Shown here: one piece after another, positions 1 to 64,000 of the stretch | Numbering within the stretch: the stretch's first letter is position 1 | How the letters are laid out: each line of letters opens with the position of its first letter | Assembly (NCBI RefSeq): GCF_037042905.1 | Contig: NC_087250.1 | Span: forward strand, 9,736,001 to 9,800,000 | Source: Lytechinus pictus | Taxonomy: Eukaryota | DNA length: 64,000 nucleotides | Direction: 5' to 3' | The notes under the pieces: model-generated | The model's input: only the letters and a program-made list of their open reading frames with translations | Told to the model about the DNA's origin: nothing | The model's database searches: none | Program-made: the position numbers and the translations under genes

Positions 1-864
1 GAAAGTAGAAAATCACCGTTTGGATCCGTCCCCGTCGATGGAAGTTGAGTCTGTAATAAGCAGCCGAAGCGATGGCATATTTTATTGTTGGCTTCAACGA
101 TCTCAAACAGACTATACTTAAATAACAACGTGTCTTCCATCACAACACCTCGTACGTATTCAATAAATGAATAATATTTTGACAACTGTAACTGTTTATG
201 TTGATTCATATATTCCATAAATATTGGAAGATAAAAAAATTTGCCTAAAATAACATCAAACTTTTTCTTTTTAATGATCAAACATAACAATGGTTTATAG
301 TATTTTTACAGTCCATATCAATAAACATTTTTGAAGAACTGTAATATTACATTTCTAATGCTATGGTTACAGCACGTTGTTCGTGTCTTTGCACGAACTT
401 ATCTCACAACCTAAACTAATTAATGTTTATGATAATCAATAATTGTGAAAAATATATATTATAGATTCACGTATTGGCTCCATACAGTCAGAACAATAAA
501 CAGCCCAAAGTTAATTTTTTTTTTTTGCTTTGCCTTTTTTTGCCTCTGAATATGATTGATCTGATCATAACAAATTTGAGTAACTTTGAATAAACATTTG
601 TTTGGAAAAAAAAGCATTTACTTTCGGATTTATTTTTTTCACTACATATATGCAGTATATATATATATATATGACCTAGATGGTGCAAACTGAAATATTG
701 TTTTCTGTGGATCATTGTAATGCCGGGAGTGGCAGAATGGTGCAGGATTAAACTCTGAACATGGTATTTTCATGAATCAGAAGAGTGAATGGAGACATTT
801 AGTCTAGTCTTACTTTCACTGTGATAAAAAACAATTTTTATGTTTTACATGTTATCACAGTTAT

Positions 865-1036
865 ATTGTGCTGCACTCAACTCAGGTGAGGTGAATGGGT
901 ACCTGGTAGGAATATATTCCTTGAAATGCCGAGCGCGTAAAATCTGCTTGAGCTACAGCCAGGGTAATAATATCCTAGTCCTTTGAAAGCATAAAGACGT
1001 TATTCATAATGTGCTATGCGCCATACAAGAACTGAC

Positions 1037-1085
<49 letters not shown>
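865..1085 (+). mobile_element. SINE core and tail with (TTA)n(TA)n; the (TA)n is expanded in copy C (~38730-38788)
   Basis: gtgctgcactcaac.caggtgaggtgaatgggtacc core; tail matches that of the 59278-59583 SINE. Confidence 0.75.
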
Positions 1086-1088
<3 letters not shown>

Positions 1089-1195
1089 CCACTCCTGCAC
1101 TACCATTCACACATGCATGCACAGCATTATGATTGATCTGATCTTTAAACAAATGAGTAACTTTGAATAAATATTTGTTTCGAAAAAAACATTAA

Positions 1196-1779
1196 AGGAC
1201 AAGTCCACTCCAACAAAAAGTTGATTTGAATAAAAAGAGAAAAATTCAACAAACAAAACATTGAAAATAGCATCATAATCGGATGTAAAATAAGAAAGTT
1301 ATTACATTTTAAAGTTTCGTTTAATTTTACAAAACAGTTATATGCTCATACTGGTCAGTATGCAAATGAGGAGACTGATGACGTCATCCACTCACTATTT
1401 CTTTTGTATTTTATTATATGAAATATGAAATATTCTAATTTTCTCCTCATTGCCAAGTGAAACAACGATTAACTCCTCCCTGAACATGTGGAGTTAGCAT
1501 TGTTTAACACTATATGGTTCAGTCAAGTTGGTCCTTGATATTATATATTGTAAATATTGTATAATTCAAACATAAAAAACAAAAGAAATAGTGAGTGATG
1601 AACATCATCGACTGACTCACCTAGTTGTGCATATCACTGTTTTGTGAAAAATAAGCGAAACTTTAAAATGTCATAACTTTCTTATTTTACATCCGATTAT
1701 GATGAAATTTTCAGTGTTGTGCTAGTTTTATTTTTCTCTATTTATTCAAATCAACATTTTTTGGGGGTGGACTTGACCT
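1196..1779. mobile_element. Non-autonomous TIR element with TTAA TSD (Kolobok-like); copies 19915-20508, 38900-39493
   Basis: ttaa|aggacaagtccac...gtggacttgacct|ttaa; long imperfect TIRs. Confidence 0.85.
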
Positions 1780-2224
1780 TTAACTTAGGAATTAGATGGA
1801 CAACTACACCTGGGTTTCCTTATTCATATAGTGCAGTGGGTTCTTAATGTGCAAAGGTGGTGACTTTCCTCGAGACAGGACCTCAAATTAACGCCCTATC
1901 CGAGAGACGGTTTTCTTCGACTGTAACATAGCCAGCATCGATAGAACAGAAATGAAACGTATATTATTCAATCATGTATATTTTTGTTGTTTTTATATTT
2001 TTTGGTGAATTATGTTTTAAGGGGCTTGTTGAAAAATAGCCTGACGGTCAAGAGCTTTTTTACACCATATTGAAATTAACAAACAAACAAATAAACAGAA
2101 CTGGAGCTTTTTTTTTTCCTTGTGCTGATATATCCCTAGACACCTATAACAAACTTAGCACCTAAAAACACTCATAACATGCGTAACTGTAGGAACCGGT
2201 TTGTGCAACATCACCCAATAACAG

Positions 2225-2270
2225 GTAGGGGAGACCGGTGACAATTGTAACATGTGGCAAATGTAACAGA
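2225..2270 (+). mobile_element. Possible left terminus of a pogo/Tc1-like DNA transposon remnant
   Basis: gtaggggagaccgg followed by two tgtaaca direct repeats; no matching right TIR found. Confidence 0.35.
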
Positions 2271-3719
2271 GGCTCTCACTAGTCCGGCAGCCCAGGAGAT
2301 TTATTCAACCGGAAGCCGGACAAGCAAATGACCCCATAGCTGGATGGCATGGACCCTGAAATTTACAAAAATGCATTGCTGCCGGGTTTTATCCGTGGTC
2401 TTCCCGCCTAAATGATCTATAACGTCACTACAAAATGGCCCTATTTCACCATTTTTTTTGACATTCTACACATCGCATGAAGTCAAGGTGGAATAGCTCA
2501 GCCAAACCATACTTGTTTTGTATGAAACTTACAAAATATATTGTTCAAGTATTCAAAAGAGACATGCAAAATTTCACGAACAGGAATTATTGTTTACATA
2601 TGCAAATTACGTCATGAAATTTGCATATCATTAATTTTTGAGATTTTTTGCATCAAAAATTGTCGAAAATCGATTTAGAAATTTATTTTCTTTTTTAGTG
2701 TACTTTTTTTGATATATTTCCTGTCAAGCATAATATCGTTCTCTTTATCTATATCTATACTTTTAGAAAATATATGTCAGTAATTGGAAAAGGCATTATA
2801 GACTGTGATTTCAACCCCCTTTTCAATATGGTGCGTATATAGAAATCGTGCGTTTTTGGGCCTATTTTCACCATTTAGCTGAGGTGTGCGAACGATATGC
2901 CCACTTTATCGATGTTTCCTGCATTTTGCATGATATTAAATCTTCGAAACAACATATTTTCATCTTAATTATGTCTCTGCTGATAAATAAATGATTTCAG
3001 CAAAGATTGATTGCCCACTGGGCAGTCTATAGGTTACGTTTTCAGCCTAGTTTTCGACGACGAACCTATACCATGTATGACTGCATTATTGTAGTCGAGT
3101 CGGAAATGGGAGTTCCTGTGCACCATCAAAATATACTTTTAAATCAACGTTTTTGTATTGCCTGAAGTGTCTAGTTAATGAATCTTGATGTTTTCTTTGC
3201 AAAATCGTGTCCCACTGGGTTCAAATTGATATTTCTGGCGGCCCTTTTGGATTTTTTTCAATGAAAATTCATTATTTTCATATTTTTGTGCAGAGAGTGT
3301 GACAATAGGACAATCTCACATGAATACGCATTTTACTATGATTCGGATAGTAGAAATCGGTTGAAATCGTTTTCTGGACAGACCTGCTAATATATTTTGA
3401 AATAAATCAAAATATACCCCGAAATTGTCATGCTTTTGGTCCAAAATTTGCATGTGCATTGATATCTATCTGCTCAGTCATTAACATCAACAACTATTGC
3501 AAAATATCAGCATTCGACACGAAAGAGGATATATTATACCAAGAATACTGAAACGCTTCGTGACAGTATAAATGAATGTCTTAATTTGCTTAGTTAAAGG
3601 GAAAATACCATGTATTACTCGTTATTGCGATAAAATGACACAAAAAAGCAACCTCTGTGTCATAGGCACACATGCAAGAGCCCGAGGAAGGTCCCCTTTC
3701 CCTATCAGTAGCTTGTCTA

Positions 3720-4447
3720 AAAAATGTGATTTTTTGAGCCCCCAATGTGACAAGATGGTGGTTCCTTTATGTAGAAAAACAACTCTTATTTTATTGAAAT
3801 CACTTGGAGACAAAACAGTAGGCTCTTCTCTATCAGCTACATTATAAAGAAGTGAGGGCACAGCAAAGCCTACCCCCCCCCCCTTACGGGACCGCCAAAG
3901 TCCCCCATCCTTTTTTCGTATTTTGCCCATTTCTTGGAAAATTCGCAATTTTTGTAGCCCCCTTGAAGGGAAAAGACGTTTCTGCTTTGCAGTCAAGTCA
4001 CCTTTATTGTTTTTAACCACTTGGAGATAAAAGAATAGACTTTCCTCTATCTGCTACATATAGGGAAGTGCTGACACAGCGAAGCCTAATCCTAAACCCT
4101 CAGGGTGCTGCCGAAGTCACTCACCCTTTTTTTTTGTATTTTACCTATTTATGGGAAAATATGCCATTTTGGAGCCCCCATTGAGGCAAAAAGCTTTTCT
4201 GCTAGGTAAAAATGCCACTTTTATTGTTTAAAACTATATGGAGACAAAAGAATAAAGTTTCCTCTATCTGCTACATATAAAGAAGTGCTGATACAGCAAA
4301 GCCTATCCCCTCTGGGGACTGTCGAAGTTACCCACCCTTTTTTTATATTTTACCTATTTGTGGGAAAATATGCCATTTTTGGAGCCCCCATTGAGACAAA
4401 AAGCGTTTCTGCTATGTAGTAAGGCCACTTTTATTGTTTTTAAACTA
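3720..4447. repeat. Diverged ~210-217-bp tandem repeat; 4 marker motifs in A, 5 in B (~22445-23380) and C (~41431-42366)
   Basis: gagcccc-type motif at ~3737, 3955, 4172, 4382 with recurring tggagacaaaa...ctctatctgctacata. Confidence 0.8.
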
Positions 4448-4452
4448 TATGA

Positions 4453-4660
4453 TGGAGCGTTGTGGCCCAGTGGATAAGTCTTCTGACATTGAAACATTCT
4501 GCTGCACTCGACCCAGGTAAGGTGAATGGGAAACCCGGCAGGATTAATTCCTTGAATGCACGAGCGCTGAAAGGCAGCTCGAGCTAAAGACGGGGTAATA
4601 ATAATAATAACAACGCGCCTCGGAATAGAATATTTCTGGATAGATGGCGATTTATTGCGA
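4453..4660 (+). mobile_element. Internally deleted SINE lacking the B box (copies ~23382, ~42369)
   Basis: tggagcgttgtggcccagtgg...gaaaca joined directly to ttctgctgcactcgacccagg. Confidence 0.75.
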
Positions 4661-6262
4661 TGCCGTTGGGATGAAAGTATATTTCAGGTGGAATTTTCTT
4701 TGAAGAAAAAAAAGTTATATTCGTGCCAAATGTATTCTACTGTCTGTTATTATACTTTCAAACATCGTTTAATAGAAATATATAAATGTCAAATCAATGA
4801 TTTATATTACATTTTCTATCATGATATGTCACTACTGGAAACCTATGTTTGTGTAGAAAAGTAACGAACAAAAATATGAAATGTTGTGTCACGTTTTTAT
4901 TTTTATTTGTCTAAAATATGAAGATGTTTGGGGAAAAATGACACATAAATATTGTTCAACTCCCGATGAAAAAGCAAAGTGATAGAGGGGCATGATATAC
5001 TCATTTGTTTGATATCAAATTCGTCATGATAGCACAAATATTTTATAAGATACAGTAAAATCTTATGATGTTTGGCAAGTGTCAACTTTTCTTTGAGTTT
5101 CTTTGGTGTATGTAAATTTTTGGCCTCATGGCAGCGTGCAAAGCCTTTCATATAAATGTTTTTAAAAAATACTGCTAAACCTCGAAAACAGAAAAAAGGG
5201 TGAAACACTCCATGTAATTTACAAACCAATTCTCCATACGATTACAATCGACAATTGTTCACTGCCAAATATTTGTAAAAACATCACAATTCGAAATAAT
5301 CAATTTACAGTGGTCAGAAAGGATTGTAACATATATATAAAAGGCGTAGAAATGGATAAAACTTCAATAGGCCGCTTTCTGAGAACAACAAGGGGAGCCC
5401 GGGCTTTAAATCTCAAAAGTACATACACTTGATAGAACTTCCCCTACCAAGGCGGGGAAAACCTGTCCAGGGTCCCGATATCTCGCAATACTGCATACAA
5501 ACGTCACCTACTGGCTAGCTCAGTGACTTTGTCAAATTCGAGCAGGCTGGCAAATCACAACCCAGCATTCATTACACCGATATAATAATGGGTGTGACGT
5601 AATTATGAAAAGTGGGCAGCTCTCCGATAAACAAATCACTGATCGGCCACATGGTTTTCGTCAACGAGAAAGCCACAAATGTTGAGGATATAAATCCACA
5701 GGTGAGAGGTAACTCACTGAGGTTCGAGCCATTATCCATATCAAATTTTTTTCGGTATGGCCTAAATAGAGATCTCTCTTGGCTGGACAAAATTATATAT
5801 TTTTTAAAAAATGATTTCAGGAATATTTCATGAGTTAATCAGCAATAATCATCTTACTAGGCTATCAATTTACTTTTAGGTACTTTCATTCTTTCTTGTC
5901 TAGCACACATTTAATTCTCCTCCAAACATGTTGACACTTGATTTCAAGATAGAGTAATATTGGAGTTCATTGTCACCTCATTTTATCCTGAATGAGTCTT
6001 ATATTAAGAGGCCTTTATCGATTACCTTATTCTTTTAATGCATATTCATGAGTCCAGGACGAAGCTGCTGTTTTGATACACCAATTTTCGACAGAGACTT
6101 TATAGGTTGATCTTTGTCACGAATGGGATTCGATAATACATGTTCTATGTTCTTGAAAGAGTTCTTCGTCGCAGCGCAACAACTTGATAATAAGATGGGG
6201 GTATTGTTGATGAGATATTGCTTGAGTATCGTCTGAGGCGGTTTTCCGTCATGCAAAAGATG

Positions 6263-6548
6263 TGGAGCGTCGTGGCCCAGTGGATTAGTCTCCGGACTTT
6301 GAAACAGAGGGTCTTGGGTTCAAATCCCAGCCATGGCGTAATTTCCTTCAGCAAGGAATTCATCCACAGTGTGCTGCACTCGACCAAGGTGAGGTAAATG
6401 GGTACCGGCAGGAAGTAATTCCTCAGAAAGCTGTGTGCACCTGCTTAGCCGGGTAATAATGGTAGCAGGGCCTGCTGGGAGAACAGTTTTCGGAACTGAA
6501 GTGGCTACCCTGGGTAAAAATACCGTTATTATTATTATTATTATTATC
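6263..6548 (+). mobile_element. tRNA-derived SINE (copies start at 25190 and 44177)
   Basis: A box TGGCCCAGTGG, B box GGTTCAAATCC, core aggtgaggtaaatgggtaccggc, (TTA)n tail. Confidence 0.85.
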
Positions 6549-6921
6549 ATACAGATCGAGCTTGTCTTGGTGGATACATATTGTAATCCTACCGAGTCTG
6601 GCCCGAATGCCTCTGGAAAGCAGACAGCAAAAAAAAAAAACCAAGCATTTTATTTCAGAGACTCAAGGATGTAGGGAAGGGCAAGGGCAATATCACAGAA
6701 TATTAACACAGTGACCAAACAAAATCAATTCAATTCTTTATTCCATTTCCATTCAAAACACAATACAAAGAAATATACATCAGATACAATATTAGAGATG
6801 AGCATCCTTACTTCGTATACAAAAAAAATCACAATGTCTTCCCTTTGAAGTAAATAGAAAACAATAATAATGTTTGTAACTAATAATTTATATTGGGATT
6901 TATTCATTGTTTAGTCCATAC

Positions 6922-7083
6922 CAGGGCTCCATAACACAAAGGTTTGAACTCAATCGCTAAATACCAATGACCAATCAAGATCTTCGTTGCACGCGCACTC
7001 TGTTTAAAATACTGACCGGGAACGTTCGGTGCGGTTCTTTCATACATGCAATTCATCGGAAGCCTTTGTGTTACGGAGCCCTG
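6922..7083. mobile_element. MITE
   Basis: cagggctccataacacaaagg ... cctttgtgttacggagccctg. Confidence 0.75.
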
Positions 7084-7981
7084 AACGTATTAATCTTGAC
7101 TCAATGCAATGTCAGAACCTTAATTTGCACCTGCCCCAAATTTAGTGCCGCCCTGTTTCCATGGCAATGTACCGGTGCGTTGTTACGTACACCTGGAATC
7201 CAAGCAACATGGGCATGATGGGGAAGCTACGAACTTAAGCAGAGGTTCAAGGTTCGAGCCCTGCGTTACTGATTAATCGTACGCTTGATTTTTACTATGG
7301 ATTGTACATCGTATTCAATGCAATACTTAATAACATAATAATTATATACAATTGTTATACAATAATGGCTTAGCCGGTATATACATACGCAATGGCGGTC
7401 ATAAAGATACATGATATATAAAATAACCAATGTTACATAGTAATAATGAAAACATATAAAAGTCATTGTTGCTTTTGTCTGTAATCTGATTGCGCCACAC
7501 CAGTCGAGCCAGTGCATACAGGGTGCACCTTGGGGGCGTTTGCCCCCCCCCCCCCTCCAAAAAAAAAACGCTTTCACCACCAAGACAAAAAAGAGATAAA
7601 ATGTAAGGAAATAAAACAGAGATGGGTGAAATGTATGTATACTATCATTTTCTGAATATTAAGTCAAAATCTATCACTAGATTCGATTTTTGTAACAAAA
7701 AATAACAAAAGTTTTGCTCGCTCTCTTCGCTCACTCGCAACATTCTATTGATTTGTTTTCCCGGTACGCCATATCTGGCACCTCAGTTCCTTTGGCTCAT
7801 CAAACCACTGAGTCGAGCTGAGTGATTTGTTGAAAATAACATTATCTCCTTACGTTTTGTGCCATGAATATTTATGAGGCGTACTGACTAAATAAGCCCC
7901 ATGATATCGTAATTTAATATGTCAATCGCGTCGTAACCGAATTGAAGCCATTTTAGTCTTTCCCCGGATGAATAGCATTTC

Positions 7982-8292
7982 GGACTTTTCGCAATTATTA
8001 CGGGGAAACTCTCTACAACGCATCAATCCCTTTGAAATTGCAAGTCAAACAACAATTGAGAGCAGAGAGGCTTTTGTCGAAAGTTGGTGGACCGGGACAG
8101 TATCGAAATATCTCGACTCTGGACAACGACATATGTGCAATCGTTCGCCCGGTGCAAATCGTCGGATGATCTGCTGTACCAGTCCACCCACTTTCGACAA
8201 AAGCTGCTCAGCTCTCCATTGTGATTTTAATTGCATTTCCAAAGGAATCAGTGTGTTGTAGAGAGTTTCCCCGTAGTAAATGCAAGGAGTCC
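7982..8292. mobile_element. Fold-back MITE directly 3' of the lectin stop codon (copies ~26907-27217, ~45894-46204)
   Basis: ggacttttcgca...cggggaaactctctacaac...ttttgtcgaaagt.ggtggac is the inverse of gtccacccactttcgacaaaa...gttgtagagagtttccccg...agtcc; arms ~115 bp. Confidence 0.85.
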
Positions 8293-8295
8293 CTA

Positions 8296-8526
8296 TTAAC
8301 CACATGAAACAGGGACCTTGCAGACAAAGGGATATCTAAAAGAACAGGGTGTGGCTCGCCATCCCGAACGTATTCCCGGGTACATTCTGTAATATGCATC
8401 GGACAAGTCCCGCAGTCCATATCCAGCAAGCCATTTGTTGTAGTTGAACGGTGTACCATCTGTCCAAACAAAGGGACCAGGTAAGCTGGGTCGGTGAAGC
8501 CCGATCCAGTACCCATTATCACCAAT
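8296..8526 (-). CDS. Paralog A C-type lectin exon 2 (terminal coding exon)
   Basis: tttccctacag|[79 protein letters not shown] then TAA TAG; this frame is not in the ORF track. Confidence 0.92.
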   Translation of the reverse strand: MGDNGYWIGLHRPSLPGPFVWTDGTPFNYNKWLAGYGLRDLSDAYYRMYPGIRSGWRATPCSFRYPFVCKVPVSCG

Positions 8527-11500
8527 CTGTAGGGAAATGACAGATGAAATACCAAAGTAGGCTTACATTTTTTCGATGAAATCTGGGCCCGTAGCAAAAA
8601 GAGGGTTAGAATGTATAACCACATTTGCTTTGATTTTTATGAAAAGCCTGATGTCTATGAGAGATCGCCCCGGATAGGTCTAATGATTCAAAAGGCTAAA
8701 CAAAACAATTGCTGCATACCACACATTTAAGTTAGGGCCTTTTCACACGTAAATCTTAAATCATCATTGCAATGATGATTGCAATTCGTCTTTAGAATCA
8801 TCGGACCTTTCACACGGAAAATTCGTATCGTAATTAGAATGAAACCTAACTGGAATTCACCTCAGGAATACAATTTGAATTCGTGAATGTGATTAGCGTT
8901 CGTGATTCTAGTTTGGTTCCACACGTGCAAAAAAATCGTCACTATAGCCTTTTTTTTTTTACTGGAATCGTCGTTCAAATCACGATTTTTTTTTTACCGT
9001 GAGAAAGGACGGTTAGTGACCTGAAAATACTCACTAGCTTTCGCAATGTAGTTGTGAAATTCAGTTCCTCTTCACTATGGATAGAAACCAGATCCCCACG
9101 ACATGACTGTCCACTGGTGAAATTACGACAGGTATACATGGCGCTTGTAAAGCTGGATAACTCGTAAAAGTGTTTGTAGCAACTTCTTTCAAAGAGTTTC
9201 CATGATGAATACGGGCAAAGATCTGCAGGTAATGATAATAATAGGCATTTATATGACTGCATCTATCTAGAAATATTCTATTCCGAGGCGCGTTATTATT
9301 ATTATTACCCCGGCTTTAGCTCGAGCTGCCTTTCAGCGCTTATGCATTCAATGAATTAATCCTGCCGGGTACCCATTCACCTCATCTGTGTTGAGTTCAA
9401 AACAATGTGGATAAATTTATTGCTGAAGGCTGGGATTCGAACCCACGACCCTCTGTTTCAAAGTCAGAAGACTTATCCACTGGGCCACAACGCTCCACAA
9501 TGTACAACAACGAAAAGCAGAGATGGTGCCTATTATTAATTAAATAGTTGGAATTCGGAGGGTTTTGAGTGACATGTCTACTATTAAATCATACTGCATA
9601 GCTCATGTAGCTCTGATGCACATCGGGAATGCATTCACCCTTTGTATTCACAATGCAGTGTAACGGCAATCGCAGGTAAAGCCAAAGATACTACAAGGGG
9701 AAGATCGGACACTTCGACGATATTTTGAAACGCTCGATAAATGCTTATGGGGAAGGGCGCCCAACAGCGTTGAGTAAGTAAACCTTCGCATATCTGCACG
9801 CGACTGTGTATAAAACCTATGGGGAAAATTAGAAAGGGGATTTTGGAGGGGTTTGGAGAGGGCTCAAGGGTGGCGCATGGAAATAATTCCACGTTTTATT
9901 ACCAAGAAACCTCTGAAATATATTCATCTCAAATTTAAGGAGAAAAAATTGAATGAAAACAATTCAAAATGTAAAATCGTCTATTCCTTCAGCCCTTCAC
10001 CATATCTCTTTTATGTTTTGTACACAACCATCTCGCGATACGCAAAGGTAAAAAAGGTCTTTACTCAACTCTGTAGGGCGCTCTTCCTGAGCGTTTCATT
10101 ACGCGGTCTATGTACTGTCCGATCTTCCCCTTGTAGTATCTTTGGTATAGCGTTTCGGGGGGTGCTGCATATGGGGAATAATACACGCAGCACCCCCTAG
10201 GAAAACCCCATCACCCCGCTGACACATTCATATGTTCTTGAAAGCATTCTGCGTCGCGGTGCTAAACTCCCTATTTAGAAGCAATAGAGTTTCGTACCGC
10301 GACGCAGAATGTTTTTTTTTTAGAACATAGGAATGTATTGCAAAAAGGTTTTCGTGACAAGGGGTAACAAAGAGGTATTTGCCGAAAATTGGTGAATCAT
10401 AACAAAAGTTTCGTCCGGGACTCTGGACGAACGATATATTTGCAATTTTCGTGTTTTTTAAATATATTTATTTCAATACGGTTAAAAAAATACTTGCTCT
10501 CAGCCGACAAGGCTGTTTCTCAGCAAGTCCGTGCAGTTCAATTTACAAAATTTTCAAAAACAAGTTGAAAAATAAAAACGGGTGTTTTCTACTCGCCGTA
10601 CGGGAAATGGGACCGCAGCGTTAGGACGAAACTGCTGATTTGGTTCACCAATATTCGACAAAGACCTCCCAGCTTTTCATTGTCATTTGACGCCTATTTT
10701 CATATCGGTTTGTGTTATAGGAAAAAGCGATCAGCCGATACAACGTGCAACAATTTACTACGTGGAATTTTAGACCAAGCTTCAGAAAAATTGAGGGGAC
10801 GGAAACAGAACTACTCCATTGATTCATATGTCGGTTTGATAATGAGGGTGATGATGGGGAGGAAATAACATAAAAGATTAAATCCATGCTGCACATATGT
10901 TTCTTATACTCCACTTACTTCAGTTTAATTTGAATCCAAAGTTCAGAATAAAGGACGAATAAGCTTACTTAACATGTTTACCATCACAAGAATAATAGTA
11001 ATAATAATGATATAACATTTATAGGGCGCTTAATACAGATGTTTCTAAGCGTTCAGTTTTCTGCTTTCTTTTGAATTACCGGGGAAAATAAAAAGTGGTC
11101 TTAATGATTTCAAACAATATTTAAAGAAACAAACGAAACGCAACTAAGATACGCACCTCCATAATAATAGACCTACCCACAACTGATATCTAGACATTAA
11201 AAAGGTGGGTCTTTAGCAAGGTCTCAAGGGAGTTGGCATTATGGATACGAGATTGTAATTTATTCCACTGGATTAGAACAAAAACAGAGAAGGCTCGATC
11301 ACCATAACTGGTATTTGTACGTGGTCCTAAAGTTAGCTGCAAGGTTTTTGAAGAGCGAAGTGGTGTGAGTGAGCTAGAAGAGCGGAGAGAGATGAGGTAA
11401 GAGAGATATTCAGGAGCTAGGCCATTGATTATTTTATACGTCAAAAGAAGATCTTTGAAAACGATGCGCTGGTGTATTGGAAGCCAATAAAATGATTTCA

Positions 11501-14500
11501 GAATATGTGTGATATGTTCAGATTTTCTTAAAAGAGTAACAAGCCTTGCAGCAGTATTTTTCATTCTTTGGAGTGGGCGTTAATGTGAGAGTGGGAAACC
11601 AGAAAGAGCAGAATTGCAGTAATCAAGGTGGAAAGATACAAAAGCATGGGTAAGTTTACTAGTTATGGTCATTGTGGTCGGGTCGAGTAGCTTCCTCATT
11701 TTTCCATGATTGGAAAATCAAATCCATGTAGCAACGTACCGTATTAAATTTGACCAATAACAGAGCCACCATTGGGATCGTTACATGTGTCTAAATGGCT
11801 TATCAATCCTTTTCATTTGCTCTTCATATCGAAAGTTCCCTGTATTGCAGAACATGGATCGGTGTCTTTTCGCTTTGTTTTCCAGGGGTCTGTTGCCGAA
11901 AGAGTTGCGTTTAAACGCAAGTCAAAAAATCAATCGCAAGTCCTAAATGCGCGCTGTTGATTGGTTGAAAATCAAGTGGCGCAAGATTTTTAGAGTTGCG
12001 ATTGATTGCAACTCTTTCTGCAACGGGCCCCTGATTGACTATTAGTAAATCTACATAATCTTTTTAAGCAAGACAGGCGCCCTTTTTAAGAGGTTGATAG
12101 TCCAGACAAATCCAAGGCTACCTTTGCAAAATATGAAATAGGACACTTATTTTGACAATCAAAGCTTTACAGGTTTCAACATCGACACGGTAGCGAATTG
12201 GAGCGCAAAGAGAAGGGTTTTTGGGGCTGTCATCGTCTTCCCTTGCTGCTCTCACACTTGAACATTCTTTATTTCGAAACCTACTATCGGTTTTTTGTCC
12301 AAATTCTGGTTATTTTCATACATACCGACTGCACATGTTGGTCCTTGAAACCTGGCTGAACAGGAGCAGGTGAAACCTTCCAGTGTTTCTGTGCATGTTC
12401 CTCCATTAAGACATGGGTTGGGTAAACAGTCTGAGATCGAGAATTTGATGTGACACGGCAAATTGAAATAGATGGGAAAGTGAGTTAGCAGGGCATATAG
12501 AAACGGAGAAAAGAGACAGAGGCAGAAACGGGGAGACATATAAAGACAGAGGCAAAAACGGGGAGACATAAAAATACAGAAGGGATGGTTTGGGAACAAT
12601 TGTAATCAGCACCTGTCATTTTACTCTCAAAACACTCGACGGCCGGATCCAGGGGGGCACATTCGGCCCGTGCCACCCCCTTTAGGAGGCACCAGTATTT
12701 TTTTTTTTGTCATTCATAGACGTGAGGACTTCTTTTTTTTTTTTTTTTTTGGCTTGTCAAATTGTTCATGGAACAGAATGACATATATTTGATATGGAAG
12801 CCCTTTTTTTGCATGTAATTTTTTTTTCTACATCAAATAACCTCGAATTGGTAGGGAGTTCTTTTTTTTCAACATTTTCCTATAAATAAGTACCTCCCCT
12901 CCCCCTTAGAAAATCTTGGAATCACCCAGGCTCGATACAATCCACACCCTTGGTGAAGTACAAACTAGACAATGTTTTTTTTTTATTCCATGACGTAAAA
13001 TTGGTAGTTCCATTAGTATGTGGGCCATTCCATGCTAGAAAAATCTGCCATTTTCTCAACATTTGTCAACCTGCTGTCCAGACGAACGAAGAACTTAAAT
13101 TTGCTTTGTGGTAATATTGAAGGACTACTGGGTAGACATGCAAAAAACTGACAACAAACAAAATATGTTGTCCATAGTTGAATTAGAGCTTGAAATGTTG
13201 CGTGCCGTACGGGACATTTCTGCGTCCCTTACGACACTTTTCACCTCTAATTTACCCAGAATCTATTTTGTGTGTGTGTTGGTTATTAATTTTTCACATG
13301 ACTTCCCACGATAGCTTTATCATTGACAACAAAGAATATTTTATTGCTCAAGCATTCGGCTAGGAAACTAGAAATTGTTGTCAAAATGTCCCGTACGAAA
13401 CGCGTGGAATCGCCCATGTTGAATTCACAGCGGAGCAATTGCCCACCGGAGCAAATTTCATCGAATCATTATGAGCCACCAATTTTCGACAAAGAATTCT
13501 TGCTCTATGTCATGAAGGACACTTGATATTTTATCCTACATAAATTAAATTTTTTATGCTAATTGGTCTGAATAGCATCATGTGACCAAACATATTTTCA
13601 CTATTTTGCGATGATGTTGAAAATGAAATGACCATCGAAGAAAATTGACTATTCCGTGATGTCGATAACGGAATAGTGCACTATTCCATCATTGACATCA
13701 CAGAATACTGACACACATCATGCAATCTCTCGGGCGCATCGGTTAGCGAGGCAATTCTACCGGGCAAATTTTTGGCGTAGGCACAAATCCGCGCGATATC
13801 TGTATTTTAGTTCAGATTAAAAAGGATGAAATAGGTGTGCAAAAACTAGATTATCAAGACGTATTGTTCTAACTTAATATTAAATGTACGATATAAAACA
13901 AATATACCAGGTCTTTATTTCGAAAGTATAGAGGGAATTATTCATCCTCGGTTGCGCTGGCAAAATTAGTAATGCCAGTCCAACCTCGGACAAATAATTA
14001 CTCAAGGCTGATATATTTATATGATATACCTTCCCTGCTTCTGGACCCTCCGTACTTCGTGGAGCGAAAACTCGCTGCAGATATAAAAAAATGACAGTCT
14101 TAAAAGAGGCTTTGACAACATACCTGGGAGTTTGAAGATGAAGATGAATCGATTTGAAACGATTCTATTTATCCCTGGCCAGTTGGTGTCATCTCTGACT
14201 ATTAACTTGGGTTCCAGGGCAGCGATGTCTACCGTTTGCAGTAAGCCTGCTCCGCACCTTGCGTTTACTGGCATACCAAACTTTAAGACTGAAAAAAAAA
14301 ATCAGACGAGGTTCCAAGTCAGTCCCATCCCTACCGTCTTCGGTGAGCAAAAAAAAATATGTGGCTTGGCCCTGGGAAGCGGGGGTATACTGGGGAGAAG
14401 GGGGGGGTATCTTTCTTTTTCTTTTTTCGCGAATTTTGTCGCCAAATTTGTCGTGATGTATATTAACCTTGCTTGAGCTGTGATCAAACCAGCGCCTGAA

Positions 14501-14893
14501 ACTGGATGGAAGTTGTCAGGATTCCAGCAGGAGAGCCAATTTGGGGAGTGTTATAGGATATCACGTATAAACGGAAGCGTAAAAGAAAACACTGGTACGC
14601 CGAGTACAAAACGAAATTGATTATTGATCATCGATTCTTTTTTTAAGCATCCATGGGACTAAGCTTGAAGGGAGGTTGATGATGTTGGAGAAGTATGCAA
14701 CGAATAAGAGGGTTATCAACACAGAGCGTTCGTGCATAATAAGCTAAAAGATAAATGCAAAATACCACAAAATATACGTATTGGGTTAGAAATATTACGG
14801 AATCCATGTGACATAAACGTAACTAAGTAAATACTTACTCAAAAGCAAAAAGCTTGTTAGCACTAGAGATCTTCTAACGAAACCTCTCGTCAT
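8296..14893 (-). CDS. Secreted EGF + C-type lectin protein, paralog A; exons 14893-14839, 14288-14124, [14074-14030 optional], 12430-12326, 9222-9035, 8526-8296; 247 aa (262 with the optional exon)
   Basis: All junctions GT-AG with compatible phases (1,1,1,0). Translation: [33 protein letters not shown]...[54 protein letters not shown]...[14 protein letters not shown]...YWIGLH...FVWTDGT...[15 protein letters not shown] and WxDG CTLD motifs and a 6-Cys EGF. Confidence 0.85.
9035..9222 (-). CDS. Paralog A C-type lectin exon 1
   Basis: cctgcag|AT...CTA|gtgagt, 188 nt; [20 protein letters not shown]. Confidence 0.92.
9230..9498 (-). mobile_element. tRNA-derived SINE abutting the lectin exon 1 acceptor (copies ~28156-28424, ~51822-52093, partial ~60113-60343)
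   Basis: Same head, A/B boxes and core on the minus strand; tail ataaatgcctattattatcatta runs into cctgcag. Confidence 0.85.
9676..10152. mobile_element. MITE with long TIRs; the host of the retroelement stack in copy C
   Basis: ccaaagatactacaaggggaagatcggaca ... tgtccgatcttccccttgtagtatctttgg. Confidence 0.75.
10991..11720 (-). mobile_element. Degenerate 3' fragment of an L2/CR1-group LINE (copies ~29930-30660, ~61855-62575)
   Basis: LDYCNS, NTAARLV, HIT..LK...[32 protein letters not shown]; tail agcgccctataaat...ttatt. Confidence 0.85.
11885..12031. mobile_element. MITE
   Basis: ggggtc.gttgc.gaaagagttgc ... gcaactctttctgcaacgggcccc. Confidence 0.75.
12326..12430 (-). CDS. Paralog A EGF-domain exon
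   Basis: 105 nt, phase 1-1, ctcag|...|gtatgt; [12 protein letters not shown]...FTCSC...FQGPTC. Confidence 0.92.
14030..14074 (-). CDS. Possible optional 45-nt exon ([15 protein letters not shown]); copy in B at 32974-33018
   Basis: Acceptor tttttttatatctgcag, donor aag|gtatat, phase 1-1, open; only 49 nt from the exon 2 donor. Confidence 0.35.
14124..14288 (-). CDS. Paralog A coding exon 2 (end of signal peptide plus unassigned N-terminal segment)
   Basis: Acceptor tttttttttcag, donor cag|gtatgt, 165 nt, phase 1-1, open; completes the signal peptide with a V-N-A cleavage-like site. Confidence 0.7.
14839..14893 (-). CDS. Paralog A coding exon 1 (signal peptide [18 protein letters not shown])
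   Basis: ATG in context gaagATGa; basic then hydrophobic residues; strong donor A|gtaagt; upstream acceptor tcttgtttccag at 14918-14919 implies a further 5'UTR exon. Confidence 0.75.
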
Positions 14894-15489
14894 CTTCTTC
14901 AACGCCGAGTATATTTACTGGAAACAAGAGATGCGTAAACATGGACAAGTTTGTGTATTGATTTGATTTTTACGCATTTACATAGCATTTACGATTTATG
15001 TCATTCACGCAGACAAGTTATTACATGAATGATAATAATAATACTAATTATTATTATTATTATATAACTTATCCGTTAGTATTTGCACATATGGGCAGTT
15101 GTAATTATATATTATAATGGTAATGGATTTGATTTTTTTTCTAATCAGTATGACCATTTAGTTTTTCTTCCGAGGCCAAGTATAATAATAATAACAATAA
15201 TAATAATAACAATAATGATAATAACAATGATGATAACAACAAAAGCTGGATTTTTAAGCGATCTTTGTCTGAGGATACATAGCGCTGCAATAATTACCCC
15301 AGCTTTAACTGTGCTGCTATGGCCCTTGGAAGCGGGGTGCTGAGTGTATTAATCACCATTGGCAGCACCCCCAGGTATTCTGGCATAAATTGGGGGAAAA
15401 TCTTAACCAAAATTACCCTCATTTTGTAGTAAAACCCCCTGTTTGTTGTTTTCTTTTTTCAAATTTCTTGAAACCAATTTGAGCTCCTG

Positions 15490-15685
15490 GAGGGCCCTGA
15501 TACGGGCTAAAGCTGAAGCATTCAAGGAATTTCTTCCTACAGGTTACCCATTCATCTCGCCTGGGTTGAGTGCAGCACAATGTGGGTAAATTTCTTGAAG
15601 GAAAGTAGACCATGGCTAGGAATCGAACCCACGTCCCTCAGATTAAAAGATGAGAGTCATAAAGTACTAGACCACGACACCCCCA
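15490..15685 (-). mobile_element. Diverged tRNA-SINE (copy ~34440-34635)
   Basis: Minus strand gtggtctagt...ggttcgattcctagccatgg...gctgcactcaacccagg core. Confidence 0.7.
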
Positions 15686-16262
15686 CATAAAGAGCAGAAC
15701 AAATCGTAGCAGGTGATGGATGATCCGATGTTATCTCTTTTCCTCAACTTTGCAGGGCGTATTTATGTTACCATCATAATCATAACACACACACAAACAA
15801 AACTACACCACGGTCGTTTCCCTCCAGGGCTGCAACTTGTCACCTTTGCTATTTCATTCTTGCTTTCACTTAGTTTACGAATGTTTTTCGAATGTTTTCC
15901 AAGGACGTTATGTGCGTCAACGCAGAGAATAATCCTTTGTTCATAGGGGGAACAATGCTTACCCCCCCAAAAAAAAAATTACTGTCCTCTGACTGACGCT
16001 CATGATGGACATGATGGTAAAAATGGTAAAGATAATGTCTGTTACCTCTGCCTTGTTTCCTTTTGCATCCGCAAGCCTCACAAAATTAGTACAGACCTTA
16101 AAACATTCATACTTATCAAGGCAGAATCTCCTAAGTCAAGAATACGCATGCATTCAATGCGCGCAAATTGTGTTTCGTCGCAGAGCAACACACTACAGCA
16201 GTGGCACGAAGACAGCATTTACGCATTGATTGTCAAGATCCCAACGTGAATGATAGCTTTAA

Positions 16263-16855
16263 AGGGGAATCCAGCCCTGGCCATACACTGTTGTGTTGAG
16301 AAGGAGAAAAATAAATTAAAGAGAATGGTGATAGTTTGAAAGAAATTGGACAAGCAATAAGAAAGTTATAGCTGTTTATAAATTGAGATCACTAATACTA
16401 TGTAGATTTCAAATTGGCAAATGGGTAAGTAAATTATGACAAGGGGCAAGGACAACTTTCCCATAGGCCATGTACTTTATTATCAGCGATTTGTGGTTTT
16501 CTCCTAAGTACCCATTCCCCTGGGGCCTTAATCTAAATATAACACAGGTAGTATATTGTTTTATGTCCTCATGAAAGAAAAATATAAATTAAAATAAAAC
16601 TTTTGGGAAAAATGACATTTTAGCCATAATATGCATTGGAGTACATGGAAGAGTATTCCTTGCCTTACATCACTATGACATCCCATATGCGGCCATTTGA
16701 AGTCTCCATGGGTATAGTGATTACCAATATTTACAACTTTTAAAAATTCATAACTTTCTTGTTGTTTGTCCAAATTGTTCAAACTTCCACCTATCAACTT
16801 GTCTGATTTTTATTTTCCTTATAAAAACAAGTTTTTATTTGGGTTTGATTCCCCT
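16263..16855. mobile_element. TTAA-flanked TIR element (Kolobok-like); copy ~35216-35810
   Basis: ttaa|aggggaatcca...tgattcccct|ttaa. Confidence 0.8.
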
Positions 16856-16859
16856 TTAA

Positions 16860-17220
16860 AGGTATACGTTCCTGGAATTCATGAGGGCGTTGGACAAACT
16901 ACGCTCAACTTGCGGCGCCAGCTACTCATTGGCACCAGTGCAATACGACGCCTACGCAGATGCCACGTTCTGTATGCCCGAACTGCATGACGACTTTCAA
17001 TTCGCGTATGCTTCAGCTGCTGTTCAAAGATCTTGGCAGGTTGGCCCCGCCTCCTACTGCAGTGACGTAAGCAGATCAACGCAGCGCAGTACTGTGCATA
17101 GGTACATGCACATCACTGGTGATTGACAGCCGCATGCAAATTACATGTACGACAATGATCTTTGTAAAGAGGTAAGAGGCGAGTAGAGCAGTAACAATAC
17201 CGTCCAACAGCGCCATACCT
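16860..17220. mobile_element. Second TTAA-flanked element sharing its TTAA with the previous one
   Basis: ttaa|aggtat...atacct|ttaa; GC-richer interior. Confidence 0.6.
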
Positions 17221-17612
17221 TTAATGAGCATATCCGAGATACCGAATTCAAATGATGACCGGAAGCACTCTCAAAACAAAACAGTCGAAATGACTAGTTA
17301 ATCGGGTCAGTTGAGTGCAAACTGTCATTCTAGTCATGTATATTCTAATTGTATTTTACTAGAACAGAGTTATTTCTGACTAGAATATACGTCAGAAATG
17401 TGACTAGACATTGTCAGTTGCACCCAGCTGACTACTGATCTAGTCATTTTGACTGCTGTGATTCAAGGATGTGTGACCAGGGCTTCACAAGACAAAGAGC
17501 CTTGCTCTAAAACTGACCATGCTCATGCATGGAATTAACTTCAAGAAAAAAATTAATAGGACGAACATCCATTTCCCCCAGATACTTTTCCTACCTACAA
17601 CAGAAATGATTT

Positions 17613-17763
17613 ATACCTCGGTCACATTTGCTCTACGGCGAGTCGAAAACAGCCGTTTTATTCATTTTTTCTAAACCACCTTTATGTAGCTGGTACAAAA
17701 ATGTTAAAACGGTCGTTTTCGATTCGCCGTACGGCCGCCGTAGAGCAAATGTGACCGAGGTAT
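17613..17763. mobile_element. Palindromic MITE (copy ~36568-36718)
   Basis: atacctcggtcacatttgctctacggcg ... cgccgtagagcaaatgtgaccgaggtat, perfect 28-bp TIR. Confidence 0.85.
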
Positions 17764-17922
17764 CAGTGTTAAACAGTGTGGGGGTATTCTGAACTTCGGT
17801 TTAATCTAAACTCTTGTCTAAAGTTGTGGTTTAACAATGAAAAGTCAGTCGTGGCACAAGTCTCTAGGAAAAAAGTATTTGGCAGACTAGTTAATTAGAA
17901 TATAAAAATGTGTAAAAATAGT

Positions 17923-18710
17923 AACTTATATATTTTTTCTTGGCATCCAGGCTGAAAGCTTGCTCATTGAAAATAAGGAGCGCGCAATTAAAACCAAACC
18001 ATTCAATTTTTGGCCTCTCGTAGTTTTAACACTGGCTTAGACTATTCTATAACTTACACCCTACTTCGGAATACCGTCCAACCTTATATATTTTCTTGCC
18101 ATCCAGGCTGGAGGCTGGCTCATTAAACATAAGGAGTGCGCAATTAAAACCAAACCATTCAATTTTTGGCCTCTCGTAGTTTTAACACTGGCTTAGACTA
18201 TACTATAACTTACACCTTACTTCAGAATACCGTCCAACCTTATATATTTTTTCTTGCCATCCAGGCTGAAAGCTGGCTCATTAAACATAAGGAGCGCGCA
18301 ATTAAAACCAAACCATTCAATTTTTGGCCTCTCGTAGTTTTAACACTGGCTTAGACTATTCTATAACTTACACCCTACTTCGGAATACCGTCCAACCTTA
18401 TATATTTTTCTTGCCATCCAGGCTGGAGGCTGGCTCATTAAACATAAGGAGCGCACAATTAAAACCAAACCATTTAATTTTTGGCCTCTCATAGTTTTAA
18501 CACTGGCTTAGACTATACTATAACTTACACCTTACTTCAGAATACCGTCCAACCTTATATATTTTTCCTTGCCATCTAGGCTGGAGACTGGCTCATTAAA
18601 CATAAGGAGCGCGCAATTAAAACCAAACCATTTAATTGTTGGCCTCTCATAGTTTTAACACTGGCTTAGACTATACTATAACTTACACCCTACTTCGGAA
18701 TACCGTCCAA
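17923..18710. repeat. Minisatellite, 5 x ~157 bp with alternating A/B variants (copy ~36878-37668)
   Basis: atccaggctg-type motif at 17945, 18101, 18259, 18416, 18574. Confidence 0.92.
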
Positions 18711-19755
18711 TAAGTTCTACGTAGGTTGAACGTTTGGATCCGTCCCCGTCGATGGAAGTTGAGTCTGTAATAAGCAGCCGAAACGATGGCATATTTTATT
18801 GTTGGCTTCAACGATCTCAAACAGACTATACTTAAATAACAACGTGTCTTCCATCACAACACCTCGTACGTATTCAATAAATGAATAATATTTTGACAAC
18901 TGTAACTGTTTATGTTGATTCATATATTCAATAAATATTGGAAGAAAAAAAAAATTGCCTAAAATAACATCAAACTTTTTCTTTTTAATGATCAAACATA
19001 ACAATAGTTTATAGTATTTTTACAGTCCATATCAATAAACATTTTTGAAGAACTGTAATATTACATTTCTAATGCTATGGTTACAGCACGTTGTTCGTGT
19101 CTTTGCACGAACTTATCTCACAACCTAAACTAATTAATGTTTATGATAATCAATAATTGTGAAAAATATATATTATAGATTCACGTATTGGCTCAATACA
19201 GTCATAACAATAAACAGCCCAAAGTTAATGTTTTTTTTTTTTTTGCTTTGCCTTTTTTTGCCTCTGAATATGATTGATCTGATCATAACAAATTTGAGTA
19301 ACTTTGAATAAACATTTGTTTGGAAAAAAAACATTTACTTTCGGATTTATTTTTTTCACTACATATATGCAGTGTATATATATATATATGACCTAGATGG
19401 TGCAAACTGAAATATTGTTTTCTGTGGATCATTGTAATGCCGGGAGTGGCAGAATGGTGCAGGATTCAACTCTGAACATGGTATTTTCATGAATCAGAAG
19501 AGTGAATGGAGACATTTAGTCTAGTCTTACTTTCACTGTGATAAAAAACAATTTTTATGTTTTACATGTTATCACAGTTATATTGTGCTGCACTCAACCC
19601 AGGTGAGGTGAATGGGTACCTGGTAGGAATATATTCCTTGAAATGCCGAGCGCGTAAAATCTGCTTGAGCTACAGCCAGGGTAATAATATCCTAGTCCTT
19701 TGGAAGCGCATAGAGACGTTATTCATAATGTGCTATGCGCCATACAAGAACTGAC

Positions 19756-19807
<52 letters not shown>

Positions 19808-22800
19808 CCACTCCCGCACTACCATTCACACATGCATGCACAGCATTATGATTGATCTGATCTTTAAACAAATGAGTAACTTTGAATTAACATTTGTTTC
19901 GAAAAAAGCATTAAAGGACAAGTCCACTCCAACAAAAAGTTGATTTGAATAAAAAGAGAAAAATTCAACAAACATAACACTGAAAATAGCATCATAATCG
20001 GATGTAAAATAAGAAAGTTATTACATTTTAAAGTTTCGCTTAATTTTACAAAACAGTTATATGCTCATCCTGGTCAGTATGCAAATGAGGAGACTGATGA
20101 CGTCATCCACTCACTATTTCTTTTGTATTTTATTATATGAAATGTGAAATATTCTAATTTTCTCCTCATTGCCAAGTGAAACAACGATTAACTCCTCCCT
20201 GAACATGTGGAGTTAGCATTGTTTAACACTATATGGTTCAGTCAAGTTGGTCCTTGATATTATATATTGTATTGTATTGTAAATATTGTATAATTCAAAC
20301 ATAAAAAACAAAAGAAATAGTGAGTGATGAACATCATCGACTGACTCACCTAGTTGTGCATATCACTGTTTTGTGAAAAATAAGCGGAACTTTAAAATGT
20401 CATAACTTTCTTATTTTACATCCGATTTTGATGAAATTTTCAGAGTTGTGCTAGTATTATTTTTCTCTATTTATTCAAATCAACATTTTTTGGGGGTGGA
20501 CTTGACCTTTAACTTAGGAATTAGATGGACAACTACACCTGGGTTTCCTTATTCATATAGTGCAGTGGGTTCTTAATGTGCAAAGGTGGTGACTTTCCTC
20601 TAGACAGGACCTCAAATTAACGCCCTATCCGAGAGACGGTTTTCTTCGACTGTAACATAGCCAGCATCGATAGAACAGAAATGAAACGTATATTATTCAA
20701 TCATGTATATTTTTGTTGTTTTTATATTTTTTTGTGAATTATGTTTTAAGGGGCTTGTTGAAAAATAGCCTGACGGTCAAGAGCTTTTTTACACCATATT
20801 GAAATTAACAAACAAACAAATAAACAGAACTGGAGCTTTTTTTTCCTTGTGCTGATATATCCCTAGACACCTATAACAAACTTAGCACCTAAAAACACTC
20901 ATAACATGCGTAACTGTAGGAACCGGTTTGTGCAACATCACCCAATAACAGGTAGGGGAGACCAGTGACAATTGTAACATGGGGCAAATGTAACAGAGGC
21001 TCCCACTAGTCCGGCAGCCCAGGAGATTTATTCAACCGGAAGCCGGACAAGCAAATGACCCCATAGCTGGATGGCATGGACCCTGAAATTTACAAAAATG
21101 CATTGCTGCCGGGTTTTATCCGTGGTCTTCCCGCCGAAATGATCTATAACGTCACTACAAAATGGCCCTATTTCACCATTTTTTTGACATTCTACACATC
21201 GCATGAAGTCAAGGTGGAATAGCTCAGCCAAACCATACTTGTTTTGTATGAAACTTACAAAATATATTGTTCAAGTATTGAAAAGAGACATGCAAAATTT
21301 CACAAACAGGAATTATTGTTTACATATGCAAATTACGTCATGAAATTTGCATATCATTAATTTTTGATATTTTTTGCATCAAAAATTGTCGAAAATCGAT
21401 TTAGAAATTTATTTTCTTTTTTAGTGTACTTTTTTTGATATATTTCCTGTCAAGCATAATAGCGTTCTCTTTATCTATATCTATACTTTTAGAAAATATA
21501 TGTCAGTAATTGGAAAAGGCATTATAGACTGTGATTTCAGCCCCCTTTTCAATATGGTGCGTATATAGAAATCGTGCGTTTTGGGCCTATTTTCACCATT
21601 AAGCTGAGGTGTGCGAACGATATGCCCACTTTATCGATGTTTCCTGCATTTTGCATGATATTAAATCTTCGAAACAACATATTTTCATCTTAATTATGTC
21701 TCTGCTGATAAATAAATGATTTCAGCAAAGATTGATTGCCCACTGGGCAGTCTATAGGTTACGTTTTCAGCCTAGTTTTCGACGACGAACATATACCATG
21801 TATGACTGCATTATTGTAGTCGAGTCGGAAATGGGAGTTCCTGTGCACCATCAAAATATACTTTTAAATCAACGTTTTTGTATTCCCTGAAGTGTCTAGT
21901 TAATGAATCTTGATGTTTTCTTTGCAAAATCGTGTCCCACTGGGTTCAAATTGATATTTTTGGCGGCCCTTTTGGATTTTTTTCAATGAAAATTCATTAT
22001 TTTCATATTTTTGTGCAGAGAGTGTGACAATAGGACAATCTTACATGAATACGCATTTTACTATGATTCGGATAGTAGAAATCGGTTGAAATCGTTTTCT
22101 GGACAGACCTGCTAATATATTTTGAAATAAATCAAAATATACCCCGAAATTGTCATGCTTTTGGTCCAAAATTTGCATGTGCATTGATATCTATCTGCTC
22201 AGTCATTAACATCAACAACTATTGCAAAATACCAGCATTCGACACGAAAGAGGATATATTATACCAAGAATACTGAAACGCTTCGTGACAGTATAAATGA
22301 ATGTCTTAATTTGCTTAGTTAAAGGGAAAATACCATGTATTACTCGTTATTGCGATAAAGTGACACAAAAAAGCAACCTCTGTGTCATAGGCACACCTGC
22401 AAGAGCCCGAGGAAGGTCCCCTTTCCCTATCAGTAGCTTGACTAAAAAATGAGATTTTTTGAGCCCCCAATGTGACAAGATGGTGGTTCCTTTATGTAAA
22501 AAAACAACTCTTATTTTATTGAAATCACTTGGAGACAAAACAGTAGGCTCTTCTCTATCAGCTACATTATAAAGAAGTGAGGGCACAGCAAAGCCTACCC
22601 CCCCCCTTACGGGACCGCCAAAGTCCCCCATCCTTTTTTCGTATTTTGCCCATTTCTTGGAAAATTCGCAATTTTTGTAGCCCCCTTGAAGGGAAAAGAC
22701 GTTTCTGCTTTGCAGTCAAGTCACCTTTATTGTTTTTAACCACTTGGAGATAAAATAATAGACTTTCCTCTATCTGCTACATATAGGGAAGTGCTGACAC

Positions 22801-25800
22801 AGCGAAGCCTAAGCCTAAACCCTCAGGGTGCTGCCGAAGTCACTCACCCTTTTTTTTTGTATTTTACCTATTTATGGGAAAATATGCCATTTTGGAGCCC
22901 CCATTGAGGCAAAAAGCTTTTCTGCTAGGTAAAAATGCCACTTTTATTGTTTAAAACTATATGGAGACAAAAGAATAAAGTTTCCTCTATCTGCTACATA
23001 TAAAGAAGTGCTGATACAGCAAAGCCTATGCCCTTTGGGGACTGTCGAAGTTACCCACCCTTTTTTTTATTTCACCTATTTGTGGGAAAATATGCAATTT
23101 TTGGAGCCCCCATTGAGACAAAAAGCGTTTCTGCTATGTAAAAATGCAACTTTTATTTTTGTTACTGTATGGAGACAAAAAATGGAGGTTCCTCTATCTG
23201 CTACATAATAAAGAAGTGCTGGTACAACAAAGCCTACCCCCTCTGGGGACTGCCGAAGCTACCCACCTCTTTTACGTATTTTACCCTAATGGGAAAATAT
23301 GCCATTTTTGGAGCCCCCATTGAGGCAAAAATCGTTTCTGCTATGTAGTAAGGCCACTTTTATTGTTTTTAAACTATATGATGGAGCGTTGTGGCCCAGT
23401 GGATAAGTCTTCTGACATTGAAACATTCTGCTGCACTCGACCCAGGTAAGGTGAATGGGTACCCGGCAGGATTAATTCCTTGAATGCACGAGCGCTGAAA
23501 GGCAGCTCGAGCTAAAGCCGGGGTAATCATAATAATAACGCGCCTCGGAATAGAATATTTCTGGATAGATGGCGCTATATTGGGATGCCGTTGGGATGAA
23601 AGTATATTTCAGGTGGAATTTTCTTTGAAGAAAAAAAAGTTATATTCGTGCCAAATGTATTCTACTGTCTGTTATTATACTTTCAAACATCGTTTAATAG
23701 AAATATATAAATGTCAAATCAATGATTTATATTACATTTTCTATCATGATATGTCACTACTGGAAACCTATGTTTGTGTAGAAAAGTAACGAACAAAAAT
23801 ATGAAATGTTGTGTCACGTTTTTATTTTTATTTGTCTAAAATATGAAGATGTTTGGGGAAAAATGACACATAAATATTGTTCAACTCCCGATGAAAAAGC
23901 AAAGTGATAGAGGGGCATGATATACTCATTTGTTTGATATCGAATTCGTCATGATAGCACAAATATTTTATAAGATACAGTAAAATCTTATGATGTTTGG
24001 CAAGTGTCAACTTTTCTTTGAGTTTCTTTGGTGTATGTAAATTTTTGGCCTCATGGCAGCGTGCAAAGCCTTTCATATAAATGTTTTTAAAAAATACTGC
24101 TAAACCTCGAAAACAAAGAAAAAAGGGTGAAACACTCCATGTAATTTACAAACCAATTCTCCATACGATTACAATCGACAATTGTTCACTGCCAAATATT
24201 TGTAAAAACATCACAATTCGAAATAATCAATTTACAGTGGTCAGAAAGGATTGTAACATATATATAAAAGGCGTAGAAATGGATAAAACTTCAATAGGCC
24301 GCTTTCTGAGAACAACAAGGGGAGCCCGGGCTTTAAATCTCAAAAGTACATACACTTGATAGAACTTCCCCTACCAAGGCGGGGAAAACCTGTCCAGGGT
24401 CCCGATATCTCGCAATACTGCATACAAACGTCACCTACTGGCTAGCTCAGTGACTTTGTCAAATTCGAGCAGGCTGGCAAATCACAACCCAGCATTCATT
24501 ACACCGATATAATAATGGGTGTGACGTAATTATGAAAAGTGGGCAGCTCTCCGATAAACAAATCACTGATCGGCCACATGGTTTTCGTCAACAAGAAAGC
24601 CACAAATGTTGAGGATATAAATCCACAGGTGAGAGGTAACTCACTGAGGTTCGAGCCATTATCCATATCAAATTTTTTTCGGTATGGCCTAAATAGAGAT
24701 CTCTCTTGGCTGGACAAAATTATATATATTTTTTAAAATGATTTCAGGAATATTTCATGAGTTAATCAGCAATAATCATCTTACTAGGCTATCAATTTAC
24801 TTTTAGGTACTTTCATTCTTTCTTGTCTAGCACACATTTAATTCTCCTCCAAACATGTTGACACTTGATTTCAAGATAGAGTAATATTGGAGTTCATTGT
24901 CACCTCATTTTATCCTGAATGAGTCTTATATTAAGAGGCCTTTATCGATTACCTTATTCTTTTAATGCATATTCATGAGTCCAGGACGAAGCTGCTGTTT
25001 TGATACACCAATTTTCGACAGAGACTTTATAGGTTGATCTTTGTCACGAATGGGATTCGATAATACATGTTCTATGTTCTTGAAAGAGTTCTTCGTCGCA
25101 GCGCAACAACTTGATAATGAGATGGGGGTATTGTTGATGAGATATTGCTTGAGTATCGTCTGAGGCGGTTTTCCGTCATGCAAAAGATGTGGAGCGTCGT
25201 GGCCCAGTGGATTAGTCTCCGGACTTTGAAACAGAGGGTCTTGGGTTCAAATCCCAGCCATGGCGTAATTTCCTTCAGCAAGGAATTCATCCACAGTGTG
25301 CTGCACTCGACCAAGGTGAGGTAAATGGGTACCGGCAGGAAGTAATTCCTCAGAAAGCTGTGTGCACCTGCTTAGCCGGGTAATACTGGTAGCAGGGCCT
25401 GCTGGGAGAACAGTTTTCGGAACTGAAGTGGCTACCCTGGGTAAAAATACCGTTATTATTATTATTATTATTATCATACAGATCGAGCTTGTCTTGGTGG
25501 ATACATATTGTAATCCTACCGAGTCTGGCCCGAATGCCTCTGGAAAGCAGACAGCAAAAAAAAAACCAAGCATTTTATTTCAGAGACTCAAGGATGTAGG
25601 GAAGGGCAAGGGCAATATCACAGAATATTAACACAGTGACCAAACAAAATCAATTCAATTCTTTATTCCATTTCCATTCAAAACACAATACAAAGAAATA
25701 TACATCAGATACAATATTAGAGATGAGCATCCTTACTTCGTAAACAAAAAAAATCACAATGTCTTCCCTTTGAAGTAAATAGAAAACAATAATAATGTTT

Positions 25801-27220
25801 GTAACTAATCATTTATATTGGGATTTATTCATTGTTTAGTCCATACCAGGGCTCCATAACACAAAGGTTTGAACTCAATCGCTAAATACCAATGACCAAT
25901 CAAGATCTTCGTTGCACGCGCACTCTGTTTAAAATACTGACCGGGAACGTTCGGTGCGGTTCTTTCATACATGCAATTCATCGGAAGCCTTTGTGTTACG
26001 GAGCCCTGAACGTATTAATCTTGACTCAATGCAATGTCAAAACCTTAATTTGCACCTGCCCCAAATTTAGTGCCGCCCTGTTTCCATGGCAATGTACCGG
26101 TGCGTTGTTACGTACACCTGGAATCCAAGCAACATGGGCATGATGGGGAAGCTACGAACTTAAGCAGAGGTTCAAGGTTCGAGCCCTGCGTTACTGATTA
26201 ATCGTACGCTTGATTTTTACTATGGATTGTACATCGTATTCAATGCAATACTTAATAACATAATAATTATATACAATTGTTATACAATAATGGCTTAGCC
26301 AGTATATACATACGCAATGGCGGTCATAAAGATACATGATATATAAAATAACCAATGTTACATAGTAATAATGAAAACATATAAAAGTCATTGTTGCTTT
26401 TGTCTGTAATCTGATTGCGCCACACCAGTCGAGCCAGTACATACAGGGTGCACCTTGGGGGCGTTTGCCCCCCCCCCCCTCCAAAAAAAAAAACGCTTTC
26501 ACCACCAAGACAAAAAATAGATAAAATGTAAGGAAATAAAACAGAGATGGGTGAAATGTATGTATACTATCATTTTCTGAATATTAAGTCAAAATCTATC
26601 ACTAGATTCGATTTTTGTAACAAAAAATATCAAAAGTTTTGCTCGCTCTCTTCGCTCACTCGCAACATTCTATTGATTTGTTTTCCCGGTACGCCATATC
26701 TGGCACCTCAGTTCCTTTGGCTCATCAAACCACTGAGTCGAGCTGAGTGATTTGTTGAAAATAACATTATCTCCTTACGTTTTGTGCCATGAATATTTAT
26801 GAGGCGTACTGACTAAATAAGCCCCATGATATCGTAATTTAATATGTCAATCGCGTCGTAACCGAATTGAAGCCATTTTAGTCTTTCCCCGGATGAATAG
26901 CATTTCGGACTTTTCGCAATTATTACGGGGAAACTCTCTACAACGCATCAATCCCTTTGAAATTGCAAGTCAAACAACAATTGAGAGCAGAGAGGCTTTT
27001 GTCGAAAGTTGGTGGACCGGGACAGTATCGAAATATCTCGACTCTGGACAACGACATATGTGCAATCGTTCGCCCGGTGCAAATCGTCGGATGATCTGCT
27101 GTACCAGTCCACCCACTTTCGACAAAAGCTGCTCAGCTCTCCATTGTGATTTTAATTGCATTTCCAAAGGAATCAATGCGTTGTAGAGAGTTTCCCCGTA
27201 GTAAATGCGAAAAGTCCCTA

Positions 27221-27451
27221 TTAACCACATGAAACAGGGACCTTGCAGACAAAGGGATATCTAAAAGAACAGGGTGTGGCTTCCCATCCCGAAGGTATTC
27301 CCCCGTACATTGTGTAATATGCATCGGACAAGTCCCGCAGTCCATATCCAGCAAGCCATTTGTTGTAGTTGAACGGTGTACCATCTGTCCAAACAAAGGG
27401 ACCAGGTAAGCTGGGTCGGTGAAGCCCGATCCAGTACCCATTATCACCAAT
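27221..27451 (-). CDS. Paralog B C-type lectin exon 2
   Basis: 231 nt, open to TAA. Confidence 0.92.
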   Translation of the reverse strand: MGDNGYWIGLHRPSLPGPFVWTDGTPFNYNKWLAGYGLRDLSDAYYTMYGGIPSGWEATPCSFRYPFVCKVPVSCG

Positions 27452-30400
27452 CTGTAGGGAAATGACAGATAAAATACCAAAGTAGGCTTACATTTTTTCG
27501 ATGAAATCTGGGCCCGTAGCAAAAAGAGGGTTTGAATGTATAACCACATTTGCTTTGATTTTTATGAAAAGCCTGATGTCTATGAGAGATCGCCCCGGAT
27601 AGGTCAAATGATTCAAAAGGCTAAACAAAACAATTGCTGCATACCACACATTTAAGTTAGGGCCTTTTCACACGTAAATCTTAAATCATCATTGCAATGA
27701 TGATTGCAATTCGTCTTTAGAATCATCGGACCTTTCACACGGAAAATTCGTATCGTAATTAGAATGAAACCTAACTGGAATTCACCTCAGGAATAGAATT
27801 TGAATTCGTGAATGTGATTAGCGTTCGTGATTCTAGTTTGGTTCCACACGTGCAAAAAAATCGTCACTATAGCCTTTTTTTTTTTTACTGGAATCGTCGT
27901 TCAAATTACGATTTTTTTTTTACCGTGAGAAAGGACGGTTAGTGACCTGAAAATACTCACTAGCTTTCGCAATGTAGTTGTGAAATTTAGTTCCTCTTCA
28001 CTATGGATAGAAACCAGATCCCCACGACATGACTGTCCACTGGTGAAATTACGACAGGTATACATGGCGCTTGTAAAGCTGGATAACTCGTAAAAGTGTT
28101 TGTAGCAACTTCTTTCAAAGAGTTTCCATGATGAATACGGGCAAAGATCTGCAGGTAATGATAATAATAGGCATTTATATGACTGCATCTATCTAGAAAT
28201 ATTCTATTCCGAGGCGCGTTATTATTATTATTACCCCGGCTTTAGCTCGAGCTGCCTTTCAGCGCTTATGCATTCAATGAATTAATCCTGCCGGGTACCC
28301 ATTCACCTCATCTGTGTTGAGTTCAAAACAATGTGGATAAATTTATTGCTGAAGGCTGGGATTCGAACCCACGACCCTCTGTTTCAAAGTCAGAAGACTT
28401 ATCCACTGGGCCGCAACGCTCCACAATGTACAACAACGAAAAGCAGAGATGGTGCCTATTATTAATTAAATAGTTGGAATTCGGAGGGTTTTGAGTGACA
28501 TGTCTACTATTAAATCATACTGCATAGCTCATGTAGCTCTGATGCACATCGGGAATGCATTCACCCTTTGTATTCACAATGCAGTGTAACGGCAATCGCA
28601 GGTAAAGCCAAAGATACTACAAGGGGAAGATCGGACACTTCGACGATATTTTGAAACGCTCGATAAATGCTTATGGGGAAGGGCGCCCAACAGCGTTGAG
28701 TAAGTAAACCTTCGCATATCTGCACGCGACTGTGTATAAAACCTATGGGGAAAATTAGAAAGGGGATTTTGGAGGGGTTTGGAGAGGGCTCAAGGGTGGC
28801 GCATGGAAATAATTCCACGTTTTATTACCAAGAAACCTCTGAAATATATTCATCTCAAATTTAAGGAGAAAAAATTGAATGAAAACAATTCAAAATGTAA
28901 AATCGTCTATTCCTTCAGCCCTTCACCATATCTCTTTTATGTTTTGTACACAACCATCTCGCGATACGCAAAGGTAAAAAAGGTCTTTACTCAACTCTGT
29001 AGGGCGCTCTTCCTGAGCGTTTCATTACGCGGTCTATGTACTGTCCGATCTTCCCCTTGTAGTATCTTTGGTATAGCGTTTCGGGGGGTGCTGCATATGG
29101 GGAATAATACACGCAGCACCCCCTAGGAAAACCCCATCACCCCGCTGACACATTCATATGTTCTTGAAAGCATTCTGCGTCGCGGTGCTAAACTCCCTAT
29201 TTAGAAGCAATAGAGTTTCGTACCGCGACGCAGAATGTTTTTTTTTTAGAACATAGGAATGTATTGCAAAAAGGTTTTCGTGACAAAGGGTAACAAAGAG
29301 GTCTTTGCCGAAAATTGGTGAATCATAACAGAAGTTTTGTCCGGGACTCTGGACGAACGATATATTTGCAATTTTCGTGTTTTTAAAAAAAATATTTATT
29401 TCAATACGGTTAAAAAAATACTTGCTTTCAGCCGACAAGGCTGTTTTTCAGCAAGTCCGTACAATTCAATTTACAAAATTCTCAAAAACAAGTAAGAAAA
29501 ATAAAAACGGGTGTTTTCTACTCGCCGTACGGGGAATGGGACTGCAGCGTTAGGACGAAACTGCTGATTTGGTTCACCAATATTCGACAAAGACCTTCCA
29601 GCTTTTCATTGTCATTTGACTCCTATTTTCATATCGGTTTGTGTTATAGCAAAAAGCGATCAGCCGATACAACGTGCAACAATTTACTACATGGAATTAT
29701 AGACCAAGCTTCAGAAAAATCGAGGGGACGGAAACAGAACTACTCCATTGATTCATATGTCGGTTCGATAATGAGGGTGATGATGGTGAGGAAATAACAC
29801 AAAAGATTAAATCCATGCGGCACATATGTCTCTTATACTCCACTTACTTCATGTACTTGAGTTTAATTTAAATCCAAAGTTAAGAATAAAGGACAAATGA
29901 GCTTACTTAAAATGTTTACCATCACAAGAATAATAGTGATAATAATGATATAACACTTATAGGGCGCTTAATACAGATGTTTCTAAGCGTTCAGTTTTCT
30001 GCTTTCTTTTGAATTACCGGGGAAAATAAAAAGTGATCTTAATGATTTCAAAACAAAATTTTAAGAAACAAACGAAACGCAACTAAGATACGCACCTCCA
30101 TATAGACCTACCCACAACTGATATCTAGACATTAAAAAGGTGGGTCTTTAGCAAGGTCTCAAGAGAGTTGGCATTATGGATACGAGATTGTAATTTATTC
30201 CACTGGATTAGAACAAAAACAGAGAAGGCTCGATCACCATAACTGGTATTTGTACGTGGTCCTAAAGTTAGCTGCAAGGTTTTTGAAGAACGAAGTGGTC
30301 TGAGTGAGCTAGAAGAGCGGAGAGAGATGAGGTTAGAGAAATATTCAGGAGCTAGGCCATTGATTATTTTATACGTCAAAAGAAGATCTTTGACAACGAT

Positions 30401-33400
30401 GCGCTGGCGTATTGGAAGCCAATAAAAGGATTTCAGAATATGTGTGATATGTTCAGATTTTCTTGAAAGAGTAACAAGCCTTGCAGCAGTATTTTTTCAT
30501 TCTTTGGAGTGGGCGTTAATGTGAGAGTGGGAAACAAGAAAGAGCAGAATTGCAGTAATCAAGGTGGAAAGATAAAAAAGCATGTGTTAGTTTAGCAGTT
30601 ATGGTCATGGTGGTCGGGTCGAGTAGCTTCCTCATTTTTCCACGATTGGAAAATCAAATCCATGTAGCAACGTACCGTATTGAATTTGACCAATAACAGA
30701 GCCACCATTGGGGTCGTTACATGTGTCTAAATGGCTTATCAATCCTATTCATTTGCTCTTTATATCGAAAGTTCCCTGTATTGCAGAACATGGATCGGTG
30801 TTTTTTCGCCTTGTTTTCCAGGGGTCCGTTGCAGAAAGAGTTGCGTTTAAACGCAAGTCAAAAAATCAATCGCAAGTCCCAAATGCGCGCTGTTGATTTG
30901 TTGAAAATCAAGTTGCGCATGATTTTTAGAGTTGCGATTGATTGCAACTCTTTCTGCAATGGTCCCCTGATTGACTATTAGTAAATGTACATAATCTTTT
31001 TAAGTAAGACAGGCGCACTTTATAAAAGGTTGATAGTCCAGACAAATCCAAGGCTACCTTTACAAAATATGAAATAGGACACTTATTTTGACAATCAAAG
31101 CTTTACAGGTTTCAACATCGACACGGTAGCGAATTGGAGCGCAAAGAGAAGGGTTTTTTTGGGGGGTCATCGTCTTCCCTTGCTGCTCTCACACTTGAAC
31201 ATTCTTTATTTCGAAACCTACTATCGGTTTTTTGTCCACATTCTGGTCATTTTTATACATACCGACTGCACATGTTGGTCCTTGAAACCTGGCTGAACAG
31301 GAGCAGGTGAAACCTTCCAGTGTTTCTGTGCATGTTCCTCCATTAAGACATGGGTTGGGTAAACAGTCTGAGATCGAGAATTTGATGTGACACGGCAAAT
31401 TGAAATAGATGGGAAAGTGAGTTAGCAGGGCATATAGAAACGGAGAAAAGAGACAGAGGCAGAAACGGGGAGACATATAAAGACAGAGGCAAAAACGGGG
31501 AGACATAAAAATACAGAAGGGATGGTTTGGGAACAATTGTAATCAGCACCTGTCATTTTACTCTCAAAACACTCGACGGCCGGATCCAGGGGGGCACATT
31601 CGTCCCGTGCCACCCCCTTTAGGAGGCACCAGTATTTTTTTTTTTGTCATTCATAGACGTGAGGACTTCTTTTTTTTTTTTTTTTTTTTTTTTTTGGCTT
31701 GTCAAATTGTTCATGGAACAGAATGACATCTCTTTGATATGGAAGCCCTTTTTTTGCATGTCATTTTTTTTTCTACATCAAATAACCTCGAATTGGTAGG
31801 GAGTTCTTTTTTTTCAACATTTTCCTATAAATAAGTACCTCCCCTCCCCCTTAGAAAATCTTGGATTCACCCAGGCTCGATACAATCCACACCCTTGGTG
31901 AAGTACAAACTAGACAATGTTTTTTTTTATTCCATGACGTAAAATTGGTAGTTCCATTAGTATGTGGGCCATTCCATGCTAGAAAAATCTGCCATTTTCT
32001 CAACATTTGTCAACCTGCTGTCCAGACGAACGAAGAACTTAAATTTGCTTTGTGGTAATATTGAAGGACTACTGGGTAGACATGCAAAAAACTGACAACA
32101 AACAAAATATGTTGTCCATAGTTGAATTAGAGCTTGAAATGTTGCGTGCCGTACGGGACATTTCTGCGTCCATTACGACACTTTTCACCTCTAATTTACC
32201 CAGAATCTATTTTGTGTGTGTGTTGGTTATTAATTTTTCACATGACTTCCCACGATAGCTTTATCATTGACAACAAAGAATATTTTATTGCTCAAGCATT
32301 CGGCTAGGAAACTAGAAATTGTTGTCAAAATGTCCCGTACGAAACACGTGGAATCGCCCATGTTGAATTCACAGCGGAGCAATTGCCCACCGGAGCAAAT
32401 TTCATCGAATCATTATGAGCCACCAATTTTCGACAAAGAATTCTTGCTCTATGTCATGAAGGACACTTGATATTTTACCCTACATAAATTAAATTTTTTA
32501 TGCTAATTGGTCTGAATAGCATCATGTGACCAAACATATTTTCACTATTTTGCGATGATGTTGAAAATGAAATGACCATCGAAGAAAATTGACTATTCCG
32601 TGATGTCGATAACGGAATAGTGCACTATTCCATCATTGACATCACAGAATACTGACACACATCATGCAATCTCTCGGGCGCATCGGTTAGCGAGGCAATT
32701 CTACCGGGCAAATTTTTGGCGTAGGCACAAATCCGCGCGATATCTGTATTTTAGTTCAGATTAAAAAGGATGAAATAGGTGTGCAAAAACTAGATTATCA
32801 AGACGTATTGTTCTAACTTAATATTAAATGTACGATATAAAACAAATATACCAGGTCTTTATTTCGAAAGTATAGAGGGAATTATTCATCCTCGGTTGCG
32901 CTGGCAAAATTAGTAATGCCAGTCCAACCTCGGACAAATAATTACTCAAGGCTGATATATTTATATGATATACCTTCCCTGCTTCTGGACCCTCCGTACT
33001 TCGTGGAGCGAAAACTCGCTGCAGATATAAAAAAATGACAGTCTTAAAAGAGGCTTTGACAACATACCTGGGAGTTTGAAGATGAAGATGAATCGATTTG
33101 AAACGATTCTCTTTATCCCTGGCCAGTTGGTGTCATCTCTGACTATTAACTTGGGTTCCAGGGCAGCGATGTCTACCGTTTGCAGTAAGCCTGCTCCGCA
33201 CCTTGCGTTTACTGGCATACCAAACTTTAAGACTGAAAAAAAAAAATCAGACAAGATTCCAAGTCAGTCCCATCCCTACCGTCTTCGGTGAGCAAAAAAA
33301 AATATGTGGCTTGGCCCTGGGAAGCGGGGGTATACTGGGGAGAAGGGGGGGGGGGGGTATCTTTCTTTTTCTTTTTTCGCGAATTTTGTCGCCAAATTTG

Positions 33401-33843
33401 TCGTGATGTATATTAACCTTGCTTGAGCTGTGATCAAACCAGCGCCTGAAACTGGATGGAAGTTGTCAGGATTCCAGCAGGAGAGCCAATTTGGGGAGTG
33501 TTATAGGATATCACGTATAAACGGAAGCGTAAAAGAAAACACTGGTACGCCGAGTACAAAACGAAATTGATTATTGATCATCGATTCTTTTTTTAAGCAT
33601 CCATGGGACTAAGCTTGAAGGGAGGTTGATGATGTTGGAGAAGTATGCAACGAATAAGAGGGTTATCAACACAGAGCGTTCGTGCATAATAAGCTAAAAG
33701 ATAAATGCAAAATACCACAAAATATACGTATTGGGTTAGAAATATTACGGAATCCATGTGACATAAACGTAACTAAGTAAATACTTACTCAAAAGCAAAA
33801 AGCTTGTTAGCACTAGAGATCTTCTAACGAAACCTCTCGTCAT
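27221..33843 (-). CDS. Secreted EGF + C-type lectin protein, paralog B; exons 33843-33789, 33232-33068, [33018-32974], 31367-31263, 28148-27961, 27451-27221
   Basis: Same exon lengths and intact splice sites as A; differs at N/K in exon 2 and at 4 residues in the last exon ([14 protein letters not shown]). Confidence 0.85.
27961..28148 (-). CDS. Paralog B C-type lectin exon 1
   Basis: 188 nt; one synonymous change versus A (CTG/CTA). Confidence 0.92.
31263..31367 (-). CDS. Paralog B EGF exon
   Basis: 105 nt, same as A. Confidence 0.92.
33068..33232 (-). CDS. Paralog B coding exon 2
   Basis: 165 nt, intact splice sites; GIKRI versus GINRI in A. Confidence 0.7.
33789..33843 (-). CDS. Paralog B coding exon 1 (signal peptide)
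   Basis: Identical to A exon 1; gtaagt donor. Confidence 0.75.
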
Positions 33844-36800
33844 CTTCTTCAACGCCGAGTATATTTACTGGAAACAAGAGATGCGTAAATATGGACAAGT
33901 TTGTGTATTGATTTGATTTTTACGCATTTACATAGCATTTACGATTTATGTCATTCACGCAGACAAGTTATTACATGAATGATAATAATAATACTAATTA
34001 TTATTATTATTATATAACTTATCCGTTAGTATTTGCACATATGGGCAGTTGTAATTATATATTATAATGGTAATGGATTTGATTTTTTTTCTAATCAGTA
34101 TGACCATTTAGTTTTTCTTCCGAGGCCAAGTATAATAATAATAACAATAATAATAATAACAATAATGATAATAACAATGATGATAACAACAAAAGCTGGA
34201 TTTTAAAGCGATCTTTGTCTGAGGATACATAGCGCTGCAATAATTACCCCAGCTTTAACTGTGCTGCCATGGCCCTTGGAAGCGGGGTGCTGAGTGTATT
34301 AATCACCATTGGCAGCACCCCCAGGTATTCTGGCATAAATTGGGGGAAAATCTTAACCAAAATTACCCTCATTTTGTAGTAAAACCCCCTGTTTGTTGTT
34401 TTCTTTTTTCAAATTTCTTGAAACCAATTTGAGCTCCTGGAGGGCCCTGATACGGGCTAAAGCTGAAGCATTCAAGGAATTTCTTCCTACAGGTTACCCA
34501 TTCATCTCGCCTGGGTTGAGTGCAGCACAATGTGGGTAAATTTCTTGAAGGAAAGTAGACCATGGCTAGGAATCGAACCCACGTCCCTCAGATTAAAAGA
34601 TGAGAGTCATAAAGTACTAGACCACGACACCCCCACATAAAGAGCAGAACAAATCGTAGCAGGTGATGGATGATCCGATGTTATCTCTTTTCCTCAACTT
34701 TGCAGGGCGTATATATGTTACCATCATAATCATAACACACACACAAACAAAACTACACCACGGTCGTTTCCCTCCAGGGCTGCAACTTGTCACCTTTGCT
34801 ATTTCATTCTTGCTTTCACTTAGTTTACGAATGTTTTTCGAATGTTTTCCAAGGACGTTATGTGCGTCAACGCAGAGAATAATCCTTTGTTCATAGGGGG
34901 GAACAATGCTTACCCCCCCCCAAAAAAAAAAAGACTGTCCTCTGACTGACGCTCATGATGGACATGATGGTAAAAATGGTAAAGATAATGTCTGTTACCT
35001 CTGCCTTGTTTCCTTTTGCATCCGCAAGCCTCACAAAATTAGTACAGACCTTAAAACATTCATACTTATCAAGGCAGAATCTCCTAAGTCAAGAATACGC
35101 ATGCATTCAATGCGCGCAAATTGTGTTTCGTCGCAGAGCAACACACTACAGCAGTGGCACGAAGACAGCATTTACGCATTGATTGTCAAGATCCCAACGT
35201 GAGTGATAGCTTTAAAGGGGAATCCAGCCCTGGCCATACACTGTTGTGTTGAGAAGGAGAAAAAAAAAATTAAAGAGAATGGTGATAGTTTGAAAGAAAT
35301 TGGACAAGCAATAATAAAGTTATAGCTGTTTATAAATTGAGATCACTAATACTATGTAGATTTCAAATTGGCAAATGGGTAAGTAAATTATGAAAAGGGG
35401 CAAGGACAACTTTCCCATAGGCCATGTACTTTATTATCAGCGATTTGTGGTTTTCTCCTAAGTACCCATTCCCCTGGGGCCTTAATCTAAATATAAAAAA
35501 GGTAGTATATTGTTTTATGTCCTCATGAAAGAAAAACATAAATTAAAATAAAACTTTTGGGAAAAATGACATTTTAGCCATAATATGCATTGGAGTACAT
35601 GGAAGAGTATTCCTTGCCTTACATCACTATGACATCCCATATGCGGCCATTTGAAGTCTCCATGGGTATAGTGATTACCAATATTTACAACTTTTAAAAA
35701 TTCATAACTTTCTTGTTGTTTGTCCAAAATTGTTCAAACTTCCACCTATCAACTTGTCTGATTTTTCTTTTCCTTATAAAAACAAGTTTTTATTTGGGTT
35801 TGATTCCCCTTTAAAGGTATACGTTCCTGGAATTCATGAGGGCGTTGGACAAACTACGCTCAACTTGCGGCGCCAGCTACTCATTGGCACCAGTGCAATA
35901 CGACGCCTACGCAGATGCCACGTTCTGTATGCCCGAACTGCATGACGACTTTCAATTCGCGTATGCTTCAGCTGCTGTTCAAAGATCTTGGCAGGTTGGC
36001 CCCGCCTCCTACTGCAGTGACGTAAGCAGATCAACGCAGCGCAGTACTGTGCATAGGTACATGCACATCACTGGTGATTGACAGCCGCATGCAAATTACA
36101 TGTACGACAATGATCTTTGTAAAGAGGTAAGAGGCGAGTAGAGCAGTAACAATACCGTCCAACAGCGCCATACCTTTAATGAGCATATCCGAGATACCGA
36201 ATTCAAATGATGACCGGAAGCACTCTCAAAACAAAACAGTCGAAATGACTAGTTAATCGGGTCAGTTGAGTGCAAACTGTCATTCTAGTCATGTATATTC
36301 TAATTGTATTTTACTAGAACAGAGTTATTTCTGACTAGAATATACGTCAGAAATGTGACTAGACATTGTCAGTTGCACCCAGCTGACTACTGATCTAGTC
36401 ATTTTGACTGCTGTGATTCAAGGATGTGTGACCAGGGCTTCACAAGACAAAGAGCCTTGCTCTAAAACTGACCATGCTCATGCATGGAATTAACTTCAAG
36501 AAAAAAATTAATAGGACGAACATCCATTTCCCCCAGATACTTTTCCTACCTACAACAGAAATGATTTATACCTCGGTCACATTTGCTCTACGGCGAGTCG
36601 AAAACAGCCGTTTTATTCATTTTTTCTAAACCACCTTTATGTAGCTGGTACAAAAATGTTAAAACGGTCGTTTTCGATTCGCCGTACGGCCGCCGTAGAG
36701 CAAATGTGACCGAGGTATCAGTGTTAAACAGTGTGGGGGTATTCTGAACTTCGGTTTAATCTAAACTCTTGTCTAAAGTTGTGGTTTAACAATGAAAAGT

Positions 36801-38715
36801 CAGTCGTGGCACAAGTCTCTAGGAAAAAAGTATTTGACAGACTAGTTAATTAGAATATAAAAATGTGTAAAAATAGTAACTTATATATTTTTTATTGCCA
36901 TCCAGGCTGAAAGCTTGCTCATTGAAAATAAGGAGCGCGCAATTAAAACCAAACCATTCAATTTTTGGCCTCTCGTAGTTTTAACACTGGCTTAGACTAT
37001 TCTATAACTTACACCCTACTTCGGAATACCGTCCAACCTTATATATTTTTCTTGCCATCCAGGCTGGAGGCTGGCTCATTAAACATAAGGAGTGCGCAAT
37101 TAAAACCAAACCATTCAATTTCTGGCCTCTCGTAGTTTTAACACTGGCTTAGACTATACTATAACTTACACCTTACTTCAGAATACCGTCCAACCTTATA
37201 TATTTTTTCTTGCCATCCAGGCTGAAAGCTGGCTCATTAAACATAAGGAGCGCGCAATTAAAACCAAACCATTCAATTTTTGGCCTCTCGTAGTTTTAAC
37301 ACTGGCTTAGACTATTCTATAACTTACACCCTACTTCGGAATACCGTCCAACCTTATATATTTTTCTTGCCATCCAGGCTGGAGGCTGGTTCATTAAACA
37401 TAAGGAGCGCACAATTAAAACCAAACCATTTAATTTTTGGCCTCTCATAGTTTTAACACTGGCTTAGACTATACTATAACTTACACCTTACTTCAGAATA
37501 CCGTCCAACCTTATATATTTTTCCTTGCCATCTAGGCTGGAGACTGGCTCATTAAACATAAGGAGCGCGCAATTAAAACCAAACCATTTAATTGTTGGCC
37601 TCTCATAGTTTTAACACTGGCTTAGACTATACTATAACTTACACCCTACTTCGGAATACCGTCCAATAAGTTCTACGTAGGTTGAAAGTTTGGATCCTTC
37701 CCCGTCGATGGAAGTTGAGTCTGTAATAAGCAGCCGAAACGATGGCATATTTTATTGTTGGCTTCAACGATCTCAAACAGACTATACTTAAATAACAACG
37801 TGTCTTCCATCACAACACCTCGTACGTATTCAATAAATGAATAATATTTTGACAACTGTAACTGTTTATGTTGATTCATATATTCAATAAATATTGGAAG
37901 AAAAAAAAATTGCCTAAAATAACATCAAACTTTTTCTTTTTAATGATCAAACATAACAATGGTTTATAGTATTTTTACAGTCCATATCAATAAACATTTT
38001 TGAAGAACTGTAATATTACATTTCTAATGCTATGGTTACAGCACGTTGTTCGTGTCTTTGCACGAACTTATCTCACAACCTAAACTAATTAATGTTTATG
38101 ATAATCAATAATTGTGAAAAATATATATTATAGATTCACGTATTGGCTCAATACAGTCATAACAATAAACAGCCCAAAGTTAATGTTTTGTTTTTTTTTG
38201 CTTTGCCTTTTTTCGCCTCTGAATATGATTGATCTGATCATAACAAATTTGAGTAACTTTGAATAAACATTTGTTTGGAAAAAAAACATTTACTTTCGGA
38301 TTTATTTTTTTTCACTACATATATGCAGTATATATATATATATATGACCTAGATGGTGCAAACTGAAATATTGTTTTCTGTGGATCATTGTAATGCCGGG
38401 AGTGGCAGAATGGTGCAGGATTCAACTCTGAACATGGTATTTTCATGAATCAGAAGAGTGAATGGAGACATTTAGTCTAGTCTTACTTTCACTGTGATAA
38501 AAAACAATTTTTATGTTTTACATGTTATCACAGTAATATTGTGCTGCACTCAACCCAGGTGAGGTGAATGGGTACCTGGTAGGAATATATTCCTTGAAAT
38601 GCCGAGCGCGTAAAATCTGCTTGAGCTACAGCCAGGGTAATAATATCCTAGTCCTTTGGAAGCGCATAGAGACGTTATTCATAATGTGCTATGCGCCATA
38701 CAAGAACTGACTATT

Positions 38716-38792
<77 letters not shown>

Positions 38793-41700
38793 CCACTCCC
38801 GCACTACCATTCACACATGCATGCACAGCATTATGATTGATCTGATCTTTAAACAAATGAGTAACTTTGAATTAACATTTGTTTCGAAAAAAGCATTAAA
38901 GGACAAGTCCACTCCAACAAAAAGTTGATTTGAATAAAAAGAGAAAAATTCAACAAACATAACACTGAAAATAGCATCATAATCGGATGTAAAATAAGAA
39001 AGTTATTACATTTTAAAGTTTCGCTTAATTTTACAAAACAGTTATATGCTCATCCTGGTCAGTATGCAAATGAGGAGACTGATGACGTCATCCACTCACT
39101 ATTTCTTTTGTATTTTATTATATGAAATATGAAATATTCTAATTTTCTCCTCATTGCCAAGTGAAACAACGATTAACTCCTCCCTGAACATGTGGAGTTA
39201 GCATTGTTTAACACTATATGGTTCAGTCAAGTTGGTCCTTGATATTATATATTGTATTGTATTGTAAATATTGTATAATTCAAACATAAAAAACAAAAGA
39301 AATAGTGAGTGATGAACATCATCGACTGACTCACCTAGTTGTGCATATCACTGTTTTGTGAAAAATAAGCGAAACTTTAAAATGTCATAACTTTCTTATT
39401 TTACATCCGATTTTGATGAATTTTTCAGTGTTGTGCTAGTTTTATTTTTCTCTATTTATTCAAATCAACATTTTTTGGGGGTGGACTTGACCTTTAACTT
39501 AGGAATTAGATGGACAACTACACCTGGGTTTCCTTATTCATATAGTGCAGTGGGTTCTTAATGTGCAAAGGTGGTGACTTTCCTCTAGACAGGACCTCAA
39601 AATTAACGCCTTATCCGAGAGACGGTTTTCTTCGACTGTAACATAGCCAGCATCGATAGAACAGAAATGAAACGTATATTATTCAATCATGTATATTTTT
39701 GTTGTTTTTATATTTTTTTGTGAATTATGTTTTAAGGGGCTTGTTGAAAAATAGCCTGACGGTCAAGAGCTTTTTTACACCATATTGAAATTAACAAACA
39801 AACAAATAAACAGAACTGGAGCTTTTTTTTCCTTGTGCTGATATATCCCTAGACACCTATAACAAACTTAGCACCTAAAAACACTCATAACATGCGTAAC
39901 TGTAGGAACCGGTTTGTGCAACATCACCCAATAACAGGTAGGGGAGACCAGTGACAATTGTAACATGGGGCAAATGTAACAGAGGCTCCCACTAGTCCGG
40001 CAGCCCAGGAGATTTATTCAACCGGAAGCCGGACAAGCAAATGACCCCATAGCTGGATGGCATGGACCCTGAAATTTACAAAAATGCATTGCTGCCGGGT
40101 TTTATCCGTGGTCTTCCCGCCGAAATGATCTATAACGTCACTACAAAATGGCCCTATTTCACCATTTTTTTGACATTCTACACATCGCATGAAGTCAAGG
40201 TGGAATAGCTCAGCCAAACCATACTTGTTTTGTATGAAACTTACAAAATATATTGTTCAAGTATTGAAAAGAGACATGCAAAATTTCACAAACAGGAATT
40301 ATTGTTTACATATGCAAATTACGTCATGAAATTTGCATATCATTAATTTTTGATATTTTTTGCATCAAAAATTGTCGAAAATCGATTTAGAAATTTATTT
40401 TCTTTTTTAGTGTACTTTTTTTGATATATTTCCTGTCAAGCATAATATCGTTCTCTTTATCTATATCTATACTTTTAGAAAATATATGTCAGTAATTGGA
40501 AAAGGCATTATAGACTGTGATTTCAGCCCCCTTTTCAATATGGTGCGTATATAGAAATCGTGCGTTTTGGGCCTATTTTCACCATTAAGCTGAGGTGTGC
40601 GAACGATATGCCCACTTTATCGATGTTTCCTGCATTTTGCATGATATTAAATCTTCGAAACAACATATGTTCATCTTAATTATGTCTCTGCTGATAAATA
40701 AATGATTTCAGCAAAGATTGATTGCCCACTGGGCAGTCTATAGGTTACGTTTTCAGCCTAGTTTTCGACGACGAACATATACCATGTATGACTGCATTAT
40801 TGTAGTCGAGTCGGAAATGGGAGTTCCTGTGCACCATCAAAATATACTTTTAAATCAACGTTTTTGTATTCCCTGAAGTGTCTAGTTAATGAATCTTGAT
40901 GTTTTCTTTGCAAAATCGTGTCCCACTGGGTTCAAATTGATATTTTTGGCGGCCCTTTTGGATTTTTTTCAATGAAAATTCATTATTTTCATATTTTTGT
41001 GCAGAGAGTGTGACAATAGGACAATCTTACATGAATACGCATTTTACTATGATTCGGATAGTAGAAATCGGTTGAAATCGTTTTCTGGACAGACCTGCTA
41101 ATATATTTTGAAATAAATAAAAATATACCCCGAAATTGTCATGCTTTTGGTCCAAAATTTGCATGTGCATTGATATCTATCTGGTCAGTCATTAACATCA
41201 ACAACTATTGCAAAATATCAGCATTCGACACGAAAGAGGATATATTATACCAAGAATACTGAAACGCTTCGTGACAGTATAAATGAATGTCTTAATTTGC
41301 TTAGTTAAAGGGAAAATACCATGTATTACTCGTTATTGCGATAAAGTGACACAAAAAAGCAACCTCTGTGTCATAGGCACACCTGCAAGAGCCCGAGGAA
41401 GGTCCCCTTTCCCTATCAGTAGCTTGACTAAAAAATGAGATTTTTTGAGCCCCCAATGTGACAAGATGGTGGTTCCTTTATGTAAAAAAACAACTCTTAT
41501 TTTATTGAAATCACTTGGAGACAAAACAGTAGGCTCTTCTCTATCAGCTACATTATAAAGAAGTGAGGGCACATCAAAGCCTACCCCCCCCCTTACGGGA
41601 CCGCCAAAGTCCCCCATCCTTTTTTTGTATTTTGCCCATTTCTTGGAAAATTCGCAATTTTTGTAGCCCCCTTGAAGGGAAAAGACGTTTCTGCTTTGCA

Positions 41701-44700
41701 GTCAAGTCACCTTTATTGTTTTTAACCACTTGGAGATAAAATAATAGACTTTCCTCTATCTGCTACATATAGGGAAGTGCTGACACAGCGAAGCCTAAGC
41801 CTAAACCCTCAGGGTGCTGCCGAAGTCACTCACCCTTTTTTTTTGTATTTTACCTATTTATGGGAAAATATGCCATTTTGGAGCCCCCATTGAGGCAAAA
41901 AGCTTTTCTGCTAGGTAAAAATGCCACTTTTATTGTTTAAAACTATATGGAGACAAAAGAATAAAGTTTCCTCTATTTGCTACATATAAAGAAGTGCTGA
42001 TACAGCAAAGCCTATGCCCTTTGGGGACTGTCGAAGTTACCCACCCTTTTTTTTTATTTCACCTATTTGTGGGAAAATATGCAATTTTTGGAGCCCCCAT
42101 TGAGACAAAAAGCGTTTCTGCTATGTAAAAATGCAACTTTTATTTTTGTTACTGTATGGAGACAAAAAATGGAGGTTCCTCTATCTGCTACATAATAAAG
42201 AAGTGCTGGTACAACAAAGCCTACCCCCTCTGGGGACTGCCGAAGCTACCCACCTCTTTTACGTATTTTACCCTAATGGGAAAATATGCCATTTTTGGAG
42301 CCCCCATTGAGGCAAAAATCGTTTCTGCTATGTAGTAAGGCCACTTTTATTGTTTTTAAACTATATGATGGAGCGTTGTGGCCCAGTGGATAAGTCTTCT
42401 GACATTGAAACATTCTGCTGCACTCGACCCAGGTAAGGTGAATGGGTACCTGGCAGGATTAATTCCTTGAATGCACGAGCGCTGAAAGGCAGCTCGAGCT
42501 AAAGCCGGGGTAATCATAATAATAACGCGCCTCGGAATAGAATATTTCTGGATAGATGGCGCTATATTGGGATGCCGTTGGGATGAAAGTATATTTCAGG
42601 TGGAATTTTCTTTGAAGAAAAAAAAGTTATATTCGTGCCAAATGTATTCTACTGTCTGTTATTATACTTTCAAACATCGTTTAATAGAAATATATAAATG
42701 TCAAATCAATGATTTATATTACATTTTCTATCATGATATGTCACTACTGGAAACCTATGTTTGTGTAGAAAAGTAACGAACAAAAATATGAAATGTTGTG
42801 TCACGTTTTTATTTTTATTTGTCTAAAATATGAAGATGTTTGGGGAAAAATGACACATAAATATTGTTCAACTCCCGATGAAAAAGCAAAGTGATAGAGG
42901 GGCATGATATACTCATTTGTTTGATATCAAATTCGTCATGATAGCACAAATATTTTATAAGATACAGTAAAATCTTATGATGTTTGGCAAGTGTCAACTT
43001 TTCTTTGAGTTTCTTTGGTGTATGTAAATTTTTGGCCTCATGGCAGCGTGCAAAGCCTTTCATATAAATGTTTTTAAAAAATACTGCTAAACCTCGAAAA
43101 CAAAGAAAAAAGGGTGAAACACTCCATGTAATTTACAAACCAATTCTCCATACGATTACAATCGACAATTGTTCACTGCCAAATATTTGTAAAAACATCA
43201 CAATTCGAAATAATTAATTTACAGTGGTCAGAAAGGATTGTAACATATATATAAAAGGCGTAGAAATGGATAAAACTTCAATAGGCCGCTTTCTGAGAAC
43301 AACAAGGGGAGCCCGGGCTTTAAATCTCAAAAGTACATACACTTGATAGAACTTCCCCTACCAAGGCGGGGAAAACCTGTCCAGGGTCCCGATATCTCGC
43401 AATACTGCATACAAACGTCACCTACTGGCTAGCTCAGTGACTTTGTCAAATTCGAGCAGGCTGGCAAATCACAACCCAGCATTCATTACACCGATATAAT
43501 AATGGGTGTGACGTAATTATGAAAAGTGGGCAGCTCTCCGATAAACAAATCACTGATCGGCCACATGGTTTTCGTCAACGAGAAAGCCACAAATGTTGAG
43601 GATATAAATCCACAGGTGAGAGGTAACTCACTGAGGTTCGAGCCATTATCCATATCAAATTTTTTTCGGTATGGCCTAAATAGAGATCTCTCTTGGCTGG
43701 ACAAAATTATATATTTTTTTAAAAATGATTTCAGGAATATTTCATGAGTTAATCAGCAATAATCATCTTACTAGGCTATCAATTTACTTTTAGGTACTTT
43801 CATTCTTTCTTGTCTAGCACACATTTAATTCTCCTCCAAACATGTTGACACTTGATTTCAAGATAGAGTAATATTGGAGTTCATTGTCACCTCATTTTAT
43901 TCTGAATGAGTCTTATATTAAGAGGCCTTTATCGATTACCTTATTCTTTTAATGCATATTCATGAGTCCAGGACGAAGCTGCTGTTTTGATACACCAATT
44001 TTCGACAGAGACTTTATAGGTTGATCTTTGTCACGAATGGGATTCGATAATACATGTTCTATGTTCTTGAAAGAGTTCTTCGTCGCAGCGCAACAACTTG
44101 ATAATGAGATGGGGGTATTGTTGATGAGATATTGCTTGAGTATCGTCTGAGGCGGTTTTCCGTCATGCAAAAGATGTGGAGCGTCGTGGCCCAGTGGATT
44201 AGTCTCCGGACTTTGAAACAGAGGGTCTTGGGTTCAAATCCCAGCCATGGCGTAATTTCCTTCAGCAAGGAATTCATCCACAGTGTGCTGCACTCGACCA
44301 AGGTGAGGTAAATGGGTACCGGCAGGAAGTAATTCCTCAAAAAGCTGTGTGCACCTGCTTAGCCGGGTAATAATGGTAGCAGGGCCTGCTGGGAGAACAG
44401 TTTTCGGAACTGAAGTGGCTACCCTGGGTAAAAATACCGTTATTATTATTATTATTATTATCATACAGATCGAGCTTGTCTTGGTGGATACATATTGTAA
44501 TCCTACCGAGTCTGGCCCGAATGCCTCTGGAAAGCAGACAGCAAAAAAAAAAACCAAGCATTTTATTTCAGAGACTCAAGGATGTAGGGAAGGGCAAGGG
44601 CAATATCACAGAATATTAACACAGTGACCAAACAAAATCAATTCAATTCTTTATTCCATTTCCATTCAAAACACAATACAAAGAAATATACATCAGATAC

Positions 44701-46207
44701 AATATTAGAGATGAGCATCCTTACTTCGTAATAAACAAAAAAAATCACAATGTCTTCCCTTTGAAGTAAATAGAAAACAATAATAATGTTTGTAACTAAT
44801 CATTTATATTGGGATTTATTCATTGTTTAGTCCATTCCAGGGCTCCATAACACAAAGGTTTGAACTCAATCGCTAAATACCAATGACCAATCAAGATCTT
44901 CGTTGCACGCGCACTCTGTTTAAAATACTGACCGGGAACGTTCGGTGCGGTTCTTTCATACATGCAATTCATCGGAAGCCTTTGTGTTACGGAGCCCTGA
45001 ACGTATTAATCTTGACTCAATGCAATGTCAAAACCTTAATTTGCACCTGCCCAAAATTTAGTGCCGCCCTGTTTCCATGGCAATGTACCGGTGCGTTGTT
45101 ACGTACACCTGGAATCCAAGCAACATGGGCATGATGGGGAAGCTACGAACTTAAGCAGAGGTTCAAGGTTCGAGCCCTGCGTTACTGATTAATCGTACGC
45201 TTGATTATGGATTGTACATCGTATTCAATGCAATACTTAATGACATAATAATTATATACAATTGTTATACAATAATGGCTTAGCCAGTATATACATACGC
45301 AATGGCGGTCATAAAGATACATGATATATAAAATAACCAATGTTACATAGTAATAATGAAAACATATAAAAGTCATTGTTGCTTTTGTCTGTAATCTGAT
45401 TGCGCCACACCAGTCGAGCCAGTGCATACAGGGTGCACCTTGGGGGCGTTTGCCCCCCCCCCCCCCTCCAAAAAAAAAAACGCTTTCACCACCAAGACAA
45501 AAAAGAGATAAAATGTAAGGAAATAAAACAGAGATGGGTGAAATGTATGTATACTATCATTTTCTGAATATTAAGTCAAAATCTATCACTAGATTCGATT
45601 TTTGTAACAAAAAATATCAAAAGTTTTGCTCGCTCTCTTCGCTCACTCGCAACATTCTATTGATTTGTTTTCCCGGTACGCCATATCTGGCACCTCAGTT
45701 CCTTTGGCTCATCAAACCACTGAGTCGAGCTGAGTGATTTGTTGAAAATAACATTATCTCCTTACGTTTTGTGCCATGAATATTTATGAGGCGTACTGAC
45801 TAAATAAGCCCCATGATATCGTAATTTAATATGTCAATCGCGTCGTAACCGAATTGAAGCCATTTTAGTCTTTCCCCGGATGAATAGCATTTCGGACTTT
45901 TCGCAATTATTACGGGGAAACTCTCTACAACGCATCAATCCCTTTGAAATTGCAAGTCAAACAACAATTGAGAGCAGAGAGGCTTTTGTCGAAAGTTGGT
46001 GGACCGGGACAGTATCGAAATATCTCGACTCTGGACAACGACATATGTGCAATCGTTCGCCCGGTGCAAATCGTCGGATGATCTGCTGTACCAGTCCACC
46101 CACTTTCGACAAAAGCTGCTCAGCTCTCCATTGTGATTTTAATTGCATTTCCAAAGGAATCAGTGCGTTGTAGAGAGTTTCCCCGTAGTAAATGCAAGGA
46201 GTCCCTA

Positions 46208-46435
46208 TTAACCACATGAAACAGGGACCTTGCAGACAAAGGGATATTTTAAAAAACAGAATGTGTCTCGCCATCCCGAACGTACTACCCAGTACATTGT
46301 GCAATATGGATTGGACAAGTCCAGTCCATATCCAGCAAGCCATTTGTTGTAGTTGAACGGTGTCCCATCTGTCCAAACAAAGGGACCAGGTAAGCTGGGT
46401 CGGTGAAGCCCGATCCAGTACCCGTTATCACCAAT
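46208..46435 (-). CDS. Paralog C C-type lectin exon 2
   Basis: 228 nt (one codon shorter than A/B), open to TAA TAG. Confidence 0.92.
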   Translation of the reverse strand: MGDNGYWIGLHRPSLPGPFVWTDGTPFNYNKWLAGYGLDLSNPYCTMYWVVRSGWRDTFCFLKYPFVCKVPVSCG

Positions 46436-49400
46436 CTGTAGGGAAATGACAGATAAAATACCAAAGTAGGCTTACATATTTTCGATGAAATCTGGGCCCG
46501 TAGCAAAAAGAAAGTTTGAATGTATAACCACATTTGCTTTGATTTTTATGAAAAGCCTGATGTACTTCTGCCAACAGTTTTCTCACTAAAAGGCGCCCAT
46601 GGCTTCATTGTGACACTATCCAAAAGGCGCGTACACCAAAATAACCATTCGAAACCGCACAGAATGGGGCCAAGGCCTTGAACTTTCCACCCATTTGCAT
46701 AATTGTTTAATCTTGTAATGGCCCGTATTCTGAAGGCGGGTTTAATTTAAACCCTGGTTTAAAGTTGTGGTTTAACAATGGAAAGCCAGTTGTTAAATAT
46801 ATCTCTTACAGTATAAGTTTCATGTATCAGCTCATTTGACTCCCAAAACATTATTAATTGCCTGGGAAGGATAAGTGTGACAGTTGTTCTCACCAGTAAA
46901 GAATTAGTAAAGAGCCAGTAAACATGAGTAGCATTCTGTAAACAAATTTGAAAAATTTGGCTTCTTATAATTTTAGCACAGAGTTATACCCCCGTCACAC
47001 TTATTCGGAATCAGCAGGAATCGAGCAGAAGCTGGAAAGAAAAAATATTCAAAAAATCTAGAAATTTTTGGGAGGAACTTATGAAATCATCAAACTGGAG
47101 TTGAAATTCAGTAAATTGACCAGGTGTATCATCATACACTAGTCAAATGAACCGCAATGGAGTCAGATTGATAATCGTGCTACGTTCTTGGACATTCTAG
47201 GGGCATTCTAAATATTCTGACTGCATTCTGAGTGCATTCGAAATATTTTTGTCATTTCTTTTGGCCGTCCCGAAGGTTTTGGTCATGTTCAAAACATTCG
47301 AGGGGTATTCTCGAACGATGTTGGAAGTAGATTTAAATGACCAATTGGTGGTCAAACAATAGTCCTTTCATTCAGGCCAATTCTGCTTGATTCGGAATAA
47401 GTGTGATGGGGGCTTAAGACCATGGTCTAAGCTAAACCCGAATTCAGAATACGGGCCTATGGGTGCATGTTTAGGAATAAGTGACCCCTTATTCACTGTG
47501 ATGGAAAATTTTATTTCAAAGCTGTCTTTAGCAGTCTCATTTGGCAGTAATGTTTATCAACCTATGGGCAGAATTCTGTGCAAAAATGAAATCGATTTGT
47601 TTATTCATGGATGAGTGAGCACGAATTAAAAAGGGAAAAGGGCGTATTTTCATTGTCACCGACTCTTCTTTAGGGGTTGTTAAGTGAATCATTGGGGCAA
47701 ATTCAGATTCAAATGTGACTTCAACTGCTGTTGTTTTTAATCATCCATCATATTTATCACCACGCACTTTCCGAACTTTTTACACTTTCATGGTTGAGCG
47801 AGCACAATCGAAAACTCTTTTTACTGCATAAATGTATTCTTTTCCTAACTCTTTTTACTGCATTCATGTATCATTTTCCTAACAATTTCTCAGGATCAGT
47901 TGAATTCATGGACAAATCAAGGCAGAATTTGAAAGTGGAGAGGGGCCAAGAAATTGGGGGAGGAGAGCGACTAACATTTTCCAATTTTAACATGTTTTAA
48001 CTACCATTAACCCCTATGATGATCATGATACATCACAAAAAAATTGTGCTCACTCAACCATTATCAAAATTTTGTGTGGAGTGGCTAATTAATGGATAGT
48101 AAAACATAAAATTCACAAAAAAAACATACAGCAACAACCTTTGCCTTACTTTCTGTTTACACCATCTGAAAAACGACTCTTGTGACTTTCAAAAATAGTC
48201 ATTTTTAATTCAATCTTTGATTCACCGGCGTAAATCCACTGTGAGGAGTGGGGAATGATTGACTTTTTTGACGATTTTATTTTCTGTCGATCTGACACTT
48301 GGGTATAAACACACACTCTCACTGACCCCCACAGACCCCCTTACACACATTTGTATATTTATTTTGCAAGTGATTACAATTTTCTAGTTTTTAATCGCAT
48401 TTCCTAACATAAATTCTAAAATATGAGCGAGCAAAGCGTGCAAGCCAAAAATAACCACCTTTTTTGTTTTCAATCGCATTTTCAAATAGAAATTCTAAAA
48501 TATGATGGTTGTTTATGACAGATATTCAAAGATTTTACTAACGGATTAATTAAAATATATTTTCTTTCTTAAAAAGTGGATGGATATTTGTACACGCCAT
48601 CCCCCCTCTCCAAAAAGTGGGGGGATGTATCCCCCGTCCCCCCGGGATTTACGCCAATGCTTTGATTACTCATGCATGACGCAACTGATCAATCTCATTC
48701 CCCCCAGGAGTTGCTTAATGAGTGTAGACAACCACCTACGAAATATCATATTCTAAAATTATTCCGTTCAAAAGTTACAGCATTTTTATTTAGGGGGGAA
48801 TTACTTTTTTGTTGTGTATATGTATGACTATATATTTAATCAAATCAAATCGGTCGTGCGATCCAAAAGAGTAAATAGGGGGTAGTTTCATTAATATTTA
48901 AATATTGATGAAACACCGGGTCACTCGGCGGGAGCGTTGGTAATTTCACCGAGCCTATTTATCAATCTATTTCAGGAGGTAAATCTACTTAAAAACAAAC
49001 ATTTTTTAAAACGTTTAACAAATCTTGAAAAAAGCTTAGTTGAAATATTCTTTTAAAAATGTGTTTGATGATTTTTTAACAGACTTTGATGTTCCTGTCA
49101 TTACAGGTTGATAACATTGAAAGATAATTTTTAGCATTGAAAATATGTTATTAAGATGTTTCTTTAATTTCTGAACAAAAATCATCATGAAAATTTGGAA
49201 AATGGTTTTGTTAAACACTGATGAATTCTTCTCTATTAAGGATTTTGATAAACGTAAAAAAATATTTAAAATAGTGTTTAATATCTTCTAAATACTTTAT
49301 CATGACCTTTCTAGAACGTTAAATGTTATTGAAGTAATATTTTGATAACATTTAAAAAAATGTTTTGTTTCTGAAAAGTATAATTAGTATGATATTATCA

Positions 49401-52400
49401 AAGCGTAAAAAAAAATTTACGTTTCGGGAAAACAAAAGATAATTCTTGTAAAGAATATTTAGCTATAATATTTTGAGAACATATTTTTTAAACTTTTATA
49501 CAACTTTTAAATGCATTAATTAAGTTTTACCAAAGTTTCAAGATGGTATTTTCTTATATCAAATGTATTTACCAACGCCGTAAATATAGAGATGTTAGTA
49601 AAACGTTATTTTGTTTCTGAAAAACAATATGCATCATAATAACATCAAAATAAGGATATTTGTTTTCTAATATGTTTAGTTATTTGTTTTAATATATACC
49701 AATACATATATATACAGTGCGTCCCAGAATAAACGAAACCGAGATTTAGCGATGATTTATCATAACTTAATCATAAATACAATATACAAATTACCTATCA
49801 ATGTAAAGCTTAGAATCTCCTCTTTCATCTGATATTACTTAGATTATTTCTCATTCACGCATGAGTGAGCAAAAACAATTTGAATAAAGGATACCAAAAA
49901 CTCATTTGGCGGGGGGTATCTGAATTTCAAAAAGAAAATCACATGCCTAAAATGTTCAATATCTGCTCTTTCATTTGATACCTTAATCACAAAAAATGGT
50001 CCAGAAGTAAAAAAGTTATGTTCCCTCGAAACAATGCTTGTATTTCCATAATTTCATTAAATAAACTTGTTTTCACCGGTTTCCCACAGAAGCTATCGCA
50101 CGGTTAACAAAAGACTTAGTGCATGGCTGATCTTCAACAAAACGGAGTATCGAGTGAGTTTGAACGCTAGCCTGTAAAACCTCTTCATCTTATGAAATTA
50201 TTGAAATTCAAGCCTTATTTCAAATAACCAGAACTTTCTTATTTCTTGACCATTTTCTGTAATTGAGGTATCAAATTAAAGAGGAGATATTGAACTTTTT
50301 TAAAATGTGGTTTTCGTTTTGAAACCCAGATACAGCCCGCCAAATGACGTTTCGTTATCCCCTCTTCAAATTGTTTTTGCTCACTCATGCGTGAATGAAA
50401 AATGATCTAAGTAATTCCAGATGAAAGAGGAGATTCTAAGCTTTACAATGGTAGGTCATTTGTCTATTGTATTTGTGATTAAGTTATGATAAATTATTGA
50501 TAAATCTCGGTTTCGTTTTTTGTGGGAAGCACTGTATATAATAATATACCAAGTATATTTCAGCGCCTTGAGCACATAATCAATGTGGATTTGGCGCTTT
50601 ATAAATACTCTATGTTATTATTATTATTATTATTATTAATAGCATCAGTGGCGGACCGTGACTCGGAGGAGACAAAGCAATGGAGGGGCCCTGTATTGTT
50701 TGCGAACAATGCTGTGCCCCTCCAATGCTTTGTCTCCTCCGGGTCACGGTCCGCCGCTGAATAGCATATTTTCACAATTTTTCAAGAACGTTTGTTGTTA
50801 TTGTCACACACAATGCTGAACATTACAAAATGTGAGTAAATATATATGTGTATATATTAATGTTAAAATTATATCATAAAAATGTCAAAATAAGGATGTT
50901 TCTGATATTTTGTTAAACATCATTAAAAGCATTGTAAAAACATTGCTAAAAATGTTTTGTTATAATATTTGAGAAACATAAACATGGCCGTGGGGCGTTA
51001 CTAAACCGAATGTAAGTAAAGGTGACAAAATAATTACAATTATATTACTGTATTTGCTTCGAGGGTCAATTCAGGGAATACTTGTTAAGGGTACAGTCTT
51101 ATTTCCAATACTTGTTAGGGTACGGTTTCACACGCCAATACTTGTTAAGGGGTGTATTTTCAGAACATGGAAAATACTTGTTTAGGGTGCTTTTCGAAAC
51201 CCAATGGACGTGCCTAGTATCCATTCGTCAATAGAAGTGCCCCCCCCCCCCGGATCGCCCCGGATAGGTCTAATGATTCAAAAGGCTAAACAAAACAATT
51301 GCTGCATACCACACATTTAAGTTAGGGCCTTTTCACACGTAAATCTTGAATCATCATTGCAATGATGATTGCAATTCGTCTTTAGAATCATCGGACCTTT
51401 CACACGGAAAATTCGTATCGTAATTAGAATGAAACCTAACTGGAATTCACCTCAGGAATAGAATTTGAATTCGTGAATGTGATTAGCGTTCGTGATTCTA
51501 GTTTGGTTCCACACGTGCAAAAAAATCGTCACTATAGCCTTTTTTTTTTTTACTGGAATCGTCGTTCAAATTACGATTTTTTTTTTTACCGTGAGAAAGG
51601 ACGGTTAGTGACCTGAAAATACTCACTAGCTTTCGCAATGTAGTTGTGAAATTTAGTTCCTCTTCACTATGGATAGAAACCAGATCCCCACGACATGACT
51701 GTCCACTGGTGAAATTACGACAGGTATACATGGCGCCTGTAAAGCTTGCTAACTCGTAAAATGATTCGTAGCAACTTCTTTCAAAGAGTTTCCATGATGA
51801 ATACGGGCAAAGATCTGCAGGTAATAATAATAATAGGCATTTATATGGCGCCATCTATCTAGAAATATTCTATTCCGAGGCGCGTTGTTATTAGTATTAT
51901 TACCCCGGCTTTAGCTCGAGCTGCCTTTCAGCGCTCATGCATTCAAGGAATTAATCCTGCTGGGTACCCATTCACCTCATCTGTGTTGAGTGCAGCACAG
52001 TGTGGATACATTTCTTGCTGAAGGCTGGGATTCGAACCCACAACCCTCTGTTTCAAAGTCAGAAGACTTATCCACTGGGCCATAACGCTCCACAATGTAC
52101 AACAAAGAAAAGCAGAGATGGTGCCTATTATTAATTAAAATAGTTGGAATTCGGAGGGGTTTGAGTAATTTGTCTACTATTAAATCATACTGCATAGCTC
52201 ATGTAGCTCTGATGCACATCGGGAATGCATTCACCCTTTGTATTCACAATGCAGTGTAACGGCAATCGCAGGTATAGCCAAAGATACTACAAGGCGAAGA
52301 TCGGACACTTCGACGGTTTTTTGAAACGCTCGATATATGCTTATGGGGAAGGGCGCCAAACAGCGTTGAGTAAGTAAACCTTCGCATACCTGCACGTGAC

Positions 52401-52421
52401 TGTGTATAATAATAATAATAA

Positions 52422-52464
<43 letters not shown>

Positions 52465-52975
52465 CCTGTAGTAGAGAACGACGATGTAAAACTTTTATGG
52501 GATTTTAATATCCAGACAGACAAGGTCATTGAAGCTAGACGACCAGACATCGTTCTCTTAAAGAAGAAGGAAAAGGAATGTCTCATCATAGATATTGCGA
52601 TTCCGGGAGACTGCAGAGCTTGGCGTAAAGAGGAGGAAAAGATACAGAAGTATAACGATCTGGCATGGGAGCTGAGAAGGATATGGAAGGTGAAGACGAA
52701 GGTGGTACCAATAGTCATCGGAGCCTTAGGAACAGTGACAACAAGACACAGAAGCTGTCTGGCTGTTCTAGGAGTCGAGGTGTCCTTTGAAACGATACAG
52801 AAGGCAAGCTTGCTTGGAACAGCTCATATCTTACGGAAGGTCTTGAATTAGAAAGAGAAGTGAACAATGAGAAGAGGACCCATTTGATAGAATATAGAAC
52901 AATAACCCTAGATTTCTGGAAGAAGTCCGGTTGCTGTTTAATATACCAACATAACATCAAGTTGTGGACAATGGA

Positions 52976-53031
<56 letters not shown>

Positions 53032-56000
53032 GAAATTATGGTCAAATAAAGAAAAGGAAAATCTTATGACTTGCTTCTACTTTGCGACTGATGTATCTCA
53101 TAAAACTAGACATTACAGGAAGATAATGAGAGAAACGTGGCTTGAAAATAATGGTGATCCATCCGTTGGAGAGCAAGCTCTGGCAGACATGAAACAAAAT
53201 ATCCTTCGTACTCAATATTTCAGCGAGATTGAATTAGAGAGAATAAAACAAAAGGCACATATACTTTGTAGAAAAATTGATAATGCCGGTAATGACGAAA
53301 CCAGCGACGATCATGGGGATGGTGATGACAAAAATGCCGGTCCTGACAATGCCAACGATGGCCATAGATATGCTGATGACAAGAATGCCGTCGATGGCGA
53401 TGCCAACGGCGACCATGGTAATGAAGATGACAACGAAAACCATGATGGTGATGACAATAATGTCGGTGTTGATGATTTCAACGATGGCCATGATGATGCT
53501 GACAACAATGATACCGGTGATGACGATACCAATGATGATCTCGGTGATACTGAAGTCAATAATGCTGGCAAGCCTAATGACGATGCCAACGACGACCATG
53601 CTGAAGCTAATAACGATGAAGCAGATAATGACAATGCTGCTATAAACGATAACCATGGCGATGTTGTGAACAATGACACAGCTGATGATGACTATGATGC
53701 CGATATTGATGGTGAGAATGTGTATCATAAAGGCAGGAACGAAGGAGGCCAACCAAATAAAGACGGGAGAGTAGAAACGTGTGACAAGAGATTATCAAGA
53801 CATCCACCCAAGGCCAATGATACGACATGGCCAGCCAATTATAATGAAAATTCGAAGATCACAGATACACAATCGCTACACAGCAAAGTGAGGAGGAAAA
53901 GAGAAAAGAAATTATGGTCAAATAAAGAGAAGGAAAATCTTATGACTTGCTTCTACTTTGCGACTGATGTATCTCATAAAACTAGACATTACAGGAAGAG
54001 AATGAGAGAAACGTGGCTTGAAAATAATGGTGATCCATCCGTTGGAGAGCAAGCTCTGGCAGACATGAAACAAAGTATCCTTCGTACTCAATATTTCAGC
54101 GAGATTGAATTAGAGAGAATAAAGGAAAATGCCCAAAGTCTTTGTAGAGAACGAAAGCGTAATGCAACAAAGAATCAAGATGACAGGGGAAAACGAATAA
54201 CAGATAAAGTAGACAAATTGCACGACACTAACAATGATAGAGAGAGATCGGGAAAAGGAGAAAACTCGGTAATCACCAACACTGAGAAGGTGAGAAATTC
54301 TATCCATGATGAAGGAAGTACAGTTTCTGGAAATACAGTGAATATATTTCTTGACGAGGGGATTGTATTCAACAATCAACAGGATGTTCGGACGCAGAGT
54401 GATAGGGGCTTACGAGATGGAGAACACAACCAAAGAATATCACAGGAACAACGTATGAATCGTCTTGATATGGACAGTGCTCAGAAGAAAAGAAAGAAAG
54501 ATGACTACATCGCTCAATTTGGGGCGTGTTCCTTGTCTCTTCTACAAAAACTAGATGAAATCGAAACGGTAGACACACATATTGAGGCCGAATACCAAAG
54601 AGGAGCACATTTCTTTCAGTACTGTGACACATCTGACAACAAGCCCGCTGGTGGAGAGGGAAAGGGATCAACGATGAACAGAAGAAAAAACAGCTCTTAT
54701 AAGACTGGATTCTCTTCACATGTAGACATACACCAACACTTGCAACAACCTAAAGTGAAATCTCGTACTCTTCGGGTTACAGCAATAGAAAAGGCTAAGA
54801 AAAGACAAGAAATTACTGAGACTGAACATGGGGACGATGTTGCCCATTTTCTATGCGGTGGAGAGCCTCGCATTCAACAAGATAAAGAATGTGAAAGGAA
54901 CGTATCGGGTAATATCAAATCATCTGTACCCGAGAGAGATGCGATTGTATCACAAGACTCGACAAATGAAGACAGAGATTCCGATCAACGGCTGTTATCA
55001 GCACTGAGGAGCAACTTTGAATATGTGAAGGGAATATCAATATCAGATAGACCCCAAATTCCCAAGATCGACACAAGGTGCTGTACTACTAGGAGCGTGA
55101 TCGACAAAGTAGATAAAATGCTTGAAAAGGTGCAATCTAGTCCTTCCAGTTTGTTGGAGATAAACTGTCTTATCTGGGCAGGAGCAAAAACTGTAACAGA
55201 ACATATGGGACTCAAGCTTCATTCATCAAACCACTCTACCAATCATAAGAAGAAGGCTCCTGAATGGAAGAAAAGGCTACAAACCAAGATAGCAGAACTA
55301 CATAAAGACGTGGCTCAACTCGGAGAAGTAGATAAGGGAAACATAAAATCCAATCGGATGAAGAGCAATGCCAAAAGACTTCAGAAGAAATATCGCATTG
55401 ACGATAAGACCCGTACTAGGACAACTGTTATAGAAACGCTCAAAATGAAGATAAATGCTCTCAAACACCGTGTTAAGAGATACACAAAGAGTAACAATTT
55501 CAAACGGCAGAATAAACTCTTCCATGGAAACAGAAAGAAATTCTTTCGTGAGCTGGATTCAAAGATGACTGAGACGAAAGATGTTCCATCGGCAGATGAT
55601 ATGAAGAACTACTGGAAAGAACTTTGGGATAATGATATCACTCACGAAGAAACTCCCTGGATTCAGTCGGAAGCAGACAAATGGTCCAATGTGCCAGCGC
55701 AGCAGCTAGTAGACCTGACCTTACCTGAACTACAAAACTACAAAATACTAATCTACTGAAAATCATCAATGACATTATCAGAGGGAACAGGACTATTGAG
55801 AAATGGCTGCCAATTGGAAGGACCTATCTACTGTACAAAGGCAAAGACCCAAAACAACCTAAGAACTATCGTCCAATCACTTGCCTTAATACTATGTATA
55901 AGCTGCTGACATCAACGCTTGCCATGCACATCGAACGACACATCGATGATCATGACATAATGGAGGTCACTCAGAAAGGTTGTCGAAAAGGAAAGAAGGG

Positions 56001-59000
56001 TTGTAAAGATCACCTAATGACAAACAAAGCAATAATCGGTAATGCTCGCCAAAGACAGACCAATCTATCCATGGCTTGGATAGACTACAGGAAGGCATTT
56101 GACAGCGTACCACATAGTTGGATCATCAAAGTTCTAGAGATGTATCACATCAATCCACAAATAGTCAAGTGCATATCAGCAGGCATGAAACAATGGAGCA
56201 CTACTCTTTCGCTTACGATAGGCACCCGTTCGATGACAGTGGAGGGGGTCCGAATCAAGAGAGGAATATTTCAAGGAGATTCCTTATCTCCTCTTTTATT
56301 CTGCTTAGCTCTCAATCCAGTATGCTCTCTCTTACACGCTACGAGTTATGGCTACAGATACAAAGGGCAAGATGTATCTACGACAATAAACCATCTGATA
56401 TATATGGATGATATCAAACTCTTTGCAAAAAATGACGATGAACTTCACAAGATGATAGCAGTAGTTAAACATTTCAGCGATGACATCAAGATGTCGTTTG
56501 GTATAGACAAGTGTGCCAAAGTTACACTTGTACGAGGAAGGAGGGTAAATACAGGCGACATGTTTGTGCAAGATGAGGAAACATCAATCAAGGAACTGAC
56601 TAATGATTCGACATATAAATATCTAGGCATAGCTGAGAACGATGCCATTAGCCATAACACAATGAAGGAGAAGGCAACATCAGAATACAAAAGAAGACTC
56701 GGGCTGATCCTTAAATCCGAACTGAATGCCAAAAATAAGATTGAAGCGATCAACACTCTAGCCATTCCTGTGCTTAGATACAGTTTTGGTATTGTTAACT
56801 GGAGACTTTGTAAATATTTGAGTGATGAGTTAAACCCTAGATGTAAATGTATGTTTGATTACTGGTTTCAGCAACTGGGTGGTATAAAAGTTATTATGAA
56901 TTGTAAATATAATATTAAAAACAAATGTTTTTTGGAAAACATGATGCCTTATTTCTATTATAACTTGATATCAACGTTTTTCTTATTAAAAAGGTATAAC
57001 TATTCAAGAAATATTCAAACAGATATACAGGATAATTATAAAAAAGAAATGATTTGGCTTAATAAAAATATCTTATACAAAGGGAAAATGTTATTTTATA
57101 TGAATTGGATAAACTCTGATATTTTGTTTGTGGGGGATTTAATGGATGATAAGGGTTTTCTACCTATAGATAAGATTAGCGCTAAAATAGTAGTTAAGGA
57201 CGGAAGGTGGTACAGTCAGTATGCTCGTATACGACAGGCTATTGAGTTATGTGGCAACATGTCTCTTTTTTCTAATTCAAGTTTATTACAAAAGAAGTAT
57301 TCGGAATTTAGATCCAATGTTAATGTATATAATGATATAAGATTGGTTAATAGTATTATTTCATTAAGTAAATTGACAGTTAGGAAAATATATTATGAAT
57401 TGATCCAAGTAAAAACTGAAGAATCTAGAGCAGAGGAATCTTGGTGTAATACCTTAGTATTTGACTGTTTACCAATTTGGACAGATGTTTGGTTATTTAA
57501 GTTAAAGTTAGTTAAGGACAATGTACTGGTCAATTTTAATTTTAAGTTCATGTATAATATTTTGGCAACACCAGCTAACCTTTTTAGATGGAAATTAAAA
57601 GAAAATGACCAATGTTTTTACTGTGATCAAAAAGGTGATTGCAGTCATATGTTTTTCTCTTGTAACATAATGATAATATTTTGGAAAAAAGTTGAAGAAA
57701 ATGTACAGAAATATATTTTGCAAAATTTTCATTTCCAGCCATGTCATATATTATCAGGAATTTCATTTAGATCAAAAGAAAAAAATGATGTAGATATAAT
57801 TTTGAATTATGCTTTATATACCATTTATAAATGTTTCGCTGGAAAAGAATCTAAAAGGAAAATAACGATTCAAAGGCTGTTTAATATTTTGTTTTACCTA
57901 TTAAGATATCGTTTACAGATAGAAGAAAATGTGAAATCCAGAAAACCATGTATTTCCCTCCAGAAATGGAGGCAAATGTTAGCACTGTGAATATATTTTG
58001 TTTAATGAATAAAGAAGACCAGCAATGGTTATTTTACAAAAAAAAAAAAAAAAAAAAAAACTGGAGACTAGCTGATATATGTGGCCTAGATATTATGACC
58101 AGAAAGCAATCAACGATGCACAGATTACATCACCCAAAGGCCGCAATCGAAAGGTTGTACCTTCCCCGTGATCTTGGAGGAAGAGGTCTACAACAAATTG
58201 AGATGGTCTGGAATATGGAAGCAACGAACCTCGCCAACTACCTATCCAATCCACCTGATATACTGACGAGTATATCCCTCGATTATGATAAATGTCAAGC
58301 AATATACTCCATTAACAAGCAAGCATCTATCTTATTGGCACAACATCGACTGACACTACCCTACGGTGAAAAAGAGAAGGCAAGACTTAAATGCTCCTTT
58401 CACAAGAAACTTCAAGAGCAACTTAAATCCAAGCGACTTCATGGCCACCACGAAAAACAGACGCATCGGGAGTTCGTAGACCAGAAAGACACACATCAAT
58501 GGCTTAAGTCGGCGGGACTAAGAGGTGAAACTGAAGGGTTCGTCTATGCTATTCAGGACCAGGTGGTGAGGACCCGTGCCTACGAAAAATCTATCCTCAG
58601 AAGAGACACAGACGACACTTGCAGGATGTGTGGAAAAGAGACCGAAACAATCATGCATTTGGTATCAGCATGTTCGACTCTTGCTGGAACTGAGTACATC
58701 ACAAGACATGACAATATTGCCAAAGTTATCCATTGGCAACTACTGAAGGATCGCGGTAAAATGACTTGTGATCACGCTTGGGAACATCAGCCACAAACGA
58801 TCACCACGATCAATAACAGCACCATATATTGGAACTGTGGCATACTAACGGATAGAACCATCAACTGCAACAAGCCGGACATCATCGTCAGAGACAACAA
58901 CGTAGTAAATATCATTGAGGTCTCTGTTCCCCATGATATCAACATTGCTGTAAAGGAAAGAGACAAACGGCTCAAGTATCAAGACCTAAGGATTGAGATC

Positions 59001-62000
59001 GAGAGGATGTGGAACGTGAAAGCAGAGGTCACACCAGTCATCATTGGTCACTCAGGAATGGTGAAGAAGGGAATGGAAGCCTGCATAACCAAGATCTCTC
59101 CTCACCTTCGGATGTACGACATTCAGAAGGCAGCTATCTTGGGTACAACCAGATTGATAAGAAAGACTCTCGGACATTAGTAGTGTAAAGTTCCTAGTTG
59201 CACTTGAAATTACTTGGTGCTTTTTGTTAGAGCAAAGTTATTCAAGAAAAAAATACGGACTTGATCCTGTTTAGAGGAATAATAATAATAAACAGTTCTT
59301 GTATAGCGCATATCACGATTATGAATAATGTCTCTATGCGCTTCCAAAGGACTTGGATATTATTACCCCAGCTGTAGCTTGGCAGCCGTAATTACTAAGA
59401 TTACAGCGCACACGCATTTCAAGGAATAAATTCCTGCCAGGTATCCATTCACCTCACCTGGGTTGAGTGCAGCACAATGTGGATAAATTTCTTGCCGAAG
59501 GAAATTACGCCATGGCTGGGATTCGAACCCACAACCCTCTGTTTCAAAGTCCGGAGACTAATCCACTGGGCCACAACGCTCCACTAATTGTATAAAACCT
59601 ATGGGGAAAATGAGAGGGGATTTTGGAGGGGTTTGAAGAGGGCTCAATGGTGGCGCATGGAAATAATTCCACGTTATATTACCAAGAAACCTCTGAAATA
59701 TATTCATCTCAAATTTAAGGGGAATAAATTGAATGAAACAAATTCAAAATGTAAAATCGTCTATTCCTTCAGCCCTTCTTCATATCTCTCATATATTTTG
59801 TACACAACCATCTCGCGATACGCAAAGGTAAAAACAGGTCGTTATTTACTCAACGCTGTAGGGCGCTCTTCCCGAGCGTTTCCAGGGGGGTGAAACTCCG
59901 CTTCTGCATCCGGTCAGAATTGGGAAAAATTTTAGAGGGTCAAAAGTGGACACTGCTCCCATTTTTCAAGTACAAGCCTAGAGACACCGCCACTGTATTG
60001 GTACACCAGCGAAATGGAGGCGTGGTCATGAAACGTCCTTCATGCATAGCGTAAATTAGCATTTTGTCACTAATTAGAATAATGTGCGACCTGATTGAAT
60101 ATCGTTGGTGTCGCTTTAGCTCGAGCTGCCTTTTAGCGCTCATGCATTCAAGGAATTAATCCTGCCGGGTACCCATTCACCTCATCTGTGTTGAGTGCAG
60201 CACAATGTGGATAAATTTCTTGCTGAAATGAATTCTTATTTCTTATGAAATTAAATGAAAATTTCTTGCTAAAGGCTGGGATTCGAACCCACGACCCTCT
60301 GTTTCGAAGTCAGAAGAATTATCCACTGGGCCACAACGCTCCACAATGTACAACAAAGAAAAGCAGATATGGTGCCTATTATTAATTAGAATATTTGGAA
60401 TTCGGAGGGGTTTGAGTAATATGTCTACTATTAAATCATACTGCATAGCTCATGTAGCTCTGATGCACATCGGGAATGCATTCACCCTTTGTATTCACAA
60501 TGCAGTGTAACGGCAATCGCAGGTATAGCCAAAGATACTACAAGGAGAAGATCGGACACTTCGACGGTTTTTTTAAACGCTCGATAAATGCTTATGGGGA
60601 AGGGCGCCAAACAGTGTTGAGTATTTAAACCTTTGCATATCTGCACTCGACTGTGTATAAAACCTATGGGGAAAATGAGAAAGGGGATTTTGGAGGGGTT
60701 TGGAGAGGGCTCAAGGGTGGCGCATGGAAATAATTACACGTTTTATTACCAAGAAACCTCTGAAATATATTTATCTCAAATTTAAGGGGAAAAAATTGAC
60801 TGAAAAATTTTCCAAATGTAAAATCGTCTATATCTTCAGCCCTTCACCATATCTCTCATATGTTTTGTACACAACCATCTCGCGATACGCAAAGGTAAAA
60901 AAAGGTCGTTACTTACTCAACGCTGTAGGGCGCTCTTCCCGAGCGTTTCATTACGCGGTCTATGTACTGTCCGATCTTCCCCTTGTAGTATATTTGGTAT
61001 AGCGTTTCGGGGGGTGCTGCATATGGGGAATAATACACGCAGCACCCCCTAGGAAAACCCCATCACCCCGCTGACACATTCATATGTTCTTGAAAGCATT
61101 CTGCGTCGCGGTGCTAAACTCCCTATTTAGATGCAATAGAGTTTCGTACCGCGACGCAGAATGTTTTTTTTTAGAACATAGGAATGTATTACAAAAAGGT
61201 TTTCGTGACAAGGGGTAACAAAGAGGTATTTGCCGAAAATTGGTGATACATAACAGAAGTTTTGTCCGGGACTCTGGACGAACGATATATTTGCAATTTT
61301 CGTGTTTTTAAAAAAAATATTTATTTCAATACGGTTAAAAAAATACTTGCTTTCAGCCGACAAGGCTGTTTTTCAGCAAGTCCGTACAATTCAATTTACA
61401 AAATTCTCAAAAACAAGTTGAAAAATAAAAACGGGTGTTTTCTACTCGCCGTACGGGGAATGGGACCGCATCGTTAGGACGAAACTGCTGATTTGGTTCA
61501 CCAATATTCGACAAAGACCTTCCAGCTTTTCATTGTCATTTGACGCCTATTTTCATATCGGTTTGTGTTATAGGAAAAAGCGATCAGCCGATACAACGTG
61601 CAACAATTTACTACATGGAATTATAGACCAAGCTTCAGAAAAATTGAGGGGACGGAAACAGAACTACTCCATTGATTCATATGTCGGTTCGATAATGAGG
61701 GTGATGATGGTGAGGAAATAACATAAAATATTAAATCCATGCTGCACATATGTTTCTTATACTCCACTTACTTCATTTACTTGAGTTTAATTTAAATCCA
61801 AAGTTCAGAATAAAGGACAAATGAGCTTACTTAACATGTTTACCATCACAAGAATAATAGTAATGATAATGATATAACATTTATAGGGCGCTTAATACAG
61901 ATGTTTCTAAGCGTTCAGTTTTCTGCTTTCTTTTTGAATTACCGGGGGAAAAAAGTGGTCTTAATGATTTCAAAACAAAATTTAAAGAAACAAACGAAAC

Positions 62001-63284
62001 GCAACTAAGATACGCGCCTCCATATAGACCTACCCACAACTGATATCTAGACATTAAAAAGGTGGGTCTTTAGCAAGGTCTCAAGGGAGTTGGAACTATG
62101 GATACGTGATTGTAATTTATTCCACTGGATTAGAACAAAAACGGAGAAGGCTCGATCACCATAACTGGTATTTGTACGTGGTCCTAAAGTTAGCTGCAAG
62201 GTTTTTGCAGAACGAAGTGGTCTGAGTGAGCTAGAAGAGCGGAGAGAGATGAGGTTAGAGAGATATTCAGGAGCTAGGCCATTGATTATTTTATACGTCA
62301 AAAGAAGATCTTTGAAAACGATGCGCTGGAAGCCAATAAAATGATTTCAGAATATGTGTGATATGTTCAGATTTTCTTGAAAGAGTAACAAGCCTTGCAG
62401 CAGTATTTTTCATTCTTTCGAGTGGGCGTTAATGTGAGAGTGGGAAACCAGAGCGAGCAGAATTGCAGTAATCAAGGTGGAAAGATACAAAAGCATGTGC
62501 TAGTTTAGCAGTTATGGTCATGGTGGTCGGGTCGAGTAGCTTCCTCATTTTTCCACAATTGGAAAATCAAATCCATGTAGCAACGTACCGTATTGAATTT
62601 GACCAGTAACAGAGCCACCATTGGGGTCGTTACATGTGTCAAAATGGCTTATCAATCCTTTTCATTTGCTCTTTATATCGTAAGTTTCCTGTATTGCAGA
62701 ACATGGATCGATGTCTTTTCGCTTTGTTTTCCAGGGGTCCGTTGCAGAAAGAGTTGCGTTTATTAAAACGCAAGTAAAAAAATCAATCGCAAGTCCTAAA
62801 TGCACGATGTTGATTGGTTGAAAATCAAGTTGCGCAAGATTTTTAGAGTTGCGATTGATTGCAACTCTTTCTGCAACGGGCCCCTGATTGACTATTAGTA
62901 AATGTACATAATCTTTTTAAGCAAGACAGGCGCCCTTTTTAAGAGGTTGATAGTCCAGACAAATCCAAGGCTACCTTTACAAAATATGAAATAGGACACT
63001 TATTTTGACAATCAAAGCTTTACAGGTTTCAACATCGACACGGTAGCGAATTGGAGCGCAAAGAAAAGGGTTTTTGGGGCGGTCATCGTCTTCCCTTGCT
63101 GCTCTCACACTTGAACATTCTTTATTTCGAAACCTACTATCGGTTTTTTCATCCACATTCTGGTCGTTTTTATACATACCGACTGCACATGTTGGTCCTT
63201 GAAACCTGGCTGAACAGGAGCAGGTGAAACCTTCCAGTGTTTCCGTGCATGTTCCTCCATTAAGACATGGGTTGGGTAAACAGT
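46208..63284 (-). CDS. EGF + C-type lectin protein, paralog C (5' exons lie outside the window); exons 63284-63180, 51814-51627, 46435-46208
   Basis: Three intact exons with conserved splice sites; last exon reads ...[41 protein letters not shown]; introns much longer than in A/B. Confidence 0.85.
46720..47457. mobile_element. MITE containing a nested MITE at ~46987-47413
   Basis: Outer ggcccgtattctgaa...ttcagaatacgggcc; inner cccc.tcacacttatt..gaatca...tgattcggaataagtgtgatgggg flanked by TTA (Harbinger-like). Confidence 0.8.
48223..48659. mobile_element. hAT-type MITE
   Basis: 8-bp TSD ctttgatt; TIR ca..ggcgtaaatcc / ggatttacgcc..tg. Confidence 0.85.
49715..50534. mobile_element. Tc1/mariner-type non-autonomous element with very long TIRs
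   Basis: ta|cagtgc.tccca...aaacgaaaccgagattta ... taaatctcggtttcgttt...tggga.gcactg|ta. Confidence 0.85.
50646..50759. mobile_element. Palindromic hAT-type MITE
   Basis: 8-bp TSD aatagcat; cag.ggcggaccgtgac...gtcacggtccgcc.ctg. Confidence 0.9.
51627..51814 (-). CDS. Paralog C C-type lectin exon 1
   Basis: 188 nt; [17 protein letters not shown] versus [17 protein letters not shown] in A/B. Confidence 0.92.
52408..52463. repeat. (AAT)n microsatellite (distal part of the SINE tail)
   Basis: Read directly. Confidence 0.95.
52464..52975 (+). mobile_element. 5'-truncated R4/Dong-type non-LTR retrotransposon (restriction-like endonuclease C-terminus plus 3'UTR only)
   Basis: ORF to 52851: [10 protein letters not shown]...RRPDIV...IIDIAIPGD...[10 protein letters not shown]...[10 protein letters not shown]...[16 protein letters not shown] (PD..D..K REL motif); (AAT)n on both sides. 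Confidence 0.88.
52976..53029. repeat. (AAT)18 microsatellite between the two R4-type elements
   Basis: Read directly. Confidence 0.95.
53030..55759 (+). pseudogene. R4-type ORF, N-terminal part (duplicated N-terminal domain, D/N-rich spacer, pre-RT region)
   Basis: Open frame from the (AAT)n junction to TGA 55757-55759; P.WK.RL and QNKLF..N.K.FF motifs; breaks just before the RT. Confidence 0.8.
55738..56807 (+). pseudogene. R4-type reverse transcriptase domain
   Basis: Frame open from ~55738 (LLKIINDII...GRTYLLYK...[16 protein letters not shown]) through YMDD to FGIVNWR. Confidence 0.9.
56808..58058 (+). mobile_element. 5'-truncated L1/Tx1-type LINE (ORF2 C-terminus with zf-RVT-like zinc knuckle) nested in the R4-type element
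   Basis: TSD AACTGGAGACT at 56797-56807 and 58059-58069; AATAAA at 58008; poly(A) 58038-58060; [25 protein letters not shown]...H.FFSC; markedly more AT-rich than the host element; TT|AA target. Confidence 0.9.
58059..59180 (+). pseudogene. R4-type ORF, C-terminal part (thumb, CCHC, REL endonuclease)
   Basis: Resumes at NWRLAD after the TSD; open to TAG at 59178-59180. Confidence 0.9.
59278..59583 (-). mobile_element. tRNA-derived SINE whose tail hosts the R4-type elements
   Basis: Minus strand tggagcgttgtggcccagtgg (A box) ... ggttcgaatcc (B box) ... caggtgaggtgaatgg core ... aagaactgtttattattatt; TGTATAA duplicated at 52403-52409 and 59589-59595. Confidence 0.88.
63180..63284 (-). CDS. 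Paralog C EGF exon
   Basis: 105 nt; one synonymous change versus A/B (ACA/ACG). Confidence 0.92.
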
Positions 63285-64000
63285 CTGAGATCGAGAATTT
63301 GACGTGACACGACAAATTGAAGTAGATGGGAAAGTGAGTTAGCAGGGCATATAGAAACGGAGAAAAGAGACAAAGGCAGAAACGGGGAGACATAAAAAGA
63401 CAGAAGGGATGGTTTGGGAAATAAAAGTGATATTGCCATCTTTATCGTCAGAGGAACAATTGTATTCAAAACCTGTTATTTTACTCTCAAAACACTCGAC
63501 GAGCGGATCCAGGGGGGCACATTCGGCCCGTGCCACCCCCTTTTAGGAGGCATCAGTATTTTTTGTTTTGGTCATTCATAGACGTGAGGACTTATTTTTT
63601 TATTTTATTTATTTTTTTGGCTTGTCAAATTGTTCATGGAACAAAATGACATTTCTTTGATATTGAAGACCTTTTTTTGAATGTCATTTTTTTCTACATC
63701 AAATAACCTCGAATTGGTAGTGAGTTATTTTTTTTCCAACATTTTCCTATAAATACGTGCCTCCCCCTCCCCATTAGAAAATCCTGGATTCACCCAAGCT
63801 CGATACAATCCACACCCTTGTAGTACAAACTAGACAATGCTTTTTTTTCCATGGCGTGAAATTGGTAGTTTCATTAGTATGTGGGCGATTCCATGCTAGA
63901 AAAATCAGCAATTTTCTCAACATTTTTCAACCTGCTGTCCAGACGAACGAAGAACTTCAATTTGCTTTGTGGTAATATTGAAGGACTACTGGGTAGACAT

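Follow-up and report, generated by a model that had tools for sequence, protein, structure and literature searches.

Replacement excess and gene conversion in a hypervariable patch of a tandem EGF/lectin-like gene array from Lytechinus pictus

The 64,000-nucleotide stretch of Lytechinus pictus DNA analyzed here (the window) carries three copies, A, B and C, of a tandem array of ten EGF/lectin-like genes, and in our judgment the array has probably been diversified by selection and shuffled by gene conversion, with the former Ca2+/sugar surface as its variable patch. The gene structure, the excess of replacement changes in the patch, a conversion tract in copy B and the loss of the Ca2+/sugar motifs are established. 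The mechanism that we propose would begin with a lineage-specific tandem array of ten genes, each encoding a signal-like exon, an orphan 55-residue module, an EGF domain and a long-form C-type lectin-like domain, in which the ancestral Ca2+/sugar motifs would have been lost while relatives on other chromosomes and in sea urchins retained them. Positive selection for amino-acid change would keep the former Ca2+/sugar surface diverse, and short gene-conversion tracts would shift versions of it between copies, yielding three main patch types that are mosaic inside; copy B would be the recipient of one such tract of 137–305 bp from a G9/G10-type donor.

Array layout and gene structure

A search of the 812-Mb, 368-contig genome with the last exon returned 58 matches at E ≤ 0.001. 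Ten of these are 81–100% identical and all are located on one contig (C6) at 9.70–9.94 Mb; the next paralogue is 52% identical. The window itself corresponds to 9,736,001–9,800,000 of this contig. The ten copies (G1, G2, A, B, C, G6, G7, G8, G9 and G10) are arranged in tandem on this one chromosome, as represented by one assembled haplotype, and every copy, those in the flanks of the window included, has the EGF exon followed by the two lectin-domain exons. Self-comparison of the window delineates tandem units of ~18.9 kb, with unit A at ~3.8–22.7 kb and unit B at 22.7–41.7 kb. These two units are 98.2% identical over 23.9 kb, with 273 substitutions in 18,913 aligned bases (1.44%). Unit C is broken up by insertions at ~46563–51253 and ~52409–60259, and its introns are enlarged. 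Across the array, similarity is 92–99% in the scaffold and the EGF domain and extends even to the introns, and the non-coding divergence among the ten copies is ~1.4–8%, in agreement with the original prediction of a young tandem family.

The gene lies on the minus strand and is composed of five exons with a coding sequence of 744 nt (247 codons). The exons within the window are as follows:

14839–14893, minus strand: putative exon 1 of copy A, with ATG, a signal-peptide-like stretch and a GTAAGT donor
14124–14288, minus strand: exon 2 of copy A, 165 nt, a 55-codon module, AG/GTATGT intact in 10/10 copies
12326–12430, minus strand: exon 3 of copy A, EGF domain (Pfam EGF)
9035–9222, minus strand: exon 4 of copy A, encoding the N-terminal half of the lectin-like domain, 55% identical to the homologue P0157
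8296–8526, minus strand: last exon of copy A, encoding the C-terminal half of the C-type lectin-like domain, stop codon at 8296–8298
27221–27451, minus strand: last exon of copy B
27961–28148, 31263–31367, 33068–33232 and 33789–33843, minus strand: other exons of copy B
46208–46435, minus strand: last exon of copy C
51627–51814 and 63180–63284, minus strand: exon 4 and EGF exon of copy C, with exons 1 and 2 past the end of the window

Conservation establishes this structure. The AG acceptors and GT donors are intact at all five exons in each of the ten copies, and the reading frame is open in nine, the exception being G7, which has a TGA stop codon within the patch. Exon 1 is identical in nine copies and differs by four changes in G10; in this candidate exon a basic stretch is followed by a hydrophobic stretch and then by VNA, with an Arg early in exon 2. 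The protein encoded by exon 2 is nearly invariant across the array. It matches no Pfam family, and a public protein search returned no relative, but exon 2 recurs at 49–72% protein identity beside paralogous lectin genes on three other chromosomes (C19, C21 and C16) and is thus a real coding exon. Its end resembles the N-terminus of P0157 (XP_011677710.1, annotated as 'C-type lectin mannose-binding isoform-like'), a homologue from Strongylocentrotus purpuratus that is among the closest relatives of the array proteins.

The EGF exon scores 36.1 bits with its Pfam family (PF00008), for which the cut-off is 21.5 (E = 7.6e-9), and its six Cys residues are present in all ten copies. This exon had been described as invariant at the protein level, which is correct for nine of the copies and fails in G10, where there is one Ala/Thr change. 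Exon 4 of copy A contains an RGD sequence at 9092–9100 and a second, small variable cluster at 9143–9175 (codons 125–135). The signal-like exon 1 and the extracellular types of the domains that follow it suggest that the product is probably a small, secreted protein.

Further relatives are P0160 ('neurocan core protein-like') and P0163 ('echinoidin-like') from Lytechinus pictus. The array shares with the sea-urchin EGF-lectin proteins the order of an EGF domain followed by a long-form lectin-like domain, the sequence elements CLPNPC.NGG.C, GQSC..DLVSIHS, WIGL..PDP.GPF.WSDGT and a C-terminal KLP..C, and an extra pair of Cys residues. A tblastn search of unit A turned up no additional upstream exons like those of P0160, which encode a second EGF domain and a Thr-rich linker. 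The EGF exon shares 63% and exon 4 shares 55% identity with P0157, but the last exon only 32–36% because it contains the patch. Elsewhere in the genome, one exon (L030) is identical to P0163.

Searches of public collections recovered related folds. A word-index protein search with the last exon gave five hits among 16 candidates, all of them long multi-lectin proteins with 25–34% identity. A search of the full library returned 875 hits at E ≤ 0.001, and among the best 150 of these the identity is at most 37%, with the exception of one 54% match over residues 5–35. The product of the array was not found in the protein collections searched, where no entry is ≥40% identical over the whole last exon, and the array genes may therefore be unannotated or silent. 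Our literature search found no description of this array or of any sea-urchin EGF-lectin array with a hypervariable patch.

Lectin-like fold and position of the patch

The last exon on its own scores 28.8 bits with Pfam Lectin_C (PF00059), above the cut-off of 22.6 (E = 2.1e-6), and the match spans positions 40–106 of the 107 in the profile. Compared with solved structures it yields 61 matches, all of which are lectin-like domains, and it aligns with those of the mannose-receptor family and many others. The WIGL motif and the cysteines C0, C0', C1, C3 and C4 are preserved in all ten copies (YWIGL, DLC, RSC, YTC, T[PFT]C and FVC). Alignment with solved chains and with homologues puts the canonical β3 Cys (C2, which pairs with C3) at codon 143 (three-exon numbering); this position is Cys in four copies (C, G6, G7 and G8) and Tyr in the other six, including A and B.

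The residues that define a Ca2+-dependent carbohydrate recognition domain are missing. The EPN position reads YGL in every copy and the WND position reads WRA, WEA, WQA, WQD or WRD, with W*D in G7, so that the absence of EPN/QPD and the loss of WND that were noted at the outset extend to all ten copies. The array product is consequently not a classical Ca2+-dependent sugar-binding lectin, and given the failure of both defining motifs we refer to its domain as lectin-like rather than as a lectin. Paralogues on C16 and C21 of the same genome retain EPN and WND, with those on C16 reading WARDEPNYGDKEDCAHYYTYAAGWNDRSC at the aligned region. Sea-urchin homologues retain EPN or EPS, WND or WHD and the β3 Cys, unlike the array, and those such as P0157 read WKSKEPNNANNNEDCAHLF followed by WNDRNC.

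The variable patch lies in the last exon, and its positions in the three copies of the window are:

8335–8412, minus strand: 26-codon hypervariable patch of copy A within the last exon (full-length codons 210–235)
27260–27337, minus strand: patch of copy B, type II, one base off G9 and G10
46247–46321, minus strand: patch of copy C, type III, 25 codons, canonical β3 Cys kept, identical in G6 and G8

This segment aligns opposite residues 154–180 of P0157, a model of which (mean pLDDT 85.5, pTM 0.76) contains strands at 161–165, 171–175 and 181–188. Placed on this model, the patch comprises the loop after EPN, β3, the turn and β4, and extends to three residues past the third canonical Cys, the region to which it had been assigned from the sequence. 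The best structural match of modelled P0157 is CEL-I from Cucumaria echinata (PDB 1wmy and 4wqq; TM-score 0.88–0.90), which is also a sequence match of the array last exon (E = 1e-5). CEL-I is a Ca2+-dependent GalNAc-binding lectin with a classical site and, unlike the array protein, has no EGF domain. In classical C-type lectins the region of the patch forms the primary Ca2+/sugar site. Judging from the motifs that the array has lost, the ligand of the patch would not be a classical Ca2+-held sugar, and the ligand may itself be variable, whether microbial, gamete-borne or a marker of self and non-self.

Copies A and B differ at six nucleotides within 31 bp of the patch (8357, 8358, 8369, 8378, 8379 and 8387), all of which change amino acids (R/T, P/G, R/P and R/E). 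Over all 744 nt of coding sequence there are only eight differences; the two outside the patch are a replacement in exon 2 (N/K) and a synonymous CTG/CTA difference in exon 4. Between A and C the patch shows 14 nucleotide differences that amount to 12 replacements and a one-codon indel, with no silent change. The counts of replacement and silent changes, and the concentration of the changes at codon positions 1 and 2, reproduce the original prediction; among the ten copies only two of the 20 substituted columns are third positions. The patch is the densest cluster of A–B differences outside a misaligned tandem repeat at 3798–4345. The probability of at least six substitutions in 33 bp is 1.1e-5 per 33-bp interval, and after a scan of ~19 kb the A/B cluster alone is only suggestive. 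It is the comparison of all ten copies that makes the cluster robust, with 0.30 minimum changes per site in the patch and 0.085 at 445 flanking non-coding sites (Fisher p = 1.3e-6).

The ten patches fall into three types. Type I is represented by G1 and A, with G2 intermediate; type II by B, G9 and G10; and type III by C, G6 and G8, which are identical, together with G7, which has two more changes. Long tandem units that are nearly identical are hard to assemble, and one could suppose that errors of consensus calling or of collapse in so repetitive an array account for the differences. The recurrence of each patch type in separately placed copies (G1 and A; B, G9 and G10; C, G6 and G8) argues against this supposition, and the differences avoid third positions and keep the reading frame, unlike sequencing errors. 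We regard an assembly artefact as extremely improbable.

Replacement changes and relaxed constraint

The excess of replacement changes in the patch is established. Among the ten copies the patch has at least 23 replacement changes, one silent change and one indel. By our own tally ~16 replacement and ~11 silent changes fall in the remaining 147 codons of the three downstream exons, and the ratio of replacement to silent changes differs between the two partitions (Fisher p = 0.0025). Exons 1 and 2 contribute a further ~7 replacement and five silent changes, nearly all of them in G10. As had been expected from three copies, the replacements are focused on the segment that runs from after the EPN position through β3 and β4. 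By the method of Nei and Gojobori, the comparison of A with C gives a pN of 0.238 and a pS of 0 in the patch, and values of 0.015 and 0.058, respectively, in the rest; over all pairs the patch reaches a pN of up to 0.27 with a pS of 0, and elsewhere pN is 0.006–0.03 and pS 0.01–0.07.

Self-written codon models of the Goldman–Yang type (F3x4 frequencies, κ estimated) were fitted to the nine distinct sequences over 247 codons on the coding-sequence tree. The estimates are an ω of 4.15 for the patch and 0.45 for the rest, and an ω of 1 in the patch is rejected (2ΔlnL = 20.5, p = 6e-6) in a partition test that is partly circular because the patch borders were drawn from the same data. The expectation that dN/dS in the patch would exceed 1 is thus sustained across the array. 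With the models restricted to three exons, the coding tree reproduced this result and a tree of the flanking non-coding DNA strengthened it. In the site models M2a is preferred over M1a (2ΔlnL = 21.4, p = 2e-5), with an ω of 17 for 2% of sites, a type of test that is inflated by recombination, which is present in the array. Empirical-Bayes analysis identified site 126 in exon 4 and sites 221, 228 and 231 in the patch.

These results bear on relaxed constraint, by which the binding loops would simply have drifted after loss of the sugar site and conversion would have spread the drifted versions, with no selection for diversity. Drift predicts an ω near 1, whereas the patch has an ω of ~4. Drift also predicts a rate that does not exceed that of non-coding DNA, whereas the rate of change in the patch is 3.5 times that of the intron and 3' flank beside it. 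Moreover, the surrounding residues, the Cys framework and the splice sites have been kept, consistent with the ω of 0.45 outside the patch. The silent sites of the patch show no elevation (one change in ~16.5 sites), indicating that the patch is not simply an old island that escaped homogenization. The same scarcity of silent sites limits what the patch can reveal by itself: taken alone, the finding of at most one silent change among 24 has p = 0.02 and rests on only ~16.5 silent sites, a weak test that leaves room for relaxed constraint. The absence of the Ca2+/sugar motifs from every copy and the stop codon in the patch of G7 are likewise what relaxed constraint would produce.

The RNA data also fit relaxed constraint, as three runs carry no signal of expression. 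When these raw runs, which apparently bear the same species label, were placed on 7900–17900 together with one DNA contig set, the depth coincided with repeats. In RNA the bins with the EGF exon and exon 1 had zero depth, and the other exon bins, which also contain repeats, had a depth of 1–8. None of the 15 joints listed, from a set with 413 more, falls at an exon boundary, and the 20 sequencing data sets listed as sharing words with the sequence include no RNA set, with word shares that are all ≤0.11. Weighing the two sides, we consider relaxed constraint unlikely, and diversification by selection the better account of the replacement excess.

Gene conversion, the inverted repeat and known systems

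Two features near the 3' end of the gene are pertinent to how the patch versions are distributed:

27176–27312, minus strand: minimal gene-conversion tract in copy B (A coordinates 8251–8387), G9/G10-like at 10/11 informative sites
7982–8292, no strand assigned: inverted repeat with 119-nt arms that are 81% complementary and a 73-nt spacer

Over ~4.4 kb, a site was taken as informative if copy B shares its base with A or with the distant copy G9. Copy B agrees with A at 142 of 164 such sites, but between 8387 and 8251 it matches G9 at 10 of 11 informative sites in a row, as compared with 12 of 153 elsewhere (p = 9e-11). Five of the ten G9-like sites (8287, 8286, 8284, 8254 and 8251) are located in the 3' UTR, beyond the reach of protein-level selection. 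The simplest reading is that the A/B difference is mostly the product of one tract of 137–305 bp that entered B from a G9/G10-type copy, bounded by 8206 and 8512 in A coordinates. The change at 8358 (CAA to GAA) is private to B and is most simply read as one mutation that occurred after the conversion. Conversion in the reverse direction, into A, would need two donors. Since five of the six patch differences were imported together, the A/B pair on its own overstates the mutation rate, and the selection signal derives from the whole family rather than from this pair.

Exchange has not been limited to copy B. Within the patch 12 of 171 pairs of biallelic sites show all four gametes, and G2 and G7 change affinity between the patch and its flanks, from which it follows that exchange is recurrent. 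Segmental exchange among copies, proposed in the original prediction as an alternative to diversifying selection, is therefore borne out by the tract in B and by the four-gamete pairs inside the patch.

A source outside the array is not apparent. All seven genome matches to the type III patch (91 nt) are exons of the array itself, and a search for a local template of the type III changes found no 11-mer beyond chance matches in 264 kb. A diversity-generating retroelement is characterized by a nearby invariant template of the variable region and by changes only at template adenines. Neither hallmark is present here, as no invariant template copy turned up in the 264 kb searched and the patch changes affect all four bases. 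With neither a donor in the genome nor a template in these 264 kb, we reject the import of the patch from a diverged paralogue, and likewise template switching and a mechanism resembling diversity-generating retroelements.

The inverted repeat starts 4 bp after the stop codon of every array gene, and with its high repeat depth it looks like a dispersed MITE-type element. Its position raises the question of a mutational hot spot, in which error-prone repair near the repeat would strike the last 150 bp of the gene and the replacement excess would partly be chance. The proximity of the 119-nt arms to the stop codon is consistent with such a hot spot, as are the clustering of recombination breakpoints between the patch and the 3' flank and the occurrence of several changes as multi-nucleotide clusters (e.g., CCGGGAATA to TGGGTAGTA). 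A hot spot would be expected to affect silent positions too, and likewise the 36 bases of coding sequence that separate the patch from the stop codon, whereas the patch has 23 replacements to one silent change, only two of 20 substituted columns at third positions, and the exon outside the patch changes at 0.067 per site, under the non-coding rate. The five A/B differences within 37 bp of the 3' UTR, which at first sight suggest local mutability, are explained by the conversion tract, and the lack of a local template in 264 kb for the type III changes also counts against error-prone repair. We judge a hot spot to be distinctly improbable, less so than an assembly artefact but more so than relaxed constraint, and retain selection acting on versions that conversion redistributes as the preferred reading.

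That the inverted repeat promotes exchange is speculation. A more elaborate system, in which conversion, perhaps begun at the inverted repeat, is directed at the binding-site exon at a raised germ-line or somatic rate, appears to us very improbable. If such cassette shuffling did operate, it would furnish each animal or cell with combinatorial binding sites on a fixed EGF-lectin scaffold and would constitute an echinoderm parallel to the conversion-based diversification of vertebrate receptors.

The combination of features has counterparts in other lineages. The C-type lectin-like proteins of snake venom (snaclecs) and the Ly49/KLR receptors of mammalian natural killer cells are tandemly encoded lectin-like domains that have lost Ca2+/sugar binding and bind proteins, and they display accelerated replacement at the binding surface together with gene conversion. 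They differ from the array proteins in having neither an EGF domain nor an orphan N-terminal module, they belong to other lineages, and snaclecs are loop-swapped heterodimers; in the comparison with the last exon, snaclec chains are weak sequence matches (E = 0.001–0.009). Among sea-urchin proteins, positive selection on the lectin domains of suREJ was reportedly described by Mah, Swanson and Vacquier in 2005. SpREJ1 carries a lectin-like domain together with an EGF domain (PMC1934368). In contrast to the small tandem single-domain genes of the array, those for REJ encode large membrane proteins with many domains, which belong to the PKD1 family.

The SpTransformer (Sp185/333) immune gene family of sea urchins consists of clustered, very similar small genes flanked by repeats and segmental duplications and diversified in a recombination-like manner (PMC5103432, PMC5491942). 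Its proteins are unrelated to those of the array and have no lectin fold, and its diversity takes the form of mosaics of elements and repeats rather than of a single 26-codon binding patch. The pattern found here is thus known from venom lectin-like proteins, natural killer receptors and suREJ, and the array extends a known theme. The evolutionary part of our interpretation holds; the functional part, an immune, gamete or venom-type role in recognition, is putative.

Innate recognition in sea urchins relies on large families that change quickly, and the proteins by which their gametes recognize each other are textbook examples of positive selection. Against this background the array offers a compact and well-delimited case, with ten near-identical genes, one selected surface of 26 codons and a directly visible conversion tract, and would be well suited to measuring the joint contribution of conversion and selection to the maintenance of diversity. 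Provided that the genes are expressed, binding tests could draw on the three patch types as ready natural variants. Other lectin arrays in the genome, for example on C17, vary chiefly in the same region and with indels, which suggests that variation in the patch region is a general habit of such lectin expansions.

Repeats and insertions within the repeat units

Each of the ten tandem EGF and lectin-like gene copies (G1, G2, A, B, C and G6 through G10, with A to C in the window) carries an inverted repeat that begins 4 bp past the stop codon. In the DNA contig set its depth is very high, and RNA reads from both strands cover it. It is therefore probably a dispersed MITE-like element with which the 3′ UTR begins. 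Every unit also contains two families of tandem repeats, one of ∼157 bp, whose copy number varies between units and which is present in many more copies upstream of G9, and a more diverged one of ∼215 bp. Unequal crossing-over could act on either family. The repeats and other non-exonic features of the window are as follows.

Repeats, insertions and other non-exonic features (window coordinates)
7982-8292, inverted repeat with arms of 119 nt (81% complementary) around a 73-nt spacer
17925-18710 and 36880-37666; also 3798-4451, 22456-23380 and 41442-42367, tandem repeats of the units
about 46563-51253 and 52409-60259, large insertions that enlarge the introns of copy C
11190-11579, minus strand, open frame of 129 codons in the intron that separates the EGF exon from exon 4
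9236-9569, 11908-12241, 15248-15915 and 16250-16917, RNA-covered stretches, intronic and intergenic

The introns of G6-G8, the sisters of copy C, are likewise enlarged by large insertions, and the units of these copies are about 31-35 kb long. A strong AT skew (0.22-0.29) marks the stretch at 52-56 kb of the window, which is probably transposable-element sequence. The 129-codon open frame may be the C-terminal portion of a reverse transcriptase from a retrotransposon.

In the four RNA-covered stretches, RNA depth reaches 100-690 on each strand class, both strands being represented, and DNA contig depth is huge. Joints connecting 9320/9321 to 15512-15518, and 15597 to 9428, were found in RNA and DNA alike. 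The stretches are fragments of dispersed repeats that are transcribed, and they are not exons of the gene.

Variable and invariant positions in the lectin-like domain

In addition to the hypervariable patch of the last exon (codons 210-235), a smaller variable cluster is located in exon 4, the first lectin-domain exon, at window positions 9143-9175 on the minus strand (full-length codons 125-135). Residues here vary among copies as K/E/Q, H/K/S, S/A and S/G, and codon 126 (CAC/AAA/TCA) is the top positively selected site under the M2a codon model. Alignment places the cluster in β1 and the start of helix 1, distant from the patch in sequence. The same exon encodes an RGD tripeptide (9092-9100, minus strand) in all 10 copies; the corresponding residues in homologues are HAD, HGD or PID.

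The β3 Cys is missing from patch types I (G1, A) and II (B, G9, G10), which retain its usual partner Cys, and exon 2 contributes one extra Cys (RCGAG). Types I and II consequently have an even total of Cys residues, and type III (C, G6, G8) an odd one. The sequences thus hint that the patch types may differ in disulfide or dimer arrangement.

G7 (locus L010, G000:C6:9846477-9846704, outside the window) is the sole array copy with a broken frame, in which the CGA codon at the patch's W-R/Q/E position has become TGA; a Tyr is also replaced by Phe. The 3′ flank of G7 belongs to the G9 type, and those of its sister copies do not.

Related arrays elsewhere in the genome

Related lectin-domain genes form additional tandem arrays on C17 (11.77-12.83 Mb; loci L020-L022, L025 and L026), C21, C16 and C19. 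The C19 gene (L018) has the KVPV.CG end in common with the C6 array and the closest exon 2 (72%). The C17 copies are without EPN and WND, as in the C6 array, and diverge from one another mainly in the same loop-β3-β4 region, indels included.

Follow-up and report, generated by a model that had tools for sequence, protein, structure and literature searches.

TAA microsatellites are described as the targets of the non-LTR retrotransposons Dong, DongAg and DongBg (PMC3812793). According to PMC7998251, R4/Dong elements carry at the N-terminus a Myb/SANT-like domain that no zinc fingers accompany, and an HDV-like self-cleaving ribozyme is reported at the 5' ends of Dong and R4 (PMC3774820). HERO elements, which occur in marine invertebrates and fish, are LINEs of the REL type. 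Most of their families are described as non-specific, some are described as microsatellite-specific (PMC4640811), and a sea urchin family, HERO-1_SP, is listed (PMC7650587). Sequence-specific insertion into simple repeats is also reported for the APE-type elements Waldo, Mino, Kibi and Koshi (PMC3812793).

In a 64,000-nucleotide stretch of Lytechinus pictus DNA (the window), a MITE of about 469 bp holds a 7,186-bp composite that is bordered by TGTATAA on each side (52403-52409 and 59589-59595). The first-pass annotation had proposed that an empty site is split here with TGTATAA duplicated, and that the insert contains, in order, (AAT)n, a truncated REL element, (AAT)18, a long REL element, (AAT)4 and a reverse SINE. 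The results showed that this nested anatomy is correct base for base. The 17-mer GACTGTGTATAAAACCT has exact matches at 9802, 28728 and 60649 (3 against 0.17 expected; at least 3 in 0 of 100 shuffles). At the composite it is split, with TGTATAA on both sides, which indicates that TGTATAA was duplicated. The left junction (52399-52409) reads ...gactgTGTATAA followed by (taa)n, and the right junction (59589-59599) reads ...ccactaat followed by TGTATAAaacct. The truncated and the long REL element are called families S and L, and the whole L element occupies 53030-59277, interrupted at 56808-58069. The features are as follows.

52278..52409, plus strand: left part of the host MITE to the first TGTATAA inclusive; left 30-nt inverted repeat at 52278-52307; aligns to the empty copies.
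52403..52409, no strand: TGTATAA target-site duplication, copy 1, read from the sequence.
52410..52463, plus strand: (TAA/AAT)n array forming the SINE tail's distal end, which may have been lengthened; TRF (ATA)19.7 at 52406-52463, period 3, 96% matches.
52464..52975, plus strand: family S REL-LINE, 512 bp, 5'-truncated; last 128 REL codons at 52465-52848, stop at 52849-52851, 3' UTR ending ...GGACAATGGA.
52976..53029, plus strand: array of about 18 AAT units separating S from L; TRF 52976-53031, 18.7 copies, 100% matches.
53030..56807, plus strand: family L REL-LINE, part 1, 5'-truncated; retains 2 of 5 N-terminal modules, followed by the beginning of the RT (RVT_1 2.3e-30).
56797..56807, no strand: target-site duplication of the nested L1-like insertion, copy 1, AACTGGAGACT; empty site in three paralogs.
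56808..58058, plus strand: L1-like (APE-type) LINE fragment, 5'-truncated; C-terminal 393 codons (zf-RVT 2.3e-4), 3' UTR, poly(A) from 58038.
58059..58069, no strand: target-site duplication of the nested insertion, copy 2, AACTGGAGACT; from the sequence and the paralogous empty sites.
58070..59277, plus strand: second part of family L, running from the end of the RT region through the CCHC knuckle and the REL nuclease (stop codon 59178-59180) into the 3' UTR, which ends ...CCTGTTTAGAGG.
59278..59289, plus strand: (AAT)4, corresponding to the first four units of the SINE (ATT)n tail at its proximal end, read from the sequence.
59290..59585, minus strand: SINE body, head at 59585; many near-identical genome copies.
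59589..59595, no strand: TGTATAA target-site duplication, copy 2; aat at 59586-59588 lies between it and the SINE head.
59589..59885, plus strand: host MITE to the right of the insert, with its inner inverted repeat at 59842-59873; 93% identity to 60654-60949.

At least 168 genome candidates of family S (98-100% identity) and at least 158 of family L (99-100%) were found. A full-length S copy (L067, 422-4286) has a single ORF of 1151 aa, and full-length L copies have single ORFs of 2432 and 2463 aa. In both families the one ORF carries, in order, an N-terminal module, the RT, a CCHC knuckle and the REL nuclease. RVT_1 matched S at 4.5e-27 and L at 6.6e-29. The REL motifs RPDIV...IIDIAIP and KPDII...IIEVSVP...K were read directly from the S and L sequences, the PD...D/E-x-K-type C-terminus and the CCHC knuckle align with R2 proteins, and Exo_endo_phos gave no match in either family. 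With RT, CCHC and PD-(D/E)xK and without APE, S and L are by sequence REL-endonuclease (R2-group) non-LTR elements. Their proteins are 37% identical over about 1000 aa. The REL C-termini of the two copies at the locus, already noted as very different, are distantly homologous (34% identity over 122 aa, E 4e-23). Judged by these identities, they are two distinct families, inserted in the same plus orientation as had been claimed.

The N-terminal module occurs in five tandem copies in full-length L, with Asp/Asn-rich linkers between them. Unlike its relatives of about 1,200 aa, which have one module (two in 2 cases), full-length L reaches about 2,430-2,460 aa, about double. The module was modelled as a helical bundle (pLDDT 86.8). 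About half of its 50 best VIA structural neighbours were Myb/SANT/telomere-binding domains by entry title, at Z 4.3-5.9, which is under the tool's safe range for helical domains. One neighbour was residues 141-215 of 8ibw_C, the silkworm R2 N-terminal DNA-binding region (Z 5.6, rmsd 3.7, 73 aligned). Foldseek returned nothing for the module at E ≤ 0.001, and Pfam Myb/SANT matched 0 of 30 module sequences. The model hints at a Myb/SANT-like module. No C2H2-like motif was found upstream of the RT in S or L. The best solved matches of L were R2 proteins (8gh6, 8ibw, 9dou, 9nl2; E 2e-26 over RT and linker, CCHC aligned). R2 and S/L are expected to share the same general mechanism, target-primed reverse transcription directed by the N-terminal domain. 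They differ in that R2 targets 28S rDNA and S/L a microsatellite, in the N-terminal zinc finger that S/L lack, and in their low identity.

The flanks of the best-scoring genome copies of L and S were sampled. In this sample, whose fractions are not genome-wide rates, all 16 independent L 3' ends read ...TTTAGAG(G/A)(AAT)n, and 23 of 24 independent L 5' ends were preceded by (AAT)n, at no fewer than 23 truncation points including two full-length starts. L001, L036 and L037 mark interruptions within the element and were therefore excluded from the 5'-end count. The S 3' ends were followed by (AAT)n in 24 of 25 cases (5/5 and 19/20 in two samples), and the S 5' ends followed an (AAT)-type array in 7/7. 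There were two exceptions: in L012 the L 5' junction lies on S-internal sequence with no (AAT)n between, and in L080 the S 3' end has a single AAT unit only. No (ATT)n was seen on the sense strand at either end of the sampled L/S copies. Flanking by (AAT)n at both ends had been set beforehand as the check, and the data indicate that S and L are both (AAT)n-specific, with the repeat at both junctions and a fixed orientation. Roughly measured, the arrays beside L had a median length of about 50 nt, whereas those of free SINEs were 9-27 nt long. The greater length beside L could mean that long arrays are preferred as targets or that slippage occurred, not tail addition.

S and L resemble Dong of Bombyx mori, DongAg, DongBg and Dong1/2 of Darwinula as these are described: a single ORF with RT, CCHC and a C-terminal REL. 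They also share with Dong-like elements, in published descriptions, insertion into (TAA)n, which equals (AAT)n, in a fixed orientation with the repeat on both sides, and an N-terminus that has no zinc finger; a helical N-terminal module would be a further likeness, its Myb/SANT-like neighbours being weak. Waldo, Mino, Kibi and Koshi, from their description, have simple-repeat targeting in common with S/L and differ in the APE endonuclease and the repeat motifs. Unlike what is reported for Dong, the S/L 5' ends gave no HDV-like ribozyme. Rfam at E ≤ 1 returned no ribozyme family at the 5' ends of L067 and L041, and a crude nested-double-pseudoknot descriptor gave 0 candidates at three S/L 5' ends (at least one in 25 of 200 shuffles), both methods being ones that easily miss such ribozymes.

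This ribozyme result is one of the points in favor of placing S and L in the HERO clade or in an unnamed REL lineage, with an (AAT)n specificity that is convergent or wider among REL LINEs. The microsatellite-specific HERO families and HERO-1_SP mentioned above fit such a placement, the comparison with HERO being by description only, and the relatives returned by protein searches are only "hypothetical" or "unnamed" proteins. We consider it doubtful. The target, the single ORF, the lack of an N-terminal zinc finger and the putative Myb/SANT-like module fit R4/Dong as characterized in PMC7998251, and S and L have the same target despite their divergence, which indicates that the specificity is old within the lineage. 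We believe that S and L are Dong-like by the features examined, the R4/Dong label being drawn from architecture and target.

The SINE has at least 3256 genome candidates, of which the 40 scored were 99-100% identical. ARAGORN found 0 tRNAs in its head and Rfam no tRNA match at E ≤ 1; its TGGCCCAGTGG and GGTTCGAATCC fit the consensus of the A and B boxes of pol III promoters. Its tail is (ATT)3-9 in 16/16 sampled copies, ending ...GAACTGTTT(ATT)3-9. Read on the opposite strand, this tail is (AAT)n and thus the target that both REL families require. At the locus, the TGTATAA duplication spans the tail, the LINEs and the SINE as one unit, so the LINEs entered a pre-existing SINE tail. The proposal that the tail served as a landing pad is borne out by these two results.

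Very probably, then, the stack was made by serial retrotransposition into the SINE tail. A young minus-strand SINE with its (ATT)n tail would have entered an old MITE at TGTATAA. S and L, both (AAT)n-specific, would then have inserted into the tail, both in plus orientation. The REL nuclease would nick the (ATT)n strand, and the 3' end freed in this way would base-pair with the LINE RNA at its (AAU)n end and prime reverse transcription; we infer these binding, nicking and priming steps for S and L. Such nicking and priming would impose one orientation and leave each copy flanked by (AAT)n at both ends, and the pad would therefore be reusable. Each insertion would regenerate the target, as the array lengths suggest. 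The whole block would next have been copied in a segmental duplication of about 32 kb, now present four times on the contig, and last of all an L1-like element would have entered the L of this paralog only. Both copies at the locus either were inserted in a non-functional state or have decayed since: of S there is a stub of 512 bp, and L is short of three of its five modules and frameshifted by a deletion of about 76 bp near 55734-55745. Other L copies carry about 76 bp extra at this point, and their reading there is intact. Overall, this is a tidy but fairly ordinary case of a repeat tail attracting site-specific retrotransposons.

Stacks beside reverse SINE-like elements had been expected beyond this locus, and they recur at independent loci. 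Among the 36 sampled L/S 3' flanks, another L/S copy was next in 11 (6/16 L, 5/20 S) and a reverse SINE-like element adjoined directly in 8 (4/16 L, 4/20 S); in L020 an S copy stands in between, before the reverse SINE-like element. A 7-bp repeat of its own, ACACTCC, borders the L005 composite. Unclassifiable sequence lies beyond 6/16 L flanks and several S flanks, and many L/S copies lie in arrays without a nearby SINE.

S, L and the SINE might also have been brought together when (AAT)n arrays of different loci recombined or underwent gene conversion. Trinucleotide arrays that are long and perfect are prone to recombination, L012 joins L to S-internal sequence without an array, and tandem S arrays with a period of about 2.52 kb occur on another contig. 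We regard this as improbable, since an exact 7-bp duplication bounds the composite, the site is intact in three paralogous copies, L005 has a composite duplication of its own, and stacked copies elsewhere differ in truncation point, as independent abortive reverse transcription predicts. Still less credible is an order in which S and L entered an ordinary genomic (AAT)n before the SINE arrived next to them. The copies without a nearby SINE and the often AT-rich insertion sites of SINEs agree with that order, but at this locus the empty sites, where GACTGTGTATAAAACCT has no (AAT)n array, contradict it, and so does the one TGTATAA duplication, which surrounds the SINE together with the arrays and the two LINEs. 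That (AAT)n is merely the elements' own 3' tail, like the (TAA)n tail of the Drosophila I factor, with non-specific insertion and coincidental upstream arrays, is the least believable: a templated tail alone explains the 3' ends, but a non-specific element would not give (AAT)n at the 5' junctions of both families at many truncation points.

The probable serial retrotransposition was followed by the nested insertion in L. It is 1,262 bp long, poly(A)-tailed and 5'-truncated, with an 11-bp duplication (AACTGGAGACT), and excision of 1,262 bp restores the L frame. Three paralogous stack copies, 99.7-99.8% identical, are without it, which places it last; their empty site reads GTTAACTGGAGACT directly followed by AGCTG. 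The nested fragment has at least 74 genome candidates at 94-99% identity, truncated at many points. The longer relatives P0130 and P0131 carry RVT_1 and Exo_endo_phos, and the best solved match of P0130 is human L1 ORF2p (1.3e-94). As previously suggested, the fragment is L1-like in its poly(A), variable 5' truncation and short duplication; APE and RT were seen in the relatives, the fragment being the C-terminal part only.

The first-pass interpretation was partly supported overall. The host element belongs to a real MITE family of about 469 bp: it is short and non-coding, has 30-nt terminal inverted repeats that are 93% complementary, and has at least 743 genome candidates on many contigs, dispersed copies being 84-91% identical across the same 470 bp or so. 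The host copy itself has lost its right outer inverted repeat, and similarity ends near 59885. The three empty sites are not independent MITE insertions; they are part of paralogous duplicated segments alignable over at least 1.4 kb at about 92%. The stack has a Lectin_C exon on one side (46211-46471) and an EGF exon on the other (62980-63441), both on the minus strand, and it is plausible that the stack is within a lectin intron if the two exons belong to one gene.

Three exact copies of the 17-mer GACTGTGTATAAAACCT are present in the window (9802, 28728 and 60649), where 0.17 occurrences were expected and none of 100 shuffles contained three or more. At the stack the same sequence is split, with TGTATAA on either side (52403-52409 and 59589-59595), the two copies being 7,186 bp apart. 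The first-pass annotation had given the coordinates and order of the elements from the sequence alone, and all were correct when the window was read again. The stack holds approximately 42 repeat units in total.

Components of the stack
52406-52463: (ATA)19.7 array
52464-52975: 512-bp element stub, family S
52976-53031: (AAT)18.7 array
53030-59277: long element, family L
59278-59289: (AAT)4 array
59290-59585, minus strand: 296-bp repeat, the SINE

The genome search covered the 811.7-Mb assembly (368 contigs), and all genome-wide figures are samples of the best-scoring copies rather than a census. The empty-site sequence is part of a repeat of approximately 469 bp, with an intact neighbour at 60529-60997. 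The repeat ends in 30-nt terminal inverted repeats (93% complementary), and at least 743 candidate copies are dispersed over many contigs, with 84-91% identity across the same ~470 bp. The host repeat is a genuine MITE. In the filled copy, which starts at 52278, the right outer repeat has been lost and similarity ends near 59885. The three empty sites lie in paralogous segments, alignable over at least 1.4 kb at approximately 92%, and a 500-bp stretch is identical in two of them. They hold as pre-insertion comparators for the filled site, but, being paralogous, they do not represent separate MITE insertions. Two further reverse SINE-like fragments adjoin the MITE copies, one at 52023-52093 (94% to the SINE head over 71 nt) and one at 60113-60345 (approximately 75% over ~210 nt).

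For the minus-strand SINE the genome gave at least 3,256 candidates, and the 40 that were scored were 99-100% identical. In all 16 copies examined, the body ends in ...ACAAGAACTGTTT and is followed by (ATT)3-9. The window copy has the same ACAAGAACTGTTT end and exactly four ATT units, after which, with nothing in between, the reverse complement of the L 3' end begins. At this locus, both the duplication and the empty sites support the earlier proposal that a SINE tail was the landing pad for two (AAT)n-specific LINE families with a restriction-like endonuclease (REL). Searches of the SINE head with ARAGORN and Rfam did not find a tRNA; TGGCCCAGTGG and GGTTCGAATCC, which lie 44 nt apart in the head, fit the consensus of the pol III A and B boxes.

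The S stub codes for the last 128 residues of its protein, which are 34% identical to the C-terminus of L (E 4e-23). L gave an RVT_1 match at 2.3e-30, and its closest solved structures are R2 retrotransposon proteins (2e-26), the CCHC knuckle aligning too. A full-length S copy in the genome stretch L067 (element 422-4286, ~3.87 kb) has a single open frame of 1,151 codons. Full-length L measures approximately 7.8 kb and codes in one open frame, of 2,432 codons in one copy and 2,463 in another. The two proteins are collinear and 37% identical over ~1,000 residues, and S and L are separate families within one lineage. Both are young and abundant, with at least 158 genome candidates at 99-100% for L and at least 168 at 98-100% for S. 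The window copy of L is 5'-truncated and lacks ~76 bp near 55734-55745 that are present in other copies; this loss takes out a conserved stretch just before the RVT_1 match and causes a frameshift. Two relatives of L (P0097 and P0113) carry an OTU-like cysteine protease domain (PF02338) besides the RT.

That both families target (AAT)n was borne out by junction counts in the best-scoring samples, in which the repeat flanks both ends of S and L copies. All 16 independent 3' ends of L read ...CCTGTTTAGAG(G/A)(AAT)n, and 23 of 24 independent true 5' ends follow directly on (AAT)n. The latter comprise many different truncation points and two full-length starts (AAGATGGTCTCC...). This 5' count leaves out three internal interruptions that are not ends, namely the nested insertion in the window (L001), the fourth paralog of the stack (L036) and a copy with further L sequence upstream (L037). 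For S, the 3' end was followed by (AAT)n in 5/5 copies of one sample and 19/20 of another, with a single unit in L080, and the 5' end followed an (AAT)-type array in 7/7. An element that merely carries an (AAT)n tail would share the 3' pattern, but the repeat would not be expected at arbitrary 5' truncation points. (ATT)n was seen on the sense strand of none of the sampled copies, and insertion is therefore strand-specific. The lone exception among the 24 L 5' ends is in L012 on another contig (2761-3033, G000:C14), where an S fragment runs straight into internal L sequence and the array is absent; this junction may reflect a template switch or a deletion. In L015, L043 and L084, the motif switches from (AAT)n to (ATT)n and back to (AAT)n inside one unbroken microsatellite between stacked copies.

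In the genome, the junction statistics and independent stacks support the landing-pad proposal too. By BLAST, the next element after the L 3' end was an S or L copy in 6/16 flanks (L007, L010, L012, L015, L016 and L020) and a reverse SINE-like sequence in 4/16 (L005, L008, L017 and L019); the other 6/16 ran into sequence outside the recognised classes. Twenty further flanks, of S, gave an S or L copy in five (L073, L074, L078, L081 and L087) and a reverse SINE-like sequence in four (L075, L077, L083 and L084). Some of these SINE-like assignments use as reference a 'SINE2' that is L005's own flank, to which matches were 78-88%. The order in L020 is L, array, S, (AAT)6 and reverse SINE. In L005 the composite consists of array, L, array and reverse SINE, and ACACTCC stands at both of its ends; here too, as a second case, the duplication shows entry of a LINE into a SINE tail.

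Three other arrangements were observed. L078 (G000:C1 28290597-28290917) holds a 15-bp L 'copy', GATCCTATTTAGAGG, between two (AAT)n arrays downstream of S; this stub is an extreme 5' truncation. At G000:C3 77819208-77828266, four tandem S copies with a period of ~2.52 kb are followed by a 5'-truncated L, either by serial insertion or as an amplified unit. At each of two independent loci (L072 and L081), another repeat family (GTGACTT[A/G]TAAAGCGCCAAATCC...) adjoins the array at the 3' end of S, and is possibly a second kind of element with an (ATT)n tail in use.

The insert nested in L is 1,262 bp long, ends in a run of 23 A and has AACTGGAGACT at both flanks. It had been called L1/Tx1. The fragment itself gave only a weak zf-RVT match and, against the PDB, no match at E <= 1. 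Its longer relatives (51% and 38% identity) support an L1-like assignment, with RVT_1, with Exo_endo_phos in two of three, and with a match of one of them to human L1 ORF2p at 1.3e-94. The nested family has at least 74 genome candidates, truncated to varied extents at the 5' end. The window is C6 9,736,001-9,800,000, and on this contig there are four copies of the stack at a spacing of ~32 kb. Over 5.3 kb, identity of the paralogs to the window is 99.7-99.8%. The three paralogs outside the window all have the unbroken site GTTAACTGGAGACT|AGCTG, and the poly(A) element is therefore later than the segmental duplication. The layers other than the MITE are within ~1% of their family relatives; the pile thus formed fast. 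The fourth paralog (L036; G000:C6 9883788-9889262) has ~5.5 kb between S and L, and its L begins only at the equivalent of window position 53990. Possibly this intervening sequence is yet another insertion in the stack; the 1.5 kb of it examined (L036 1-1500) contained no ORF of 80 aa or more.

The S and L proteins share an N-terminal module of approximately 75 residues, with the apparent motif W-x2-E...Y...W...L-x-(N/D)-x-(R/K)-x-I. Relatives of ~1,200 residues keep the module, usually as one copy and in two relatives as two. A full-length L (L041 2384-9901, G000:C14) has five tandem modules with Asp/Asn-rich linkers between them. When the four longest L copies were scanned for the motif, five modules were found in L041, L042 and L043 and four in L044, where a gap remains in which the motif scan may have missed the fifth. 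Two L modules lie at 53030-54150 in the window. The module was modelled from a 30-sequence alignment as four helices (pLDDT 86.8). Foldseek gave no PDB match at E <= 0.001, and Pfam gave a Myb/SANT match in 0/30 sequences. A structure search independent of Foldseek returned, judged by entry titles, Myb/SANT/telomere-repeat-binding domains as about half of the 50 listed neighbours (among them Zeste, NgTRF, GT-1, TRF1, Tbf1, c-Myb and DMAP1), and the N-terminal DNA-binding part of silkworm R2 ranked fifth. The Z values, 4.3-5.9, are below the tool's safe level for helical domains, and the Myb/SANT-like fold is therefore only suggested. Neither S nor L has a C2H2-like motif ahead of the RT. To look for other multi-module proteins, the N-terminal 1,100 residues of L were compared with proteins in the size range 1311-4172 aa; this word-based comparison, which is weak in a low-complexity region, gave no match at E <= 1e-5.

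By analogy with R2, the module would bind the repeat and the REL nuclease would nick its (ATT)n strand, after which the nicked 3' end would pair with the (AAU)n end of the LINE RNA and prime cDNA synthesis. Such nicking and priming would explain the fixed orientation, always antisense to the SINE whose tail was used, and the repeat on both sides. Arrays by L have a crude median of ~50 nt and free SINE tails are 9-27 nt; the longer arrays fit tail addition and fit equally a preference for long arrays or slippage. We tentatively suggest, as a reading that is rather doubtful at present, that the five modules are an adaptation by which L grips several registers of a tandem repeat simultaneously, and that the thousands of young (ATT)n-tailed SINEs and the (AAT)n tails left by L and S together make up a network of landing pads which renews itself and sets the destinations of these LINEs genome-wide. 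If this were true, the SINE and its partner would in effect create a niche for another retrotransposon family.

Dong is described as a (TAA)n-inserted element of silkworm with relatives in mosquito and snail (PMC3812793). Another source gives the same target for ostracod, insect, mollusc and cnidarian relatives, and reports a diverged Myb/SANT-like domain and no zinc fingers in R4/Dong elements that target (TAA)n (PMC7998251). The Myb/SANT-like reading of the S and L module would agree with the R4/Dong N-terminus as described there. The HERO clade includes microsatellite-specific families (PMC4640811), and a sea-urchin HERO family is listed (PMC7650587). With comparison proteins that are unnamed or 'hypothetical', the R4/Dong label proposed in the first pass is the likeliest reading for S and L. 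Dong and R4 carry a 5' HDV-like ribozyme (PMC3774820). For the 5' ends of S and L, Rfam, which easily misses such ribozymes, found none, and a crude descriptor that is unspecific (25/200 shuffles matched) and prone to the same misses found 0. Full-text searches of the literature, Repbase Reports and subscription papers aside, gave no account of SINE tails that seed Dong-like stacks and none of a multi-module (multi-Myb) Dong-like protein.

The kind of element and its target are already known, and the stack leaves the picture of Dong biology unchanged; what it adds, the five-module L protein and a documented SINE-tail route, is modest. Site-specific LINEs are usually pictured as occupying niches provided by the host (rDNA, telomeres and microsatellites are examples). 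In this stack it was demonstrably the tail of another mobile element that supplied the niche, and the same pattern is found elsewhere in the genome. The steps are dated by two duplications and the empty sites, and the stack is a concrete, apparently still young system, family copies being 98-100% identical. It opens the questions of how a Dong-like element recognises a trinucleotide repeat, why its orientation is fixed and whether an insertion enlarges its own target, and the five-module protein is a natural experiment on DNA-binding valency. Annotators should be aware that stacks of this kind may underlie long intronic blocks bounded by (AAT)n in tandemly duplicated genes.

Exons around the stack were sought with Pfam in 108 open frames of at least 55 aa from 38000-52400 and 59600-64000. 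The nearest detectable ones were as follows.

Nearest exons detected by Pfam
46211-46471, minus strand: Lectin_C exon
62980-63441, minus strand: EGF exon

Should both exons be part of a single gene, the stack would lie in one of its introns, antisense to the gene. The window (1-64000) and G000:C6 9,703,000-9,937,000 form a tandem segmental array with C-type lectin and EGF exons; the array repeats every ~18.9 kb within the window's first 45 kb and every ~32 kb beyond.
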